Positions 1 through 64,000 of a stretch of 64,000 nt of DNA are shown one piece after another; position 1 is the stretch's first letter; each line of letters starts with the position of its first letter. The translations under genes and the position numbers were made by a program. The DNA comes from Amoebophrya sp. A120 (lineage: Eukaryota; Protista; Dinoflagellata). The notes under the pieces are model-generated. The model saw only the letters and a list, made by a program, of their open reading frames with translations, did not search any database and had not been told where the DNA came from. The stretch lies in the NCBI GenBank assembly GCA_905178155.1, contig CAJINV010000004.1, forward strand, positions 8,764,882-8,828,881, written 5' to 3'.

Positions 1-56
1 CGGTTATGGAACCGAAAATTAATTATGGGTTTTGTTGTAGTGGTGCTACGCGCCGT

Positions 57-960
57 AAGTGCTTCGGGGCGAAAGATCCCCGCGCGCTAAGTACTTCGCT
101 CCTTAAGTGCCTCGCCCCTTAGGTGCTTCGCACTTAAAGTGCTTCGCCCATTAAGTGCCTCGCTCCTTAAGTGTTTCGCGCCTTAAGTGCTTCGCTCCTT
201 AAGTGCTTCAGTGTTTCGCGCCTTAAGTGCTTCGCGCCTTAAGTGCTTCGCGCCTTAAGTGCTTCGCTCCTTAAGTGCTTCGCCCCTTAAGTGCTTCGCC
301 CCTTAAGTGCTTCGCCCCTTAAGTGCTTCGCCCCTTAAGTGCTTCGGCGATGAAGACCCTCCCCCCTAAAGTAATTCGCTCCTGCTTAAGTCTTTCGCTT
401 AGGTGCTTACGTAGTGCTTCCTGCAAGTAGCGTTTCGCGTAGGTGGTTCCTCCCTCAAGTGGTGCGCCGCTTCTGTACTGCTTCGCTCAAGTAGTGCCCT
501 GTTTGAGTACTTGCTCGCCCAGCTGGTGCTCCGCTTGCGTACTGCTTCACTTGAGGGCTTCGCTTACGTGCTTCGCCTGGGTGCTTCGCTTAAGTGCTTC
601 GCCTGAGTAAGTGCTTCGCTTAAGTGCTTTGCTCAATCGCGCCCCTGAGAAGCGTCGCCCGACAAGTGGTTCGTCGCTTAAGTAGTGCGTCGCTTAAATA
701 GTGCGTCGCTTAAATAGTGCGTCGCTTAGCTGGTGCGTCGATCAAGTAGTGCCCCGCTTAATTAGCGCGTCGCTTAAGTAGTGCCCCTCTTAATTAGCGC
801 GTCGCTTAAGTAGTGCGTCGCTTAAGTAGTGCCCCGCTTAAGTAGTGCGTCGCTTAAGTAGTGCGTCGCTTAAGTAGTGCGTCGCTTAAGTAATGCGTCG
901 CTTAAGTAGTGCGAGTGCCACCTCGCCTCAGTAGTACTGCCTCGCCTAGCTGCGCGTCGC
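57..960. repeat. 16-bp minisatellite with two variants (ccttaagtgcttcgcc, then gcgtcgcttaagtagt)
   Basis: Tandem 16-nt period visible at 180-345 and 670-910. Both variants keep the palindrome CTTAAG. The middle part is degenerate. Confidence 0.9.
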
Positions 961-1099
961 AGATGTGGCGCCCCGCGTAAATGGTTCGCTTCAGTGCCTT
1001 TCTCAAGTGCTCTGTCTATGGCGTTCGAAATTCGGTGCTTCGCTTTTTTGCCGAAGACGACAACAACCTTAATTTTCCCTTCCACAACCGTCACCAACC

Positions 1100-4000
1100 T
1101 CGCGTCTCGTGGTCGCATCCAGCGGTTGAATAGCGACATCTCGCAGGAGAGGCAATCCGCAGAAGAAAGCGACCGGGAGTGCCGCGCGGAGCAGCAGAGC
1201 ATGCAGTCGGAGGTCATGGAAATGCAGAACAGCCTTGGCGAGATATCATTTCTAAAAACGTCCCCACTACATAGTTGTCATGCAAATCTGCATGCTCAAA
1301 ATGTTTCTCATGCGGAGCCCCATGACAAGCATTTTCTAGGCGCGTTTTGGAATTTGTAGTGCTCCAATCAGCATAATAGGCTAGATCTGTGATGCTGCTG
1401 AACAGGCTAAACAGGATTACACTACGAGGCCAAGCTTGTCATGCGCAACACCCAAAGCTGACAGATTTGTCTAGCAGATTTTCCATCTTGGCTATGGGGT
1501 AGGTACGTTTTTGCTCAGGATGCGAGATCATGATCCAGTTGGCCGACGAAGAGGCGAAGCAGGGAAAAGCCCAGGGCAACAAGATAAGTAAGTGGCTTAC
1601 CACAGTGAGGTTAAGGTGCGGGAGGACTGGCTACTTTGTGATCATGCACTTACTTTTACACTTCTACTTCCACCCTGAAGAACCTATTGGCTTTGAAGAG
1701 TTCTTTGTGTGATGTTGCTCGCTCTTGCACAGATAGATTCAAGCGTATAATATCTGTCCCCACCTAAATCCTTTTTCTTTCCACACGATACGATGACGCG
1801 CACCAGAACAACGCGGACCCGTCGAGTACGAGTGAAGCGTCCGAGAAATGCAACATCGCCGGCGTGCGGGAAAAGCTGCGGCTCGCGGAGAGGCAGTTGG
1901 ACGAGAATCGGAAAGAGGAGAAGCGGCTCGAGGCGGTTTGCAGTGCGGAAAAGCAACACGCCGACGATCAGACGGCGCTGCTGGAGAAGAGTTCCGGGTC
2001 TGCTGGTCTAATATCCTCCGGTGCACGACGTCGTCATTCAACACAGGATCGCTATTTCTCCAAACGTGTACGAGCGAAGACGAAATCAGGTGGAATGACC
2101 GAGATGACCGGTCGTGGAAGATTTCGCCGCCGTCAGCATCTCCTCGGGTTCTTGCGCAGGAAAGGGAGTTCGTTTCACTATGGACGACTGCACGGTCGCG
2201 CGAAAGGTTTCTCCGGAGCAGGAACCGGTGCGGAGCTGCAGGCGTCAGAGGAGCAGCAGCTGCACGGAAAAGAGCACCGTATTAATCATCATCGAGAACA
2301 GTCTGTGACGACTCTTCCTTCGCCGAGAAGGGCACGGCACGCAGAGAAGACGGTGGAAAATGTGGTCGTGCTTGGTGAAAACAATATGTACAACCCGAGT
2401 TTCGTCCCAACGATCACAGATACAACACCGAAAAGAAGTAGTAATAAAAGTCCTTTAACAAGAAGTGCGACAACCGCGACAAATGACCCCTGGTACCAGC
2501 GGCTACCCCACCTCGCCCAGGGCTTCACGAGGCTCCTGGAAACCTCCGGACTGTACTTTCTTCAAACCAACGGCGGAAGGAGCGAGAAAGAGCACCAAGG
2601 ACGGCGTCGCCTTCATACAATAGAGCGTCGCAACGAACATGAAGAAAAGATGAACCACGACCACACCACTAGTACCTGCAGTGACACCATCCTGCAGGAC
2701 CTCCGCGCAGCGATTTCGCAACTGGAAGCGGAAACGGAGGACCACCGGCAGGCCGTCGCGAAGGGGGAGGAGGAGTGCAAAACGGAGAAGTCGATTGAAA
2801 ATGACGAAGCAGACGAAAAGCGCGAACAGGTCAGCGCAAACGAGCAGCAAATCGCCACCGCGGAGACGAAGACGCAGCAGTTAGTGAATAAGAGAGACAC
2901 GATCCTCGACGATTTGAAGTCGACAGCGGAAGGGTTGAAGAATTCCCGGAAGACGTGCAAGAAAAAGGCGGAGGAATCTGCGGCATTAATCGAGAAGTTG
3001 ACCGAAGAGCGGAACCAATGTCTCCAAAACGCGGCGTTGACCGTCGCGGAGCAGAAACCGGTGCCGAAGGAGAAGTTAGTAATCCACGACTGCGAAGTTT
3101 CCGGTTGGTCGGACGCTTTGAAGGTCGAATTTTGCGAATGCACGGAGGCGGACTATCGAGTGAAAAAAACCAAACACTACCCGGCGAAGCGACAAATCAC
3201 CGTCCACCCAACGGCAACCTACGGCGTTGCCTGCCCGGTCTTAACCGAGAACCGGGACTGCGGCAACGGGCCCTGTTTAAGACCGGTGGACTGCAAGTTG
3301 TCCGATTGGACGCCGTGGGACAGCTGCTCCGTAGATTGCGGGGGCGGGGTCAAATCCCGGTCCCGGGAAGTCGTCCGCGAGCCGGAGCACGGCGGTGCGG
3401 ATTGCGTCGGGGTCTTATCCGAACAAGACCAGTGCAACTTGCAAGCGTGCGAACCGGCGACGGTCGATAGTGCAGCAGCTTCACCCGATTCTTCTACTTC
3501 CGAGCCGGACGCGGCCGCGCCGGCGGAGCCAGAGCCTGTGGCGGTGGTCGAGCCCCCGCAGACCCCGCCTACTTCCCCCAGTTCGTCCAAGAGCGCTGCA
3601 ACACCAGCACCAGCAGGCGGGAAGGCTGGTAACGCCGCTGCTCGGAGCAGAACCGCTGGTGGAGGAGGTGGTCGTGGGGGTCGGGCCGGCGGCGGCGGTC
3701 GCGGCAGAGGAGGCGGTGGAGGTTCCGCGGGCGGCGCGATTCCCTGTCCGCTGTCCACCTGGTCGAAGTATTCCACCTGCTCGCAGTCTATCAAATGCAA
3801 AAGTGTCTGGGTCTGGAAGAGTGCGCGACTTGTCATGCAGATTTTCCATGATCCATGTCAGCTGGAATGCAGGACCTAGCATGACAGATTCTGTGGGATG
3901 ATCCCTATCGTGCCTACCCTGCATGAGAAACTTCCTCTCAACTTCGTCAAAAATGGACAACTTTTGGCATTTATGCAACGCAGATTTTTGCATGATCCAG

Positions 4001-6204
4001 AATTAGCATTAGAAGTTGCAACCTTCCAGACCCAGGCACATTTGCCTTTGATACAATCCTGCATGGTCCAAAACAGCAAAGTGAAGCCGTATCAAGAGTC
4101 GAGGAAGACCTGGATTGGGTTTAAAACCCTCTTGGAACAAGCACGCGAAACTACAGCTACCTATGCCCCGTTCTCCGGCGTTTTGACGCCCGAAGCAGCG
4201 ACAAAGCTGCCGTCCTTCTGCAAAGCGGTCGATTGGAACGGAAAGCAAGCCGTGGAGTTAAAGGACTGTAACGAGGACAACCTCTGCCCGAAAGACGTTG
4301 CCTGTGCCGCGAGCGTTGCCGAGAATGCGGGCGACGTGCTGCTCATTCTGGATGGGACGGGAAAGGGGGAAAGCGAAATCGCGGCGCAGCGGAAAATCGC
4401 GAAACTTTTCGTCCAAAAACTGTTGAATAAAAGGAATCCAACTGTGAAAACGAATCTCTTGCAGCTGGATGACGCGGACTTTGCCTCTAGTGAAATTGCC
4501 GAACAAACACCGACTCCTTCTGAGGACGACTACAACCTAGAAAAGCAGGTTCGGGTCGGCGTGTTGCAGTTCACGAAGGCCGGAACTAGCGTTTTAAACG
4601 GGCCAGAAGCGGTAGTGACCAGTGATGCGGAAAACATTTCATCGGCTTTCGACACTAGTAATACAACAGGTGGCGGTGCCAACTGGACCTTCTACGGCAT
4701 ATCAAATGCAAAAATGTCTGGGTCTGGAAGATTCTGAGATTTGTCATGCATGTTTTGCATGACCCAGGATGTCTGTAATGCACGACCTAGCATCTCATAT
4801 TTTTAGAGGGCTTCCTGATGCCTACTCCGCATGACAAACGCCCTCCCCGCGTAGCACCAACTAGACTCCTCTTGCTGGTCATACAATACAGATTTTTTTA
4901 GAGTCCAAAGTTAGCATCACAAGTTCCACTCTTCCAGAGCCAGACACTTTTGCATTTGATACGGCACTGCGCCTAACCAGAAGGACGCGCCGGGGAGTTT
5001 CGCAGTGACGCTGGCGGAGGAAGTGCTGACGCATTTCTACGCTGTGGGATTCGCGAATGCTACGAAAGACGTGGGCGACACGGAGAAAGAAAAGGCGGCG
5101 GAATTACCGTATTATTTTAATCTAGAGTTCAGTTTCCTATTGCAGTATGCGGTTGGTCACAGGTAAAAATGAGATTGTATGTGCATGTTTATATGCTGTC
5201 CACTGCAAATGAACTACCTTTGATAAAATCACAGCGCAATGCAAGCTGTCCCGAAGCTGGTAGAGAACGCGACAAAATCCGTTCGTGCGGTGGAAACCGC
5301 CCGACGGAATTTGGATAACTCCAACTCGGGTCAGGAATCTTTTGCGAAGCTCTTTTCCGCAGAATACGGCGGGTCCGCGATCAGCACAGCTTCGCTCTTC
5401 TTGCAGGAGAAGACCGTGAACAACCGGCGGCGACATCGACTGTTGTATTTGCTGAAGAATAAGCTTCGGTTGCGGCAATCGCACAAGAGCAGGAGGAACA
5501 AGTTAAATACAGTGCGCAGAACAAATAAGCAAGAGATGAAGTGGTGGTCCAAGCAGAAGCACAAGACCCTCAGCATGATGGTCAGCAAAATGAAAAACGC
5601 AACTAGCAACACGACCGAAGTCGTAGGAGCGAACCAAACGCAGAAAATCAAGCCGTCTGCAGCTCCTGCAATAGAACCTCCGAAGGTCCGCCGCAAAACG
5701 ATCATTCTCTTCCTTTCCGAGCAGCCGAGCGGTGTTGCGAAGCTGACAAAGTCTCTGCAACAGCTGAAGCAAAAGGGCTTCCGGGTTTTGATCCTGCACA
5801 AGAAGCACGAGCGCCCAACGGCTCCCTTCGAAGCGGATCGGGAGGACGCCAATTTAGGGACGACGGTGGACGGGCTGCACACGTCAGAATTTGCGCATTT
5901 TGATGCCGGGGATGCGGGGATGCTGAACAACGTAGATGACGATTACAACGCCGGATTACTGCCGTACCTGTTTCTGCAGCAAGGTACGACGAGTGCAACA
6001 TCATCAAAAGCGACCGCTACTTCCGCGTCGGCAGATTTAATATTTTCCAGAAGAACATCCGCGGCCTCTTCAGGTTTCCTGTGCAAGTCCGCGTCTTTTC
6101 CTTGTGCCAGTAACACGGCTCAGGTCAAGAGTTGGGAGGACGCGTTACTGAAGCCACAAGTCGTCCAGCAGCTAGTCGCGGGAGCGTGTCCGATTTTGGT
6201 GTGA
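1100..6204 (+). CDS. Multi-exon coiled-coil + thrombospondin type-1 repeats + degenerate vWA domain protein (adhesin-like); 5' end uncertain
   Basis: TSP1 motifs DCKLSDWTPWDSCSVDCGGGVKSRSR and CPLSTWSKYSTCSQSC (the latter completed by splicing 3789-4058). vWA-like strands DVLLILDGTG, VRVGVLQF and KTIILFLSE. Exons are joined across TIR elements at 1244, 3789 and 4700 and a GT-AG intron at 5109-5234. The junction at ~1588-1790 is not resolved. Confidence 0.75.
1244..1522. mobile_element. Introner family B (TIR element acting as non-canonical intron)
   Basis: Flanked by direct repeat cgaga. Homologous along its length to 20609-20888. Removing element+5 nt gives LGE-IMIQLADEE in frame. Confidence 0.88.
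3789..4053. mobile_element. Introner family A
   Basis: ~31-bp TIR tatcaaatgcaaaagtgtctgggtctggaag / cttccagacccaggcacatttgcctttgata; direct repeat cagtc/caatc. Removal restores TSP1 motif STCSQSC. Confidence 0.92.
4700..4961. mobile_element. Introner family A
   Basis: Same TIR; perfect direct repeat cggca. Removal gives FYG-TAPNQKD in an open frame. Confidence 0.93.
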
Positions 6205-6742
6205 TAAAATGGCCTCGTCTGCATGAACTTGGAGGTTTGTTGTTTTTTCCCAAGATAAGGTCCTTTTCTTTTCCATAGAATCCACTTACTACAGGAAGTA
6301 TGCGTTCTCACCCAACGCAGACGCCGTTTTCTTTCTCGTCGGGTTTATTCGTGTTTTTACTTTTCAAAAAATCTACTTCTGCTTCTTCGTTTCAGCATCG
6401 CATGAGAGAAAGTGAAGTCAAAAACATCACGTTTTCGCGTAGAGTTATGTGGAACAAAACAAAGTGGGCCGGAGCGATTCAAATAGGAAAACGTTTTTCG
6501 GAGGGGCGCAAGTGAGGTCCATTTTTCTGCTTTCGACTGCTCATCTGCGTCAATGTTTTTACTTACAACAAAGCAAAAGATTTTTACTATTGCTCATACT
6601 TGCTTCTCGGTGCGGCAGTACTAGACACGCTTTATTTGGCCGATTCTCTTTTCTGAACCCAAGCTAACCATGTGACTGCTGGTGCTTTGGGTGAAGATTG
6701 GCCGCTTTACCAAGACCGGAAGTACAATCACCCACGCTCAAC

Positions 6743-9700
6743 ATGCCTCCAAAAGAGGGCGACCGGATCCTGCCCATGAAGGGGCAGGACCGGCTGCGGG
6801 TCCGGTTCGGGAACAGCGCCCCGCGGAAGGTGATCTTCCCGCCGACCGCCCCGAAAATGGCCTTGCTGCACGAATCCCCCGCGGAGTTGTCGCTGAAGCA
6901 CGTGCACGGGTTTTCGGGGACGAATAACGGCCTGCATTTTGTCGGGGAAAAGGAATTGGTCTACCCGTGCAGCGGGGTCGTGGTCCTGGACGAGGTGACC
7001 GGTTTGCCACTTTGCAGTCACACGCACGAAGACCAGAAGCAGAACGCCGGGAACAAGTTGGGCTTTGTGCAGAATTCCGGCCGAGACAACAGCAACGTGG
7101 ATCCGCGGGTAGTTTTAGCCGCTGGTACTTTCCCATCTTCTTCACAAGCCTCCCCTACTAAAGCCGCCAAACCGCACCCGTCGGAACAGCGGGTTTTCTT
7201 CGGGCACAGCACGGAAGTCACCTGCGTGGACTACAACCACACGAAGCGCGTCATCGCCTCCGGGCAGCGCGACCCGAAGGGGCCCGGGAAACCCTTTGTC
7301 TGCGTGTGGCGGGCGGCCGACATGATGCTGATCTCCGTGTTGGTGTATCACGAAGCGCAGATTACCTGCGTCGGGATCGCGCCCAAGGGCGACTTTCTCT
7401 TTACCATGGGCCGCGACGACGCGAACACGGTTGCCGTCTGGGCCGCGGGGCAGTTCTTGCCCGAGGGGAGCGAGCGGGCGAGGGGGTTCGACGCGCAACG
7501 AGAAGCCGTGGTGCATCGCGCGCCCGTCAAAATCGCGGCCAGCGGGAAAGTGCCATCGTAAGTACTTAATATTTTTCTTGGTTATAATGTAATATCAAGT
7601 CAAGTAACATAAGAAACTGGTTCTGTCCATGCAAGATTGCTTCCCAAAAATATTTATCAAAAATCTACTCAACATCCCTAGGTTCTGCTGCACGGTTTCT
7701 TTTCTTGCCGCCCCCTTCATGTTTGCCACCTTTGACACCGGCGGGTTCGGCCGGGGGATCCTGAAAGTCTGGCGGTTCCGCCCGCGGTTGCACACGCGGC
7801 ACGGGGACCAAGACCCGACATTGAACGGAAAGGACTGCGTCATCGCTGGTTCGGTGCGGGCGATTACCGCTGCGGCGTTCACCCTGGAGCAGAACCTCCT
7901 TCTTGCCTGCGGCGACAACGGCATTCTCTACGTCTACGAGGGAACGAGCATAAAACGCACCATTTCTATCGTGTCCAACTGCGCCTTGACCGCGGTGCTC
8001 GATCTCTGCATGCCGGAGCTCGGGTTTCTGGCCGCCTCTGCGGACGGGTGTTTGCACCTGATCGAGGCATATCCAGTGCAAATTATATGTCTGGGTCTGG
8101 AAACTTGTGATGCAAGTCCGTGAACAATAACAGTGCTCTGTAATGCGCCGCGAAGCATGACAATTTTTGTTCGTGCTTCTGTGCTGCGTATTTCGCATGA
8201 GAAACTGCGCTTTTGCATGACAGGCAAGCGGACGTCTTGGTGGCCGCGCAATACAGAGTGCAGAATCATGCCAGACTGGCATGACAAATCTCGCGATCTT
8301 TCAGAGCCAGACATACTTGCAATGCATAAGGCACGCGCGGTGACAGAGATGGACTCGGAGGACGTGGTAGAGACGCTTCCGGTAAACAGACTAGCCGGCC
8401 CGGACCATAACCCGAACTTGGTGAGGTTACTGTGTTCCACCTCGGTCCCCGTCGCCAGGTGCTTTTCCATCGCGAAAGCGAACCCCAAGCACCACCACCA
8501 CCACCATCACGGAGATCATTCAGGCGGTGGGAACAAGGACGGGAAAGTGTTGTCGGCCGGGGAACAAGCTGCAGCTGCTGCTGCCGGCAAATCCAAAAAA
8601 GGTCTGTCCACCGCCGCGTCACAGCGGTCCGCGACGGCCTCCCGGATCGCTAGCTACGTGTCGCAAATGTCCGGAGGCGGTTCGAAAACCGCCAGCGGGG
8701 AAGAAACCGGCTCGAAGTCGGGTGCTGAATCCGCGTTGAAGTCGAAATCTCGGGCCTCCAACGGGCAAAGTCGCGCGTCCGGATCGAAATCGTCCACCAA
8801 GAAAGACGGGGACGAGGAGGAAAACAAGTCGAAGAAGGGCAGTCAGAAGACCGTGGACAGCAGCCAGGCCGACAAGATCGAGTCCATGGTCGCGCAACTC
8901 CAGGGACAAATGATCGGGCACCGGGTGGCGATCGGGTGTCAGGACAGCACGGTTTTTGTGGTCGACCTGCTCCAGAAGAAGGTCCTGGAAGTGGTCCAAT
9001 CCGGCCACAAGTCCGCGGTCGCGGCGATGGCCCGACAGGGAAACTTGGTTGCGACCGGGAGCAGTGGCGGGGATTTGCGGTTTTGGAATCTGAAGGAACC
9101 GAGGGCGCCGCTGATCGGGCGGGTGATCCACTTTTCCGCGGTGGAGCGGGATGACGGAAATAAAATCAAGCCGAAAACGAAGGAAGAGGTACAGCCTTAC
9201 GCTACCTTCCAAGGCATGTACGCAGATAACAAGAAAAAATTTAACCCGCAGAGCAGAGTTGGCGGTTCTTTTGGGCAACAGCCGCAACAGCTGCAGCCAG
9301 ACCCGCGCGTGACGAGGGGAGACCCGTTGAGCCACAACTACTTTGTAGTGGACGTCGATGCAGCAAACGGGGCGGGGATGGCTGACGCGAGAAAGTTGTT
9401 CGCTTCGACGGTCGGAAAGCAGGTTAATTTGGTGTACCCGGAAATAAACAGGCCAGGCGATAATTTCGCCGGTCCGTCCTATTCCGACCAGGAGATTTTG
9501 AATTACAACAATTACGGGGGGCAGCGAGGAAGCAACAAAGCTGCACAACAAGGCAACGGCCAGAACCTTTCCCAGCTTCTCCAGTCGAACAGCAACCTGT
9601 CCGATCGGTTGAGCCGCGAAAAAAACCAGTTCACAGAAGAAGCGGACCCAACGCTCGCGAACAAGCGGCTAATGCAACCCGCCGGGATCGCGAGCTTGGT

Positions 9701-12600
9701 ATGCTCTGCAAAAGTATCGTACTCGTATGAATTGCAGTCATGCATGACAAATGTGACTGTCTACCTTATCCAGCATGACAAATTGCATTTTTCATCTTGG
9801 AAAAATTTGTAATGCAATCTATACTAGTACGATGCTTTTACTATGCATACTTGGCCTTCGCGGACAACTATCTCGCCATCGGGTTTGAGGACGGGTTTCT
9901 GCGGATTCTAGACTTCCCCGGGCTACAGCCGGTGGACATGCGACCCCTGGCGGAAGAGCGGATCTCCTGCTTGCAGTTCTCGCCCGATCAGAGGCTGCTC
10001 GTCGCCGGTTCGTTTGACCAGATGGTCTACGTGCTGGAAGTAGTGGACAATAATTTTATTCAGGATGTTGCTGACGCAGAGAATCTGTCCTTGTCAGTCG
10101 TCCCTACACCGTCGAGGAGTAGTTTTTCGAAAAGGAACAACAACAGAGCTGCAAACCAGACGAGAATCCGTGTGCTCGCCGCTCTCTCCGGGAACACGTC
10201 GTCTGTCTTGAAGGTGGGAATTTCACTGGACAATTCCATCCTCATGTCCAACGGCGCCGACGGCTCTCTCCTCTACTACGACTTGCGAACGTTTGAGCGC
10301 TACGGAAAGATGCGGGACTTTCGGGATGTGCAGTTTAACGTGGCGATGGCGCAATCCTGGGCGACGCAGGGGATCTGGGCCAGTCAGCACCACTGGAACT
10401 CGCTCTCGCTGAATTGCGTGGATAGCTGTATAGAGAATTATTTTCATTCGTAAAGATAAAGAATAACGTAGACGTACTTGATGGCGCTTGTCGTGTTGGT
10501 AAAACTTACGCATCATGAGAGACTGTGATTTTGTTTTTGCGTCCTTCTTCGCATGACAAATTGGAAAAAATCAATCTTCTATCAGTTTCCGATCTCTGCG
10601 TCACCGGTGACGACGACGACATGGTGAAACTTTTTCCCTACCCTGCCACCTTCGAAAACACGACCGCGAAAGATTTTTCGGGCCACGCGGGGCAGGTTCT
10701 GCAGGCCTTGATTTGGCAAGACGAGGATGACAGAGCGGCGATGAACAAAGGTGGCATAGTTTCAGCGGATGTAGTAGTTAACGGTATCAACGGAATAAAT
10801 GGCCCGAACTCCGCGCACGAAGATAAGGAGCAGATCCGGTCGAGGGGAAACCCGGACAAAATCGGCGCGGTCGACCGTACCCGGAAGCCCGGCCAGCCGA
10901 TCACCACGAGTACTATCGCCGGGAAGTCTTCGTCGTCGCAAAAAAATATCAAATGCAAAAATGTCTGGGTCTGGAAGATTGCTATGTTTGTCATGCACAT
11001 TTTGCATGAGTCGTGATGCCTGTGATGTATGCCCCAGCATCACAAAATTTTGCGGGCATCTTGATGCCTATCCCGCATGAGAAATCCTCTCTCCGCGGAG
11101 CAAAAACTGGACGCCTCTTGCTGCTCATGCAATACAGGTTTTTTTGGATTCCAAAAATAGCATCACAAGTTGCATTCTTCCAGACCCAGACATTTTTGCA
11201 ATACATAAAAAACAAGGCCAGGCAACTCGCCGCCGCGAAGCAGGAGCAACAGGTGCAGGGTGTGACTGGCGCGTCCATGAACGCGACCAAACAGGACCCG
11301 AGGATCCGGGTTCTTACTGCGGACAGCAACGGCGCGATCTTCGAGTGGGAAGTGTTCACCGCGCCCATGCTGCGGGACAAGCACGTCGTGCACCACATTC
11401 AGAACAACGACCGACAGAAGTACCCGTGGGTGGATAAAGCGTGGGTGAAAGCGGAGATTCTGCGGAGGAGAAAGGAGTTGGAATCCATGCAGAGCAACCG
11501 GTATCACATTGATGCAAAACAAGGATCGTGCTCGTAGCAAAAATTGCCGTGTAATGCATGATAAATCTAAACTTTGACTTTCTAGCTGATCTAGCATGAC
11601 AGTCTCCATTCTTTTTCTTCGGATATAAGTTTGTGAAATGCAATTTGTACTACTTTCTTACTTGCGCGATACATAGGGCTTTTTGCAATGCATAGCTGGC
11701 TAGTCACCGTCACCAGGGAAGAGTTGCGGAATATCGAAAGGAAAGATCCCCCCTCCCCATATCAAAACGGAATTTCTGATGCTGGATTTGTGTACACATA
11801 TCAGGTCTGTATTGCAGAGAGGCACTGCGGCCAGATCCCCAGGCTAGGTAGGGGCGTATGGGTCTTGTTGTTCAGCATGGCAAGCGGGTCACTGTTAGGG
11901 CCAACAGCATGGCAAATCGCTTCCATAGTGGGGCCGAAGCTTCTGCCCTTGTCTTCTTGCTAGACAGATGTGATTTGTGGCCTCAAATCCGCAACACAAA
12001 TTTTTGGAAACATGCCTTTTCGATATGGGGAGGGGGAATTTTTACTTTTGATACGGAAAAAGTGGAATGGGTTCGACACGAAGCGGTACCCCCTGTACGA
12101 GCCCCCGTGGGCGTATGGCGTTCTCAAACATTACATTCTCAACTGTTACATGAATTTGTCATGCAAAAATACCATCATTATCCACACGATAAAGCTGCTT
12201 TGCATGACAAATATGCGAAGGGCTAGACAGCGCCGAAATCTGTGCGGAATTTTTAATGCTACAGGTGCAACCTCCCCCCTTTGACTTTTGCCATTCTTGC
12301 ATTACAAATTCATGGAACGGTTGAGAGTGTAACGTTTGATAACGCCATAGAGCGCGGTGGCAGGATTTCCAACCCAACAACGAGCAGCGAAACATGATTC
12401 GACTACCACCACAGCCAGGGTCACCGTCGATGACTTTGACCCGCTTGGAGAAAAAGATCGCGAAACTCCCGTCGGAGCAGCCGCACGCCGGCCCGGCCCG
12501 ACCGCCGTGGGCGATATTGCAGGACCCGGCACCGAAGGAGCGCTTCGCGGACGCGGGGTGGAAAACGGCAAATCCCTGGGACTGGCATGGGGAAAAGTGA
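6743..12600 (+). CDS. Echinoderm microtubule-associated protein-like (EML; HELP motif + WD40 repeats), multi-exon
   Basis: HELP-like ELSLKHVHGFSG..NGLHFV..ELVYPCSGVVV; QRVFFGHSTEVTCV..VIASGQ; C-terminal VTGDDDDMVKLFPYPA..FSGHAGQV, typical of EML proteins. GT-AG introns at 7558-7681 and 10428-10585. TIR introns at 8070, 9700, 10947, 11502, 11760 and 12114. The last exons are less certain. Confidence 0.85.
8070..8328. mobile_element. Introner family A, subfamily 2
   Basis: TIR with gtctgggtctggaa core; perfect direct repeat aggca. Removal gives LIEA-RAVTE. The internal sequence is the reverse complement of 19460-19712. Confidence 0.92.
9700..9849. mobile_element. Introner family C (150 bp)
   Basis: ~40-bp imperfect TIR tatgctctgcaaaagtatcgtactcgtat...; perfect direct repeat cttgg. 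Removal restores WD40 segment IASL-AFADNYLAIGFEDG. Confidence 0.9.
10947..11207. mobile_element. Introner family A
   Basis: TIR as at 4700; direct repeat aaaaa. Removing 266 nt joins two different frames into SQKNKARQL. Confidence 0.92.
11502..11694. mobile_element. Degenerate introner
   Basis: tatc...cata ends, weak TIR, direct repeat accgg/gctgg. Removal gives QSNR-LVTVTREEL in frame. Confidence 0.65.
11760..12012. mobile_element. Degenerate introner, right boundary uncertain
   Basis: Starts tatcaaaacgg. Subterminal inverted repeat ggatttgtgtacacatatcaggtctgt / acagatgtgatttgtggcctcaaatcc. Flanking exons are in the same frame (DPPSP..FRYGEG). Confidence 0.5.
12114..12349. mobile_element. 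Introner family D
   Basis: ~53-bp TIR tatggcgttctcaaacattacattctcaac... with few mismatches; direct repeat gggcg/gagcg. Removal gives EPPWA-RWQDFQP open to the stop at 12600. Confidence 0.9.
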
Positions 12601-13378
12601 GTACTTGCTTAGGGACAAAAGGTTTGGACTGCATTGGCATAAATAGTAAGTACAGTTTTATCGCAAGAACCGGTCCTCTTCTCCCAGGATGCGTGCGTGC
12701 CCCTCTGGTTCTCGTCTCTTCTTGAGGTACTTACTTAGGCTAGTCGCGTTCTGTTGTGAAGAAGGAAGATGCTTCTCCAACAAAAGTCTCGTGAAGATGC
12801 GCAATCGATTCCGCTCCAGATAGATGACGCGGTGCGAGTACAACTTACTACTGCCACACCACGGTAGTTTCATCCAGGTGAAGATGATAGATGAAAATTT
12901 TCTGTTCGCCGATAGTACAGAGATCCTATCATCATGGTCAGCGACCTCCATCTATGGATGCAAGAACTCGTTTTCTTGCTCAGGGCAAGAACTTGTGGTG
13001 CTCATGGTTGTACATTCGTATGCTGGAAGAACAAACCATAACCACTTTCAAACCATTACCCTTATCGTACAGCGATAGTAGGAGTATAGTAAATGTTCGT
13101 TGTAGTACAACATACGAAGTTATAAAAAGCAAAGTGGACAACTATCGAAGTAGGTTTTTTATAACAAGAGCAAAACTGCGCTTTTCTCTTCACCCAGACA
13201 ATTTTTCAAATCGGATTGAATCGCTTGACCGGATAAAGATAATTCCCTCAAAAATAACATCTCGGTAAAAATAATAATTATCGTCCATGTTCCTGTGGCT
13301 GTGCGCCAGCGCATCGGGAATTCATTTTTGTGTGTAGAATCGACTTGAGGTGCTATTTACAACAGCAACAGAACCACG

Positions 13379-16300
13379 ATGGCAGGCGACGAAATCCTGG
13401 TCCGGTTGACCACCGGGGCCGGGCGCACCAGGCTCACGGTCCCGACTAGCACAACACTCCAGGAGCTGAAGCAAAGGATCGAAGGGGTATGTGAGTTTTT
13501 GAGTATGTAAGACCGACACAAAGATGACCGCTTGTTTTCTTTGTCATGCATCAACTGCTTCTGCTAGACAACTTCATTTCCACTCTCCTATGAAAAAAAT
13601 ACAAGGGCATATCAAGGAAAAAAATCAAAATCGAACAGCAAACCGGCGTCCCGTGGACCCAGCAGCAGCTCTGCTTCGAGGGGAACCGCCCGGTACCGAA
13701 CAACCACGGTTCGAAAATCCTGGAGCTCGGGATAAAACAGGGCACCATGCTTTTTCTCGCCAACAGCAAAAACGCGGAGATAAAGTCCACATTCACGAAC
13801 ACCCAGAATTTGTTGGCGAAACCCGCCGATTTTTACCAGCAATCCGGCGGGTCGCTGTCCGGCGGAACGGGGGCACCCGGCGGCGCGACCAGCAGTAAAG
13901 CACCGCTTTCCGCGCAGCCGACCCCCTCGGACGTGATGTCGAGCGCCAGCTCCGCGAGCCAAATGCCGCTGGCGGGGAACAGTGCGAGTAGTAGCAGCAA
14001 GAAACCGGCGGAAAGCACCGGAATTCTGGTAAACGGAAAACCGATGGAGATAGGTACAGATCGTACTTGCGTTTTGTTGCTCGTTGTAGTTTGTTTTGAA
14101 AATCATGCGGAAGTTGATGTGAATCTGTATTCTTACGGGACACAACTGCATGAGTATCTATCGTACGTTGTCCTGCGTAGAATGCAAATTTCATGTGAAA
14201 GAACTTGAACTTACTATGACTCTCAGCGAAGAAGAACGACCCAACTCACGTGTCCTTCGAAAAGTTTCTGCAGCAGAGGCGGTTCGAAACGGCGAGTCTG
14301 CCTGGGATGCAAACCTACAAGCCGGTGAAGATAGAACGAGGGAAGCAAAACAAGTTGCCGCCGCCAGTTACGTATCAAATGGAAAAATGTCTGGGTCTGG
14401 AAGATTCTGAGACTTGTCATGCATGTTTTGCATGGGCCGCAATGTCTGCGATGCACGCCCTAGCATCACAGATTTTTTGAGGGATATTCCGCGATGCCTA
14501 TTCCGCATGACAAATGCCCTCTCCGCGTACCAAAAATTGCATTCGCTTTGCTGCTCATGCAATACAGATTTTTTTGGAATCCAAATTCAGCATCACAAGT
14601 TGCATTCTTCCAGACCCAGACATTTTTACATTTGATATCACGCTAGGCCATCAGAAGTTCCGACACGTGGATTATTTGGAGTACAGTTCGTGCGTTTATT
14701 TCTGGAGAGTATTGTCAGACAAAATTCAAATTTAAACTACTACATCAAGCCGAATTTGTAGTTTTCAATTTCATGCATCTTGTCATGCGTTGATCTCATT
14801 CGAATAAAAGTAAAACAGGTATATGAACGCCAGCGCAATACAAAACTTCGTGGGGTACTGGCAGAGCAGAGACATGATGGAGCAGCGGGGAGGCTATCTG
14901 TACGGGTACTACAGGGAAGACAAACATGTGGAGAAAGGCGTCCGGGCGGTGATGGAAGGTATTCGTTATCGTTTGTCTTGCAAAATTCCCATGACACGCA
15001 TAATCTGGTAACCCGTATGCGACCTTGTGATGCATGGTCGGGAATAGATGTCCTTGAGTTTGTCATGCATAAATGATCTAATCTAATCAAAAGAAAAACC
15101 ACAACAGCAATATACGAGCCCGTGCAGCCGCAATCTGACTTTGTGCAGTTTTCGAAAATACCCGACGCCGGCAGTGACCTCGCAGACAAGATCGCGAATC
15201 GGCTCGGTACTAGGGCTTTCTACTTTTTGTGCCATGCATAAGATTAGATTGACTGCTCTTCTACTGGTCGGAGCACTTTTCATTCGCTAGCTGGTGCAAT
15301 CGCATTCTCACGCATGCCTGCCGCAACACAGATGTGGCTTGTCATGCACGCTACACGTACACACAAATCAGGTCTCGAAAAAATCGGCTGGATCTACACC
15401 GGTTTGCCACGGGACGAGTTGCTAAACGCCCAGGAGGTGCTGGAAATCGCTCACATGCAGCAAAGGTACTTACTACTTTATGAGGCAGGATAGGGATTTG
15501 TTTCATCCAAAATTTGTGATGCAAAGAGTGCTGTAACCAGCACCAGTTCTACTTCTTGATTGTTGTCATGCCAAAATCCCCTCTCAACAAAACCACCACT
15601 GTCAGGTATAAAAGCAAAAAGCACTATTCCGGCTACGAACTCTCCACCTTCGTTACCTGCACCGTCCGCCCCGACGTGGAGAACGGTGGGCAGCCGGACA
15701 CGAAGGTGTTCATGTGCAGCGACCAGTGCTCTGCCATGCTGCGCGACGGCTGTTTGGACGAGAACAATTTGGATCCGAAAAACATGAAAATCAAGCCCCC
15801 ACCAGAACCGGGCATCATCATGCCGGCGGTGTTGCAGTCCGGGAAGGACGCGGGGAACTTCGACCCGGACTGGTTCATCATCCGCGTGAACGACGGCCAG
15901 CCCACGGCGAGGAAGAAGAAATCCATCTTTTCCCAGTCTCTCTTCCCCTTCGCGAATCGACCCGGGAAGCCGCGTATCACACAGAAAAAAGCTGGCAGGG
16001 CGTATTTGTAATGCAAAGATAAATACACAAAAAAAGCTGCATTGCATAACCGAAACAGCATACTATGGGGCCACCCATGACAAATCTTTCTGTGTATTTA
16101 TTTTTGCATTACAAATAATATGCCCTGCCAGCTTTTTTCTCTGGGATACCGCGGCCCAGCCGGCAGGATTTCCGGAACTACATGCAGCAGGCGGCGCCCG
16201 GGGGCCCGAGTTATGACAATGAAAAATGCCCCCACCCCCGAACTTGAAAGCATTTGTATTGCAAACCTTTCCAAATGAAACATTCGCCCTCTTGCATGCA

Positions 16301-16664
16301 TCAGCATCACAGATTTCCGATCGTGAAGAGCAAAAATTTGTATCGCAAAAGATCCCAGCAAGAGCGGTGCTTGTCATGCAAGCGATGCGAAACACAACTA
16401 GAATTCGCATCAGAAAGATTCGTACTCCTTTCATGCATGACAAAAAGTTTTCATTTGGAAACTTCGCATCACAAATTTTTGCAACTTTGGGAGTGGGGGG
16501 GCACTTTTCACTGTAATACGAGTTGGGCCAAGTTCGCGGACTTTCACGCGCTGATCTGGCTCGCACAGGAGTTCGACATCGATACGGTGTTCACGATCTG
16601 CGACTCGGTGCGGGAAAGGAAGGACGTACTGCCGGGAATCATGGAAATGGTGGGCGCGCTGTAA
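13379..16664 (+). CDS. NPL4: Nuclear protein localization 4 homolog (Cdc48/p97-Ufd1 cofactor)
   Basis: Spliced protein has an N-terminal UBL-like domain and the NPL4 motifs VTLGHQKFRHVDYLEY, QRGGYLYGYY..GVRAVMEAIYEPVQ, LGLEKIGWIYT, STFVTC, SDQCSAMLRDG, FPFANR and ADFHALIWL. GT-AG introns: 13487-13638, 14054-14226, 14681-14818, 14959-15107, 15207-15371, 15466-15605. TIR introns at 14373, 15975 and 16212. Confidence 0.93.
14373..14637. mobile_element. Introner family A
   Basis: 31-bp TIR; direct repeat ttacg/tcacg. Removal restores conserved NPL4 PPVT-LGHQKFRHVD. Close paralog of 4700-4961. Confidence 0.94.
15975..16148. mobile_element. Introner family E (mostly fold-back)
   Basis: ~60-bp TIR tatcacacagaaaaaagctggcagggc...; perfect direct repeat ccgcg. 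Removal gives KPR-PSRQDFRNYM. Confidence 0.92.
16212..16518. mobile_element. Introner family F
   Basis: TIR tatgacaatgaaaaatgccccc / ggggggcacttttcactgtaata; perfect direct repeat cgagt. Removal gives GPS-WAKFADFH. Confidence 0.92.
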
Positions 16665-17612
16665 GGAAGTACTTACTTCTTGCGGGATGAAAGACTACGT
16701 GCAGTTACCACACACAACTACCTGGTGTCGTTGTTCTTCCTCTGGGCGGCCTGTTGGGGAACGGCCGTGGTTTGTTGTTGTCCCAGTGGTTTGCGTACCA
16801 CCCCAAAAGCGACGAAGTAGACTTTTTGAAAGCGACTTTTTCAGAATACGACGACTTTTGATACTTACTTATTACTCACGAGCGGTTATTTGAATGGCAA
16901 TGGGCAAATGCCGTTATTTTTGCCAGAAATCTCGAGTCCTGGAGATTTCGCACCCTGGAGATTTAGTACAACATAGTATTTTCCCAATCAAGAATCATGA
17001 CCTGAATGAAGGACGTTAAACCGAATCATGACCCCGCTGAATTGTTGTTTTAAAAACTGAATTTATCTGTTGTTGATACAACACAAGATTCGAATAAGCT
17101 AAAGCACAAGCAAAAAAAAAACGAGGACTCTTCGCTTCGAGCCTCTACGATAATTCGTCGTCTCACGACAGCAGCAGGCAGCAGTGTGCTGTTGACCCGA
17201 GCATGGTGCAAAGGAGCCCATCAAGAATCAAGCAAAAGATGTTCTACTAAACATTTAGAAAGCCACTGACTAGCTCATCTCAACGTGAAACTAATATTGC
17301 CTCTCCACCATCCTGTTTTCATATCCGCAACCTTCATTGCAGGCCGACAAACAACATTTTTTCAGCGCATCAACTTAAATAAGTCTTTAGGCTGTAAATA
17401 CCACTGTCGTGCAGATAGAGCTTTGTAATTCCGGATGAAGTACTAGTAGATCCTACGGTAGGCACAAGCCAGGTTTCGAATGGCAATGAGTCAAGATGAG
17501 GCTGATCTTGTCGTACTACAACTAGAGTGAGTTCGATTGTTCCCGACCGCCAGCCTGTGGTACTACTGGTGAGGACATAGTTCAGGAATTATATAGTTGA
17601 AATTCTTTAAAA

Positions 17613-20600
17613 ATGGACGAAGAATACGACGTAATCGTGTGCGGCACCGGTTTGAAAGAGTGCATCCTCTCCGGGTTGCTCTCCGTTTCGGGAAAGAAGG
17701 TGCTCCACGTGGACCGAAACAACTACTATGGCGGGGACTGCGCCTCGCTGAACATAACAAACTTGTGGGCTAAATTCAAAAATGGGGACAAACCACCACC
17801 AGAACTGGGTAAGTGATTAGAAGTACATGTTTCGCTTTTGAAGTTCTGCATTATGTAGCAACAGAAGTGGAAATTATTTTTTCTCTCGCATCTTATTTCT
17901 TCTCTATCTCTACTTGCAAGAAGAGAATCCAATCCATTCATCTTCTATCAGGTCCCAACCGCGACTGGAACGTGGACCTGGTCCCAAAATTCGTCATGGC
18001 AAATGGGCTCTTGGTGAAGATGCTTTTGCACACCGGCGTGACTCGGTATCTCGAGTGGAAATCGGTGGATGGCACCTACGTCTACCAGTACCAGGAAGCG
18101 GGGTTCTTCAGCAGCGAAAAGTTCATCCACAAAGTGCCGGCCAACGACAAGGAAGCGCTAAGTAGCGCTCTGATGTCCCTACTGGAAAAAAACCGCTTCA
18201 AGAACTTCTTCCAGTTCATCATGGGTATTGAAGATTTCTTTGGTTTTGCAAGTGCTGATGCAATAATTGTAGGGGCATGACAAAATGGCAATGCTCGTGC
18301 CGTGTGCTTTATTTTTTCGCATGATAAAAAATCATTTATTTTTTTTTTTTTCCCAAACAGCATGGGACGACGCAAATCCGAAAACATTTGACGGCGTCGA
18401 TCCGAACAGACACAGCATGCAGCAAGTCTACGACAAATTCGGTCTGCAGCCGTTGACAATCGACTTTTTGGGACATTGCGTAGCGCTCTACCCAGACGAC
18501 AACTACCTGCGCTGCGCCTGCGGGCCGACAATAAATAAGATGAAGCTGTATTGCAGCTGCTGTTTACCTGCTTCTATTTGCTTGGTCTGTTGCGAGGTTA
18601 TGCATGACAGGCTACCAGGTTGAATTTGAACCTCCACCAGTGTATTTCAAATTTTAGTACTCCACCGAACTGCCACTATCAGGTACATGGAATCAATCGC
18701 ACGGTACGGCAACTCTCCATTTATCTACCCAATATACGGCCTCGGTGGGCTTCCAGAAGGGTTCTCAAGGCTTTCCGCGATTCACGGTGGGACTTACATG
18801 CTGAATAAGCCAGTAGACGGGTTCGAATATGACGAAAATGGTATGAGTCTTCATCTTTTTGCAATACAGATTTTGGAATGCTCAGAGTACGACCACATCA
18901 TATCGTAATGCATTACAACTGTCGTTGTAGAACGTTCGTATTTGTCATGCGCAAGAACATGATCATGTTTGCGTGACGAAGGCGAGGCATATAATATGAC
19001 GCGAACAAAATGAAAATCCTCAGGCAAAGTGTGCGGCGTGCGATCAGGGTCCGAAGTAGCGAAGGCAAAGATGGTCATCTGCGACCCCAGTTACGCCCCA
19101 GAAGCAAAGAGGAGGCCTGTGGGGCAAGTCATCCGGGCGATCTGCATTTTAGGCGCGCCAATCCCTAACACAAGCGACGTGAACTCAGTACTGGATTATT
19201 TGTTGACGATTTTTAGCTGATTTCCATTTCGAGCATGACAAAACTTTTCCCTCTTCTACCTCCCGCATGAGAAAGATAAAAACTGCACAACTTAAAAATA
19301 TCAGGTCCAAATCATTTTGACCGCGAGCCAGATGAAAAGGAAAAACGACATTTACATCATGATGGTCTCGAATTCACATATGGTGGCCGCAAAGAACAAA
19401 TACATCGCGATCGTGTCAACCACGGTGGAAACGCAGAGGCCCGAGGAAGAAATCAAGCCTATCAAATGCAAAAAAGACTGGGTCTGGAAGATTGCGAGAT
19501 TTGTCATGCTTGTCTGGCATGACCAAAAAGTTTGTGATGCGTGTCCAAGAAGAGACCCTTTTGCCTGTCATGCAAAAACGCAGTTTGTCATGCGAAAAAC
19601 GCAGCACAAAGAAGCGCAGATATTTCTCATGCTTGGCTGCGCATTACAGAGCATTCAATATTCCCAACGCAGCATTACAAGTTTCCAGACCCAGACATTT
19701 TTGCATTTGATAAAGCCGGCCCTGAGACTACTCGGGCCGATCGAGCATATCATGTGCACGGTATGGAAGTTTTTGGAAATTCTAGGTTTGGATTGAAAAA
19801 AAAAAAAAATGATTATTTCTTTGTTGAGTTTTGCATGAAATCAAGATCAAACTGGTTTGTGGTTGAACTCGGATTTTTGTCTGCTGCACATGCCAAGTGA
19901 TGACACCAAAAGTTCTCGTCCACACAACAATTCACAAAAAAACCCGACCAAAAGGTCTCCACACTCTACGCACCAACCGACAAGGGGGAAGACAACGTTT
20001 TCGTAACCTCCAGCTACGATGCCACCAGCCACTTCGAGTCCGCATCTATTGACGTGATGCAGATGTTATGCATTGCGAATATGTCTGGGTCTGGAAAGGT
20101 TGAACCTGTAGTGTCATTTTGCGTCTCGCATATCTGAAAATAGATCTGTATTGCATGAGCAGCAAGAAAAAATGCGCCACGACATTTTCGTCATGCAAAG
20201 TCACAGTCTGTAATGCGCACAAGCACAACGCATGAGAAAGCGTTTCAAAATAAAGTTGTTACCCTTGTTCACTACTATTAGAGGCGGATTCAATCACATC
20301 CATGCAGCATTACAGGTTTCCAGAGGACCAAGACATCTTTGCATTTGATAGCTGTGGTATGGAGAGAAAAAAGTTTATCATAGTCACTAATTTGCAGGGT
20401 TTGCATTACAAACTTTCTTAGCATCATAAATTTTCCTTGTATTGCAGAAACACTAGGGAAATCCCTAATAAAGTTTGGCTGTGATGCATTTTTACGCATG
20501 ACAAACAGTTTTGTATTGCAAAAATGCGCATCAGTGATCGTGACGAACTTTTTTTGTTTGATATGTGGAAGAAGATGTTCGGCGAGGAGCTGGTTTTGAC

Positions 20601-20916
20601 GGTTCACATATCCTGAGTAAAAACGTACCCACACCAGAGTTGTAATGCAAATCTGCATGCTGAAAATGTTTCTCATGCGGAGCCTCATGAGAAGCATTCT
20701 CTAGTCGTGTCTTGCAATTTGTCATGCTCCAATCAGCATGGTATGCTAGATCTGTGATGCTGCTGAGCTAGCTCAAACAGCACTACACTACGAATCCAAA
20801 TTTGTCATGCAAAACAGCCAAAACTTGTGGATTTGTCTAGCCGATTTCCCATCTTGACTATGGTGTGGGTACGTTTTTACTCAGGATATCACAAAGACGC
20901 GGAAGCGGACATGTGA
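17613..20916 (+). CDS. GDI: Rab GDP dissociation inhibitor
   Basis: [85 protein letters not shown] and [14 protein letters not shown] introns: 17809-17951, 18225-18360, 18548-18682, 18841-19023, 19188-19304, 19761-19954. Four TIR introns (19460, 20067, 20358, 20609). Reconstructed C-terminus [26 protein letters not shown]. Confidence 0.97.
19460..19712. mobile_element. Introner family A, subfamily 2 (opposite orientation to the 8070 copy)
   Basis: 31-bp TIR; perfect direct repeat aagcc. Removal restores [19 protein letters not shown]. Confidence 0.95.
20067..20350. mobile_element. Introner family A, subfamily 3
   Basis: TIR tatgcattgcgaatatgtctgggtctggaaa / tttccagaggaccaagacatctttgcatttgata; direct repeat gatgt/gctgt. 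Confidence 0.88.
20358..20563. mobile_element. Introner family G
   Basis: Imperfect TIR tatggagagaaaaaagtttatcatagtcact / agtgatcgtgacgaactttttttgtttgata; perfect direct repeat tgtgg. Only 7 nt separate it from the previous element. Confidence 0.85.
20609..20888. mobile_element. Introner family B (young copy)
   Basis: Perfect 28-bp TIR tatcctgagtaaaaacgtacccacacca; perfect direct repeat tcaca. Removal gives VH-KDAEADM*. Confidence 0.95.
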
Positions 20917-22033
20917 TGATAAGTATCTCTCTTTCACACGGTAATATTCTGCTGACCCAGGGTAGATGATAAATTTTTGAATTAAAGAGTTTATTCCCGC
21001 ACCTAGTCCCGGAAGTTGGTGTCTAATGTGCGGGTTGACCAAACTTCTGCTACACACAGTTTATATGTAAAACAGTTTTCACTCACACAAATTTTCCGTA
21101 TCATTTAACTCGCTCTGACATCGTGTTGTAGTAGAGAAGGTGGAGTCAGTTTTATTCCTGCTACTCTCACCGCGTTGCAAGAGCCGGGCGAATGGACACA
21201 GCTGTTGTCCGACTTAATTTGTCCGTCAATTAGTAGGCTCAGCTCAACAGTCTGTGGCTGACAAAGGAAGAAATCGAAAATCGATATCCGAAAGTCAACG
21301 TTGACACGAAACAGTCACAACAGGACAAATTAATTAGTCCTGCGGCAGCGGACAACGGATGGAAATAGAAGTGAGTACTTCAAATTTAGTATCTCCACCT
21401 TCGCGTGGCATTGATTTTCTTCCGGTTCTGTTCGCGCGGGGGGGAAGATTGATCAACATCGCCTGTAGGTGATTATTACGATCATGCTGACAGGAAATTG
21501 TAGTTCGAGAGCACTTTGGAAGGAAAATGAACTTCTATGTCGTGCGACATTTTTGGTCACTTTTTGCCATCGTTTCATCTATCCTCGATGTACTAGCGTT
21601 AATTCAGAGTAGGAAAGAACGTCGGTCTAACTACGATCCTGTCACCAACATAGTCTGGTCGCTCGACTTGGATTTGGATGTGCCCGCAGACGTGCTCGCG
21701 CTCTTCTTCATTTTTCGCAGTCACTAACATTTCATTCTTGATGTGCCCATACTAGTTTCGCTTGTCTATTTTACATCCTACTCCCTTGAAGTCTAGATCC
21801 TCTTGGACGGCGGTAGTCAGAGTCACTTTCACGGTGTGGTTGTAGGAAGGACGAAATTTACACTGGTCTCAAACCCCATACAGCCCCACCGCATTACATT
21901 GTTCTGATATAGAGTTGTTACAACTGAATCAACATCTTACAACCGACCCTACACCATGCGCCATACGACTACACAGGACTGTGAAGAATAACCCTGCCTG
22001 TGCGTAAAGAGCCGTGGCGGAACAGCTACTACC

Positions 22034-23611
22034 ATGGGCAAAAAGGGTCGGTGGGGTACCAAGAAGGACGCCACTACGTCAGAAGCGGACCCAACGGGTG
22101 CCAGCCACGATGCGGGCCTCGACTTATTAGCGAAGCAAGGATCTTCAGCGGCTGCGTCCACGTCCGCCACCAGCCCCGACGGTAACAAGAACGCAGCACT
22201 CGCCCACCTTGAGTCGGGTATTTTACGTGGCCAGAAGGATGCGAGCTCCACGTTCCGGCAGAAGCGGTCGGAATTCGACCAGTTTAACACGACGGTGGGG
22301 ACGGTTTCAAACTCCGCGCAATCCACCTTGGAGGAAAACCTGAAGCGGTTTCTAGCCCTTGTTTCCGACCAGGACGAACATTGTTTCTGCCTCCCGGAGG
22401 GGTTCTGCGCGCGGACCGATCTTTCCACGTTCGAGCAACTGTTTCAGGAGTTCGAATTTTTGCCGACCTGGAGCGCGAACGGGTTTCGGCTGCGGCGGGA
22501 CGTGATCGATGTTGGTATGTTCAACTACCGAGTTGATGGTTCATCTTCTGACACCACCAGCGGTGTAGTTGTTGCAGCTAGTCGTGGAAATAACGGCCCC
22601 CCAACGAAAAAGCGGTTCCGACCCTACAACGTCGCTGAGAGCGAGCAGGTGCCGGATGGTGCTTTTGTTTCTTCAGAACCACGAAGACCAGGGGGAGGAT
22701 CAGGAACCCCAAATTGTATCCGGAACGCCGTCTGGGAAAACTGCCCGACGTATCGGAAGCTGATTCAGTTTCTCGTAAAGAAGTTCGAGATTCAGGGGCC
22801 GGTGCGCTCGGTGATAAACTTTTACCAGGGAAACAACAACCGCCTGGGCTTTCACAAGGACAGCTACTACGGCAACGTGAATTTTACGGTCGGCGTCTCT
22901 CTCGGGGCGACGAGGAATCTGGAGTTCATAACGAATGAAGAGTACTTTCACACACTTTGAGAGAACTACGGAATACATTTTTGCTACAGAGTTTCGAGAT
23001 TTTTTGTACCGCTTGTTTCATCCTAGGTTGTCGTATTGGACAAATTGATGGTCGTTCAAGAGGAGGCATGATGTGGGCTTCTTCTTCTATCCCAATTGCC
23101 ATTTTTGCAAATTACGCTGCTGCTCTCGCAGTCACAGGCAGCACTAGTTATACAAATCAACATGATTGACAGGTACCAGCGACAGCAGGCGCAGGGCGGC
23201 GGGGGCAACATGCAGGGCGGCCTGTTTTCCTTCCCGCAGGGGAACGGGGACATCTTCGCATTTTCCGAGTACGTAAACAACCATTACCGCCACGGCGTGC
23301 CCAACGACGCTCAGAAGCAGTTCGGCGGACGAATCTCCGTGGTGGTTTGGGGCCACCGGGAAACCAAATTCGCAAAGGTGGGTGCCGAGTCGTCGCGAAA
23401 ACGAGTGCAGCCTCGTGACGGAATGTCGACCAGGTCGAGCAGTAATCGGGACGAAGTCGTCGCTCCTTCGAAGAGTTATTACCCCTACGAGGGCGACTTC
23501 GTAGTGGATTTCGCCGGGGAAGAAGGAGAGAGGATAGTGTACGATGATGCGGCACTTCTGGTAGATGGTACTAGTAATCGTGATCTTGTTTCCAAAGGAA
23601 GAATAAGATGA
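22034..23611 (+). CDS. AlkB-like 2OG-Fe(II) dioxygenase
   Basis: VINFYQG..LGFHKD (HxD), VGVSLGATRNLEF, NGDIFAF..HYRHGVP (distal His) and GRISVVVW (2OG-binding Arg). One GT-AG intron, 22942-23172. Confidence 0.85.
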
Positions 23612-23869
23612 TGGCGCGGACGAGGGAACATAATTTGTACTAGCATGACACTGTCACTTTTTTGTGGGCATGATTTCTACCATTGTTCGAAGAGAATAAA
23701 AAAGTTCGAACAAGAACTGCTGCCTGAAAACGGGCACCCACAACTATTGTGCGAACTTACGCAGCCCTGCATTAGTATGAAGCAAAGGCTGCTTGTTCTT
23801 CTTTCCCGCACAATTCTTGCAATGTGAGCGTTTGATTCCTGTTGACAGCGGAGTGCCGTGGTTTAAATG

Positions 23870-26390
23870 TGAGACTCACAATTGAGTGAGCAGTCGCATT
23901 TGGAGAAGGTGTTGTGAGCCTACGCACGAGTGCGGTTTTTGTGGGCACTTGGTGTGAGCGGAATGCTTGATGTGGGTGATATGAGTGGTACTCCAGGTCC
24001 AGTTCTGTTTGTTACGGACGGCGTTTCTGTCATTTTGTCTATAGCAAGCGCAACGCGTCGTTTGCGTCTTATTGAGAATGGTCGCGTTTTTCGGCTGCCA
24101 CGCCCGCCCGGCTTCGACGAGGAGCGAAGACGAATCCTCCAGGGCTTCATTTTCCGAGCCTTCCGAAGAGCTCCGAGAAGAAGCGGAGCATCCCAGGAAC
24201 ACAAACTGGACGCGCAGTGGGCCGACTCGAAAGTAAACGATGCCATAACCGGCATCGTGCGAGAACTGGCGGCGCTTGGTGTTTGGACTGGTGCTTTACA
24301 TCGTCGCCGCGGCCGATCTCCTCCCCCGGATTGGACTCTGTACTTGGCCGCCTTCGCCCTGGCCTTGCCCCCAACCGGGCCAAGCAATCTTGGGGCGGCT
24401 TCCGCGTGCGCCACGGGCACAGCGCGCCCACGCCCTCGGGCCCCATCGCCCGTTAAGCAGGAGGGGCCCCCGTGCCGCTGCCTCGTCGTGCTGGGCCCCC
24501 CGCGCCGGCCGGGCGCAGCGCTGCTCCCGCCTGAAGGAGCTAGGGCCGCGCGCCTGGTCTCCCCGGCGCTAAAGGCCATGCGCTCGGGCCCGCAGAGCGT
24601 GCGGGCATCATCGTCGCGCGGGCGGGCTACGTGCGGCCTCCCCGTGCCGTTGTGGCTCTCCGATGCGGGCTTCCAAGTTCTTCCCGTGCGCTTTCTGCTG
24701 TGCGTGGTGCAAATCAATTGCTACTGCCCCTCCAAGTCCGAAAAAAGCCGTTAGAAGCTCAGGGGCGTTCAGCTACAATGGTGCAGGCGTGCAGTGCCCT
24801 GCTCCAGCGTGAGAGGCGGGGTCACAGGTTTCCGGATCTGATATGAGGGTGAGGGCTGGAAGCGAGTTGTGACGCTCGTTGCAACGCATGGTGCCGAGCG
24901 AGAGCTTCTGTGCGAGTGAGCTGAAGATCAAATGTGAAGCTCACAGCTGAGTGAGCAGTCCCATTTGAGAAGGTGTATTTGTGAGGCAACATACGAGTGC
25001 GGTTTTTTTGGGCACTTGGTGTGGGCGGAATGCTTGATGTGAGTGTTACGAGTGGTACTAGAATTACAGTTCCTTCTTGGTATGGACGATTTCCGCGACG
25101 TTTCTGATGTTGTGTCTATAGCAAGCGCAACGCGCCGATTGCGCCTTTTTGAGAATGGCCGCTCTTCGTCGGCCACACCCGCCCGGCTCCGACGAGGAGC
25201 GAAGAGGAATCCTCCAGGACTTCACCTTCCGAGCCCCCCGAAGAGCCCCCGAGAAGAAGCGGAGCAGGTGGCTTCCGAGCTCGGGCGGCGGGAAAGGGCT
25301 AAATCTACTGCTGCAGCGGGCGCCGTCCGACGTGCGTTCAGGTCATACCACAATGAAAAGCGCCCCGCCCCCAGTGGTCCCAATTCGTATTATTATGGCG
25401 AAGCCTGCGCGTGTTTTCCTTGCATGAAAAGGCTCGGGCCGCTGCTACTTCATATGCGGGGTTTTGAGAAAACCGAAGCAGCTTTCACTAAACAAGCTCC
25501 ATGTCATTTGCGGGACCTTTTTGCAGCACCGATTTTGCTGGCGATTCTGCATCGCAAATTTACGTTCGTTGCAATTCCGAGGTAGGGGGGTTTTTCAATG
25601 TGATAGGCCTGGACCTTCGGAAACGACGAAAACTTTCGCCGGGCGGAATAGTTTAGATGTCGCCGACCCCCGCGACAGGGTGATCCGTGGCAGAGAGTTA
25701 TTCATCCGGACGCAGGTGGTGCGGAGGGGGGCGCGGTGGCACACGGCCCGGCATCCGGACAAAGAGGCGCGCGCGAAGGTATTCGAATCGACGCGGCTCC
25801 TAGTAGTATCTGCTGACGGCCCCAAGCAGCCGCGGGGCCTCGCTCGTGTACACCATCAAGAGCGCAGCGCGCCCGCGCCTCGCGGCGCAGGGGGCGGCCT
25901 CCGTGCGGCTGCCTCTCCGTTCTGGGCCGTTCTGGGCCCCGCGTGCGGCCGGGCGCAGCACTGCCCCGCCCCGCCTGAAGGCGCTACGCCCGCGCGCCAG
26001 GTCCCGCTCCGTGCGGGAGGCCACGCGCCCGGGCCCGCAGCGCGTGCGAGAACCATTCGCGCGCGGGCGGGCTGCGTGCGGCCGTGCCGTTGTGGGTCTC
26101 CGATGCGGGCGTTCGCGTTCGTTCCGTGCGTTTGCAGCTATCTGTCGTACAAATTAATTACTACTGTCCCTCCGAGTCCGAAGAAGGCTCGCAAAAGCTC
26201 GTCATGGGCGTTCAGCTACAATGGCGCGGGCGTGCAGTGCTCTGTTCCAGTTTGAGAGGCGTTGCAGGTTCCGGAGCCGAGGTGAGAGTGAGGGCTGGAA
26301 GCGAGTTGTGATGCTGGTTGAAATGGATGGCGCCAAGCGGGAGCTGCTGCGCGTGCAATGAAGGGCGGATTTAGTGTGCGAGTGAGCTGC
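23870..26390. repeat. Two diverged tandem copies of a ~1.05-kb unit; the second has a different central segment
   Basis: 23875-24190 matches 24940-25265, and ~24400-24920 matches ~25850-26390 (e.g. gggcgttcagctacaatgg..gcgtgcagtgc in both). Confidence 0.8.
25346..25605. mobile_element. Degenerate family-F-like introner inside repeat DNA
   Basis: Ends taccacaatgaaaagcgcccc / ggggggtttttcaatgtgata resemble 16212-16518; direct repeat ggtca/ggcct. Confidence 0.6.
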
Positions 26391-26499
26391 GGAGACGCCG
26401 CCCCGGGTGGTAGTTTCCCACCTAGCATAAGGCATTCCAGCGGCGCCGGAGCAGCGGGCGGGGCCCTCGAGGGCCTCCACTTTGTCCCAGCCGCGCGAC

Positions 26500-27090
26500 C
26501 GCGCAGGGCGGAGGCCGTCGCCCGCCGGGGACTTAGCGTCGCCCGCCAGGCAGAAAAAGTGGCCGGCCCCGGCGCGGGGCTTATGGGGCGGTTTTCTGGG
26601 TTTCGAAACATTGCCCCGCACCCGAGAAAGCCGGCCGCGGTGTCAGGCGGTGGGGCGGCCCCCCGGGCGTCGGCAGATTGCCCCCGCCGGCTTCTGATTT
26701 TGGGGGCGCTTTTCTGCGCCTCGGAAAACTGCCCTCCCGCCGGGGGAAGCGTCGCCCGCCGGCCCGAAAAAGTGGCCGGCGCCGGCTTCTGATTTTGGAG
26801 GCGCCTTTCTGCGCCTCGGAAAACTGCCCTCCCGCCGGGGGAAGCGTCGCCCGCCGGCCCGAAAAAGTGGCCGGCGCCGGCTTCTGATATCGGGGGCGCT
26901 TTTCTGCGCCTCGGAAAACTGTCCTCCCGCCGGGGGAAGCGTCTCCTGCCGGTCCGAAAAAGTGGCCGGCGCTGGCTTCTGGTTTTGGGGGCGCTTTTCT
27001 GCGCCTCGGAAAACTGCCCTCCCGCCGGGGGAAGCGTCGGCCGCTGGCCCAGAAAAGTGGGTGGCCGGCGCCGGCTTTCGGGTGGCAGCT
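26500..27090. repeat. GC-rich 95-bp tandem repeat (~5-6 copies)
   Basis: cttctg start recurs at 26691, 26786, 26881 and 26976. Confidence 0.92.
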
Positions 27091-27299
27091 GGGGAAAACC
27101 GCCTCCGGGCGAAATTGGTTCCAGCAAAGTGCTCTGCCTCCAACGTGCTGGAGCAGGCCCTTTCGGCGCGCAGCTGATGAAGAAATCGCCTTCGGGCGAA
27201 ATTGTTTCCAGCAAGGTATTCTGCCTCCACGTGTATCACTACTGATAGCGACTACTTATTTTGTTGAACTCATGCGCCGAGAAATAGCTGATCCTGATT

Positions 27300-30200
27300 T
27301 TGATTCTGAATTGAGGCTAAATAAAAATGAAGTTTTGAAATTTCGTGGATGCTGTTTTCAAAGGGTTTAGGGAACAACTCGAGGTTTCGGGCAGCGGACG
27401 GCAGGCACCACTTTGAAGCAGTTTTTTCGGCTTCGGGGATTCGTACTCAGTTCCCGTTTCGACTCGGAAATTGCGTGAAAGCCCGGCTCTTCCAGAAGAC
27501 CGCGCTTTTTGCAGGGTTTTCGGGCTTCGCGGATTCGTACTTACGCCGCGTTTCGTGTAGAATAACAATAAGGTGCGAAAAACTGGGATCTCTAGGACGC
27601 ACCTCTTCCGAGCCCTTTTTTCGGCTTCGGGAATTCGTACTCAGGTCGTGTTTCGGGTAGAGTAAGATGCGGAAAACTGGGCTCTCCGCGAAGCACATCT
27701 CAGAGACACTTTTTACGGCTTCGGGGATTCGTGCTCGCGCCGTGCTTTGAACAGAAAAGGGTGCGCAAAACTGGGGCCTCTGCCAGACGTCGCTCGCGAG
27801 GTGGTTTTTCATGTGAGCAAAGGCGCAGCAGTGTGCAGCACTACAGATCATAGTTGCTATTATTTCGAACTCATCAGGAACACAGCCTTCGTTTTTGAAT
27901 TGAAGCCTCATAAAAATAAAATTTTGAAATTTCGCGGATGCTGCTTCAAAAGGATTTGCCTTTGGGCAATTCGCGGCTGCACCACTTTGAAGCAGTTTTT
28001 GTGGCTTCGGGGATTCGTACTCACGCCGTGTTTCGCGCAACGAAGAAGTGCGAAAACTGAACGTTTGGCGCGAGCCGCTTCTCGCCGGTTTTTTCGTCTT
28101 TGGGAATTCGTACTCAGGTCGTGTTTTGGCTCGGAAATTTCGTGGAAGAGCAGCTCTTCCAAAAGACCGCGCTTTTTGCAGGGTTTTTTGGGGCTTCGCG
28201 GATTCGTATCCACGCCGTGTTTCGTGTAGAATAAGGTGCGAAAAACTGGGATCTCTGCGACTCACGTGTTCCGCGCCGTTTTTTCGGCTTCGGGAATCGG
28301 TACTCAGGTCGTGTTTCGGGCGCAAGAAAGGCTCTGAAAACTGGGACCTTGGGGGAGAACTGCTCTCGGGCAGTGCTTTTGGCCTTTGGGGATTCGTACT
28401 CACGCCGTGTTTCGGCTAGACTAAGATGCGGAAAACTGGGCTCTCCGCGAAGCACATCTCAGAGACACTTTTTGCGGCTTCGGGGATTCGTACTCAGGTC
28501 GTGTCTCGCGCAACGAAACAGTGCGGAAACTGAACGTCTGGCGCGAGCCGCTTCTCGCCGGTTTTTTCGGCTTCGGGAATTCGTACTCCGGTCGCGTTTC
28601 GAGTAGAAAAAATGCGCGGAAAGCCGGGCCCTTCAGAAGGTCACGCTTTTTGAAGGGTCTTTGCGCTTCGGGGATTCGTACTCAGCTCGTGGCCCGCGCA
28701 ACGAAGAAGCACGAATGCTGAACTTCTGGTGCCCGCCGCGTCGCGCCGGTTTTTTCGGCTTCGGGAATCGGTACTCAGGTCGTGTTTTGACTCGGAAATT
28801 GTGGGGAAGGGCGGCTCTTCCAGAAGACCACGCTTTTTTGCAGGGTTTTGGGGCTTCGGGGATTCGTACTCACGCCGGGCGTCGGGTGTACGGACGCGCG
28901 GGAAGTTGGGATCTCCGGAAGGCACCTTTCCTAGACCGTTTTTTCGGCTTCGGGAATTTGTACTCAGGTCCTGTTTCGGGCGCAAGAAGGGCTCTGGAAG
29001 CTGGGACCTTCCAGAGGCACGGCTCTCGGGCAGTGCTTTTGGGCTTCGGAGATTCGTACTCAGGTTGTGTTTTGAACAGAAAAGCGTGTGCAAAGCTGGC
29101 ACCCCCGCCAGACGTCGCTCGCGAGGTGGTTTCTCATAGGAGCAAAGGCGCAGCCGTGTGTGACACTACAGATAGTTGCTATTGTTTCGAACACATCAGA
29201 AAAAAAGCCTTCGTATTTGAATTGAGGCCGCATAAAAATAAAATTTTGAAATTTCGTGGATGGTGCTTCAAAAGGATTTGCCTTTGGACAATTCGAGGCT
29301 GCACCACTTTGAAGCAGTTTTTGCGGCTTCGGGAATTCGTACTCAGGTCGTGGCTCGCGCAACCAAGCAGTGCGAAAACTAAACTTCTGGCGCTCGCCCC
29401 GTCGCGCCGGTTTTTTCGGCTTCGGGAATTGGTACTCAGGTCGTGTTTTGACTCGGAAATGGCGCGAAAGCCCGGCTCTTCCAGAAGACCACGCTTTTTG
29501 CAGGGGTTTTTGGGCTTCGCGGATTCGTACCTAGGCCGCGTTTCGCGTAGAATAAGGTGCGAAAAGCTGGGATCTCTGGGACGCACCTCTTCCGAGCCCT
29601 TTTTCCGGCTTTGGAGATTCGTACTCAGGTCGTGTTTCGGCTAGAGTAAGATGCGGAAAACTAGGCTCTCCGCAAAGCACCTCTCAGAGCCACTTTTTTC
29701 GGCTTCGGGGATTTGTGCTCACGCCGTGCTTTGAACAGAAAAGCGTGTGCAAAACTGGCGCCTCTTTCAGGCGTCGCTCGCGAGGTGGTTTTTCATATGA
29801 GCAAAGGTGCAGCAGTGTGTATCACCCCAGATAGTTGCCTTCATTTCGAAGTCATCAGGAAAACAGCCTTCGTTTACGTTTTTGAATTGAAGCCAGACAA
29901 AAATAAAATTTTGAAATTTCGCGGATGCTGCTTCAAAAGGATTTACCTTTGGACAATTCGAGGCTGCACCACTTTGAAGCAGTTTTTGCGGTCTCGGGGA
30001 TTCGTACTCAGGTCGTGTTTCGCGCAACCAAACAGTGCGAAAATTGAACGTTTAGCGCGAGCCGCTTCTCGCCGGTTTTTTCGGCTTTGGGAATCGGTAC
30101 TCAGGTCGTGTTTTGACTCGGAAATTGCGTGAAAGCCCGGCTCTTCCAGAAGACCACGCTTTTTGCAGGATTTTTGGCCTTCGCGGATTCGTACCCACGC

Positions 30201-33200
30201 CGTGTTTCGTGTAGACTAAGGTGCGAAAAACTGGGATCTCTGCGACTCACGTGTTCCGCGCCGTTTTTTCGGCTTCGGGAATTTGTACTCACGCCGTGTT
30301 TCGGGTAGAAAAATTCACGGCGGACAGCCGGCTCCTTCAGAAGGCCACGCTTTTGGAAGGATCTTTTGGCTTCGGGGATTCGTACTCAGGTCGTGTTTTG
30401 AACAGAAAAGCGCGTGCAAAGCTGGGGCCTCTGCCAGACGTCGGTCGCGAGGTCGTTTTTCATATGAGCAAAGCTGCAGCAGTGTGTATCACCACAGATA
30501 GTTGCTAGGTATTATTTCGAAGTCATCAGGAAAGCAGCCTTCGTTTGTGAGTCGAAGCCTCATAAAAATAAAATTTTGACATTTCGCGGATGCTGCTGTA
30601 ACAGGATTCACCTTTGGAAAATTCGAGGCTGCACCACTTTGAGGCAGCTTGGCGGCTTCGGGAATTCGTGCTCAGGTCGCGGTTCGCGCAACGAAGAGAT
30701 GCGAAAACTGAACGTTTGGCGCGAGCCGCTTCTCGCCGGTGTTTTCGGCTTCGGGGATTCGTACTCAGTTCGTGTTTTGACTCGGAAACTGGGTGAAAAC
30801 CCGGCTCTTCCAAAAGACCGCGCTTTCTGTGGGGTTTTTGGGCTTCGCGGATTCGTACCCACGCCGCGTTTCGCGTAGAATAAGGTACGAAAAACTGGGA
30901 TCTCTGGGACGCACCTCTTCCGAGCCGTTTTTGCGGCTTCGGGAATTCGTACTCAGGTCGCATTTCGGGCGCAAAAAGGGGTCTGAAAATTGGGATCTTG
31001 GGGAGGAACTGCTCTCGGGCAGTGCTTTTGGGCGTCGGGGATTCGTACTCCGGTCGTGCTTTGAACAGAAAAGGGTGCGCAAGGCTGGGACCTCTTTCAG
31101 GCGTCGCTCGTGAGGTGGTTTCTCATAGGAGCAAAGGCGCAGCAATGTGTGACACTACAGATAGTTGCTATTGTTTCGAACACATCAGAAAAAAAGCCTT
31201 CGTATTTGAATTGAGGCCGCATAAAAATAAAATTTTGAAATTTCGCGGATGGTGCTTCAAAAGGATTTGCCTTTGGACAATTCGAGGCTGCACCACTTTG
31301 AGGCAGTTTTTGCGGCTTCGGGGATTCGTACTCAGGTCTTGTTTCGCGCAACCAAACAGTGCGAAAACTAAACTTCTGGCGCTCGCCGCGTCGCGCCGGT
31401 TTTTTCGGCTTCGGGAATCGGTACTCAGTTCGTGTTTTGATTCGGAAACTGCGTGAAAACCCGGGTCTTCCAGAAGACCAGGCTTTTTGCAAGGTTTTTG
31501 GGCTTCGCGGATTCGTACCTACGCCGCGTTTCGCGTAGAATAAGGTGCGAAAAACTGGGATCTCTGGGAAGCACCCCTTCCGCGCCCTTTTTCCGGCTTC
31601 GGAGATTCGTACTCAGGTCGTGTTTCGGGCGCAAGAAAGGCTCTGAAAACTGGGACTTTGGGGGAGAACTGCTCTCGGGCAGTGCTTTTGGCCTTTGGGG
31701 ATTCGTACTCACGCCGTGTTTCGGCTAGACTAAGATGCGGAAAACTGGGCTCTCCGCGAAGCACATCTCAGAGACACTTTTTGCGGCTTCGGGGATTCGT
31801 ACTCAGGTCGTGCTTTGAACAGAAAAGCGTGTGCAAAGCTGGGACCTCTTTCAGGCGTCGCTCGTGAGGTGGTTTCTCATATGAGCAAAGGCGCAGCAGT
31901 GTGTATCACTACAGATAGTTGCCTTCATTTCGAAGTCATCAGGAAAACAGCCTTCGTTTTTGAATTGAGGCCACATAAAAATAAAATTTTGAAATTTCGC
32001 GGATGCTGCTTCAAAAGAATTTACCTTTGAAAAATTCGAGGTTGCGCCACTTTGAGGCAGTTTTTGAGGCTTCGGGAATTCGTACTGAGGTCGTGTTTTG
32101 GCTCGGAAATTGCGTGAAAGCCCGGCTCTTCCAAAAGACCGCGCTTTTTGCACGGGTTTTTGGGCTTCGCGGATTCGTACCTTCCTCGCGTTTCGTGTAT
32201 ACCAAGGTGCGAAAAACTGGGATCTCTGGGACGCACCTCTTCCGAGCCCTTTTTTCGGCTTCGGGAATTGGTACTCAGGTCGTGTTTCGGGCGCAAAAAG
32301 GGCTCCGAAAACTTGGACCTTGGGGAAGAACCGCTCTCGGGCAGTGCTTTTGGCCTTTGGGGATTCGTACTCACGCCGTGTTTCGGGCAGACTAAGATGC
32401 GGAAAGCTGGGCTCCCCGCGAAGCACCTCTCAGAGCCGCTTTTTGCGGCTTCGGGGATTTGTACTCAGGTCATGTTTTGAACAGAAAAGGGTGCGCAAAG
32501 CTGGGACCTCTGCCAGACGTCGCTCGCGAGGTGGTTTTTCATATGAGCAAAGCTGCAGCAGTGTGTATCACTACAGATAGTTGCTATCATTTCGAAGTCA
32601 TCAGGACAAGAGCCTTCGTATTTGAATTAAGGCCACATAAAAATAAAATTTTGAAATTTCGCGGATGCTGCTCTTTAAAAGGATTTGCCTTTGGAAAATT
32701 CGAGGTTGCACCACTGTGAGGCAGTTTTTGCGGCTTCGGGGATTCGTACTCACGCCGTGCTTCGCGCAACGAAGAAGCGCGAAAACTGAACTTCTGGCGC
32801 TCGCCGCGTCGCGCCGGTTTTTTCGGCTTCGGGAATCGGTACTCAGGTCGTGTTTTGACTCGGAAATTGCGTGAAAGCCCGGCTCTTCCAAAAGACCGCG
32901 CTTTTTGCAGGGGTTTTTGGGCTTCGCGGATTCGTACCCACGCCGCGTTTCGCGTAGAATAAGGTGCGGAAAACTGGGATCTCTGGGACGCACCTCTTCC
33001 GAGACCTTTTTTCGGCTTCGGAAATTCGTACTCAGGTCGTGTTTCGGGCGCAAGAAGGGCTCGGAAAATTGGGACCTTCGGGAAGAACTGCTCTCGGGCA
33101 GTGTCTTTGGGCTTCGAAGATTCCTGCTCGCATTGTGTTTCGGGTAGACTAAGGTGCGGGAAGTTGGGGTCTCCGCAAAGCACCTCTCAGGGACACTTTT

Positions 33201-33300
33201 TTCGGCCTCGGGGATTCGTACTCAGGTCGTGTTTCGCGCAACGAAGAAGTGCGAAAACTGAACGTTTGGCGCGAGCCGCTTCTCGCCGGGTGCGAAAGCT
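27300..33300. repeat. Satellite: ~94-bp monomers organised in ~660-bp (7-mer) higher-order repeats
   Basis: Core ggcttcggg(g/a)attcgtactcaggtcgtg recurs every ~94 bp. Marker aaaaataaaattttgaaatttcg occurs at ~27911, 29233, 29900, 30563, 31222, 31975 and 32637. Confidence 0.93.
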
Positions 33301-33329
33301 GAACGCTCTGGTGCGAAAACTGAACGTTT

Positions 33330-33508
33330 GCCGCCATTTTGGGGACCGCGAATTTGCCCGGCAGGCACGCTATGCTGGCCTCGGAAGTGGCCAAAAAGCT
33401 GCCCCCCGCGGGCAGCCATTTTGGGGGCCGCGAATTTGTCCGGCAGGCACGCTATGCTGGCCTCGGGGGGGGCCAAAAAGTCGCCCCCCGCTAGCAGCCA
33501 TTTTGGGG
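33330..33508. repeat. ~82-bp tandem repeat running into the gap
   Basis: gccattttgggg at ~33333, 33415 and 33497. Confidence 0.8.
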
Positions 33509-33608
33509 NNNNNNNNNNNNNNNNNNNNNNNNNNNNNNNNNNNNNNNNNNNNNNNNNNNNNNNNNNNNNNNNNNNNNNNNNNNNNNNNNNNNNNNNNNNN
33601 NNNNNNNN
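33509..33608. other. Assembly gap (100 N)
   Basis: Run of n characters. Confidence 1.
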
Positions 33609-34625
33609 CCCCGCATGGACGTCTGGCTTTTGGGGCGGCAGAAAGTGACGTCGTCTTGGATAGCAGCTTTTGGCCTTTCGGGAAACCGCGGCCCCGCATG
33701 GAAATCTGGCTTTTGGAGCGGCAAAAAGTGATGTCTTAGATAGCTGCTTTTGGCCTTTCGGGAAACCGCGGCCCCGCATGGCAGTCTGGCTTTTGGGGCG
33801 GCAAAAAAAGGTGTCGCCGATAGCAGCTGTTGGCCTTTCGGGAAACCGCGGCCCCGCATGGTAATCTGGCTTTTGGGGCGGCAAAAAGTGATGTCTTGGA
33901 TAGCAGCCTTTGGCCTTTTGGGAAACCGCGGCCCCGCATGGGAGTCTGGCTTTTGGAGCGGCAAAAAGTGATGTCTTGGGTAGCGGCTTTTGGCCTTTCG
34001 GGAAACCGCGGCCCCGCATGGAAATCTGGCTTTTGACGCGGCAAAAGACGGCGTTTCAGATGGTGGCTTTCGGCTGCTCGGGAAGAGCGGCCTCGCCTGG
34101 AAATCTGGCCTCCGTCGTGGTGGGAAAAAGATGGGCTGAGGGTAGCGCTTTTTGGCCTTTCGGAAAACCACGGCCTCGCGTGGAAATCTGGCTTTTGGCG
34201 CGGCAAAGACGACGTCGCTCATAGCAGCTTTCAGCCTTTCGGGAAATTGCGGCTTCGCAGGGAGCTCCGGCACCGGCCTCGGGTGAGAAAAAGATGGGCT
34301 GGGGTGAGAAGCTATTCGCATTTCGGGAAACCACGGCCTCGCAGGGAAACCTGGCTTTTGGCGCGGCAAAAGCCGGCGTCTCAGATAGTAGTTTGCGGCC
34401 TTTCATCGGGAAATTGCGGCCTCGCGGGGAAATCTTGCCTCCGCGGCGGGAACAAGATGGGCCGGGGGGAGCACCTTTTGGCATTTCGGGAAATCGCGGC
34501 CTCGCATCGAAGCCTGGCTCTTGAAGCGGCAGCGCCGATATCGCGCGTAGCAGCTTTTGGAATTGGAAAGTCACCTGGAAACTGCGGCCCCGCTTTTGGC
34601 ATGCAAAGGCCCCGCTTTTGGCATT
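33609..34625. repeat. 80-bp tandem repeat decaying rightwards
   Basis: ccgcatgg..tctggcttttgg..tggcctttcgggaaaccgcggc recurs at 33694, 33774, 33854, 33934 and 34014. Confidence 0.92.
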
Positions 34626-36415
34626 TCATCTGAATTTGTGGCCTCGCACTTAAGTCCGAGCTTGCGACCACAGGAAAAAAGCGATGGTCAACGGTAAGGC
34701 TCCTTGGTCTTCAGGGGCGAACAATATACTGGATGAACAAGCCGTGCCAGCACTCTGGCTACAGATGCAGAAACAGCTAGATACGCGTGAAAAATTCGTG
34801 CGAACATAGTGGCGTCACACGTTAGTACGTAGCCGATGCGGGAACCAGTAAAGATAAAATCTAGAAATAGTTTCGTTTTGGCCCCCGCGGATTGGTCTGT
34901 CCTCTGCGGCCAGAGGGCGCAACCCCGTGTTTTTTTGTGTGCAAAAATCGAGTCTTCGCCGCGCCCAGCCGCTTTTGAGGCGAAGAATGACACCGGCCAG
35001 CATGCTGTGCTGCAGCGTCGTTCGCACGAAATTTTCTTTTTCGAAAACTGGAGGCACGAATTCCTCCCGGATGCGCTTTATTTGGCTTGCCTACGACGTC
35101 TAAATATGATTTTCATTGGACCAGATACAGAGGTAACTCGTTGAAGTCTGGGCAAGATCTCTCCTTCTAGACGGAAGCTCTGAACGTGCGAACAGACCGC
35201 CACCTCGTGCGGGTTAGATGATGATGATGATGATCAAATTTGTTGCGGTCGCGTCGCAGTGTCGACGAATGTCTACCGTAGCGCTTGCGTTTTGGGTCGT
35301 CACAAGGAGTTGTGATATCAGATCAGTACCGATCGTCGACGCACCAGGAGCAAGCATTACTCGTACATGAGATCGTGCGTACGTGAGAACAGAGCATACA
35401 AGTGTTACATGTATGTATATGAAAGAGATCGCGTTATTGATGTTCTTCTTTGTGATGTTGATGCAGACCGCATGCACATGGATGGGATCATCGGGGTCGG
35501 CATTGGGCACGTACACGTAGCGTTCTGTCAATGACTCTGTTGTAGTTTCGTTTCGTGAGAGGCATAACAAAAGTCGCCGCCAGCATCGCAAAAGCTCGCC
35601 TTTTATATCGGGTTGTAAGTATTCATCACAAAAAATCAATAAAGCGAGTGCAAAATGGTTGTGAGTACTGGCCAAATTATCGTCGTCTAGGCGTCGAGGC
35701 GAGCTTGCATCTGCGTATTAATCTATGGTTAGAACAAAGGGAAAGGCCTCGGTCCTCGGCAGGCGTTGATCTTGCGCAAACCGCTACTCGGTAGACGTGC
35801 CTCGTTCGGGGCGAAGAGAAATTTGATGTGGACAAGAGACCATTTGTAACAGATTTAGGGCGATTGAATCTTTTTTTCTGTAAAGAGAAGGAACAAAAAA
35901 CGGAAAAACACAACAACCCTTCAAAAAAATTTCTTCTTGAAAATAATTCCTGAATTAACCACTGCCCCCCGTAGTTCGGCTGCCAGTAGGTTGCGCTCGG
36001 CGGATCCCACGCTGCTCGGGAACACCTGCAAATTGCCGGAGAGCTGACATTGTCTTCGACACGGGGGCAGGTGACTGAAGGCAACGCTGCGTAGTCATCT
36101 ACTTCCTGCACCAGAACTTACTGCAAGCGAGCCGTGGGAGAAGAAGCGGTACTGATCCAAACGTGCAGGAGCACTTGCTTGTAGAAACAACGGCCAGGTG
36201 CAGCGCGTGCTCGACAGCACACGGCAGGGAGTGTTAATCACTGGGTTTCGGCCACACCAGAAGGACGAGCAGGTCGGAGGAGTGTCGTAGGTGCAGCGCA
36301 AACCACAACAGAAACAGAAACAACAATCTTCTACAGCAAGGAAAAAGCCCTTCTACAGCAGGGCTTCTCCAGTTCTTTCGTAGCTGTCGGCAACCTCATC
36401 TGCTTTTGGAGCAGA

Positions 36416-39402
36416 ATGAATGGAACCGAAGAAAAACCTACACCAAGAAGCCCCGGGAAGCGGAAAAGCGTCGATGGAGAGAATTCTCCCTCGATCCGCC
36501 GGTCACGCCGCAAGTCGGAAGATGATAATCCCGGCTTCCACCACTGTACCCCCACTTCTCTATCAAATGCTAGTAATATGTCCAGGGTTGGAAGGATGCA
36601 AACTTGTCATTCTCTCGTGACAAGAGTGAAAAATCTGTCATGCGTGTCGCGTTACGGCGACTTGCTGCTGTCATGCAAAAATGCGATTTGTCATGCCATG
36701 CGGTTTGCCCAAGAGAGACGTAGTTGTGAAGGAACCCTCCTGCAGAGCGTGCTATAGGACTCTGCGTGTCATCTAGACAAAATTGGCATGCTAAGTATTC
36801 AGACCTAGACATTTTCGCAATGCATATTCTGCTCAGGAAAAAGTACCCAGTTTCAGCGTCGCTGATCATCAGCAGCAGCAGGCGACTTCGGAGCCCCCGA
36901 ACGGGCCGAAAGAGAAAGTGCATGTGGACCATCTACCAGCTAGAACTAAAGCTCCGCTATCAAGTGCAAATATGTCCGGATCTGGAAGATAATTGCAAGG
37001 TTACTCTCTCCTGCAGGATTCGCATGACCCAGAAGGTTTGGAATACATGCTCTAGCATTTTTAAACGCTTTGAGAAGGCTCCTTGATCTCTAATTTGCAT
37101 GACAAACGCTGTTTTCGGATAACCAAAATTATTTGGCACCGTATTTGCTAGTCATGCAGTAAAGATTTTTGTGTCAACCAGCATGACACTTCCAGACCCG
37201 GACATATTTGCACTGGATAGAGTCAGCATTCCCAAATAGAAAGTGGCTCTCCCGACGGAAAATGCCGCAGAGACAGCTTGTCCAACGCTGGAGCAGCAGG
37301 CAAATGGTCGGAAGCGGAGATTATAGGACAGGAGGCGGAGGCTCTATCCCCGAAAGAAACGCTAGCACACCATATCTGCATATGCAAAACTGAATTTACG
37401 AAGCAATACTTACACGAAATTCCGAAATATTCGTTCTGTCTTGCTTAAAAACCACGGTTTGGTCCGCCCATAACATCCCTTCCTCGCATTCTTCTGCATC
37501 ACGGCGAAACATGATGTACTAGCTTTTTTCCATGTGATAGAACGTCAGCAGCGACGACGGGCGCGTCAAGTCGGTGTACTACGAGTCGGTCATCAAGCAC
37601 CGGCGGAACGCAGTGTGGATACTCGCTAAAGAATGGACCGGATCATACAACCTCCACGTGAGAAGGGTAGACTTGCAGTTCTGCCTGAAGTTCTACGAGC
37701 ACGTGTTGCACCAGAACCGCCCCAATGGCGTCACCGACTACGTCCAGTCCATTTTGCGCCCCAGGGACACGCCTTCCAGCCCACAAGCGCTGGTAATCTT
37801 TTGCGGCAGCACTGCGAAGGGCGACATCGAAAGTGTCGAACGGGTCTGCAGGGCGGCGGGGTTACACGAGGGGGCCTTCACGCTTTTGGATGGTGTGCTT
37901 GCTCTTCTCGTGGGGGCGCAGATTAGCGAGCTCAAGGGCGCCCGGGAGCTTCACCGCGGCGTTCGACGCCGGCCGGGACAGGAGTGTCAGCGATGTGGAA
38001 CGGGAGGCCAAAGCGATGACCGATGCTTTTGGCCGTGGAGCTTTCACGCGCCCCTGCAACAAGACCGGGCGCGTCAAGGTGGGTTACACTTACGCCTCGC
38101 CCGACGGGGTGGTCCGCACTGCCACGCTCCGGTACTTCGGCAGCGACACCTTTGACTACGCCGAATTCCGGGAGAAGGTTCTGCTTGGAAACGCCAGCAG
38201 GCTGCGCGCGAGGAAGCCGGGATCGGTGGTTTACCGCTTTGGCACGTGGCGAACGCCAAACGGTGGTGCAGTCGGGAAACCGAAACAATTGCACGACAAG
38301 GTGATGACCGCCATTTCTCTCGACGGGCCGCCAGCCCGCGAATTCTTTGCGGACGCAACGACCGTGGGCTTTCCCAGCAAGGTGGACGCGGAGTGGTACG
38401 TCGTGTTCAAACGCGAGCTGGAGGTGGTGTGCTCGATGCTCGAAGACGTCGTCCTGTCGGAGACGGAGAGTGGTATGGCGATTGAAACGCAGACGGTTTT
38501 GCGGCTGATGGCACAATGGGGAGACTCCAAGCTGAATGACGCGATTTTGGAGCTTCTGTTGAAACTGTGTCTGGACGAGCATCAGGACATGCTGAGCCTC
38601 TCGAAGTCAAATGTGATCTTCGGAATCCTCCTCGAGTGCATCGAGAACAGCGTAGCTGGACTGAGGGACAAGGTCGAGCTGATCCACCCGACCACCATCA
38701 GAAGTACCGACTTGGCTGATAAAGAGGCGCTCCGCCGCTGGTACCATATGCATTGCAAATATCTCCGGGTCTGGAAACTTGTAATGCTGAATGGTCATCA
38801 TGATTGAGTGTGCGTGTGCCTTCAATTGCAGCGGAGCATGAACAGTTTTTCAATCGCTTTCTCCTGCGCAGCACGCATTATTTCGTGACGAGATTGTGGT
38901 GCTTTTGCAGCTCTGTGCAATACAGATTTTTGGTTCATCAACCTTTCCAGACCCAGACATTTTTGCAGGGGATATACCAGGGTGGGCGACGGGGACCGAA
39001 GCCCTGCAACCGGGTTCATGTCATGGGTTCGGTTTTGGAGTATCTCGCATACAAGGAACCCCTGGCAATTGCGGCGCTGGCAATTGCGGCGCTGCTGGCT
39101 CCGTGCTCTTGGCGGAGCGGCACCGGCGTGCTGGGCTTGGTATAGCCACGAGCACCGTCGTCCGCCGCATGGTGGACGATTTCGGGAGGGACCTCCTTGC
39201 TGACGCCAGTACCACCGCATCCCTGCCCGTGAGCGGGCCGAGGGACGACGCCCCTGGCGCAGCCGACCCCGCGGTGTTTGCCGTCGGTCCACCCGAGACC
39301 GAAGCACCGCGTGAATCCGCAGGTACGGGCCCGGCCGCCGAAGCGGCTTCCGCCTCCGCGGTGTTATTGCAGAACCTTTCTACCACACAAAAATCCAAGT
39401 AG
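36416..39402 (+). CDS. Hypothetical multi-exon protein with apparent frameshifts (possible pseudogene)
   Basis: Open frame is restored across TIR elements 36561, 36958 and 38747. ORFs 37574-38155 and 37833-38807 overlap in different frames with no fitting intron. No recognised domain. Confidence 0.55.
36561..36826. mobile_element. Introner family A (diverged)
   Basis: tatcaaatgc...gcaatgcata ends; direct repeat ttctc/ttctg. Removal opens frame TPTS-xQEKVPSF. Confidence 0.82.
36958..37219. mobile_element. Introner family A with intact TIR but no matching direct repeat
   Basis: TIR tatcaagtgcaaatatgtccggatctggaag / cttccagacccggacatatttgcactggata; flanks tccgc/gagtc. Removing element+5 nt still gives open frame KAP-QHSQIES. 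Confidence 0.85.
37373..37539. mobile_element. Possible old introner / non-canonical intron
   Basis: tatc...gata ends between two open exons; weak TIR, no direct repeat. Confidence 0.4.
38747..38974. mobile_element. Introner family A, subfamily 3 (opposite orientation to the 20067 copy)
   Basis: TIR with gggtctggaaa core; perfect direct repeat tacca. Removal gives RRWYQGG. Confidence 0.9.
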
Positions 39403-39711
39403 ACCCGTACCGTGTTCGAATACTACACTCGCATTGCATGTCTGTTTCAGTGTTTATGTTAGGATACGACAAAAATAAAGATTTGTTTTGGGCTGTTGAG
39501 TATGACTGTGTTTCAAGACGCTTTTGCTTGTCTTTTTTTTTATCTTGCATGACAGACAATGTGCTCTCGCGTCCGCATGGGGCTGCAGAGAGCGTTTCTT
39601 ATGACAGCAAAACACCGGCCAAATGAATTTACTTTTTCTATATTGATTCTTTTATGCAAGATGCATTATGTTGGTTAGGATTACGGTTTGGGCTTACTTT
39701 TCCGTAGCATA

Positions 39712-41114
39712 CTTGCACAGTGCATGGCGCGTTGGACTCTGGCACTTGCAGCCCTGAAGGAGCAGGAGCTTGCGCGGATCACCAGTTCTCCGGACGGTTC
39801 TGACGAACATAGAATGGCTTCCGCGGCGAATGCGACTGAGGTGCACCAAGTGAACATGCAACTGTTGCAGGACTGGAACGCGATAGTGGCTGAACACATG
39901 AGGTTTCTAGCCTTATTTTCATTTTTATTCCAATATGTCAGTCGTGCTCATGTCATGATGAATGCGGATGGGCTTGGGTACTTATGCACTTTACTCAGTT
40001 TCTGTTTCACTGTTCAAAGAGGATCGTTTCCATATGACCTTCCAGGTACTCACGTCCCGATCTACTTGACCTCCTGCTACAGCACGGCGTTTTGGGAACG
40101 CCGTATGACCCGTCCTGGTATCTGCACTGCAGTGGCGCCTCGTCGGGAAGGTGTTCACTTCTACGCATTTTCACCCACATCGATTAAAGTAGAAATATTG
40201 ATATTCATAGTCGTCGTGCGCGGGTTTTATATTTTTTATGTTTTTCTGATTTTCATCATGTGCACCACGGAGAATCGGAACAAAACAGGCCGACTCTCGC
40301 GGACTGCTTTACGTACTTGGAGGCTGACGCGACGACGGAGAAAAATCTGGTTCCGGTCATTAAAGCGTTTGCCTGCATTCGGATGCCACCGGGCTGGACC
40401 GCGCACAACGATCTGAGTTTGCGTCGGTGCTTCTCCAATCTGTCACTCCAAGTGATCCAGTGCTGGAAGCATCCCTTTTACGACCACTTCGTGCAGCTGG
40501 TGAACTGCGAACGGTACGGCAGCCTCATACAGCAGCACTACCCGGAAATTGGTGACGCCATCGTATCAAAAGAGAACAAGTGCACCCATACCGTGTTCGA
40601 AATCCTTCGTCATCTCACTACCTTGTCATTGTACAGAAATTTGTTCGCCTCTATCTGAGGGTTACTCGGCATTTCATTTGCAGCCTCTGCCTTCTTGCAT
40701 TAAAATAGAACCACCTGTTTTGCCAGCTCATTCGCAGGAAAATTTCGTATAGTGGCACAAAAAAGCACCTACATGCAAATCATTTTGAATATGGTATGCT
40801 CCTCTTCACTGGGATACATTGAGCAGGACGCCCTTCCGAAATTCGACGACTGCGTCAACCAGCTTCCATTGCACTACTACAGTGGCGTGCGACAACTGGC
40901 CGATGCGCTTGACATCCACCTACAAGCTGCTCCGATCACGGTAGGGGAAATCTACGAAAACCTGATCGAGATCACTCGCGTTGGGTTGCCGCACGCAGCA
41001 GTGGTGACTACTGCGGTGAAGATATTTTTAGGGGCAGAGTTTAACCGAAGAGGAGGGTTTGCGAAATCAGGAGCACAGCGACCCGAAGTCACGGGACCAT
41101 TTTGCGTGCACTAA
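39712..41114 (+). CDS. Multi-exon protein with a divergent CEP164-type WW domain; 5' end uncertain
   Basis: TYLEADATTEKNLVPVIKAFACIRMPPGW...FSN...WKHPFYDHFVQLVNCER follows the CEP164 N-terminal pattern (D..E..L, LP..W, W.HP, LV..ER). GT-AG intron at 39903-40045; TIR intron at 40564. Confidence 0.55.
40564..40816. mobile_element. Diverged introner
   Basis: tatc...gata ends; subterminal IR cataccgtgttcgaaat / attttgaatatggtatg; direct repeat catcg/cattg. Removal gives GDAI-EQDALPKF. Confidence 0.8.
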
Positions 41115-43247
41115 AAAGCCTATTGTACAAGTTTTGTTTTTGTATTCGAACCTGGTTTCTTATTCTTTTTGTTTCGGGTAGATTCAATTCCGTTTCAGAT
41201 CGGACCTTCCAAAGGAAATACAGGGGTAATGCACGCTTGCTGTTTCGCTTTGCATTTACTGAAATTTGAATTGAAGGGCTTCCACCTACTTTTTTGTAAA
41301 GTAGAATTCCGCTGCATGTCGTCTTCGAACGAGATACCCAAATACTGCTAGGCTAAAATTGCAGAGGATGCCGTTGGGACAGACTTGTAAGATTTAATCA
41401 AATTGTGGTTTTAAACGTTGTGACCGTCTTCTTAGTAAATTTTATCAACGCATTACCCGCTGGCGGAGCGAGGACTGCTTCTGCTATGAGGGAATTTTCG
41501 CTGTGCCTGGGCTATGCTGATTCCGATACTTTGTGATTCCGATACTTTGTAGAAGACTTGCCGTGCAACAGATCATTTGTATCTTGTTTCCCGCCACCGC
41601 CGCCTCTGGGGAAAGGAACAATGGTGAAAATGCATGGTTTATTGGGACAGCTTTTACCTGTACTTCAGAACTAGCAAGTGGTCTGACTGTGAGCAATTTG
41701 AAATGTTTTTTTTGCGTTCAGCAAAAAGTTTCAAATTCAATTTTGATTTTTTTGCAATGCGCTAAACAATCATGTTACCGACTCGTCTGAAGATGAAGCG
41801 AGCACACAATTGACTTTTTTGCAATGTGTACTACTAATGTTTTGTGCCTGTACCAAAGAGTCACTGAGAGATCGTTCCCCACGATTTTTGCCGGGTATTT
41901 TTGTTGACGTCCAGATTTTCCTATTACCGGACTTCGATATTCCCAGAAAGGACTGCAGACTACTAGCAAATGACAATTTTTTCTTCAGCCTTTTTCTTTC
42001 GCCAAAAACAGAAGAAATGCCCAACTTTCACTTTTCAAAACATCTACAGACTGTTTCTGTTTCGCGACGCGTTTCGTTTTTCTGAACTTTGATTCTTTAT
42101 ATTGCATTTTGCAATCAATGAACATGAACAGCGAGAACGAACGACAAGAAAATTGTTCGTGTGCCTTTCCTGTCAAGTCGCTGAGAGCATTTCGCCCGGC
42201 AGATTCTTCGTATGTTCGCTCAAGAAAACTTGCAGGAGCTCTCGTCCGGCTCGAGGGTGCACCTGCGGCTGCTCAGTCACTGCCAGCTAGTATGGATCGG
42301 CTCCTGGTCTGCCCTGTCGCTCCCGTGTTCTTTTCGTGGCGGTTTTTTTCTCGTGGAAATGCCAATTTTTCGCAAGCTTAAGAGAGATGGCCGCACTAAG
42401 CAGTGCGCGAGCGCATGCGCGATACCTCACGTGGGCATTGCGTTTATTCCTGCCGTCTTATATGCAGCCAATTAGGAAGCCGAAGCTCTTGAACCCTGCC
42501 TTCGTGAGATGAAACTCGTGTACTTAGTCGCGTCTAGAAACATAGACTTTGTGAGATTCTTTCTCCCGTTCGTCGGTCGGTCGTTAAGACTTTCCGCCAG
42601 CACGTTGTATTTCGTTTCCGTATAAAGAACTCCGGAAAAATAAAGAATTGAAAACCCTTTTTGGCGTCACTTCATCGTCTGTGCGTGCATCACCTTGCTT
42701 CATCGTGCGTGGTAAGCTTGTCTGCATACTGACGTCGTTCGACCCAATGCCCGACCACGGGGTCTGTCGGTTAATCGTACGAACGTTGCAAAACACCGCT
42801 TGCTTACGTTGAAGCCTCGTTGCGTCGTTCTCGTTTGTAAATGAGAAAGGGCACTATCACTAAAGTCGGGTAATTGAAATTGTTTTCTACTTCACTGACC
42901 GTTCGCTGGTATCGTGATAAAGTATTTATTTCAAAGGTAGAAGCAAGTTCTTTTTCATGAAGAAGCCGAAGCAACCCACCAACTCATCAATCAGAAACCG
43001 ACTGACCACCCCCCTCGCTGCCCTTTCGAGTAGGTAGAATTTTTCGCAAAACTGAGTCACAATCCCAACAAGCGAACAAGAGACAATCCTGTTGGCCCGT
43101 TTACCGCTAAAAATACCTCGGAAAATAAATCTTCGCAAAACCGTCGCAAGGGTCTGCGTCCTCTTCGTTTGTTTCGCTCGTCGGTATCGATAGAACTAGG
43201 TCGAATAATCTAAAAAGAAAAACCAGAGAACTTCTACCCACACCACA

Positions 43248-45577
43248 ATGTCGTCCGTATTTCCGTTGGAGAACAATGCCGCGTCCGCTCGTGTGGCACC
43301 GGGTGTGGAACGGGACAACGAGATTATTGTGAACGACGTCTGCTTGATGTTCCGGGGAGATGATGTTGATGACGATGATCATCCTGGTTCTGAACTACAC
43401 GACCGCAAGAAAAACTCCGAGCTGCGCCGCGGCTCTCGGCCGACGTTGGGCGGCGGATCCATTGCTGGTGGTGCAGTCGTCTTGCTGGGTTGTTCCCTCA
43501 GCAACCTGGTACAGCCGGGCTACGGCTACACGGCCACGATCTTGAAGCACAAAGAACACCGGAAGATGAAGCATTCTGGAGCGCCTATTGCGGGTCGCCC
43601 CGGCAACATCGCAACTGAACGTCGCCGGCATGACGCTGGAGCTGGTGCTGCCTCGTCGAATGTCTTGCTTCAGCTTTTCACGAAGAAACAGCGGAAGAAG
43701 GAGAAGGCCGGCTGTGCGCCACCCGAGTCGGCAACGCCGCTCCCAAACCTTCCAATTGTTGCGGGCGGAGACGCCAGCGTGCAGGAGGCGGAGCTCCACA
43801 CCAGCGGAGGCGGAGACGGAGAAACAATGGGCGGTGCGTCATCGGATGAGCGGCGGGCTGATAAAGCTGCTGCACAGGGGGAAGCGACTTCTGAAGCACC
43901 AGAGCCGGTGGCCCCTTCTGAAGCGATTTCTGAAGCGACTTCTTCTAGTACCCCAGCCCCCCCTACTGCCGCGAGTACCACCACGACAACCACAACAACG
44001 ACTGAAGTTAATCTCTGTAATTTTCCCGTGGGGCAAACATGTGACTGTCAGCTCGTTCTTAATAGGGAGGGTGCAGAGCCTGAAGTATCCATAGCGTGCC
44101 AAATCTCTCCCACATCGCTCCGGAAGTACTTTTTTCCAACAAGCCTGCCCTCACACACTCCGCTCTTCGGCCACGACTTTGGTCTACGGGTATGGATTTG
44201 TAGTCGCAAGGTGACGGCGTTTGCTTGTTGCATCTTAGGACATAAAGAAAACAATATACATCAATAGCAACAACGCAGCGCGACGGAAGGTCGTCGCGAT
44301 TCTCGTATACCGACCCAGCAGGAACTACTACAGGCCTCAGTATCTACACACTGGTCGTCCGCAGGCAGCTTGTACATGTTGTTCGGCCGCCTTCCAAGTT
44401 CTCTTGACTTTTATACTTGCGCCTGCTTTTCGAAAAGGAAAACCGTAAAAAGTTTGTATATTACCGCCAACGACCTCAACGTTTTCGGTTTTCATGATTG
44501 ACGGTACTACAACCTGGTTGAATCTTCACGTGACAGAAATAATCACGCTGCTCGCTCCTGCTTAGAACAAACTACCCGGATTACCAGATGATGGGGAGCA
44601 TTTACACATGCATACAGCGCCGACGGACACTACAACCCGTTGGTTGAGGTGGGACTCAAAAAAGACTTTGACTCCGTGGCACCAGCGAGCGGTTCTGCTA
44701 CTTGCTACTCCCAACCAGGTGTGACGGTGAAGGGTTCCATATCGAAAGGAACAGAGTTTTCTCCCTGCTCATCATGCCAAAATCCTAACAGATAGCATGC
44801 CGGATGTCTACTTTTCTATTTCTACTGAAGGAACTGGAACCGCCCCAAGCGGATGTTTTGCAGATGGTCTCCTGTTGATTAAAATCAATCCTTTCTGGTT
44901 GTTTCCGCTGCTCTTGCTTCCCGTGTAAAAGAAAACGACTTAAGTATGCAACGTGCTGACAAAGCTGCTGAGTATCGGCTCGCCAAGAATGATCAACGCC
45001 GTGACAACAAGGGTTCGCTTGGAAGGGCATGGGGATGAAGGAGAATTTTTTCTCACGAGAATCCGGATCGAACGACATTAAGCCGGGAGCGTTCACAATT
45101 TTAAACAACGTGTGCAAGCAGCTGTGCGAGGAGACCAATTACTGTGAGTTCTACTCCGTCGGCGAGGACAGTAGCCTTTTGGAGGATGAATTTCCTTGCA
45201 AGCTTTTCACGGGGTGTGACAAGCCCGTGAACTCCCCGAGTCTCTGGTCTTACTACTACAACCCGCAAGCAACATCTTCTTACGGCGAGCAAATTTGCCG
45301 CATTCCTGGCGAGCCGAAAAACCGGCGTAGAACTCGGAACCACGACGAAACGAGGCGAGCGACGCACAGAAACGATGAAGAGGGGGGACTTAATCATGGT
45401 TTTCAAGAAAGTGCAAAAGCGCAACAGGCAAAATCAAAACGCATATCAAAGCCGAGAGAAGTGCTTGACTATTTCTCTTGCGATGTATTCGTCCGTTATT
45501 CCCTCCGTTCTTCCCCCTTGTTGCGTTGTTGTCAATTAATTTGTATTTTCAGACCACAGTGCAAAAACAAATTTTAG
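43248..45577 (+). CDS. Putative surface/secreted protein: hydrophobic segment, Thr-rich linker, Cys-rich and PAN/apple-like domain; internal exons unresolved
   Basis: IAGGAVVLLGCSL hydrophobic stretch, STTTTTTTT linker, and CKQLCEETNYCEFYS...CKLFTGC with Cys spacing typical of PAN/apple modules. Confidence 0.5.
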
Positions 45578-48208
45578 AACTCCGTATTCCTTTTTATTTT
45601 TTCCCTACGCTACGTAAATGTAAATGTAAAACTAAAAGTATGATGAATTCGAACCACCCATTTCCTTCGTCTCGTCCCCCGTTCATAATTTACACAGTTT
45701 TTGATCGTGTGTCCTTTTTTTTCGATTTCGAGCCATATGAATATATCTTTTGGACCGATCCTGCAGCACCGTATCATCGTCAGTGAGTATCAGCACCGAA
45801 AACACAAGCGCATTTTCACATGGAACGTAGTGAATCTCACCTCATCGCATGCAGGATCATCATCAGAACAAAGGACAGACCGCAACGTTTTATATTCTTT
45901 TTGAAGGTTTTCGTTTTAATTTTCCGTTTTCATGATGACAAGTTTTTTTTTTTGGTGGAAAAACGGATCCGCAACAGCGTGCGTCTCGCAAGTTTGTTCT
46001 TACATTAATGTTCTTCGTTCCCGACATGGCGTTTTGTGTTTTGTCGTGTTTACGCACCAGTCTCAGAGGAGTCCTTAAGCTCGGCCTTCGTCAGGAAGTC
46101 TCGTATTTAGTCGTGGTAGAAACTACAGAGATTTTTTACGATTATTTCTCCCGTTCGTAAGCAGGTCGTCACGGCAGCTTCTCGCCCGCACTGCCAGGCG
46201 TGCATCGTATTCTGTCTCCGTTAGCAGAGAAATACGTGAAAATTTCAGAACCCTCCTGACTTCCCTGCAGTACCGTCGTTTCGTCTTTTCGTACACCTTC
46301 ATCGTGCGTGGCAACATTGTCTACTAGTACGTCCTCGTACCAGAAATTTATTGCGCATCTATTTAGAAGTTTTTGTCCAGACATGTCACACAGCCAGAAA
46401 TACACCCTTTCGTGCAACCGTCTCGTATTCGTTGGTCTCTTCCGTTGCTCCGACGCATTTTTCTGTAACCAAGACTTCCTCTCTTGTTCTTCCTACTCCT
46501 TCTTTTTGCAATAATACCACGCAACAGGGCGCTTTTTTTCTATACTAGAGGTACCCCCTTGATACCGTGTAATATAGAAGGTAAGGTAGAAAAAAGCCCA
46601 AGGGCAGCCGCGCGTCTTCAGCTTACTTTTTTCAAAATTGCAACGTACTTTGACAGACAGTATTTCTACTTTGCGACAGCATCTTCAGACTCAGATATGC
46701 TGACATTGATATTTGATAGCCCCGAATCAACAAGCTAAGCCTGTCCCTTTACAGTCAGTACGCAACTCATGGCAACAAGAAGCACCCTGAAGTGAGGTCG
46801 CTTTCCGGAATGCTGGTCTCGGTTGCAGGAGGTCCGGCCGATTCATTTTTCCGCTAGGGAGATCGCCTTCCTGACCGAAGCCCGCAGTGACGGCCGCGCT
46901 GTGTTCAGCGATGCAGCAGTGTAACAGCACCGGTATTCGCCCATCATGCGGCAGTTTCGCCTAGAAAATTGCAGATTTGAAAGCGACAGTGGCTCGAGCG
47001 CATCTCTCCTGTATTGCCGTTCTGCAGGACGTCGAGAGCGACCCACCAGCGGAAACTGCGAGTTCGTGACCAGGCACGTAAGAACCCTGTCAGCCCGAGC
47101 TCAACGAGTTGCAGGGACATCCAGTTCCGATGCCTCCGAACCAGCGGCTTATTTTTCAGCAAGAATCACGCGTCAGACACGACTTGCTCGTTGTGATGGT
47201 TCACCTGGCGTCGCCGCACTCGCGCCGGCACTTTCCCACGCCAGTCACAAGAAAAAATAGGGCAAAAGAAAGGAAAAGAAAAAATCAGAAAAGAACATCC
47301 AACAATGGCCCATGGAAAAAAAAGAAAAAGAAAAAAGAAATCGAAAAGAAAAAAGTCGAAAAAGAGAAAAGAAAAATAAGTGACAGTGGCAATGTGGAGG
47401 TCTGGTTTCGGGATGCAGCGGGAACTGCAAAAAAGTCGTCTGTGAAGATGGAAGGCGATGCAGGAGCGAGGCCCCAGAGGTGCAATTTGAAGCTCCGACA
47501 GCGGTCCCTGTAACAGTTTGTCCGTGGCAGCTTTCTCGCACCTGCTTCTGGAGGACACAAGTCGGGTGCGGCACTGGCACGTACGGTAGCCAACACTGGA
47601 TGCTGCATCCGTCGGCAGGCGTCGTTGCAAAATGGAGTTGATGCACGATGTAGATCAATACGTCACACAGCCAGAGACCCCTGAGGAGACGGCGATGCGA
47701 CTGGTTTTTTCCGAGATTTAGTTGTGCGCGTTCATCCGAACACGACAGCCCTCTAACGGAGATACCGAGAGCAACAGCATCGTCAGCGGCAGAAGCAACT
47801 TCTACTGCTGGCCATCTCCGAGCAAAGCAGAACCCTGCTTGAGGCTTTCCTGTGACGTTTCAACCGAGCGTCTTCGACAGTATTCGTGGAAAAGAAGCGG
47901 CAACAGTGAACACAATATCTGTAGTCCTACTGTCGGACCGAGGACAATGCGGACCACGCCATGTATTCATGCGACACGCGGTCTGCGGCGTCGGCCCAGG
48001 ATGAGCCTTTGCTATGGGGAGTAGTGAAGGACGTCCTTTGCGGTTGTACGTAATTCCACTTCCGGCTATGCGAGGGGAAACAAGTTGTAGAATGCGACGC
48101 AAATTGAAGGCAGCACACGGAGCAGTTCTGCGAAAACACTGGCTTCGCGACAACGCCTTCTATCTAGGCATCGCGCTTTTGCACTAGCACTGCGCCAGCC
48201 TTCGACGT

Positions 48209-48362
48209 TAGCCTTCCCGACCGTAGGAAGTGCTTGACGCTTTTGGACCAGCAGTGCGGCGGGCACAGTCAGCCTTCCCGACCGTAGGAAGCGCTCGACC
48301 TAACGCACAACCGGCGCAGCGGGCACCTGCAGTCAGCCTTCCCGACCGTAGGAAGCGCTCGG
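48209..48362. repeat. Three copies of a 25-bp hairpin unit agccttcccgaccgtaggaagcgct
   Basis: Copies at ~48210, 48271 and 48335; stem cttcc/ggaag. Confidence 0.8.
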
Positions 48363-48789
48363 AAAAAGGTGCGGGCCCTGAAATTAAAGAAGCGGTGCGG
48401 CCGGTATCGGTACCCGCTGAACGCGAGGACAGAAGGAGGAGAAGCAGCTGCGGATACGCAACAAAAAGCCGCGATTGCCTTGTCGGTAACCACACCGCAA
48501 AGCACCGGGATGGCACGAGGAGGGGCAGCAGTTGATCGATAGCCAGAGGGGGAGCACGAGGGGGAGCAGCGTGCTGACACTTCGATAACCACGTCGTGAA
48601 GATGGCCCGGGTGAGGATCCTGCGAGCGTCCTGTCGGTAGTAACTACACCGCGGGGCGAAGGGAAAAGAGGAGCAGCAGCTGTGCTTACGCCAGACGGCT
48701 TTATGCTGTTGCTGGTTTATTACAACGGAATAGTAAAGAGGCGCAAGAACAATCATCAGCGACCCCGATCTTCAGCTGCTGAGGAGGCT

Positions 48790-50366
48790 GAATCACGACC
48801 ACCACACAGCTCCACCTTGCTGCTGGTTCAGGAGGAGTGGTGAGGAGGTGGAACAATCGCCAGACGGGTCTATCTGGCCGCTGGTGGAGGAGGCAGAATG
48901 ACGATCACCAGACAGCTCTATTTTGCCGCTGGTGAGGAGGCGGAATGACGATCACCAGACAGCTGCTCTGTATTGCCGCTGGTGAGGTTGTGGCGCAATT
49001 ACGATTACCAGACAGCTCTATTTTGCTGCTGGGTCAGGAGGAATAGTGAGGAGGTGGAATCGCCAGACAGCGCTATCTTGCTGCTGGCGGACGATCACCA
49101 GGCAGCCCTATTTGGCCGCTGGTTGATGAAGCAGTCCCGCGGAGATAGAATCACCAGACAGCCCTATTTGGCCGCTGGTTGAAGAAGCAGTCCCGCGGAA
49201 GTAAAATCACCAGACGGCCATGTTTCGCCGCTGGTTGATGAAGCAGTCCCGCGGAGGTAAAATCGCCAGACGGCCATATTTCGCCGCTGGTTGATGAAGC
49301 AGTCCCGCGGAGACAAAATGGCCAGGCAGCTCTTCTTCGCTGCTGGCATATAAGGAGGTAAATCGGAGGTGGAGGAGATAAATCAATCGCCAGACGGCTC
49401 TACATCGCTGCTGGCTGAAGAAGAGACAACTCCGAGGAGGCACAGTAACCAGACGGCTCTATCTCGCTGCTGGCCCGTGCGGAAGTCATCCCGAGGAAGT
49501 ACAACCGCCAGACGGCTCTATCTCGCTGCTGGCCCACGTGGAAGTAATCCCGAGGAAGCACAACCGCCAGACGGCTCTATTTTGCTGCTGGCCCGTGCGG
49601 AAGTCATCCCGAGGAAGCACAACCGCCAGACGGCTCTATCTCGCTGCTGGCCCGTGCGGAAGTCATCCCGGGGAGGCGGAATAACCAGACGGCTATATCT
49701 CGCTGCTGGTTCATGAAGACATAGTTCCGAGGAGGCGCAATAAGAATAAGTAACCAGACGGCTCTATTCGCTGCTGGTTCATGAGGACCTAACTCCGAGG
49801 AGGCGCAATAGCCGGACGGTTCTACTTCGCTGCTTGTTTGTGCGGAAAAATTTGTGAGAAGGCACAATGGCCAGACGGCTCTATCTTGCTGCTGGTTCGT
49901 GCGGAAGTAATCCCGAGAAAGCACAACGATCAGACGGCTCTATCTCGCTGCTGGTCCTGTGGAAGCACAATGCCCAGACGGCTCTATTTAGCTGCTGGGT
50001 CCTGAAGAAGTAGTTCCGAGGCGGCAGATAAATCACCGGACAGCTCTATTTCGCTGCTGGTCGATAACATAAGACGAGGAGACGGAATCACCAGACGGCT
50101 CTATTTCGCTGCTGCGTGAGGAAGTAATTTGTTCGAGTAGGCAGAAGCAGAAGTAAGTACCAGACGGCTCTATTTCGCTGCTGGTCCTGAAGAAGTAGTT
50201 CCGAGGCGGCAGATAAATCACCAGACAGCTCTATTTCGCTGCTGGTCGATAACATAAGACGAGGAGACGGAATCACCAGACGGCTCTATCTCGCTGCTGC
50301 GTGAGGAAGTAATTTGTTCGTCTAGGCAGAAGCAGAAGTACCAGACGGCTCTATTTCGCTGCTGGT
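48790..50366. repeat. Array of ~28 conserved 25-bp cores (ccagacggctctatttcgctgctgg) separated by ~10-45-bp variable purine-rich spacers
   Basis: Core recurs roughly every 55-60 bp. Neighbouring spacers are related, and 49975-50160 is duplicated at 50160-50345. Confidence 0.9.
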
Positions 50367-51071
50367 AGAGGAGAAGCGAAAGGAGACTTCGCGCCAGATT
50401 TTCTTTTGTCCACCGACGCAGCTCATCATGCTTTCGTAGTGCGTGAAGTAGCGCCTTTTTGAACAAGCTGAGTGCCATTTTTAAGCATCATCAGTAACTA
50501 CGAATGCACCAGGGAAATGGTGTTCAACGGTGCAAAAGAAACGGTTTGGGCGTTACTTACGTAAATCTCCGTGTTCCTTCAGATGTGTGTCATTATCTCT
50601 TCGTTAGGGTTAGAAGCCTCAACGTACACATGCCTATACAAGCCGTCCAACTACAGACAGGTGTAAATCGGATCAAATGCGTTAGCAACTATCTCGTCGA
50701 GGGATTTCACCGTTCGGTCAACTGGACTTCTGAATTTAAGTTTCTCTCGGTCGTCGTGCTCGTCTAGTCGTATTTCGGAGAAGGGAAAGCAGCATCATCA
50801 ACATCAACGTAAAGGGGAGCAGTCGCAAAGTGCACAAATCGACGAGCGACCAATGCGCAACATATGGGAACTCGTTCTGTGCGTTTCAATTCGATATCTT
50901 CAAAATAAAAATACTTAGGAGGAAGTTTTTTCTGTCGGAAAACCTGGAATAACTTTCGCAACAAGAAACAGAAGAGCAAACTGAGATCACAATTTTGCTG
51001 TGCCGTCTTCGGGCGAGAATCTGCAATCGCTTATTTGGCCGCTGGAAATAGGAGGTCCACGAAAGGTTCTG

Positions 51072-54000
51072 ATGGAGCAGCCGGGTGCGGGGCACAACGA
51101 ACCAGGTGTCGCTTGCGACAGCAGTGCTCAGCCGGCAGGAGCGAACACGAATTATTCGGTCCAAGACCAGCTGGATCTGATTGCCTTCCCGCAGTTGTTA
51201 CAAGCCCAGCCGCTACTCCCATTAGTACAAGATGTGCACGCGCCGCCAGCGAGTAACCAGAGCATTCCATTCGTGATGAATTCACTGACCACGACGACGC
51301 CCCCGCGCCCCGGCTTGACGCCGGAATCGTGGTTAGACTCGCCACTGCAAGAACACGGACCAGTACTGTCGCCGAGCCTAATTCCCATCGACGCTTCAAC
51401 ACCGTCGACTGGCGGAGGCTCGAAAAAAGACGCCGACGAGCGGGGCTTTTCTCCATTCGAAACGCAGCCCGGCATTCCCTCGCAGGAGAAAGAGCTGGAA
51501 ATCGGGACGAGCAGCGAAGACATGACAACGCACTGTACAACGCCGATGGTGGATGGGCCGTCAAGCAGTGCGCAGCTGGCAGTCGGGGGCTCCGGGAAAC
51601 TGGTTTCCGCAGAGCAGGTATTCGTCGCCGAACAGGTTGATTTGGTGAACCACGACAATCTGGAGGGTTGCAACACCTGGTGTGACAGAACGCCCCCGGC
51701 GAGGAAACGGACCTTCACTGTACGAGTTGAGTTACTGGTGCTTTAGCATGATAGATGATCCAAGAAGTGTAGAACGTAGAAGGAAATGCAGACGATGTTT
51801 AGTAAAGCTAGATATGTCGAACTCGAAATCATAGAACGAAAGCAGTGCTTGGTCAACATGGCAACCATTCCTGCTCACGTGTGCGCGGTAAAGGAGGTCG
51901 TTCCCCGCCCTCCTTGCGCTTTTATTTTCGCTGAATCACGGCACTGCAGGTCCACTCCGGCCCGCGGAAAATAAGCATGCCACTCGTGACCGGAGATCTA
52001 ATAGAGGATGTCGGTGGGGCTGAGGAAATGGTGCAGGAGAAAATGCTCGAGAGCTTGTCGGCGCCCGAACCGGCTTGTAGCGAAGATCGAAGTGTTGCAC
52101 TGGCACCGGAAATTGCGAAAATGCTGGATGAGCAACAAGTACAAACGAGTTTTGATCTTGTGTCTTAGTTATATCATGCCACACCACTGCAGTACCGGAA
52201 ATGGGATCCGAGAGAGTAGTTTTGAAAGACGTAGTTGTACCGGATAAAATATGATTTTCAACTACTCATTCAAAAACTGTAAATACAGCACACCGCTACA
52301 CACTTCACTACGGAGGACTTGTTTAGGGAGATGACCCGCCGGAGCTTGGATGGACGAGTGATTTCGGCAGCCGTAAACTTCTTTGAGAAGTTGACGCGAG
52401 ACTACAACGATAAGCTTTGGGCGGATAAGGTGGCCGCCCACATGCTCATCGCCGGTACAACATTGTTCTATCTTTGATCTTCACTCCAATGGAAAAAAAC
52501 CCTTTCGTGTCAGATGCAAGGAAGTAGACCAAGAAGACGCATATTACTAACTTTGAACTTGTAATGCAAAAAACGAAAATGAAACAGATTTCATTCCAAG
52601 TGCAGAAGCCGAAGGGAATATTAAAGTAACGGTGAAAATGTTTTACAACATGCTCAATTGGATCGAGTCCCACCCGGCTGCAGGGATCGATAAAATTATC
52701 ACTGTGCTCAAGTCGCGCCGCAACTACAAAAACGCCGCAGCTGTGGCGGAGAAAGCGTGGACATCAATGGATCCGACACGGCAAGCGCAAATAGCGGCCA
52801 GGGTTGACACTGCAAAGGCGCTTCAGGTAAATAAATTCTACATTTTTCTGTTGTCGTCTGGTTTTGGAACCATTCAATTCCGTATCAATGATCTGCTTTT
52901 TTCTATGTGTGTGCGTATTACAATTTTGTTTTGCGCGAGAGCTTGCAATTCCACCCTTTCCGAGCCTACTTACACACGATAAAACTGACGTTCCCAGATT
53001 CTGTCGGCGATGGACGGCGACGTGGGCGAGATTTCCGCTGCCGTACGCCGGCTCGACTCGGGGCTCAATGGACTGCACGAGCACCTGGCCGACGTACGCG
53101 ACGAGATTAACAAAAAAGTCGAGGTGGAAGCGCAAGGGCTGCACGAGCATGTGCAAGCCGTCGGCCACGACTTACACCACGAGATCCAAGAACAAGGGGA
53201 TAGTACCCAGCGGGGACTCCAGGCCGTGCAGGATTCGGTGCAGCAGATCGGCGGAGACGTCCAGACTACGCACCAGCTCCTGAACCAAGTTGGCGATAGA
53301 TTGGAGGCGGTGCAGGGGAGTGTTCTTTCCGCGGTGGAGCGGGAATCTTCGGCTCTCCGGAACCAAATCTCGGATGTTGACGACCGCGCGGAAAACAGGC
53401 ACTTGCAGGGTCTGAGTGCGCTGAATGAGACGATCGCATCGGGTCGTGCGTCGGTTGAATCCTCGATCGAAAGCAGCGCAAAGAAGACCAACAAGAAGCT
53501 GGAGCAAGTGACGGAGCAGTTGAGTTTGGTGCTCAGCCACATCAACAGTGACACGCAGAACAGTACTACTGCGACTGCCCCAGCATCGGCTGCTTGCGGC
53601 TCCGAACACGCTTCCTCCGCGAGAGGGACACCAAACAGTTCCGGGTACGGCGGTACAGCACGTACAGGGACACCAAACAGCACGCCCCATACGGCAGCGC
53701 GGCGCGAGCGGTACAAGGGGATGAAGAACAAGGATGCAGTGACTGTAGGTGGTGGCAAGAAAAGCGGGGAGCAACAGTGCGATCACCATCACCGACGAGG
53801 AGGCGGTCATCAGGCGGGAAAGGGCCCACTACGTAACGCAAACCGTGGCGGTAGCGGCACTGGGGATGGTAGTCGCCCCTATGGCCAACAACGAAAGGGG
53901 AATTCCGGTAAGGGCGGTGGTGGACAGGGATTGCTGCCACGAGACTCTAGCGGAAAGACTGGGAAGAGCCCTGAGAAAAGTAGTAGTGCCGGTGCTACGC

Positions 54001-54161
54001 GGAATCCCCCTGTGATTGAAGGAAGTAGTGCACACCACCATCAGCACAAGAGCAGCGGCGCCGCTCCCCGACAGTCGCTGTCCAAAGTCGCGAGCTCGAG
54101 CGGAACCCAGTCGACAGCCGATTCTGACGTCGCACCATCGTCCGCCGTTAGGACCAGCTGA
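51072..54161 (+). CDS. Hypothetical multi-exon protein with coiled-coil and low-complexity C-terminus
   Basis: Long + strand ORFs 51000-51746, 51977-52168, 52632-52827 and 53010-54161 with coding-like composition, separated by AT-rich intron-like segments. Junctions not all resolved. Confidence 0.55.
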
Positions 54162-57100
54162 CGATGTAAACGTGCAGGAGCTTGGTTTCAATTGTGTTGG
54201 GGAGCAACTTGAGTTTGCATTTGAATAGGGATGTACAATAGCAATGAACCACAGGAGTGCGGGTAAACCTTTTGCAAAATGAAGATTCTGTCTTTAACTT
54301 TAACATCTATCTGTTTGGGTTGGACTTGAACTTGAAGAAGATGAAGAACTACTTGTAAGTTCCACACTTGTCACCAGTATCTCTCGTTGTTTGGTGTCAC
54401 CGAACATTCTTGTAGATACTTTGTATGCTGCTGCTGGCGCCAGGGACAGGGAGGATAGAAATGGCCGGCTTGCAGGACTTTTGTTTACAACTTTGCAACG
54501 TGTACTTGCCCCCCTGCTTCAGGGCAATATTTTGTGGTATTTTGTACTTAAATGTATATTTAAGAAAATCGAGCATCTTCGACATTAGCTCGACAAAGCA
54601 ATCCCAACGAAAAAAAACCACCAGTGTAAGATGATTTTTTTGCTAATCCTGCCCGCACAGAAACAGATAGCTGCTGACTTGTGTTTCGTACGCGAAAGAA
54701 TGAATCTACCTGTACGGCGAATAAGTGCAGGCTCTGTGCAAAGCCTTTTCCAGCGATCCGTCTGGCCGCGAAGCTGCGTTCGTTCAACAATCTCCCCGTA
54801 GGCAGCATTGCGCACTGAGAGAGTGGGTGAGAGCGAACAGGGCACTACTTGCCGCCTGGTTTAAGACAAGCTGGAGTGTAATGGTTTTGCGCAAAGCGTA
54901 GTACTTTACTTATAAATATGTAAAGACGTCTACGTCTTCTCAGCAAATAATCATAAATATACATCATCTTCGCATATAGCTGGAGTGAGCGCAAATTTTT
55001 GTGAGGGTGCCAAAAGTGATGAGGCCCAGAGCTCAAAACAACGTGCGCGACTCGGTGTCTTTAGACTATTTTCCGGGCTCTGGAAGTGCCAAGGCCCGCC
55101 CAGAAACGATCAGCGGGCGGCCGGCCCGGTCTCGGGTGTGGCGAGCCTGCCGCCCTGAGCTCGCCGATTAGTGCCGAAATTAAGTACGAATTTTTTGCGT
55201 GGGCAGAGGAGCACCCAACCGGATCGGGCCGCCACTCGCCCCCGGATATGGAGCGCCGCCCCTATTTCGCAAGGCGGCCGGGCGTCGGGAAACGCGGCGG
55301 GCCGCGGATGCACAGTGCGGCCAGGGAGGCGGTCACCCTCCCCGGTCGGAAGTTGGCGCAGTATAGTCGTCCGGGCGAGCGTCGCCCGCGGCCATGGTGG
55401 GGCGCTGCCTCCCGTCTTGCAGCCCCACGGGGTGCCGCCATGTGATCTCCCAAGCGGGCGCCGCCGAATGCCGCCGGTGGCTGGCTGTTTGTCAGCCTGG
55501 CCTCACTGCCTGCCGCGCGAGTTGCCGGTCCCTCCTTGCGTTTCTCTGATTACTTATCAATACGAGTTGTCCCCGTGCCGAAGTAATCATTGCTTCGGGA
55601 ATCATGATTACTATTGCATTAAGGCTATACGTATATGAATTAGATTTATGATGATGAGCGCGAGCAGCTGCTAGAGGTCGGCGCTGGTGTTCATCAGCTA
55701 CGCGCGGAACCGGAGCCGAATGGCAAGACCCACAGAAACCGAAAAGGGGCTCTTGGTTTTTGTTCGAGCGCCGTTCCTTGAGACGGCATAGAGCCGGAGA
55801 GACCGACGTCAGTTAGTTCAGCCGGAGTTGTGGGAATTTACAAATAAAGAAAAAGAATACTAGATCTTTCCGACAATTAGCTTCAGAGCGATGTTCTGAG
55901 GGTCCGGTGCGCACCTGAGGTCGGGCTATGAGGGTTCCAAACGTAACGAAAATGCTGAAGGCGTATCCATGTTATGGTAGTCTGCCTCTGCCGCTGGGCG
56001 ACAGCGTTCGTATTTGTAAACACGAACAGAGCGTCTCAAGTCAAATCTTGCTGGGTGTAAGTGCTTGCCGAGACGTTGAGGAAAAATGGCGACTATTCCC
56101 TCGTGGGCTCGTGTATGAGTGAGGGCAAAGCCGCCCGCTTTTCGGCGTGGTGCTTTCCGTGTTATAAGAATTTTTCCGCATCCGGAAAAAAACCAACGGG
56201 GGCGCGCCTTTCTCGTTTTGCCCCGACGCAAGCTGGAGCCGGTGACGCGGCCCCGAAACCTTCTGCCGAGTTATCCATTGGCACACGCCATTGAAGACGA
56301 GAAGTTTAGTGGCCGCGCGCTGCTTAGCGAGCTGGGGCCTGGGGCCCCCCGTGCCGCTTTCGGGGAGCGAATGCCCGGCGCCGCACTGGCGGGGGCAGCG
56401 AATAAACTGACCCGGCCGGGCGCGTTGTCTCTCGCTCGGGCGGCGCCTGGCGTCCGTCGCGCCCGCCTTCGTCAGCCGGCCTCCGCCGGTTTCGCGCCCG
56501 TGGGTGGCGCAGCAGCAGCAAGCACCAGGCCCCGCACGCGGCCAACGGCTTTAGGGCCGCCAGGAACTCGGCCGCGTGCTATGTTGCAGTCTTGCCCGCG
56601 CAGCCGTTCTGGTGCGCGCGGACCCCTCGCTGCGCCGCTCCGATATGGGCCCCCGGGATTGTTTTCCCTGTGTCTACTGTGTCTGCTGCCCGTGGTGTTT
56701 TCACAGTGCGCCATGTACCACACACGAGCGCGTCATGCGCGCGGGTGCCGAAATCTGTTACTGTTTGTGACCATCGCCTCTCGAATTGGTCCTGAGCGAG
56801 AAGAAGCAGTGAGAGTGCAGATAGGGTCTTATGCGGAATTATATTCCTTTGCTGGTCTCGTGTCAAACTCAATGGCGTGCACGTCGTCATAGCTACCTTT
56901 TCTAGATGGAGCGTGCCTGCTACGAGAGTCGTGCTCTTGCTGTAGCCGTGGTTTAAAGTGGTGAAATCAATGCAACGTTGTCGAACGACTCATCTTACCA
57001 ACGAAGACTTAGAATCGAAAAAGAGTAGCACTAGCGAAGTGCGTGCAAAAAGGGCTGAGAGAGTGGAGCGTAGGGGCATCTTGCGTGCTCATTAGATTTT

Positions 57101-57469
57101 CACTCTAAAACTAGTCTGAGCCTTCTTCCGGGACAGAAGCAAAAATGAGTACTTCAGAGTCGGAGTGCGAGCTTTACACGAAGGGGGGCGAGATAAAAAC
57201 GCTTTGGGATGTACGACGTGAAGGTGCATCATTCCGAAACTCTTGCTCTGAACACCACTGCATGCTTCAGCGCAACGACCTGTGAGACGCGTGTAGTTAC
57301 TTTTCAATGCAGATTTCAGGAAGGGATGTAGCATATGGAACTGAAACCAGGGATCGCTTCGATTCCTTGATGTTGAAAGAAAGACGTGCGCCATGCATAC
57401 CCGCCATGAGCACGCGTTGTTCATCCGAGCAAGAATTTCATTGTTTTGTTTTCCTCTCCATACCATCTA

Positions 57470-59994
57470 CTGCAGAAGCTCCGGCGGTACGGAAATAAAT
57501 GGGAGGAATCGGCCAACGGCCACGAATTGATTGCAAAAGTGAGCCAACCTGTGATCGAAGCGGTCGAGATTTTTTACAACAAGTACGCAGACAGATCCGT
57601 AGCTTTGCGCCGCGCCAATATTGTGGCACAGGAGATGCACTCGCAAGGTACTTGCTTCTAGTTAGCTTCCTCGCTGTTTTCAACGTGTAGTCGTAGTTTC
57701 TTTGTTTCGGCGAATAAATAGAAAGTAAGCACACGAAGTAGAATCAATGAGTGAATTCTTGTACATGGACAACAACATGCAGAAATCAACTTGAATGAAA
57801 ACTGCAATGAAAGCTTTATAAATATCAAAACCTGAATCCATATCCAGGACTCGTCCCCGTGGAGCTGGGCGGCTGCGTCGAGAAGGAGAGCGACTTCATC
57901 ACCCTCTTGAACCAGATGTTCGACCACCCGCGGGCCTTTTGCAAGGAGGGATTTCCGAAGGGCGACATCGTATCGGACGTGAAGGCCGCGAAGACGAAGT
58001 ACAAGCAGAAGAGGGACCTGTCCTACCGGCGGGACTTCGGCGAGAAGTTGGTGCACGTGCTGGGGAGCGAGCAGGGAACCGTCGTGCGAAACACCGCGGA
58101 CGCGGTGATGACGCGGATGCACGTGATGAACGAGGCCGCGCGCGGGGAGCTGCAGAAGTGGTGGTCCGGGGAGCTAAGCCGCCTCAACGCCGACCAGCAG
58201 GGGAAGATCACGTCTTTGTTCAACCAGGCCTTAGCCGACGACACATTCCAACGCCTGATCAACCAAGCCGCTGAGGAATTCGCGGTGTTCTCCCGGGCGG
58301 ACCGCGACCATTTGGAAGGCGTCGTGAAGAATTTGGACTTCAACACGAGCGAGACGTTGCAGGCGCTGAAGAAGCAGTTGAAAAAGTACCAGAGCGAGAT
58401 TGGGACCTCCGCCGAGGCCGTGATTCAAAAAATGTTCATGCAGGTGGTCACGGGGGAGTTGCAGGTATAGGTAACTAAGTGGGCTTCGTACGGTTTGCGA
58501 AGTTCTTTTTGAGAAGTTCTGTCGCACTGCTTCCCGTGATGCAAAGAATGTCATGCATGCAACGTGTTGTTTATGTTTTCGTTCATGTGTTCATTTTGAT
58601 GCGATGCATATGTCTCTGAAAATGAGCAATACCGTCGAAACTGGATCACGTGTTCTCGTCCTCCTCTACTTCGTCCGCCTCTTCTCCGTCGCTGGACGAC
58701 ACTAACGCTCCCGAAAAGCCGAAGACTACGACCTCTACAACCTCTGTCGACCCCAAGCCCGGCGTGATCCTGCGCAGCGGGAGTCAGCGTGTGTTGAACC
58801 CGTCGACGGTAGCTACCAGCAGCTCCTCCTCGAGCGACGTGACTGGGAGCGGGGGGTCAAGTGCGCGTTCTATCCACTGCAAATATGTCGTGCCTGGAAG
58901 ATTCATTCGCAAGACTTGTCATGCATCTCGTGGACCACACTCCTCGTTTGAAGCATCGCAGACTGGGCGGAATCTTCGTGATGTTCTTTATCCCGCATAG
59001 CACATCCGCCTTTTATTGCCTAGTAAGAAGGGGGCAGCTTTTTGGAATGATGCAACACAATTTTTTATGTGGTCGAGACTCCGCATGACAGGCTGCACTT
59101 TTCGAGACCCAGACTTATTTGCAATGCATATGTTCTCAGGGTTCGCAACAGGCAAGTTTCAACGACCAGAAGCGACCACTAGCACCGACCGCTACTGCTG
59201 TGGCGCCCAGCTCGGGACAGTGGTTTTACGCACCGAAAAACGTGCCGACCGTGCCGGATGACAGGAGTTTTACTGCGACCTCCACTTTACCAGCAAGCGG
59301 TGGCGCCGGGAAGGCCGCGGTGACAGGAGCCGCATATTCTGACGTAAGATAAATGATATGGTCGATAATTTTCTGCATGATCGTACACAGAGATCGCAAT
59401 TGAATTGTATATGGAATAGGTCGGTAAAAGTATGCAAAGTCCGAGTTCCTCGTCTAGCAAGCGTCGTTTCACCACCGTCAATGTGGAAAATAAAATAAAC
59501 AACACTTACAGGTCGAGGGGGACGGTTTCATCACCTTTGGTCGCGCATCAAAAGCTGCTTATGGCGGACCGAACTCCATGTTCACCCCGAAAACCAGCTT
59601 TCTGGCGCCGGCACAGCAGCAACAAGTGGTGACGCAACGGGCACCAGGTGGTGGCGTGGGAGCAAACACTCACCCGGATCATGTGAAGATGCTTCCAAAC
59701 AACTCGCAGCAGACCAGCAGAACCTACACAACTTCCGGAACCCTGGCTTCGTCCGCATTCGCTCCTGGTCCTGCGCAACCTCCTTTGTCGAACAATAACG
59801 CCAACCCCCTTCTTCGCGGGAACACGCCGAATTACGCGACGCGTACGCAGCGCCAGACCACTCCGCAGCAGACCTTCTCGTTGTTCCCGAACGCAGCGTC
59901 TAGTGGGAAATCGTCGAAAGCTGCCAATGCTCCGTACGGGGAGCGGAGTATGCCCTCGAAGTCTCTGTTCAGCACGCATCAGCGTTTTGGGTGA
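57470..59994 (+). CDS. Hypothetical multi-exon protein (helical N-terminal part, Ser/Thr/Pro-rich tail)
   Basis: Strongly coding exon 57849-58464; TIR intron at 58871; GT-AG intron 59344-59511 gives YSD-VEGDGF in frame to the stop at 59994. Start not resolved. Confidence 0.6.
58871..59130. mobile_element. Introner family A (diverged)
   Basis: tatccactgcaaatatgtc...agacttatttgcaatgcata; direct repeat cgttc/tgttc. Removal gives SARS-QGSQQASF. Confidence 0.88.
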
Positions 59995-62900
59995 AAGATT
60001 TTTGTTTAAAAATACCGTTTCCACTAGATGTAGATTTTGGTTTATCGTTTCTCTGTGAGGGCGGCGGCGTTACAATGCTCTCGTCTGACTGTATGATGAA
60101 TTGAGATAGCAAAAATGTCGAAAAGATTGAAGATAACACAAGAACTGCCGGATTTTCCGATAAACCTACTCTAGCTTGTAGAATGAACGAAAGGCAGCAG
60201 CAGTTGCCGTGAGAACTATTTTGAACTACTTTGAAGTACAATGTCTAAGCGCGCGTCCCCGATGAACCAAGAGCTGTTATTTGAAAAGTGAGAATTATGA
60301 CACCTCGATTTCAAAGAAACCTGATTTCGCCGCAACAATGGATACTACGACGACCAGCGACTTGGTTGTTTAAATTTGTCTTGCTTGCAACGATCGTGGA
60401 TGGACACTTCAAAGCACTGCCTCCGCCGTTGGTCGCATCTTGCTCACTTACACTTAGGGAAACAGGCCGCGCGGCGGCTGTCTCTTCGCTTTGTTCGACA
60501 GTGATTGTACATCATCAACTCCAGTAGCGCTTGTTTGTGTGGGTCGTTGATGGCAGTCTCGAGGACAAATGATTTTTCCGCAAGGCAGTTCCAGCACTGT
60601 TTCAAGAGGGGAGGACGAGAAGCTATCAATCTAGACACCTAACGAAAGGTAAAGAAGAGTGAAAATGACATTACAACAATCCTGAGAGAGGTCGTGTTTG
60701 AGCCGGCTAATGTGGCCGCAATATAGCCACACTTTTCTTCGAATTGAATAGCAAAAATTGTCTGTGAACAAGGGCCCCCGCGGCCTTGTTTTCTTTGGCC
60801 CAGGTGGAGGCCACAGGCATGAGATGGCGGAAACCCCAGGCCGAAGCGCAGCGCCGCCCGAGGACGCCGGCCACAGAGGTGCGCTCAGGCCCGAAACCGC
60901 TGCCCGCAGTAGGGCGGCGCGTTGCAGGAGTGGCCGCGCCGGTGTGGGCCGCCCTTGCCATGCCTCGCCCGCGGGGCGCAGCACTTCGGCCCGAACAATA
61001 TCGGCGCCCCGATGGTGATTCCGAGCAGGGGGGTGGCCTGGTCTACCAGCAGCTATAGGCGGCGGACCCTTTTCTGCCGGGCGCATTTCCTGGTGGAGAT
61101 CTGGGCTACACAGGTGGGGGCGATGAGGAGCAGGGAGCGAGCGCGCCTTTGCAGCGCCAGATGGTGGCCCCGCTCAGTGCACTTGGCCGCCTGTGGCGTC
61201 GGCATCGCGGGAGAACTATATGCCGCCCAAACGCTGCCCCGGCCCTCTCCCGCCACAAGCAGCGGCGCGCGGAACTGACAGAAAGCGGCGCGCCCGACTC
61301 GCTGGCCGCGCCGCGCGAAAGACAGGCGGGGCGCGTTTTTGGTCCGTGGCCCATTTCCCCGGCAGCCAGAGTGGCAGGGACTTGCCACGCCGCCCGCCTT
61401 GCCTCGCGGCCCCGGCGTGGTTTGCCGCGGTATTGCAGCAGCGGCGCGCCCTCTTCTCGCGCCTGGCCTTGGCTATAGTTGACGCTAGGAGAGGCCGAGA
61501 CACCGCTTGGCGCCGGCAGTTGCGTGCGCACTTCGTTCCGCGAGTGAGGTCGCAGAGGCGGCGCGCGAAAACGGCAGCGCGGCTCCGCTGGACGCGCCAC
61601 TGTTGCTGCTTCGTCGAAATGATGTTTGTGCAAAGTAAGTAAACAGGACCTTGCCCGCCCTAGCCTCGTTTGCGTTATTGGCGCCATGACGCGGGGCGAA
61701 CCGGAATCGTTGATGGCAGTGTTCGAGGAAAAGTGATACTTTCGCAACCTTGTTTCAGTGCCGTGTCTGTTGCTATGAAGATCTAGCGTTTCTGCTCTTG
61801 ATTTTCGTATGAAATAGAAGTGAAGTCCTCCGTAGCACCAGAAGTAAGAGTAAGAAGCCGGCCTGTATAGTGTAAGTTCGTCGCACTACAGAAACTCTGA
61901 ATATCGTATATCTCTTCGTCAAAAGGTTCCACGCAGTCTAGCTGAAAAAACAAAATCAAAACGGTTCTTCGGAAAGGAAGCACATTTCGTAATAGTTCGC
62001 GTTTCTTTCTCTGAACAATCGTGAATTCCGTCTCCCTGTCATCGGTTTTTCTTTTTCCAGGGGAACAGCCGTTTCTTTTACGAGTTGATTAGTCCGTCTG
62101 GAAATGAAAATAGTAGTTCGTTGGAATCGTAATCGTTGACGCATGTCACATCTTCTTTGTTGCGGCAATAGGATTCGTAAAGCGGATGTCCAAGATGCTA
62201 ATGCTTGCCCATCATTTTCATCGTATATCGTCATGGCCCCTGCGTGGCCTGTCGCAGGTCCGTCTTATGAATGTGACATTCTACTGTAGTTCGTGAACGG
62301 AATATAAGCCGAAAAGGAAATAAAGGTAGGAAAAGCGCATGCGCAAGATCATCTGGTGCCGTTCTATTTTGATTTTACCGCATCCTTTTCAATGCACCGC
62401 AGGATTCTTATGCTACTAGTGCCGCAGGTATTCTTATTGTTATTCCAGCGGCTTCTGCACATTTATTTTTATTTTTTTTGGGTGAGAAACGCAAAACTAA
62501 AACATCAACATGCAAGGCAGCGTTACCGCGGATTCGTATCGTTTTGGCGCAGTGCGGGACAGACCAGCGTGGCAGACGAACTACGGGGCGCAAATTCGAG
62601 TACTCCATAGGGCGTAGATGAAGGAAGAGCAACGCTCCCGAAGCGAAAGCAGTGGCGCAGCTACTCGGTCCGCGGTCTATTTGCCGGTGGAACTACTGCT
62701 ACGTACTTGGATACGAGCTCGTGCGGGACGTGCGGTCGCGATCACGGTAGTGGAACAAAGGCATAGTACTTATAATCCACGACTACAACGCGGATTCCGA
62801 TTAAAATCGACCTGCGGCGCGTCGAGCGAGATCGGGGTTGTTGGGGAATAAAGCACAATCTTAACGAGCAACTTGGATCTGCTACGCCGGAAACTTGCCA

Positions 62901-64000
62901 TTGGGCGAAGATCGGGTTACAGCCAGCCGTGAATAAAGGAGAGCAAGTAAACTGTGTTTCGGAATCGTCGTCCTGGTGGGTCAGTCAGAATAAACTCGAG
63001 TCGTTCTTTTCCGCTTACGTCCTCGGCCTGTTACGAAGTGGATCTCGGGCGTACGCAACGGAGGTTCAGAGCAGCGCTACGTATGACATGAGCTGGCGAA
63101 CGGTGTTTATAGGGTAAGAACAATGTAACTCTGAATGACAGCTAATGCATTCGTATTTCTAGCTACATCTTCTAGTACTGCATCTTTCAAGAGGTAGAGC
63201 AACAGGGTAATTTACTACCCTGTTGCTGAGAAGAATTCGTGTACGCGCAAAACTATTCCGAACTGCCGCCGGAGGCACGGCATACTTTTTCGTATAAGAC
63301 ACGCAATCTCCCATCCCGATATCACCCACCCTTCTTTCCCGCCCTGCAACAATCACTGCCCGTTTCATGGACGCAACCTCGGTTTCTCTGATACTCTTGC
63401 GACCGAGGACGAAACAAAAGGTTTGATAGTGGCAAATAGAGGAACATTTAGTTTACATAAGGCACTTGCAGCGTTAATTATGATTTCTATTTTAGGATTG
63501 GAGGAAAGGCCAGTCGCTAGAAGATCCAGAAAAACGTTTCTAATTCCAGCCGGGTTTGCGCTGCAACTGCGAAAGAGTGTCTGAAGTAGTTTCTTGCATG
63601 TCTGTACGCACCTGCCGTACGGGTTCCTTGGATTTGCCAGTATCAGCGTCCCGTGCTATCTATTAACCCTCTTACGAGGTTGCGTTCCTTTTGGTGCAGT
63701 GATTGTAAAGTAAGAGGTCAACGCGCACGCTTTGTAAGTATGCCGCAGAACCCTGTGGACGTCGCGTTCGACGACTTCTATTTGCGGCAGGAAGTGCATT
63801 CTGCGCACACTGAAGAGGGGGGTTGGGGTTAAGGTCGCGCCCCGCGAAGGGAATCCAAGGGTGGAGGGTCGCGCCGCGCCCACGGATGGTTTGGGGGGTT
63901 CGGGATTCGCGCTGCGCCCGCGGGGGAATTCATTTCTACAGGGGGCTGCCGGGGGGGATTCGCGCCGCGCGCCGGGGAGGGGAGACTCCAGTGGGGGAAT

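What the first reader, a model, noticed from the sequence alone, without database searches (positions are those of the whole stretch)
13487..19954. TGT(C/A/G)ATGC / GCAT(G/T/C)ACA motif marks both introners and ordinary GT-AG introns
Seen: introner interiors are studded with tgtcatgc, tgtaatgc, tgtgatgc and their reverse complements. The same words occur in canonical introns of NPL4 and GDI (e.g. ~13542, 14781, 15027, 15061, 15340, 15514, 15564, 18275, 18602, 18943, 19233). By eye they are rare in exons and satellites. Inference: either many GT-AG introns are eroded introners, or this is a strand-symmetric intron-identity or transposase-binding motif shared across families.
Basis: partly seen in the sequence, partly recalled or inferred. 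Interest (0 to 1): 0.72.

Follow-up and report, generated by a model that had tools for sequence, protein, structure and literature searches.

The report
Transposon motif kept in ordinary introns
In the marine parasite Amoebophrya A120, a short DNA word that fills its transposon-derived introns also sits, intact and on either strand, in most ordinary introns of two neighbouring housekeeping genes but not in their exons, which likely marks the binding site of a host DNA-binding protein that the transposons also use.

Summary
Observation confirmed locally. The window is Amoebophrya sp. A120 (GDI identical to CAD7947268.1 over 429 aa). TGT(C/A/G)ATGC on either strand occurs in 9 of 12 transcript-confirmed GT-AG introns of NPL4/GDI and 19 of 21 introners. 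It occurs 0 times in their exons, UTRs or in satellites, and once in 17.3 kb of other non-coding DNA. It is not genome-wide on this evidence: only 2 of 11 predicted GT-AG introns elsewhere carry it.

'Eroded introners' is not supported. The GT-AG introns have no terminal repeats, target duplications, hairpins or similarity to introners, yet the motif is intact. One motif-bearing intron position appears shared with strain AT5.

It is not a required intron signal either: two confirmed introns lack it and are spliced.

Best reading (0.45): a double-stranded DNA site for a host or transposase-derived protein, arrayed in helical phase and end-polarised in introners, single and unphased in host introns. 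The scan already noted the motif inside introners on other pieces of this genome; its presence in ordinary introns was in none of the notes listed. I found neither in print. Sample is small (two genes).

The parts
13379..16664 (+). NPL4 gene, CDS 535 aa, 6 GT-AG introns and 3 introners
   Evidence: spliced translation; exon 100% to A120 protein with NPL4 Pfam domains; joints
17613..20916 (+). Rab GDI gene, 6 GT-AG introns and 4 introner elements
   Evidence: 100% to CAD7947268.1 over 429 aa
13487..13638 (+). GT-AG intron, TGTCATGC at 13542
14054..14226 (+). GT-AG intron without the motif
14681..14818 (+). GT-AG intron, TGTCATGC at 14781
14959..15107 (+). GT-AG intron, TGTGATGC 15026 and TGTCATGC 15061
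15207..15371 (+). GT-AG intron, TGTCATGC at 15340
15466..15605 (+). GT-AG intron, TGTGATGC 15515 and TGTCATGC 15564
17809..17951 (+). GT-AG intron, no strict motif; one weak matrix hit (10.3) on the minus strand
18225..18360 (+). GT-AG intron, GCATGACA at 18275 plus a variant copy
18548..18682 (+). GT-AG intron, GCATGACA at 18602; acceptor position likely shared with strain AT5
18841..19023 (+). GT-AG intron, GCATTACA 18910 and TGTCATGC 18943
19188..19304 (+). GT-AG intron, GCATGACA at 19233 plus a variant copy 32 bp on
19761..19954 (+). GT-AG intron without the motif
14373..14637 (.). introner, TAT...ATA ends, 5-bp duplication, 4 strict motifs; skipped with 5 extra bases
15975..16148 (.). introner, 2 strict motifs; skipped with 5 extra bases
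16212..16518 (.). introner, 4 strict motifs; removal inferred from contig record coordinates and reading frame
19460..19712 (.). introner, 6 strict motifs, several 31-33 bp apart; skipped with 5 extra bases
20067..20563 (.). two adjacent introners (20067-20350, 20358-20563), 5 strict motifs; skipped as one 500-nt unit
   Evidence: loose end
20609..20888 (.). introner, 4 strict motifs
10428..10585 (+). predicted GT-AG intron of the upstream gene with GCATGACA at 10551
   Evidence: frame check and count; not RNA-checked
52455..52587 (+). predicted GT-AG intron with TGTAATGC at 52560
   Evidence: not RNA-checked

Best explanation
The motif (about YTTGT[C/A/G]ATGC) is likely the binding site, on double-stranded DNA, of a host or transposase-derived protein that reads both intron classes of Amoebophrya A120. 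Shown: introners carry several copies in step with the helical repeat, mostly pointing inward, the outermost typically about 36 or 46 bp from each end. Shown: host GT-AG introns of NPL4 and GDI carry one to three intact, unphased copies, and their exons and UTRs carry none. Inferred: in introners the phased array would seat a multimer that brings the two ends together for transposition. Inferred: in host introns single sites would be kept by selection because they recruit the same protein to the bodies of certain genes, for a chromatin or expression role. It is not a signal that splicing needs. The protein is not identified.
For: Both strands used, with the same upstream T in both classes. Introner copies: same-direction spacings peak at period 10.5 bp (R 0.50, n 70 non-independent pairs; R 0.53 in 16 elements after dropping close family copies), 29+/12- in 5' halves and 12+/33- in 3' halves (p 8e-5). 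Host copies are intact: exact TGTCATGC is 10 of 14 strict hits against 32 of 58 in introners, mean matrix score 14.6 against 15.2 (p 0.35), while everything else of an introner is absent. Nine exact copies fall in nine different introns (p 0.014). Summed DNA-contig depth over bins with GT-AG introns and no introner stays at 50-67, against thousands to 2e5 over introner bins. The AT5 gene model lacks 6 residues ending at the codon split by intron 18548-18682, which a near-identical transcript-type protein has: likely an intron at the same acceptor. Farhat 2021 (PMC7789003, sections 12, 16) report that 98.6% of introns at positions shared by A25 and A120 are canonical, about 19% of all introns against about 30% GT-AG, and infer that introner spread followed speciation.
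Against: No binding protein identified and no binding data. Only two genes and 12 confirmed introns, in the region where the motif was first spotted; 2 of 11 predicted introns elsewhere (p 0.024 against all control DNA, p 0.10 against AT-rich tiles). A general chromatin factor might be expected in intergenic DNA too, where the motif is at background. Host copies show no helical phase (n 7 pairs, p 0.82) and no plus-then-minus pair, so they may not share the introner geometry or protein. The age argument rests on one gene-model gap; no orthologous genomic locus could be obtained.
Confidence: 0.45

Rival explanations
1. Motif-bearing GT-AG introns are old introners that gained GT-AG ends and lost their terminal repeats; the motif is a leftover transposase site.
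For: Same motif and flank in both classes. Farhat 2021 found IR/DR organisation in 15% of A120 canonical introns. NPL4/GDI are introner-dense: 7 elements in 8.3 kb against 5 in the last 42.6 kb. My library is 21 elements out of about 1,954 published families.
Against: 0 of 12 (and 0 of 11 predicted) have end signatures, against 16 and 18 of 21 introners; end inverted-repeat scores 8-15 against 12-59, with 18 of 21 introners at 20 or more; best alignments never beat a null that keeps the motif (lowest p 0.07); junction repeats are only the 1-5 nt expected from AG|GT. Fold z-scores -2.1 to +1.5 against -12.5 to +1.0 in 11 of 21 introners tested. End composition is opposite: T-rich 5'/A-rich 3' against A-rich 5'/T-rich 3'. 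Neutral decay would not erase 30-bp repeats and spare a 9-bp word. One position appears shared with AT5. A wave older than the strain split is not excluded, but would still need selection on the motif.
Confidence: 0.15
2. The motif acts in the pre-mRNA as an intron-marking element read by a protein or guide RNA, standing in for the U1 snRNA that was not detected, and lets one machinery treat both intron classes.
For: Confined to introns, not UTRs or intergenic DNA. About one exact copy per intron. No strict copy in the first 45 nt or last 20 nt of 23 GT-AG introns. U1 not detected in A25 or A120 (PMC7789003). The two orientations share a CAUG core, and overlapping dyads occur twice in introners.
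Against: Either strand is used with the same flank, which suits duplex DNA; two confirmed introns have no copy and are spliced; 9 of 11 predicted introns lack it. Host introns do not fold into hairpins and have no plus-then-minus pairs that could pair. 10.5-bp phasing is a DNA property.
Confidence: 0.15
3. The motif is the introner transposase's own subterminal site; host copies arose independently and act only as tethers that draw insertions into motif-rich genes, with no host function.
For: Introner geometry resembles hAT subterminal repeats (PMC10368747 passages). The motif-rich genes are also introner-rich. Unchecked scan notes report hAT-like transposases in giant elements of this genome.
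Against: Gives no reason for 12 copies where 0.3 are expected, nor for absence from UTRs. No enrichment of the matrix within about 35 nt of 21 insertion sites (p 0.39). Farhat 2021 found no transposase in A120.
Confidence: 0.12
4. A neutral, strand-biased mutation or DNA-modification process enriches CATG-containing words in transcribed non-coding DNA of some regions.
For: CATG is 13, 7 and 15 per kb in confirmed, predicted and introner introns against 2.8 in far non-coding DNA. Orientation runs by gene (NPL4 8+/1-, GDI 1+/8-).
Against: The enrichment is for one 9-mer with a specific excluded variant (TGTTATGC), not for CATG words generally; transcribed UTRs have none; phasing and end distances in introners need selection.
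Confidence: 0.1

Closest known systems
Introner elements of Amoebophrya sp. A120 (Farhat et al. 2021, PMC7789003; Gozashti et al. 2025, PMC12130899)
   Same: The 21 elements have TAT-7nt-AAA inverted ends, short direct repeats, many copies and removal without GT-AG; same strain.
   Different: The passages I read describe no internal motif and none shared with canonical introns. The GT-AG introns here are not members.
hAT subterminal repeats bound by BED domains (Hermes; PMC10368747, passages)
   Same: Short repeats in both orientations inside the element ends, needed beyond the terminal repeat, read by a multimer.
   Different: Hermes sites are 4 bp and unevenly placed, with an 8-bp target; here 9-11 bp, helically phased, 5-bp duplication, shared by unrelated families and present in host introns. 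No binding shown.
Domesticated hAT-type BED factors DREF/ZBED1 (PMC7471704, passages)
   Same: Precedent for a transposase-derived host protein reading a short site at housekeeping genes; its site TGTCG(C/T)GA(T/C)A begins TGTC.
   Different: Promoter-located 10-bp palindrome with central TCG(C/T)GA; the resemblance is loose and no such protein was sought in A120.
Intron-mediated enhancement signals in plants (Rose et al. 2011, PMC3355757, abstract)
   Same: Intron-borne sequence that works in either orientation, argued to act as DNA.
   Different: Different sequence, promoter-proximal; here copies occur in introns 1 to 6; no link to transposons; expression effect untested.
PATCs of C. elegans (PMC4947018, PMC7725773; search listing and start of abstracts only)
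   Same: Non-coding DNA signal that protects genes from silencing; intron location and 10-bp period are recalled.
   Different: A/T clusters over kilobases, not a defined 9-mer; host copies here are unphased.

Membership tests
A120 introner elements (the 21 TAT...ATA elements) | Terminal inverted repeats starting TAT, 7 nt, AAA | tested here: met
   signature at 16 of 21 5' ends and 18 of 21 3' ends; arms
A120 introner elements (the 21 TAT...ATA elements) | Short direct repeat at the boundaries | tested here: met
   5-bp duplication with at most 1 mismatch in 18 of 21
A120 introner elements (the 21 TAT...ATA elements) | Removed from transcripts without GT-AG | tested here: met
   3 joints listed, each element plus 5 nt; 1 loose end; others in NPL4/GDI inferred. 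14 elements outside these genes not checked
A120 introner elements (the 12 GT-AG introns) | Terminal inverted repeats | tested here: not met
   0 of 12
A120 introner elements (the 12 GT-AG introns) | Target duplication | tested here: not met
   only AG|GT-type overlaps of 1-5 nt
A120 introner elements (the 12 GT-AG introns) | Repeated, similar to other introns | tested here: not met
   no excess similarity to 21 elements; depth at background at 90% likeness; full family library not available
hAT subterminal repeats | Several short repeats inside both element ends | tested here: met
   introners only: outermost copy centred 35-55 bp from the end in 16 of 21 (5') and 14 of 21 (3')
hAT subterminal repeats | 8-bp target duplication (Hermes) | tested here: not met
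   5 bp; that some hAT groups make 5-bp duplications is recalled, not checked
hAT subterminal repeats | Bound by the transposase BED domain | not testable with these tools
   no transposase seen in the parts of the window read; none sought by search
Intron-mediated enhancement signal | Orientation independent | tested here: met
   8+/4-; occurrence only, not function
Intron-mediated enhancement signal | Promoter-proximal introns | tested here: not met
   absent from NPL4 intron 2 and (strict) GDI intron 1, present in later introns
Intron-mediated enhancement signal | Raises mRNA level | not testable with these tools
   contig depth cannot rank genes
Strand-specific RNA splicing element (RBFOX-like, recalled) | Sense-strand bias and need for splicing | tested here: not met
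   both strands; 2 of 12 confirmed introns have no copy
Apicomplexan TGCATGCA (ApiAP2 site, recalled; listing only) | Palindromic GCATGC core enriched | tested here: not met
   GCATGC 0.5-0.8 per kb in confirmed introns and introners against 0.3-0.4 in controls
PATC | 10-bp periodic A/T clusters in host introns | tested here: inconclusive
   motif spacing unphased in host introns, n 7; A/T-cluster periodicity itself not tested

The most novel reading that the evidence does not exclude
Amoebophrya marks introns of core genes at the DNA level with a site for one protein that licenses or couples transcription and splicing. Thousands of unrelated introners carry helically phased arrays of that site, mimicking host introns so that they are tolerated, spliced without GT-AG and mobilised by a shared factor.
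Probability: 0.2. Interest if true: 0.82.

Novelty: new variant of a known kind. Interest (0 to 1): 0.52.

Why it matters
More than 60% of A120 introns lack GT-AG, U1 snRNA was not detected and no transposase was found (PMC7789003), so both splicing and spread of these introns are unexplained. A short site shared by unrelated introner families and by apparently older single-copy host introns points to a host-side factor, and gives a defined bait (DNA against RNA, wild type against the depleted TGTTATGC variant) for finding it. It would also change how the introner-internal motif is read: not purely a transposase site.

Tried and rejected
No whole genome held, so no genome-wide count. Raw RNA runs X9 and X10 gave 95 and 106 laid reads, nearly all partial matches to introner ends; uninformative. 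No listed holder is on record as RNA; X3/X5 are treated as transcripts because they skip introns and X3 carries a spliced-leader-like 5' end. GDI scan of metagenome contigs: 80 of 230 loci kept; 75 gave one tblastn segment and 5 gave two, none intron-rich, so no orthologous intron positions. Introner end patterns: 0 hits in viral contigs and 0 in prokaryote genomes. Indel screen of 127 proteins against A120 GDI: only the AT5 model has an indel of 4 or more residues ending at an A120 GT-AG intron site; NPL4 orthologues show none by eye. Motif near insertion sites: not enriched. Five leftover hits tested for possible introns: 21891 and 23643 have no candidate; 39547, 51743 (matrix hit) and 58549 have ambiguous candidates and were left out of all intron counts. 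Orientation by gene (p 0.003-0.01) was noticed after the fact and is not used as support. The 'gcatgaca' hit in PMC6482013 is a RACE adapter. Likeness to a paired-domain site was recalled only and dropped. Papers seen: PMC7789003 passages, sections 5, 12, 16, a supplement word search and part 1 of 5 (figures S19-S25 not visible and could show internal logos); PMC12130899, PMC6482013, PMC10368747, PMC7471704 passages; PMC3355757 abstract; others as listings. Searches for prior description; subscription papers such as Roy et al. 2023 are not in the library.
Full report
Organism and genes. The spliced GDI gene is 100% identical over 429 aa to CAD7947268.1 of Amoebophrya sp. A120, and an NPL4 exon is 100% identical to the A120 NPL4 protein CAD7947267.1. 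No whole genome was held, so all counts come from the 64-kb window. Contigs of runs X3 and X5 (one sample; RNA by guess) skip 12 GT-AG introns and 3 non-GT-AG segments among the 15 of 16 joints shown. X3 carries a 5' loose end like the dinoflagellate spliced leader (label recalled). I delimited 21 introners by inverted repeats and by eye; a stricter automatic search recovered 14 of them and no new one. Eighteen of 21 have a 5-bp target duplication with at most one mismatch. They match the published A120 introner description (PMC7789003).

Observation. All 11 coordinates are right within one base and lie in confirmed GT-AG introns. The strict motif occurs 12 times in 1,825 nt of these introns (9 of 12; shuffles 0.31) and 58 times in 5,179 nt of introners (19 of 21; shuffles 1.5). 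It does not occur in 2,968 nt CDS, 1,473 nt UTR, 862 nt adjacent intergenic DNA or 11,098 nt satellite. In 17,312 nt of non-coding control it occurs once, and in 1 of 43 AT-rich tiles. A matrix trained only on introner sites (81 distinct 14-mers) finds 18 hits in 10 of 12 host introns at score 10, against 1 in CDS and 0 in UTRs.

Limit. In 11 further GT-AG introns that I predicted from frame continuity, only 2 carry it (9/12 against 2/11, p 0.012). One search shows contig ends matching one boundary of two of these; the rest have no RNA support. Three more hits lie in gaps that may be introns and were not counted. The motif is thus dense in these two conserved genes and sparse elsewhere in the window.

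Are the GT-AG introns eroded introners? None has the end signature, a target duplication or an end-to-end inverted repeat, and none aligns to any of the 21 introners better than shuffles that keep the motif in place (lowest p 0.07). They do not fold (z -2.1 to +1.5). Their ends are T-rich then A-rich, the reverse of introner ends. Summed DNA-contig depth over bins holding only these introns is 50-67, near the background of about 46, against thousands to 2e5 over introner bins (not a copy number, but a clear contrast). Yet the motif is no more decayed than in introners. For age there is one indirect datum. The AT5 GDI model lacks six residues ending at L219, the codon split by intron 18548-18682, while a transcript-type protein otherwise identical to it in the alignment has them. 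Resuming there needs an AG that a leucine codon cannot supply, so AT5 likely has an acceptor at or within one base of this site; an assembly gap is the alternative. AT5 and A25 GDI are each about 90% identical to A120. Farhat et al. infer that introner spread followed speciation and that shared-position introns are 98.6% canonical. Erosion of current families is therefore unlikely. An older wave cannot be excluded and would still need selection on the motif. My comparison covers 21 elements out of about 1,954 published families.

Is it an intron-identity signal? Not a required one: introns 14054-14226 and 19761-19954 have no matrix hit at 8 or more and are spliced. Both strands are used. Some features suggest a per-intron role: nine exact copies in nine different introns (p 0.014; not significant for the three-variant motif, p 0.24) and no copy in the first 45 nt.

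Geometry. In introners, same-direction copies are spaced at multiples of 10.5 bp with a peak at 31-33, copies point inward (p 8e-5), and the outermost often sits about 36 or 46 bp from the end (pairs are not independent). I saw the fixed distances; scan notes on other pieces of this genome report the same phasing, and one search tested it afterwards. In host introns there is no detectable phase (7 pairs) and no plus-then-minus pair. Orientation runs by gene, NPL4 8+/1- and GDI 1+/8-, which I cannot explain and noticed after the fact.

Mechanism. Strand symmetry with a conserved flank and helical phasing point to duplex DNA read by a protein (inference). Intact copies in single-copy, probably older introns point to selection by the host (inference). 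I therefore favour one DNA-binding specificity used twice: arrays in introners that would help assemble the ends, and single sites in host introns that would recruit the protein to gene bodies (0.45). Against it: no protein, two genes, background level in intergenic DNA, and no phase in host copies. Rivals: erosion 0.15, RNA-level mark 0.15, transposase-only tether 0.12, neutral bias 0.10.

Novelty. The introners are published. An internal motif was not in the passages, sections or supplement text I could read, nor in searches; supplementary figures were not visible. At least six scan notes listed already describe the motif inside introners of this genome; none of those listed mentions GT-AG introns, and a further look-up returned nothing. 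The new element is the host-intron occurrence and the evidence against erosion. Interest 0.52: a testable handle on an open question, held down by the small, ascertained sample.

Noticed in passing
window 20067-20916: The published A120 GDI model (CAD7947268.1) reads into the introner at 20067 and has a wrong C-terminus; transcript contigs join 20066 to about 20567, giving the conserved WKKMFGEEL end.
   Followed up: yes
window 20067-20566: Two introners inserted about 2 bp apart in the original target, each with its own 5-bp duplication, are skipped as one 500-nt unit in the contigs.
   Followed up: partly
window 13487-19954: Motif orientation in GT-AG introns runs by gene: forward in NPL4, reverse in GDI, converging on the gap between them, although both genes are on the + strand.
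   Followed up: partly
all 23 GT-AG introns examined: No polypyrimidine tract: 44-45% A in the 25 nt before the acceptor and 42-43% T after the donor; donors mostly GTAY.
   Followed up: partly
window 13071: Transcript contig begins with a 9-nt loose end like the truncated dinoflagellate spliced leader.
   Followed up: no
window 8070-8328 and 19460-19712: Same introner family in opposite orientations in two + strand genes.
   Followed up: partly
P0121, P0131: A25 GDI and NPL4 models are three gene numbers apart on contigs of the same length, so the pair is likely syntenic.
   Followed up: no
window 11502-11694, 36958-37219, 37373-37539: Three introner-like elements lack a clean 5-bp duplication at the ends I assigned.
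   Followed up: partly
window 88-913, 26685-34531, 48210-50366: Satellite arrays with units of 16, about 94, 80 and 48-61 bp; none carries the motif.
   Followed up: no
window about 23850-26350: By eye, a diverged duplication of roughly 1 kb just before the satellite block.
   Followed up: no
window about 3060-6226, 6744-12357, 22036-23610: By eye and recalled motifs only: a thrombospondin-repeat/vWA-like gene, an EML-like WD40 gene with six introners, and a 2OG-Fe(II)-oxygenase-like gene.
   Followed up: no
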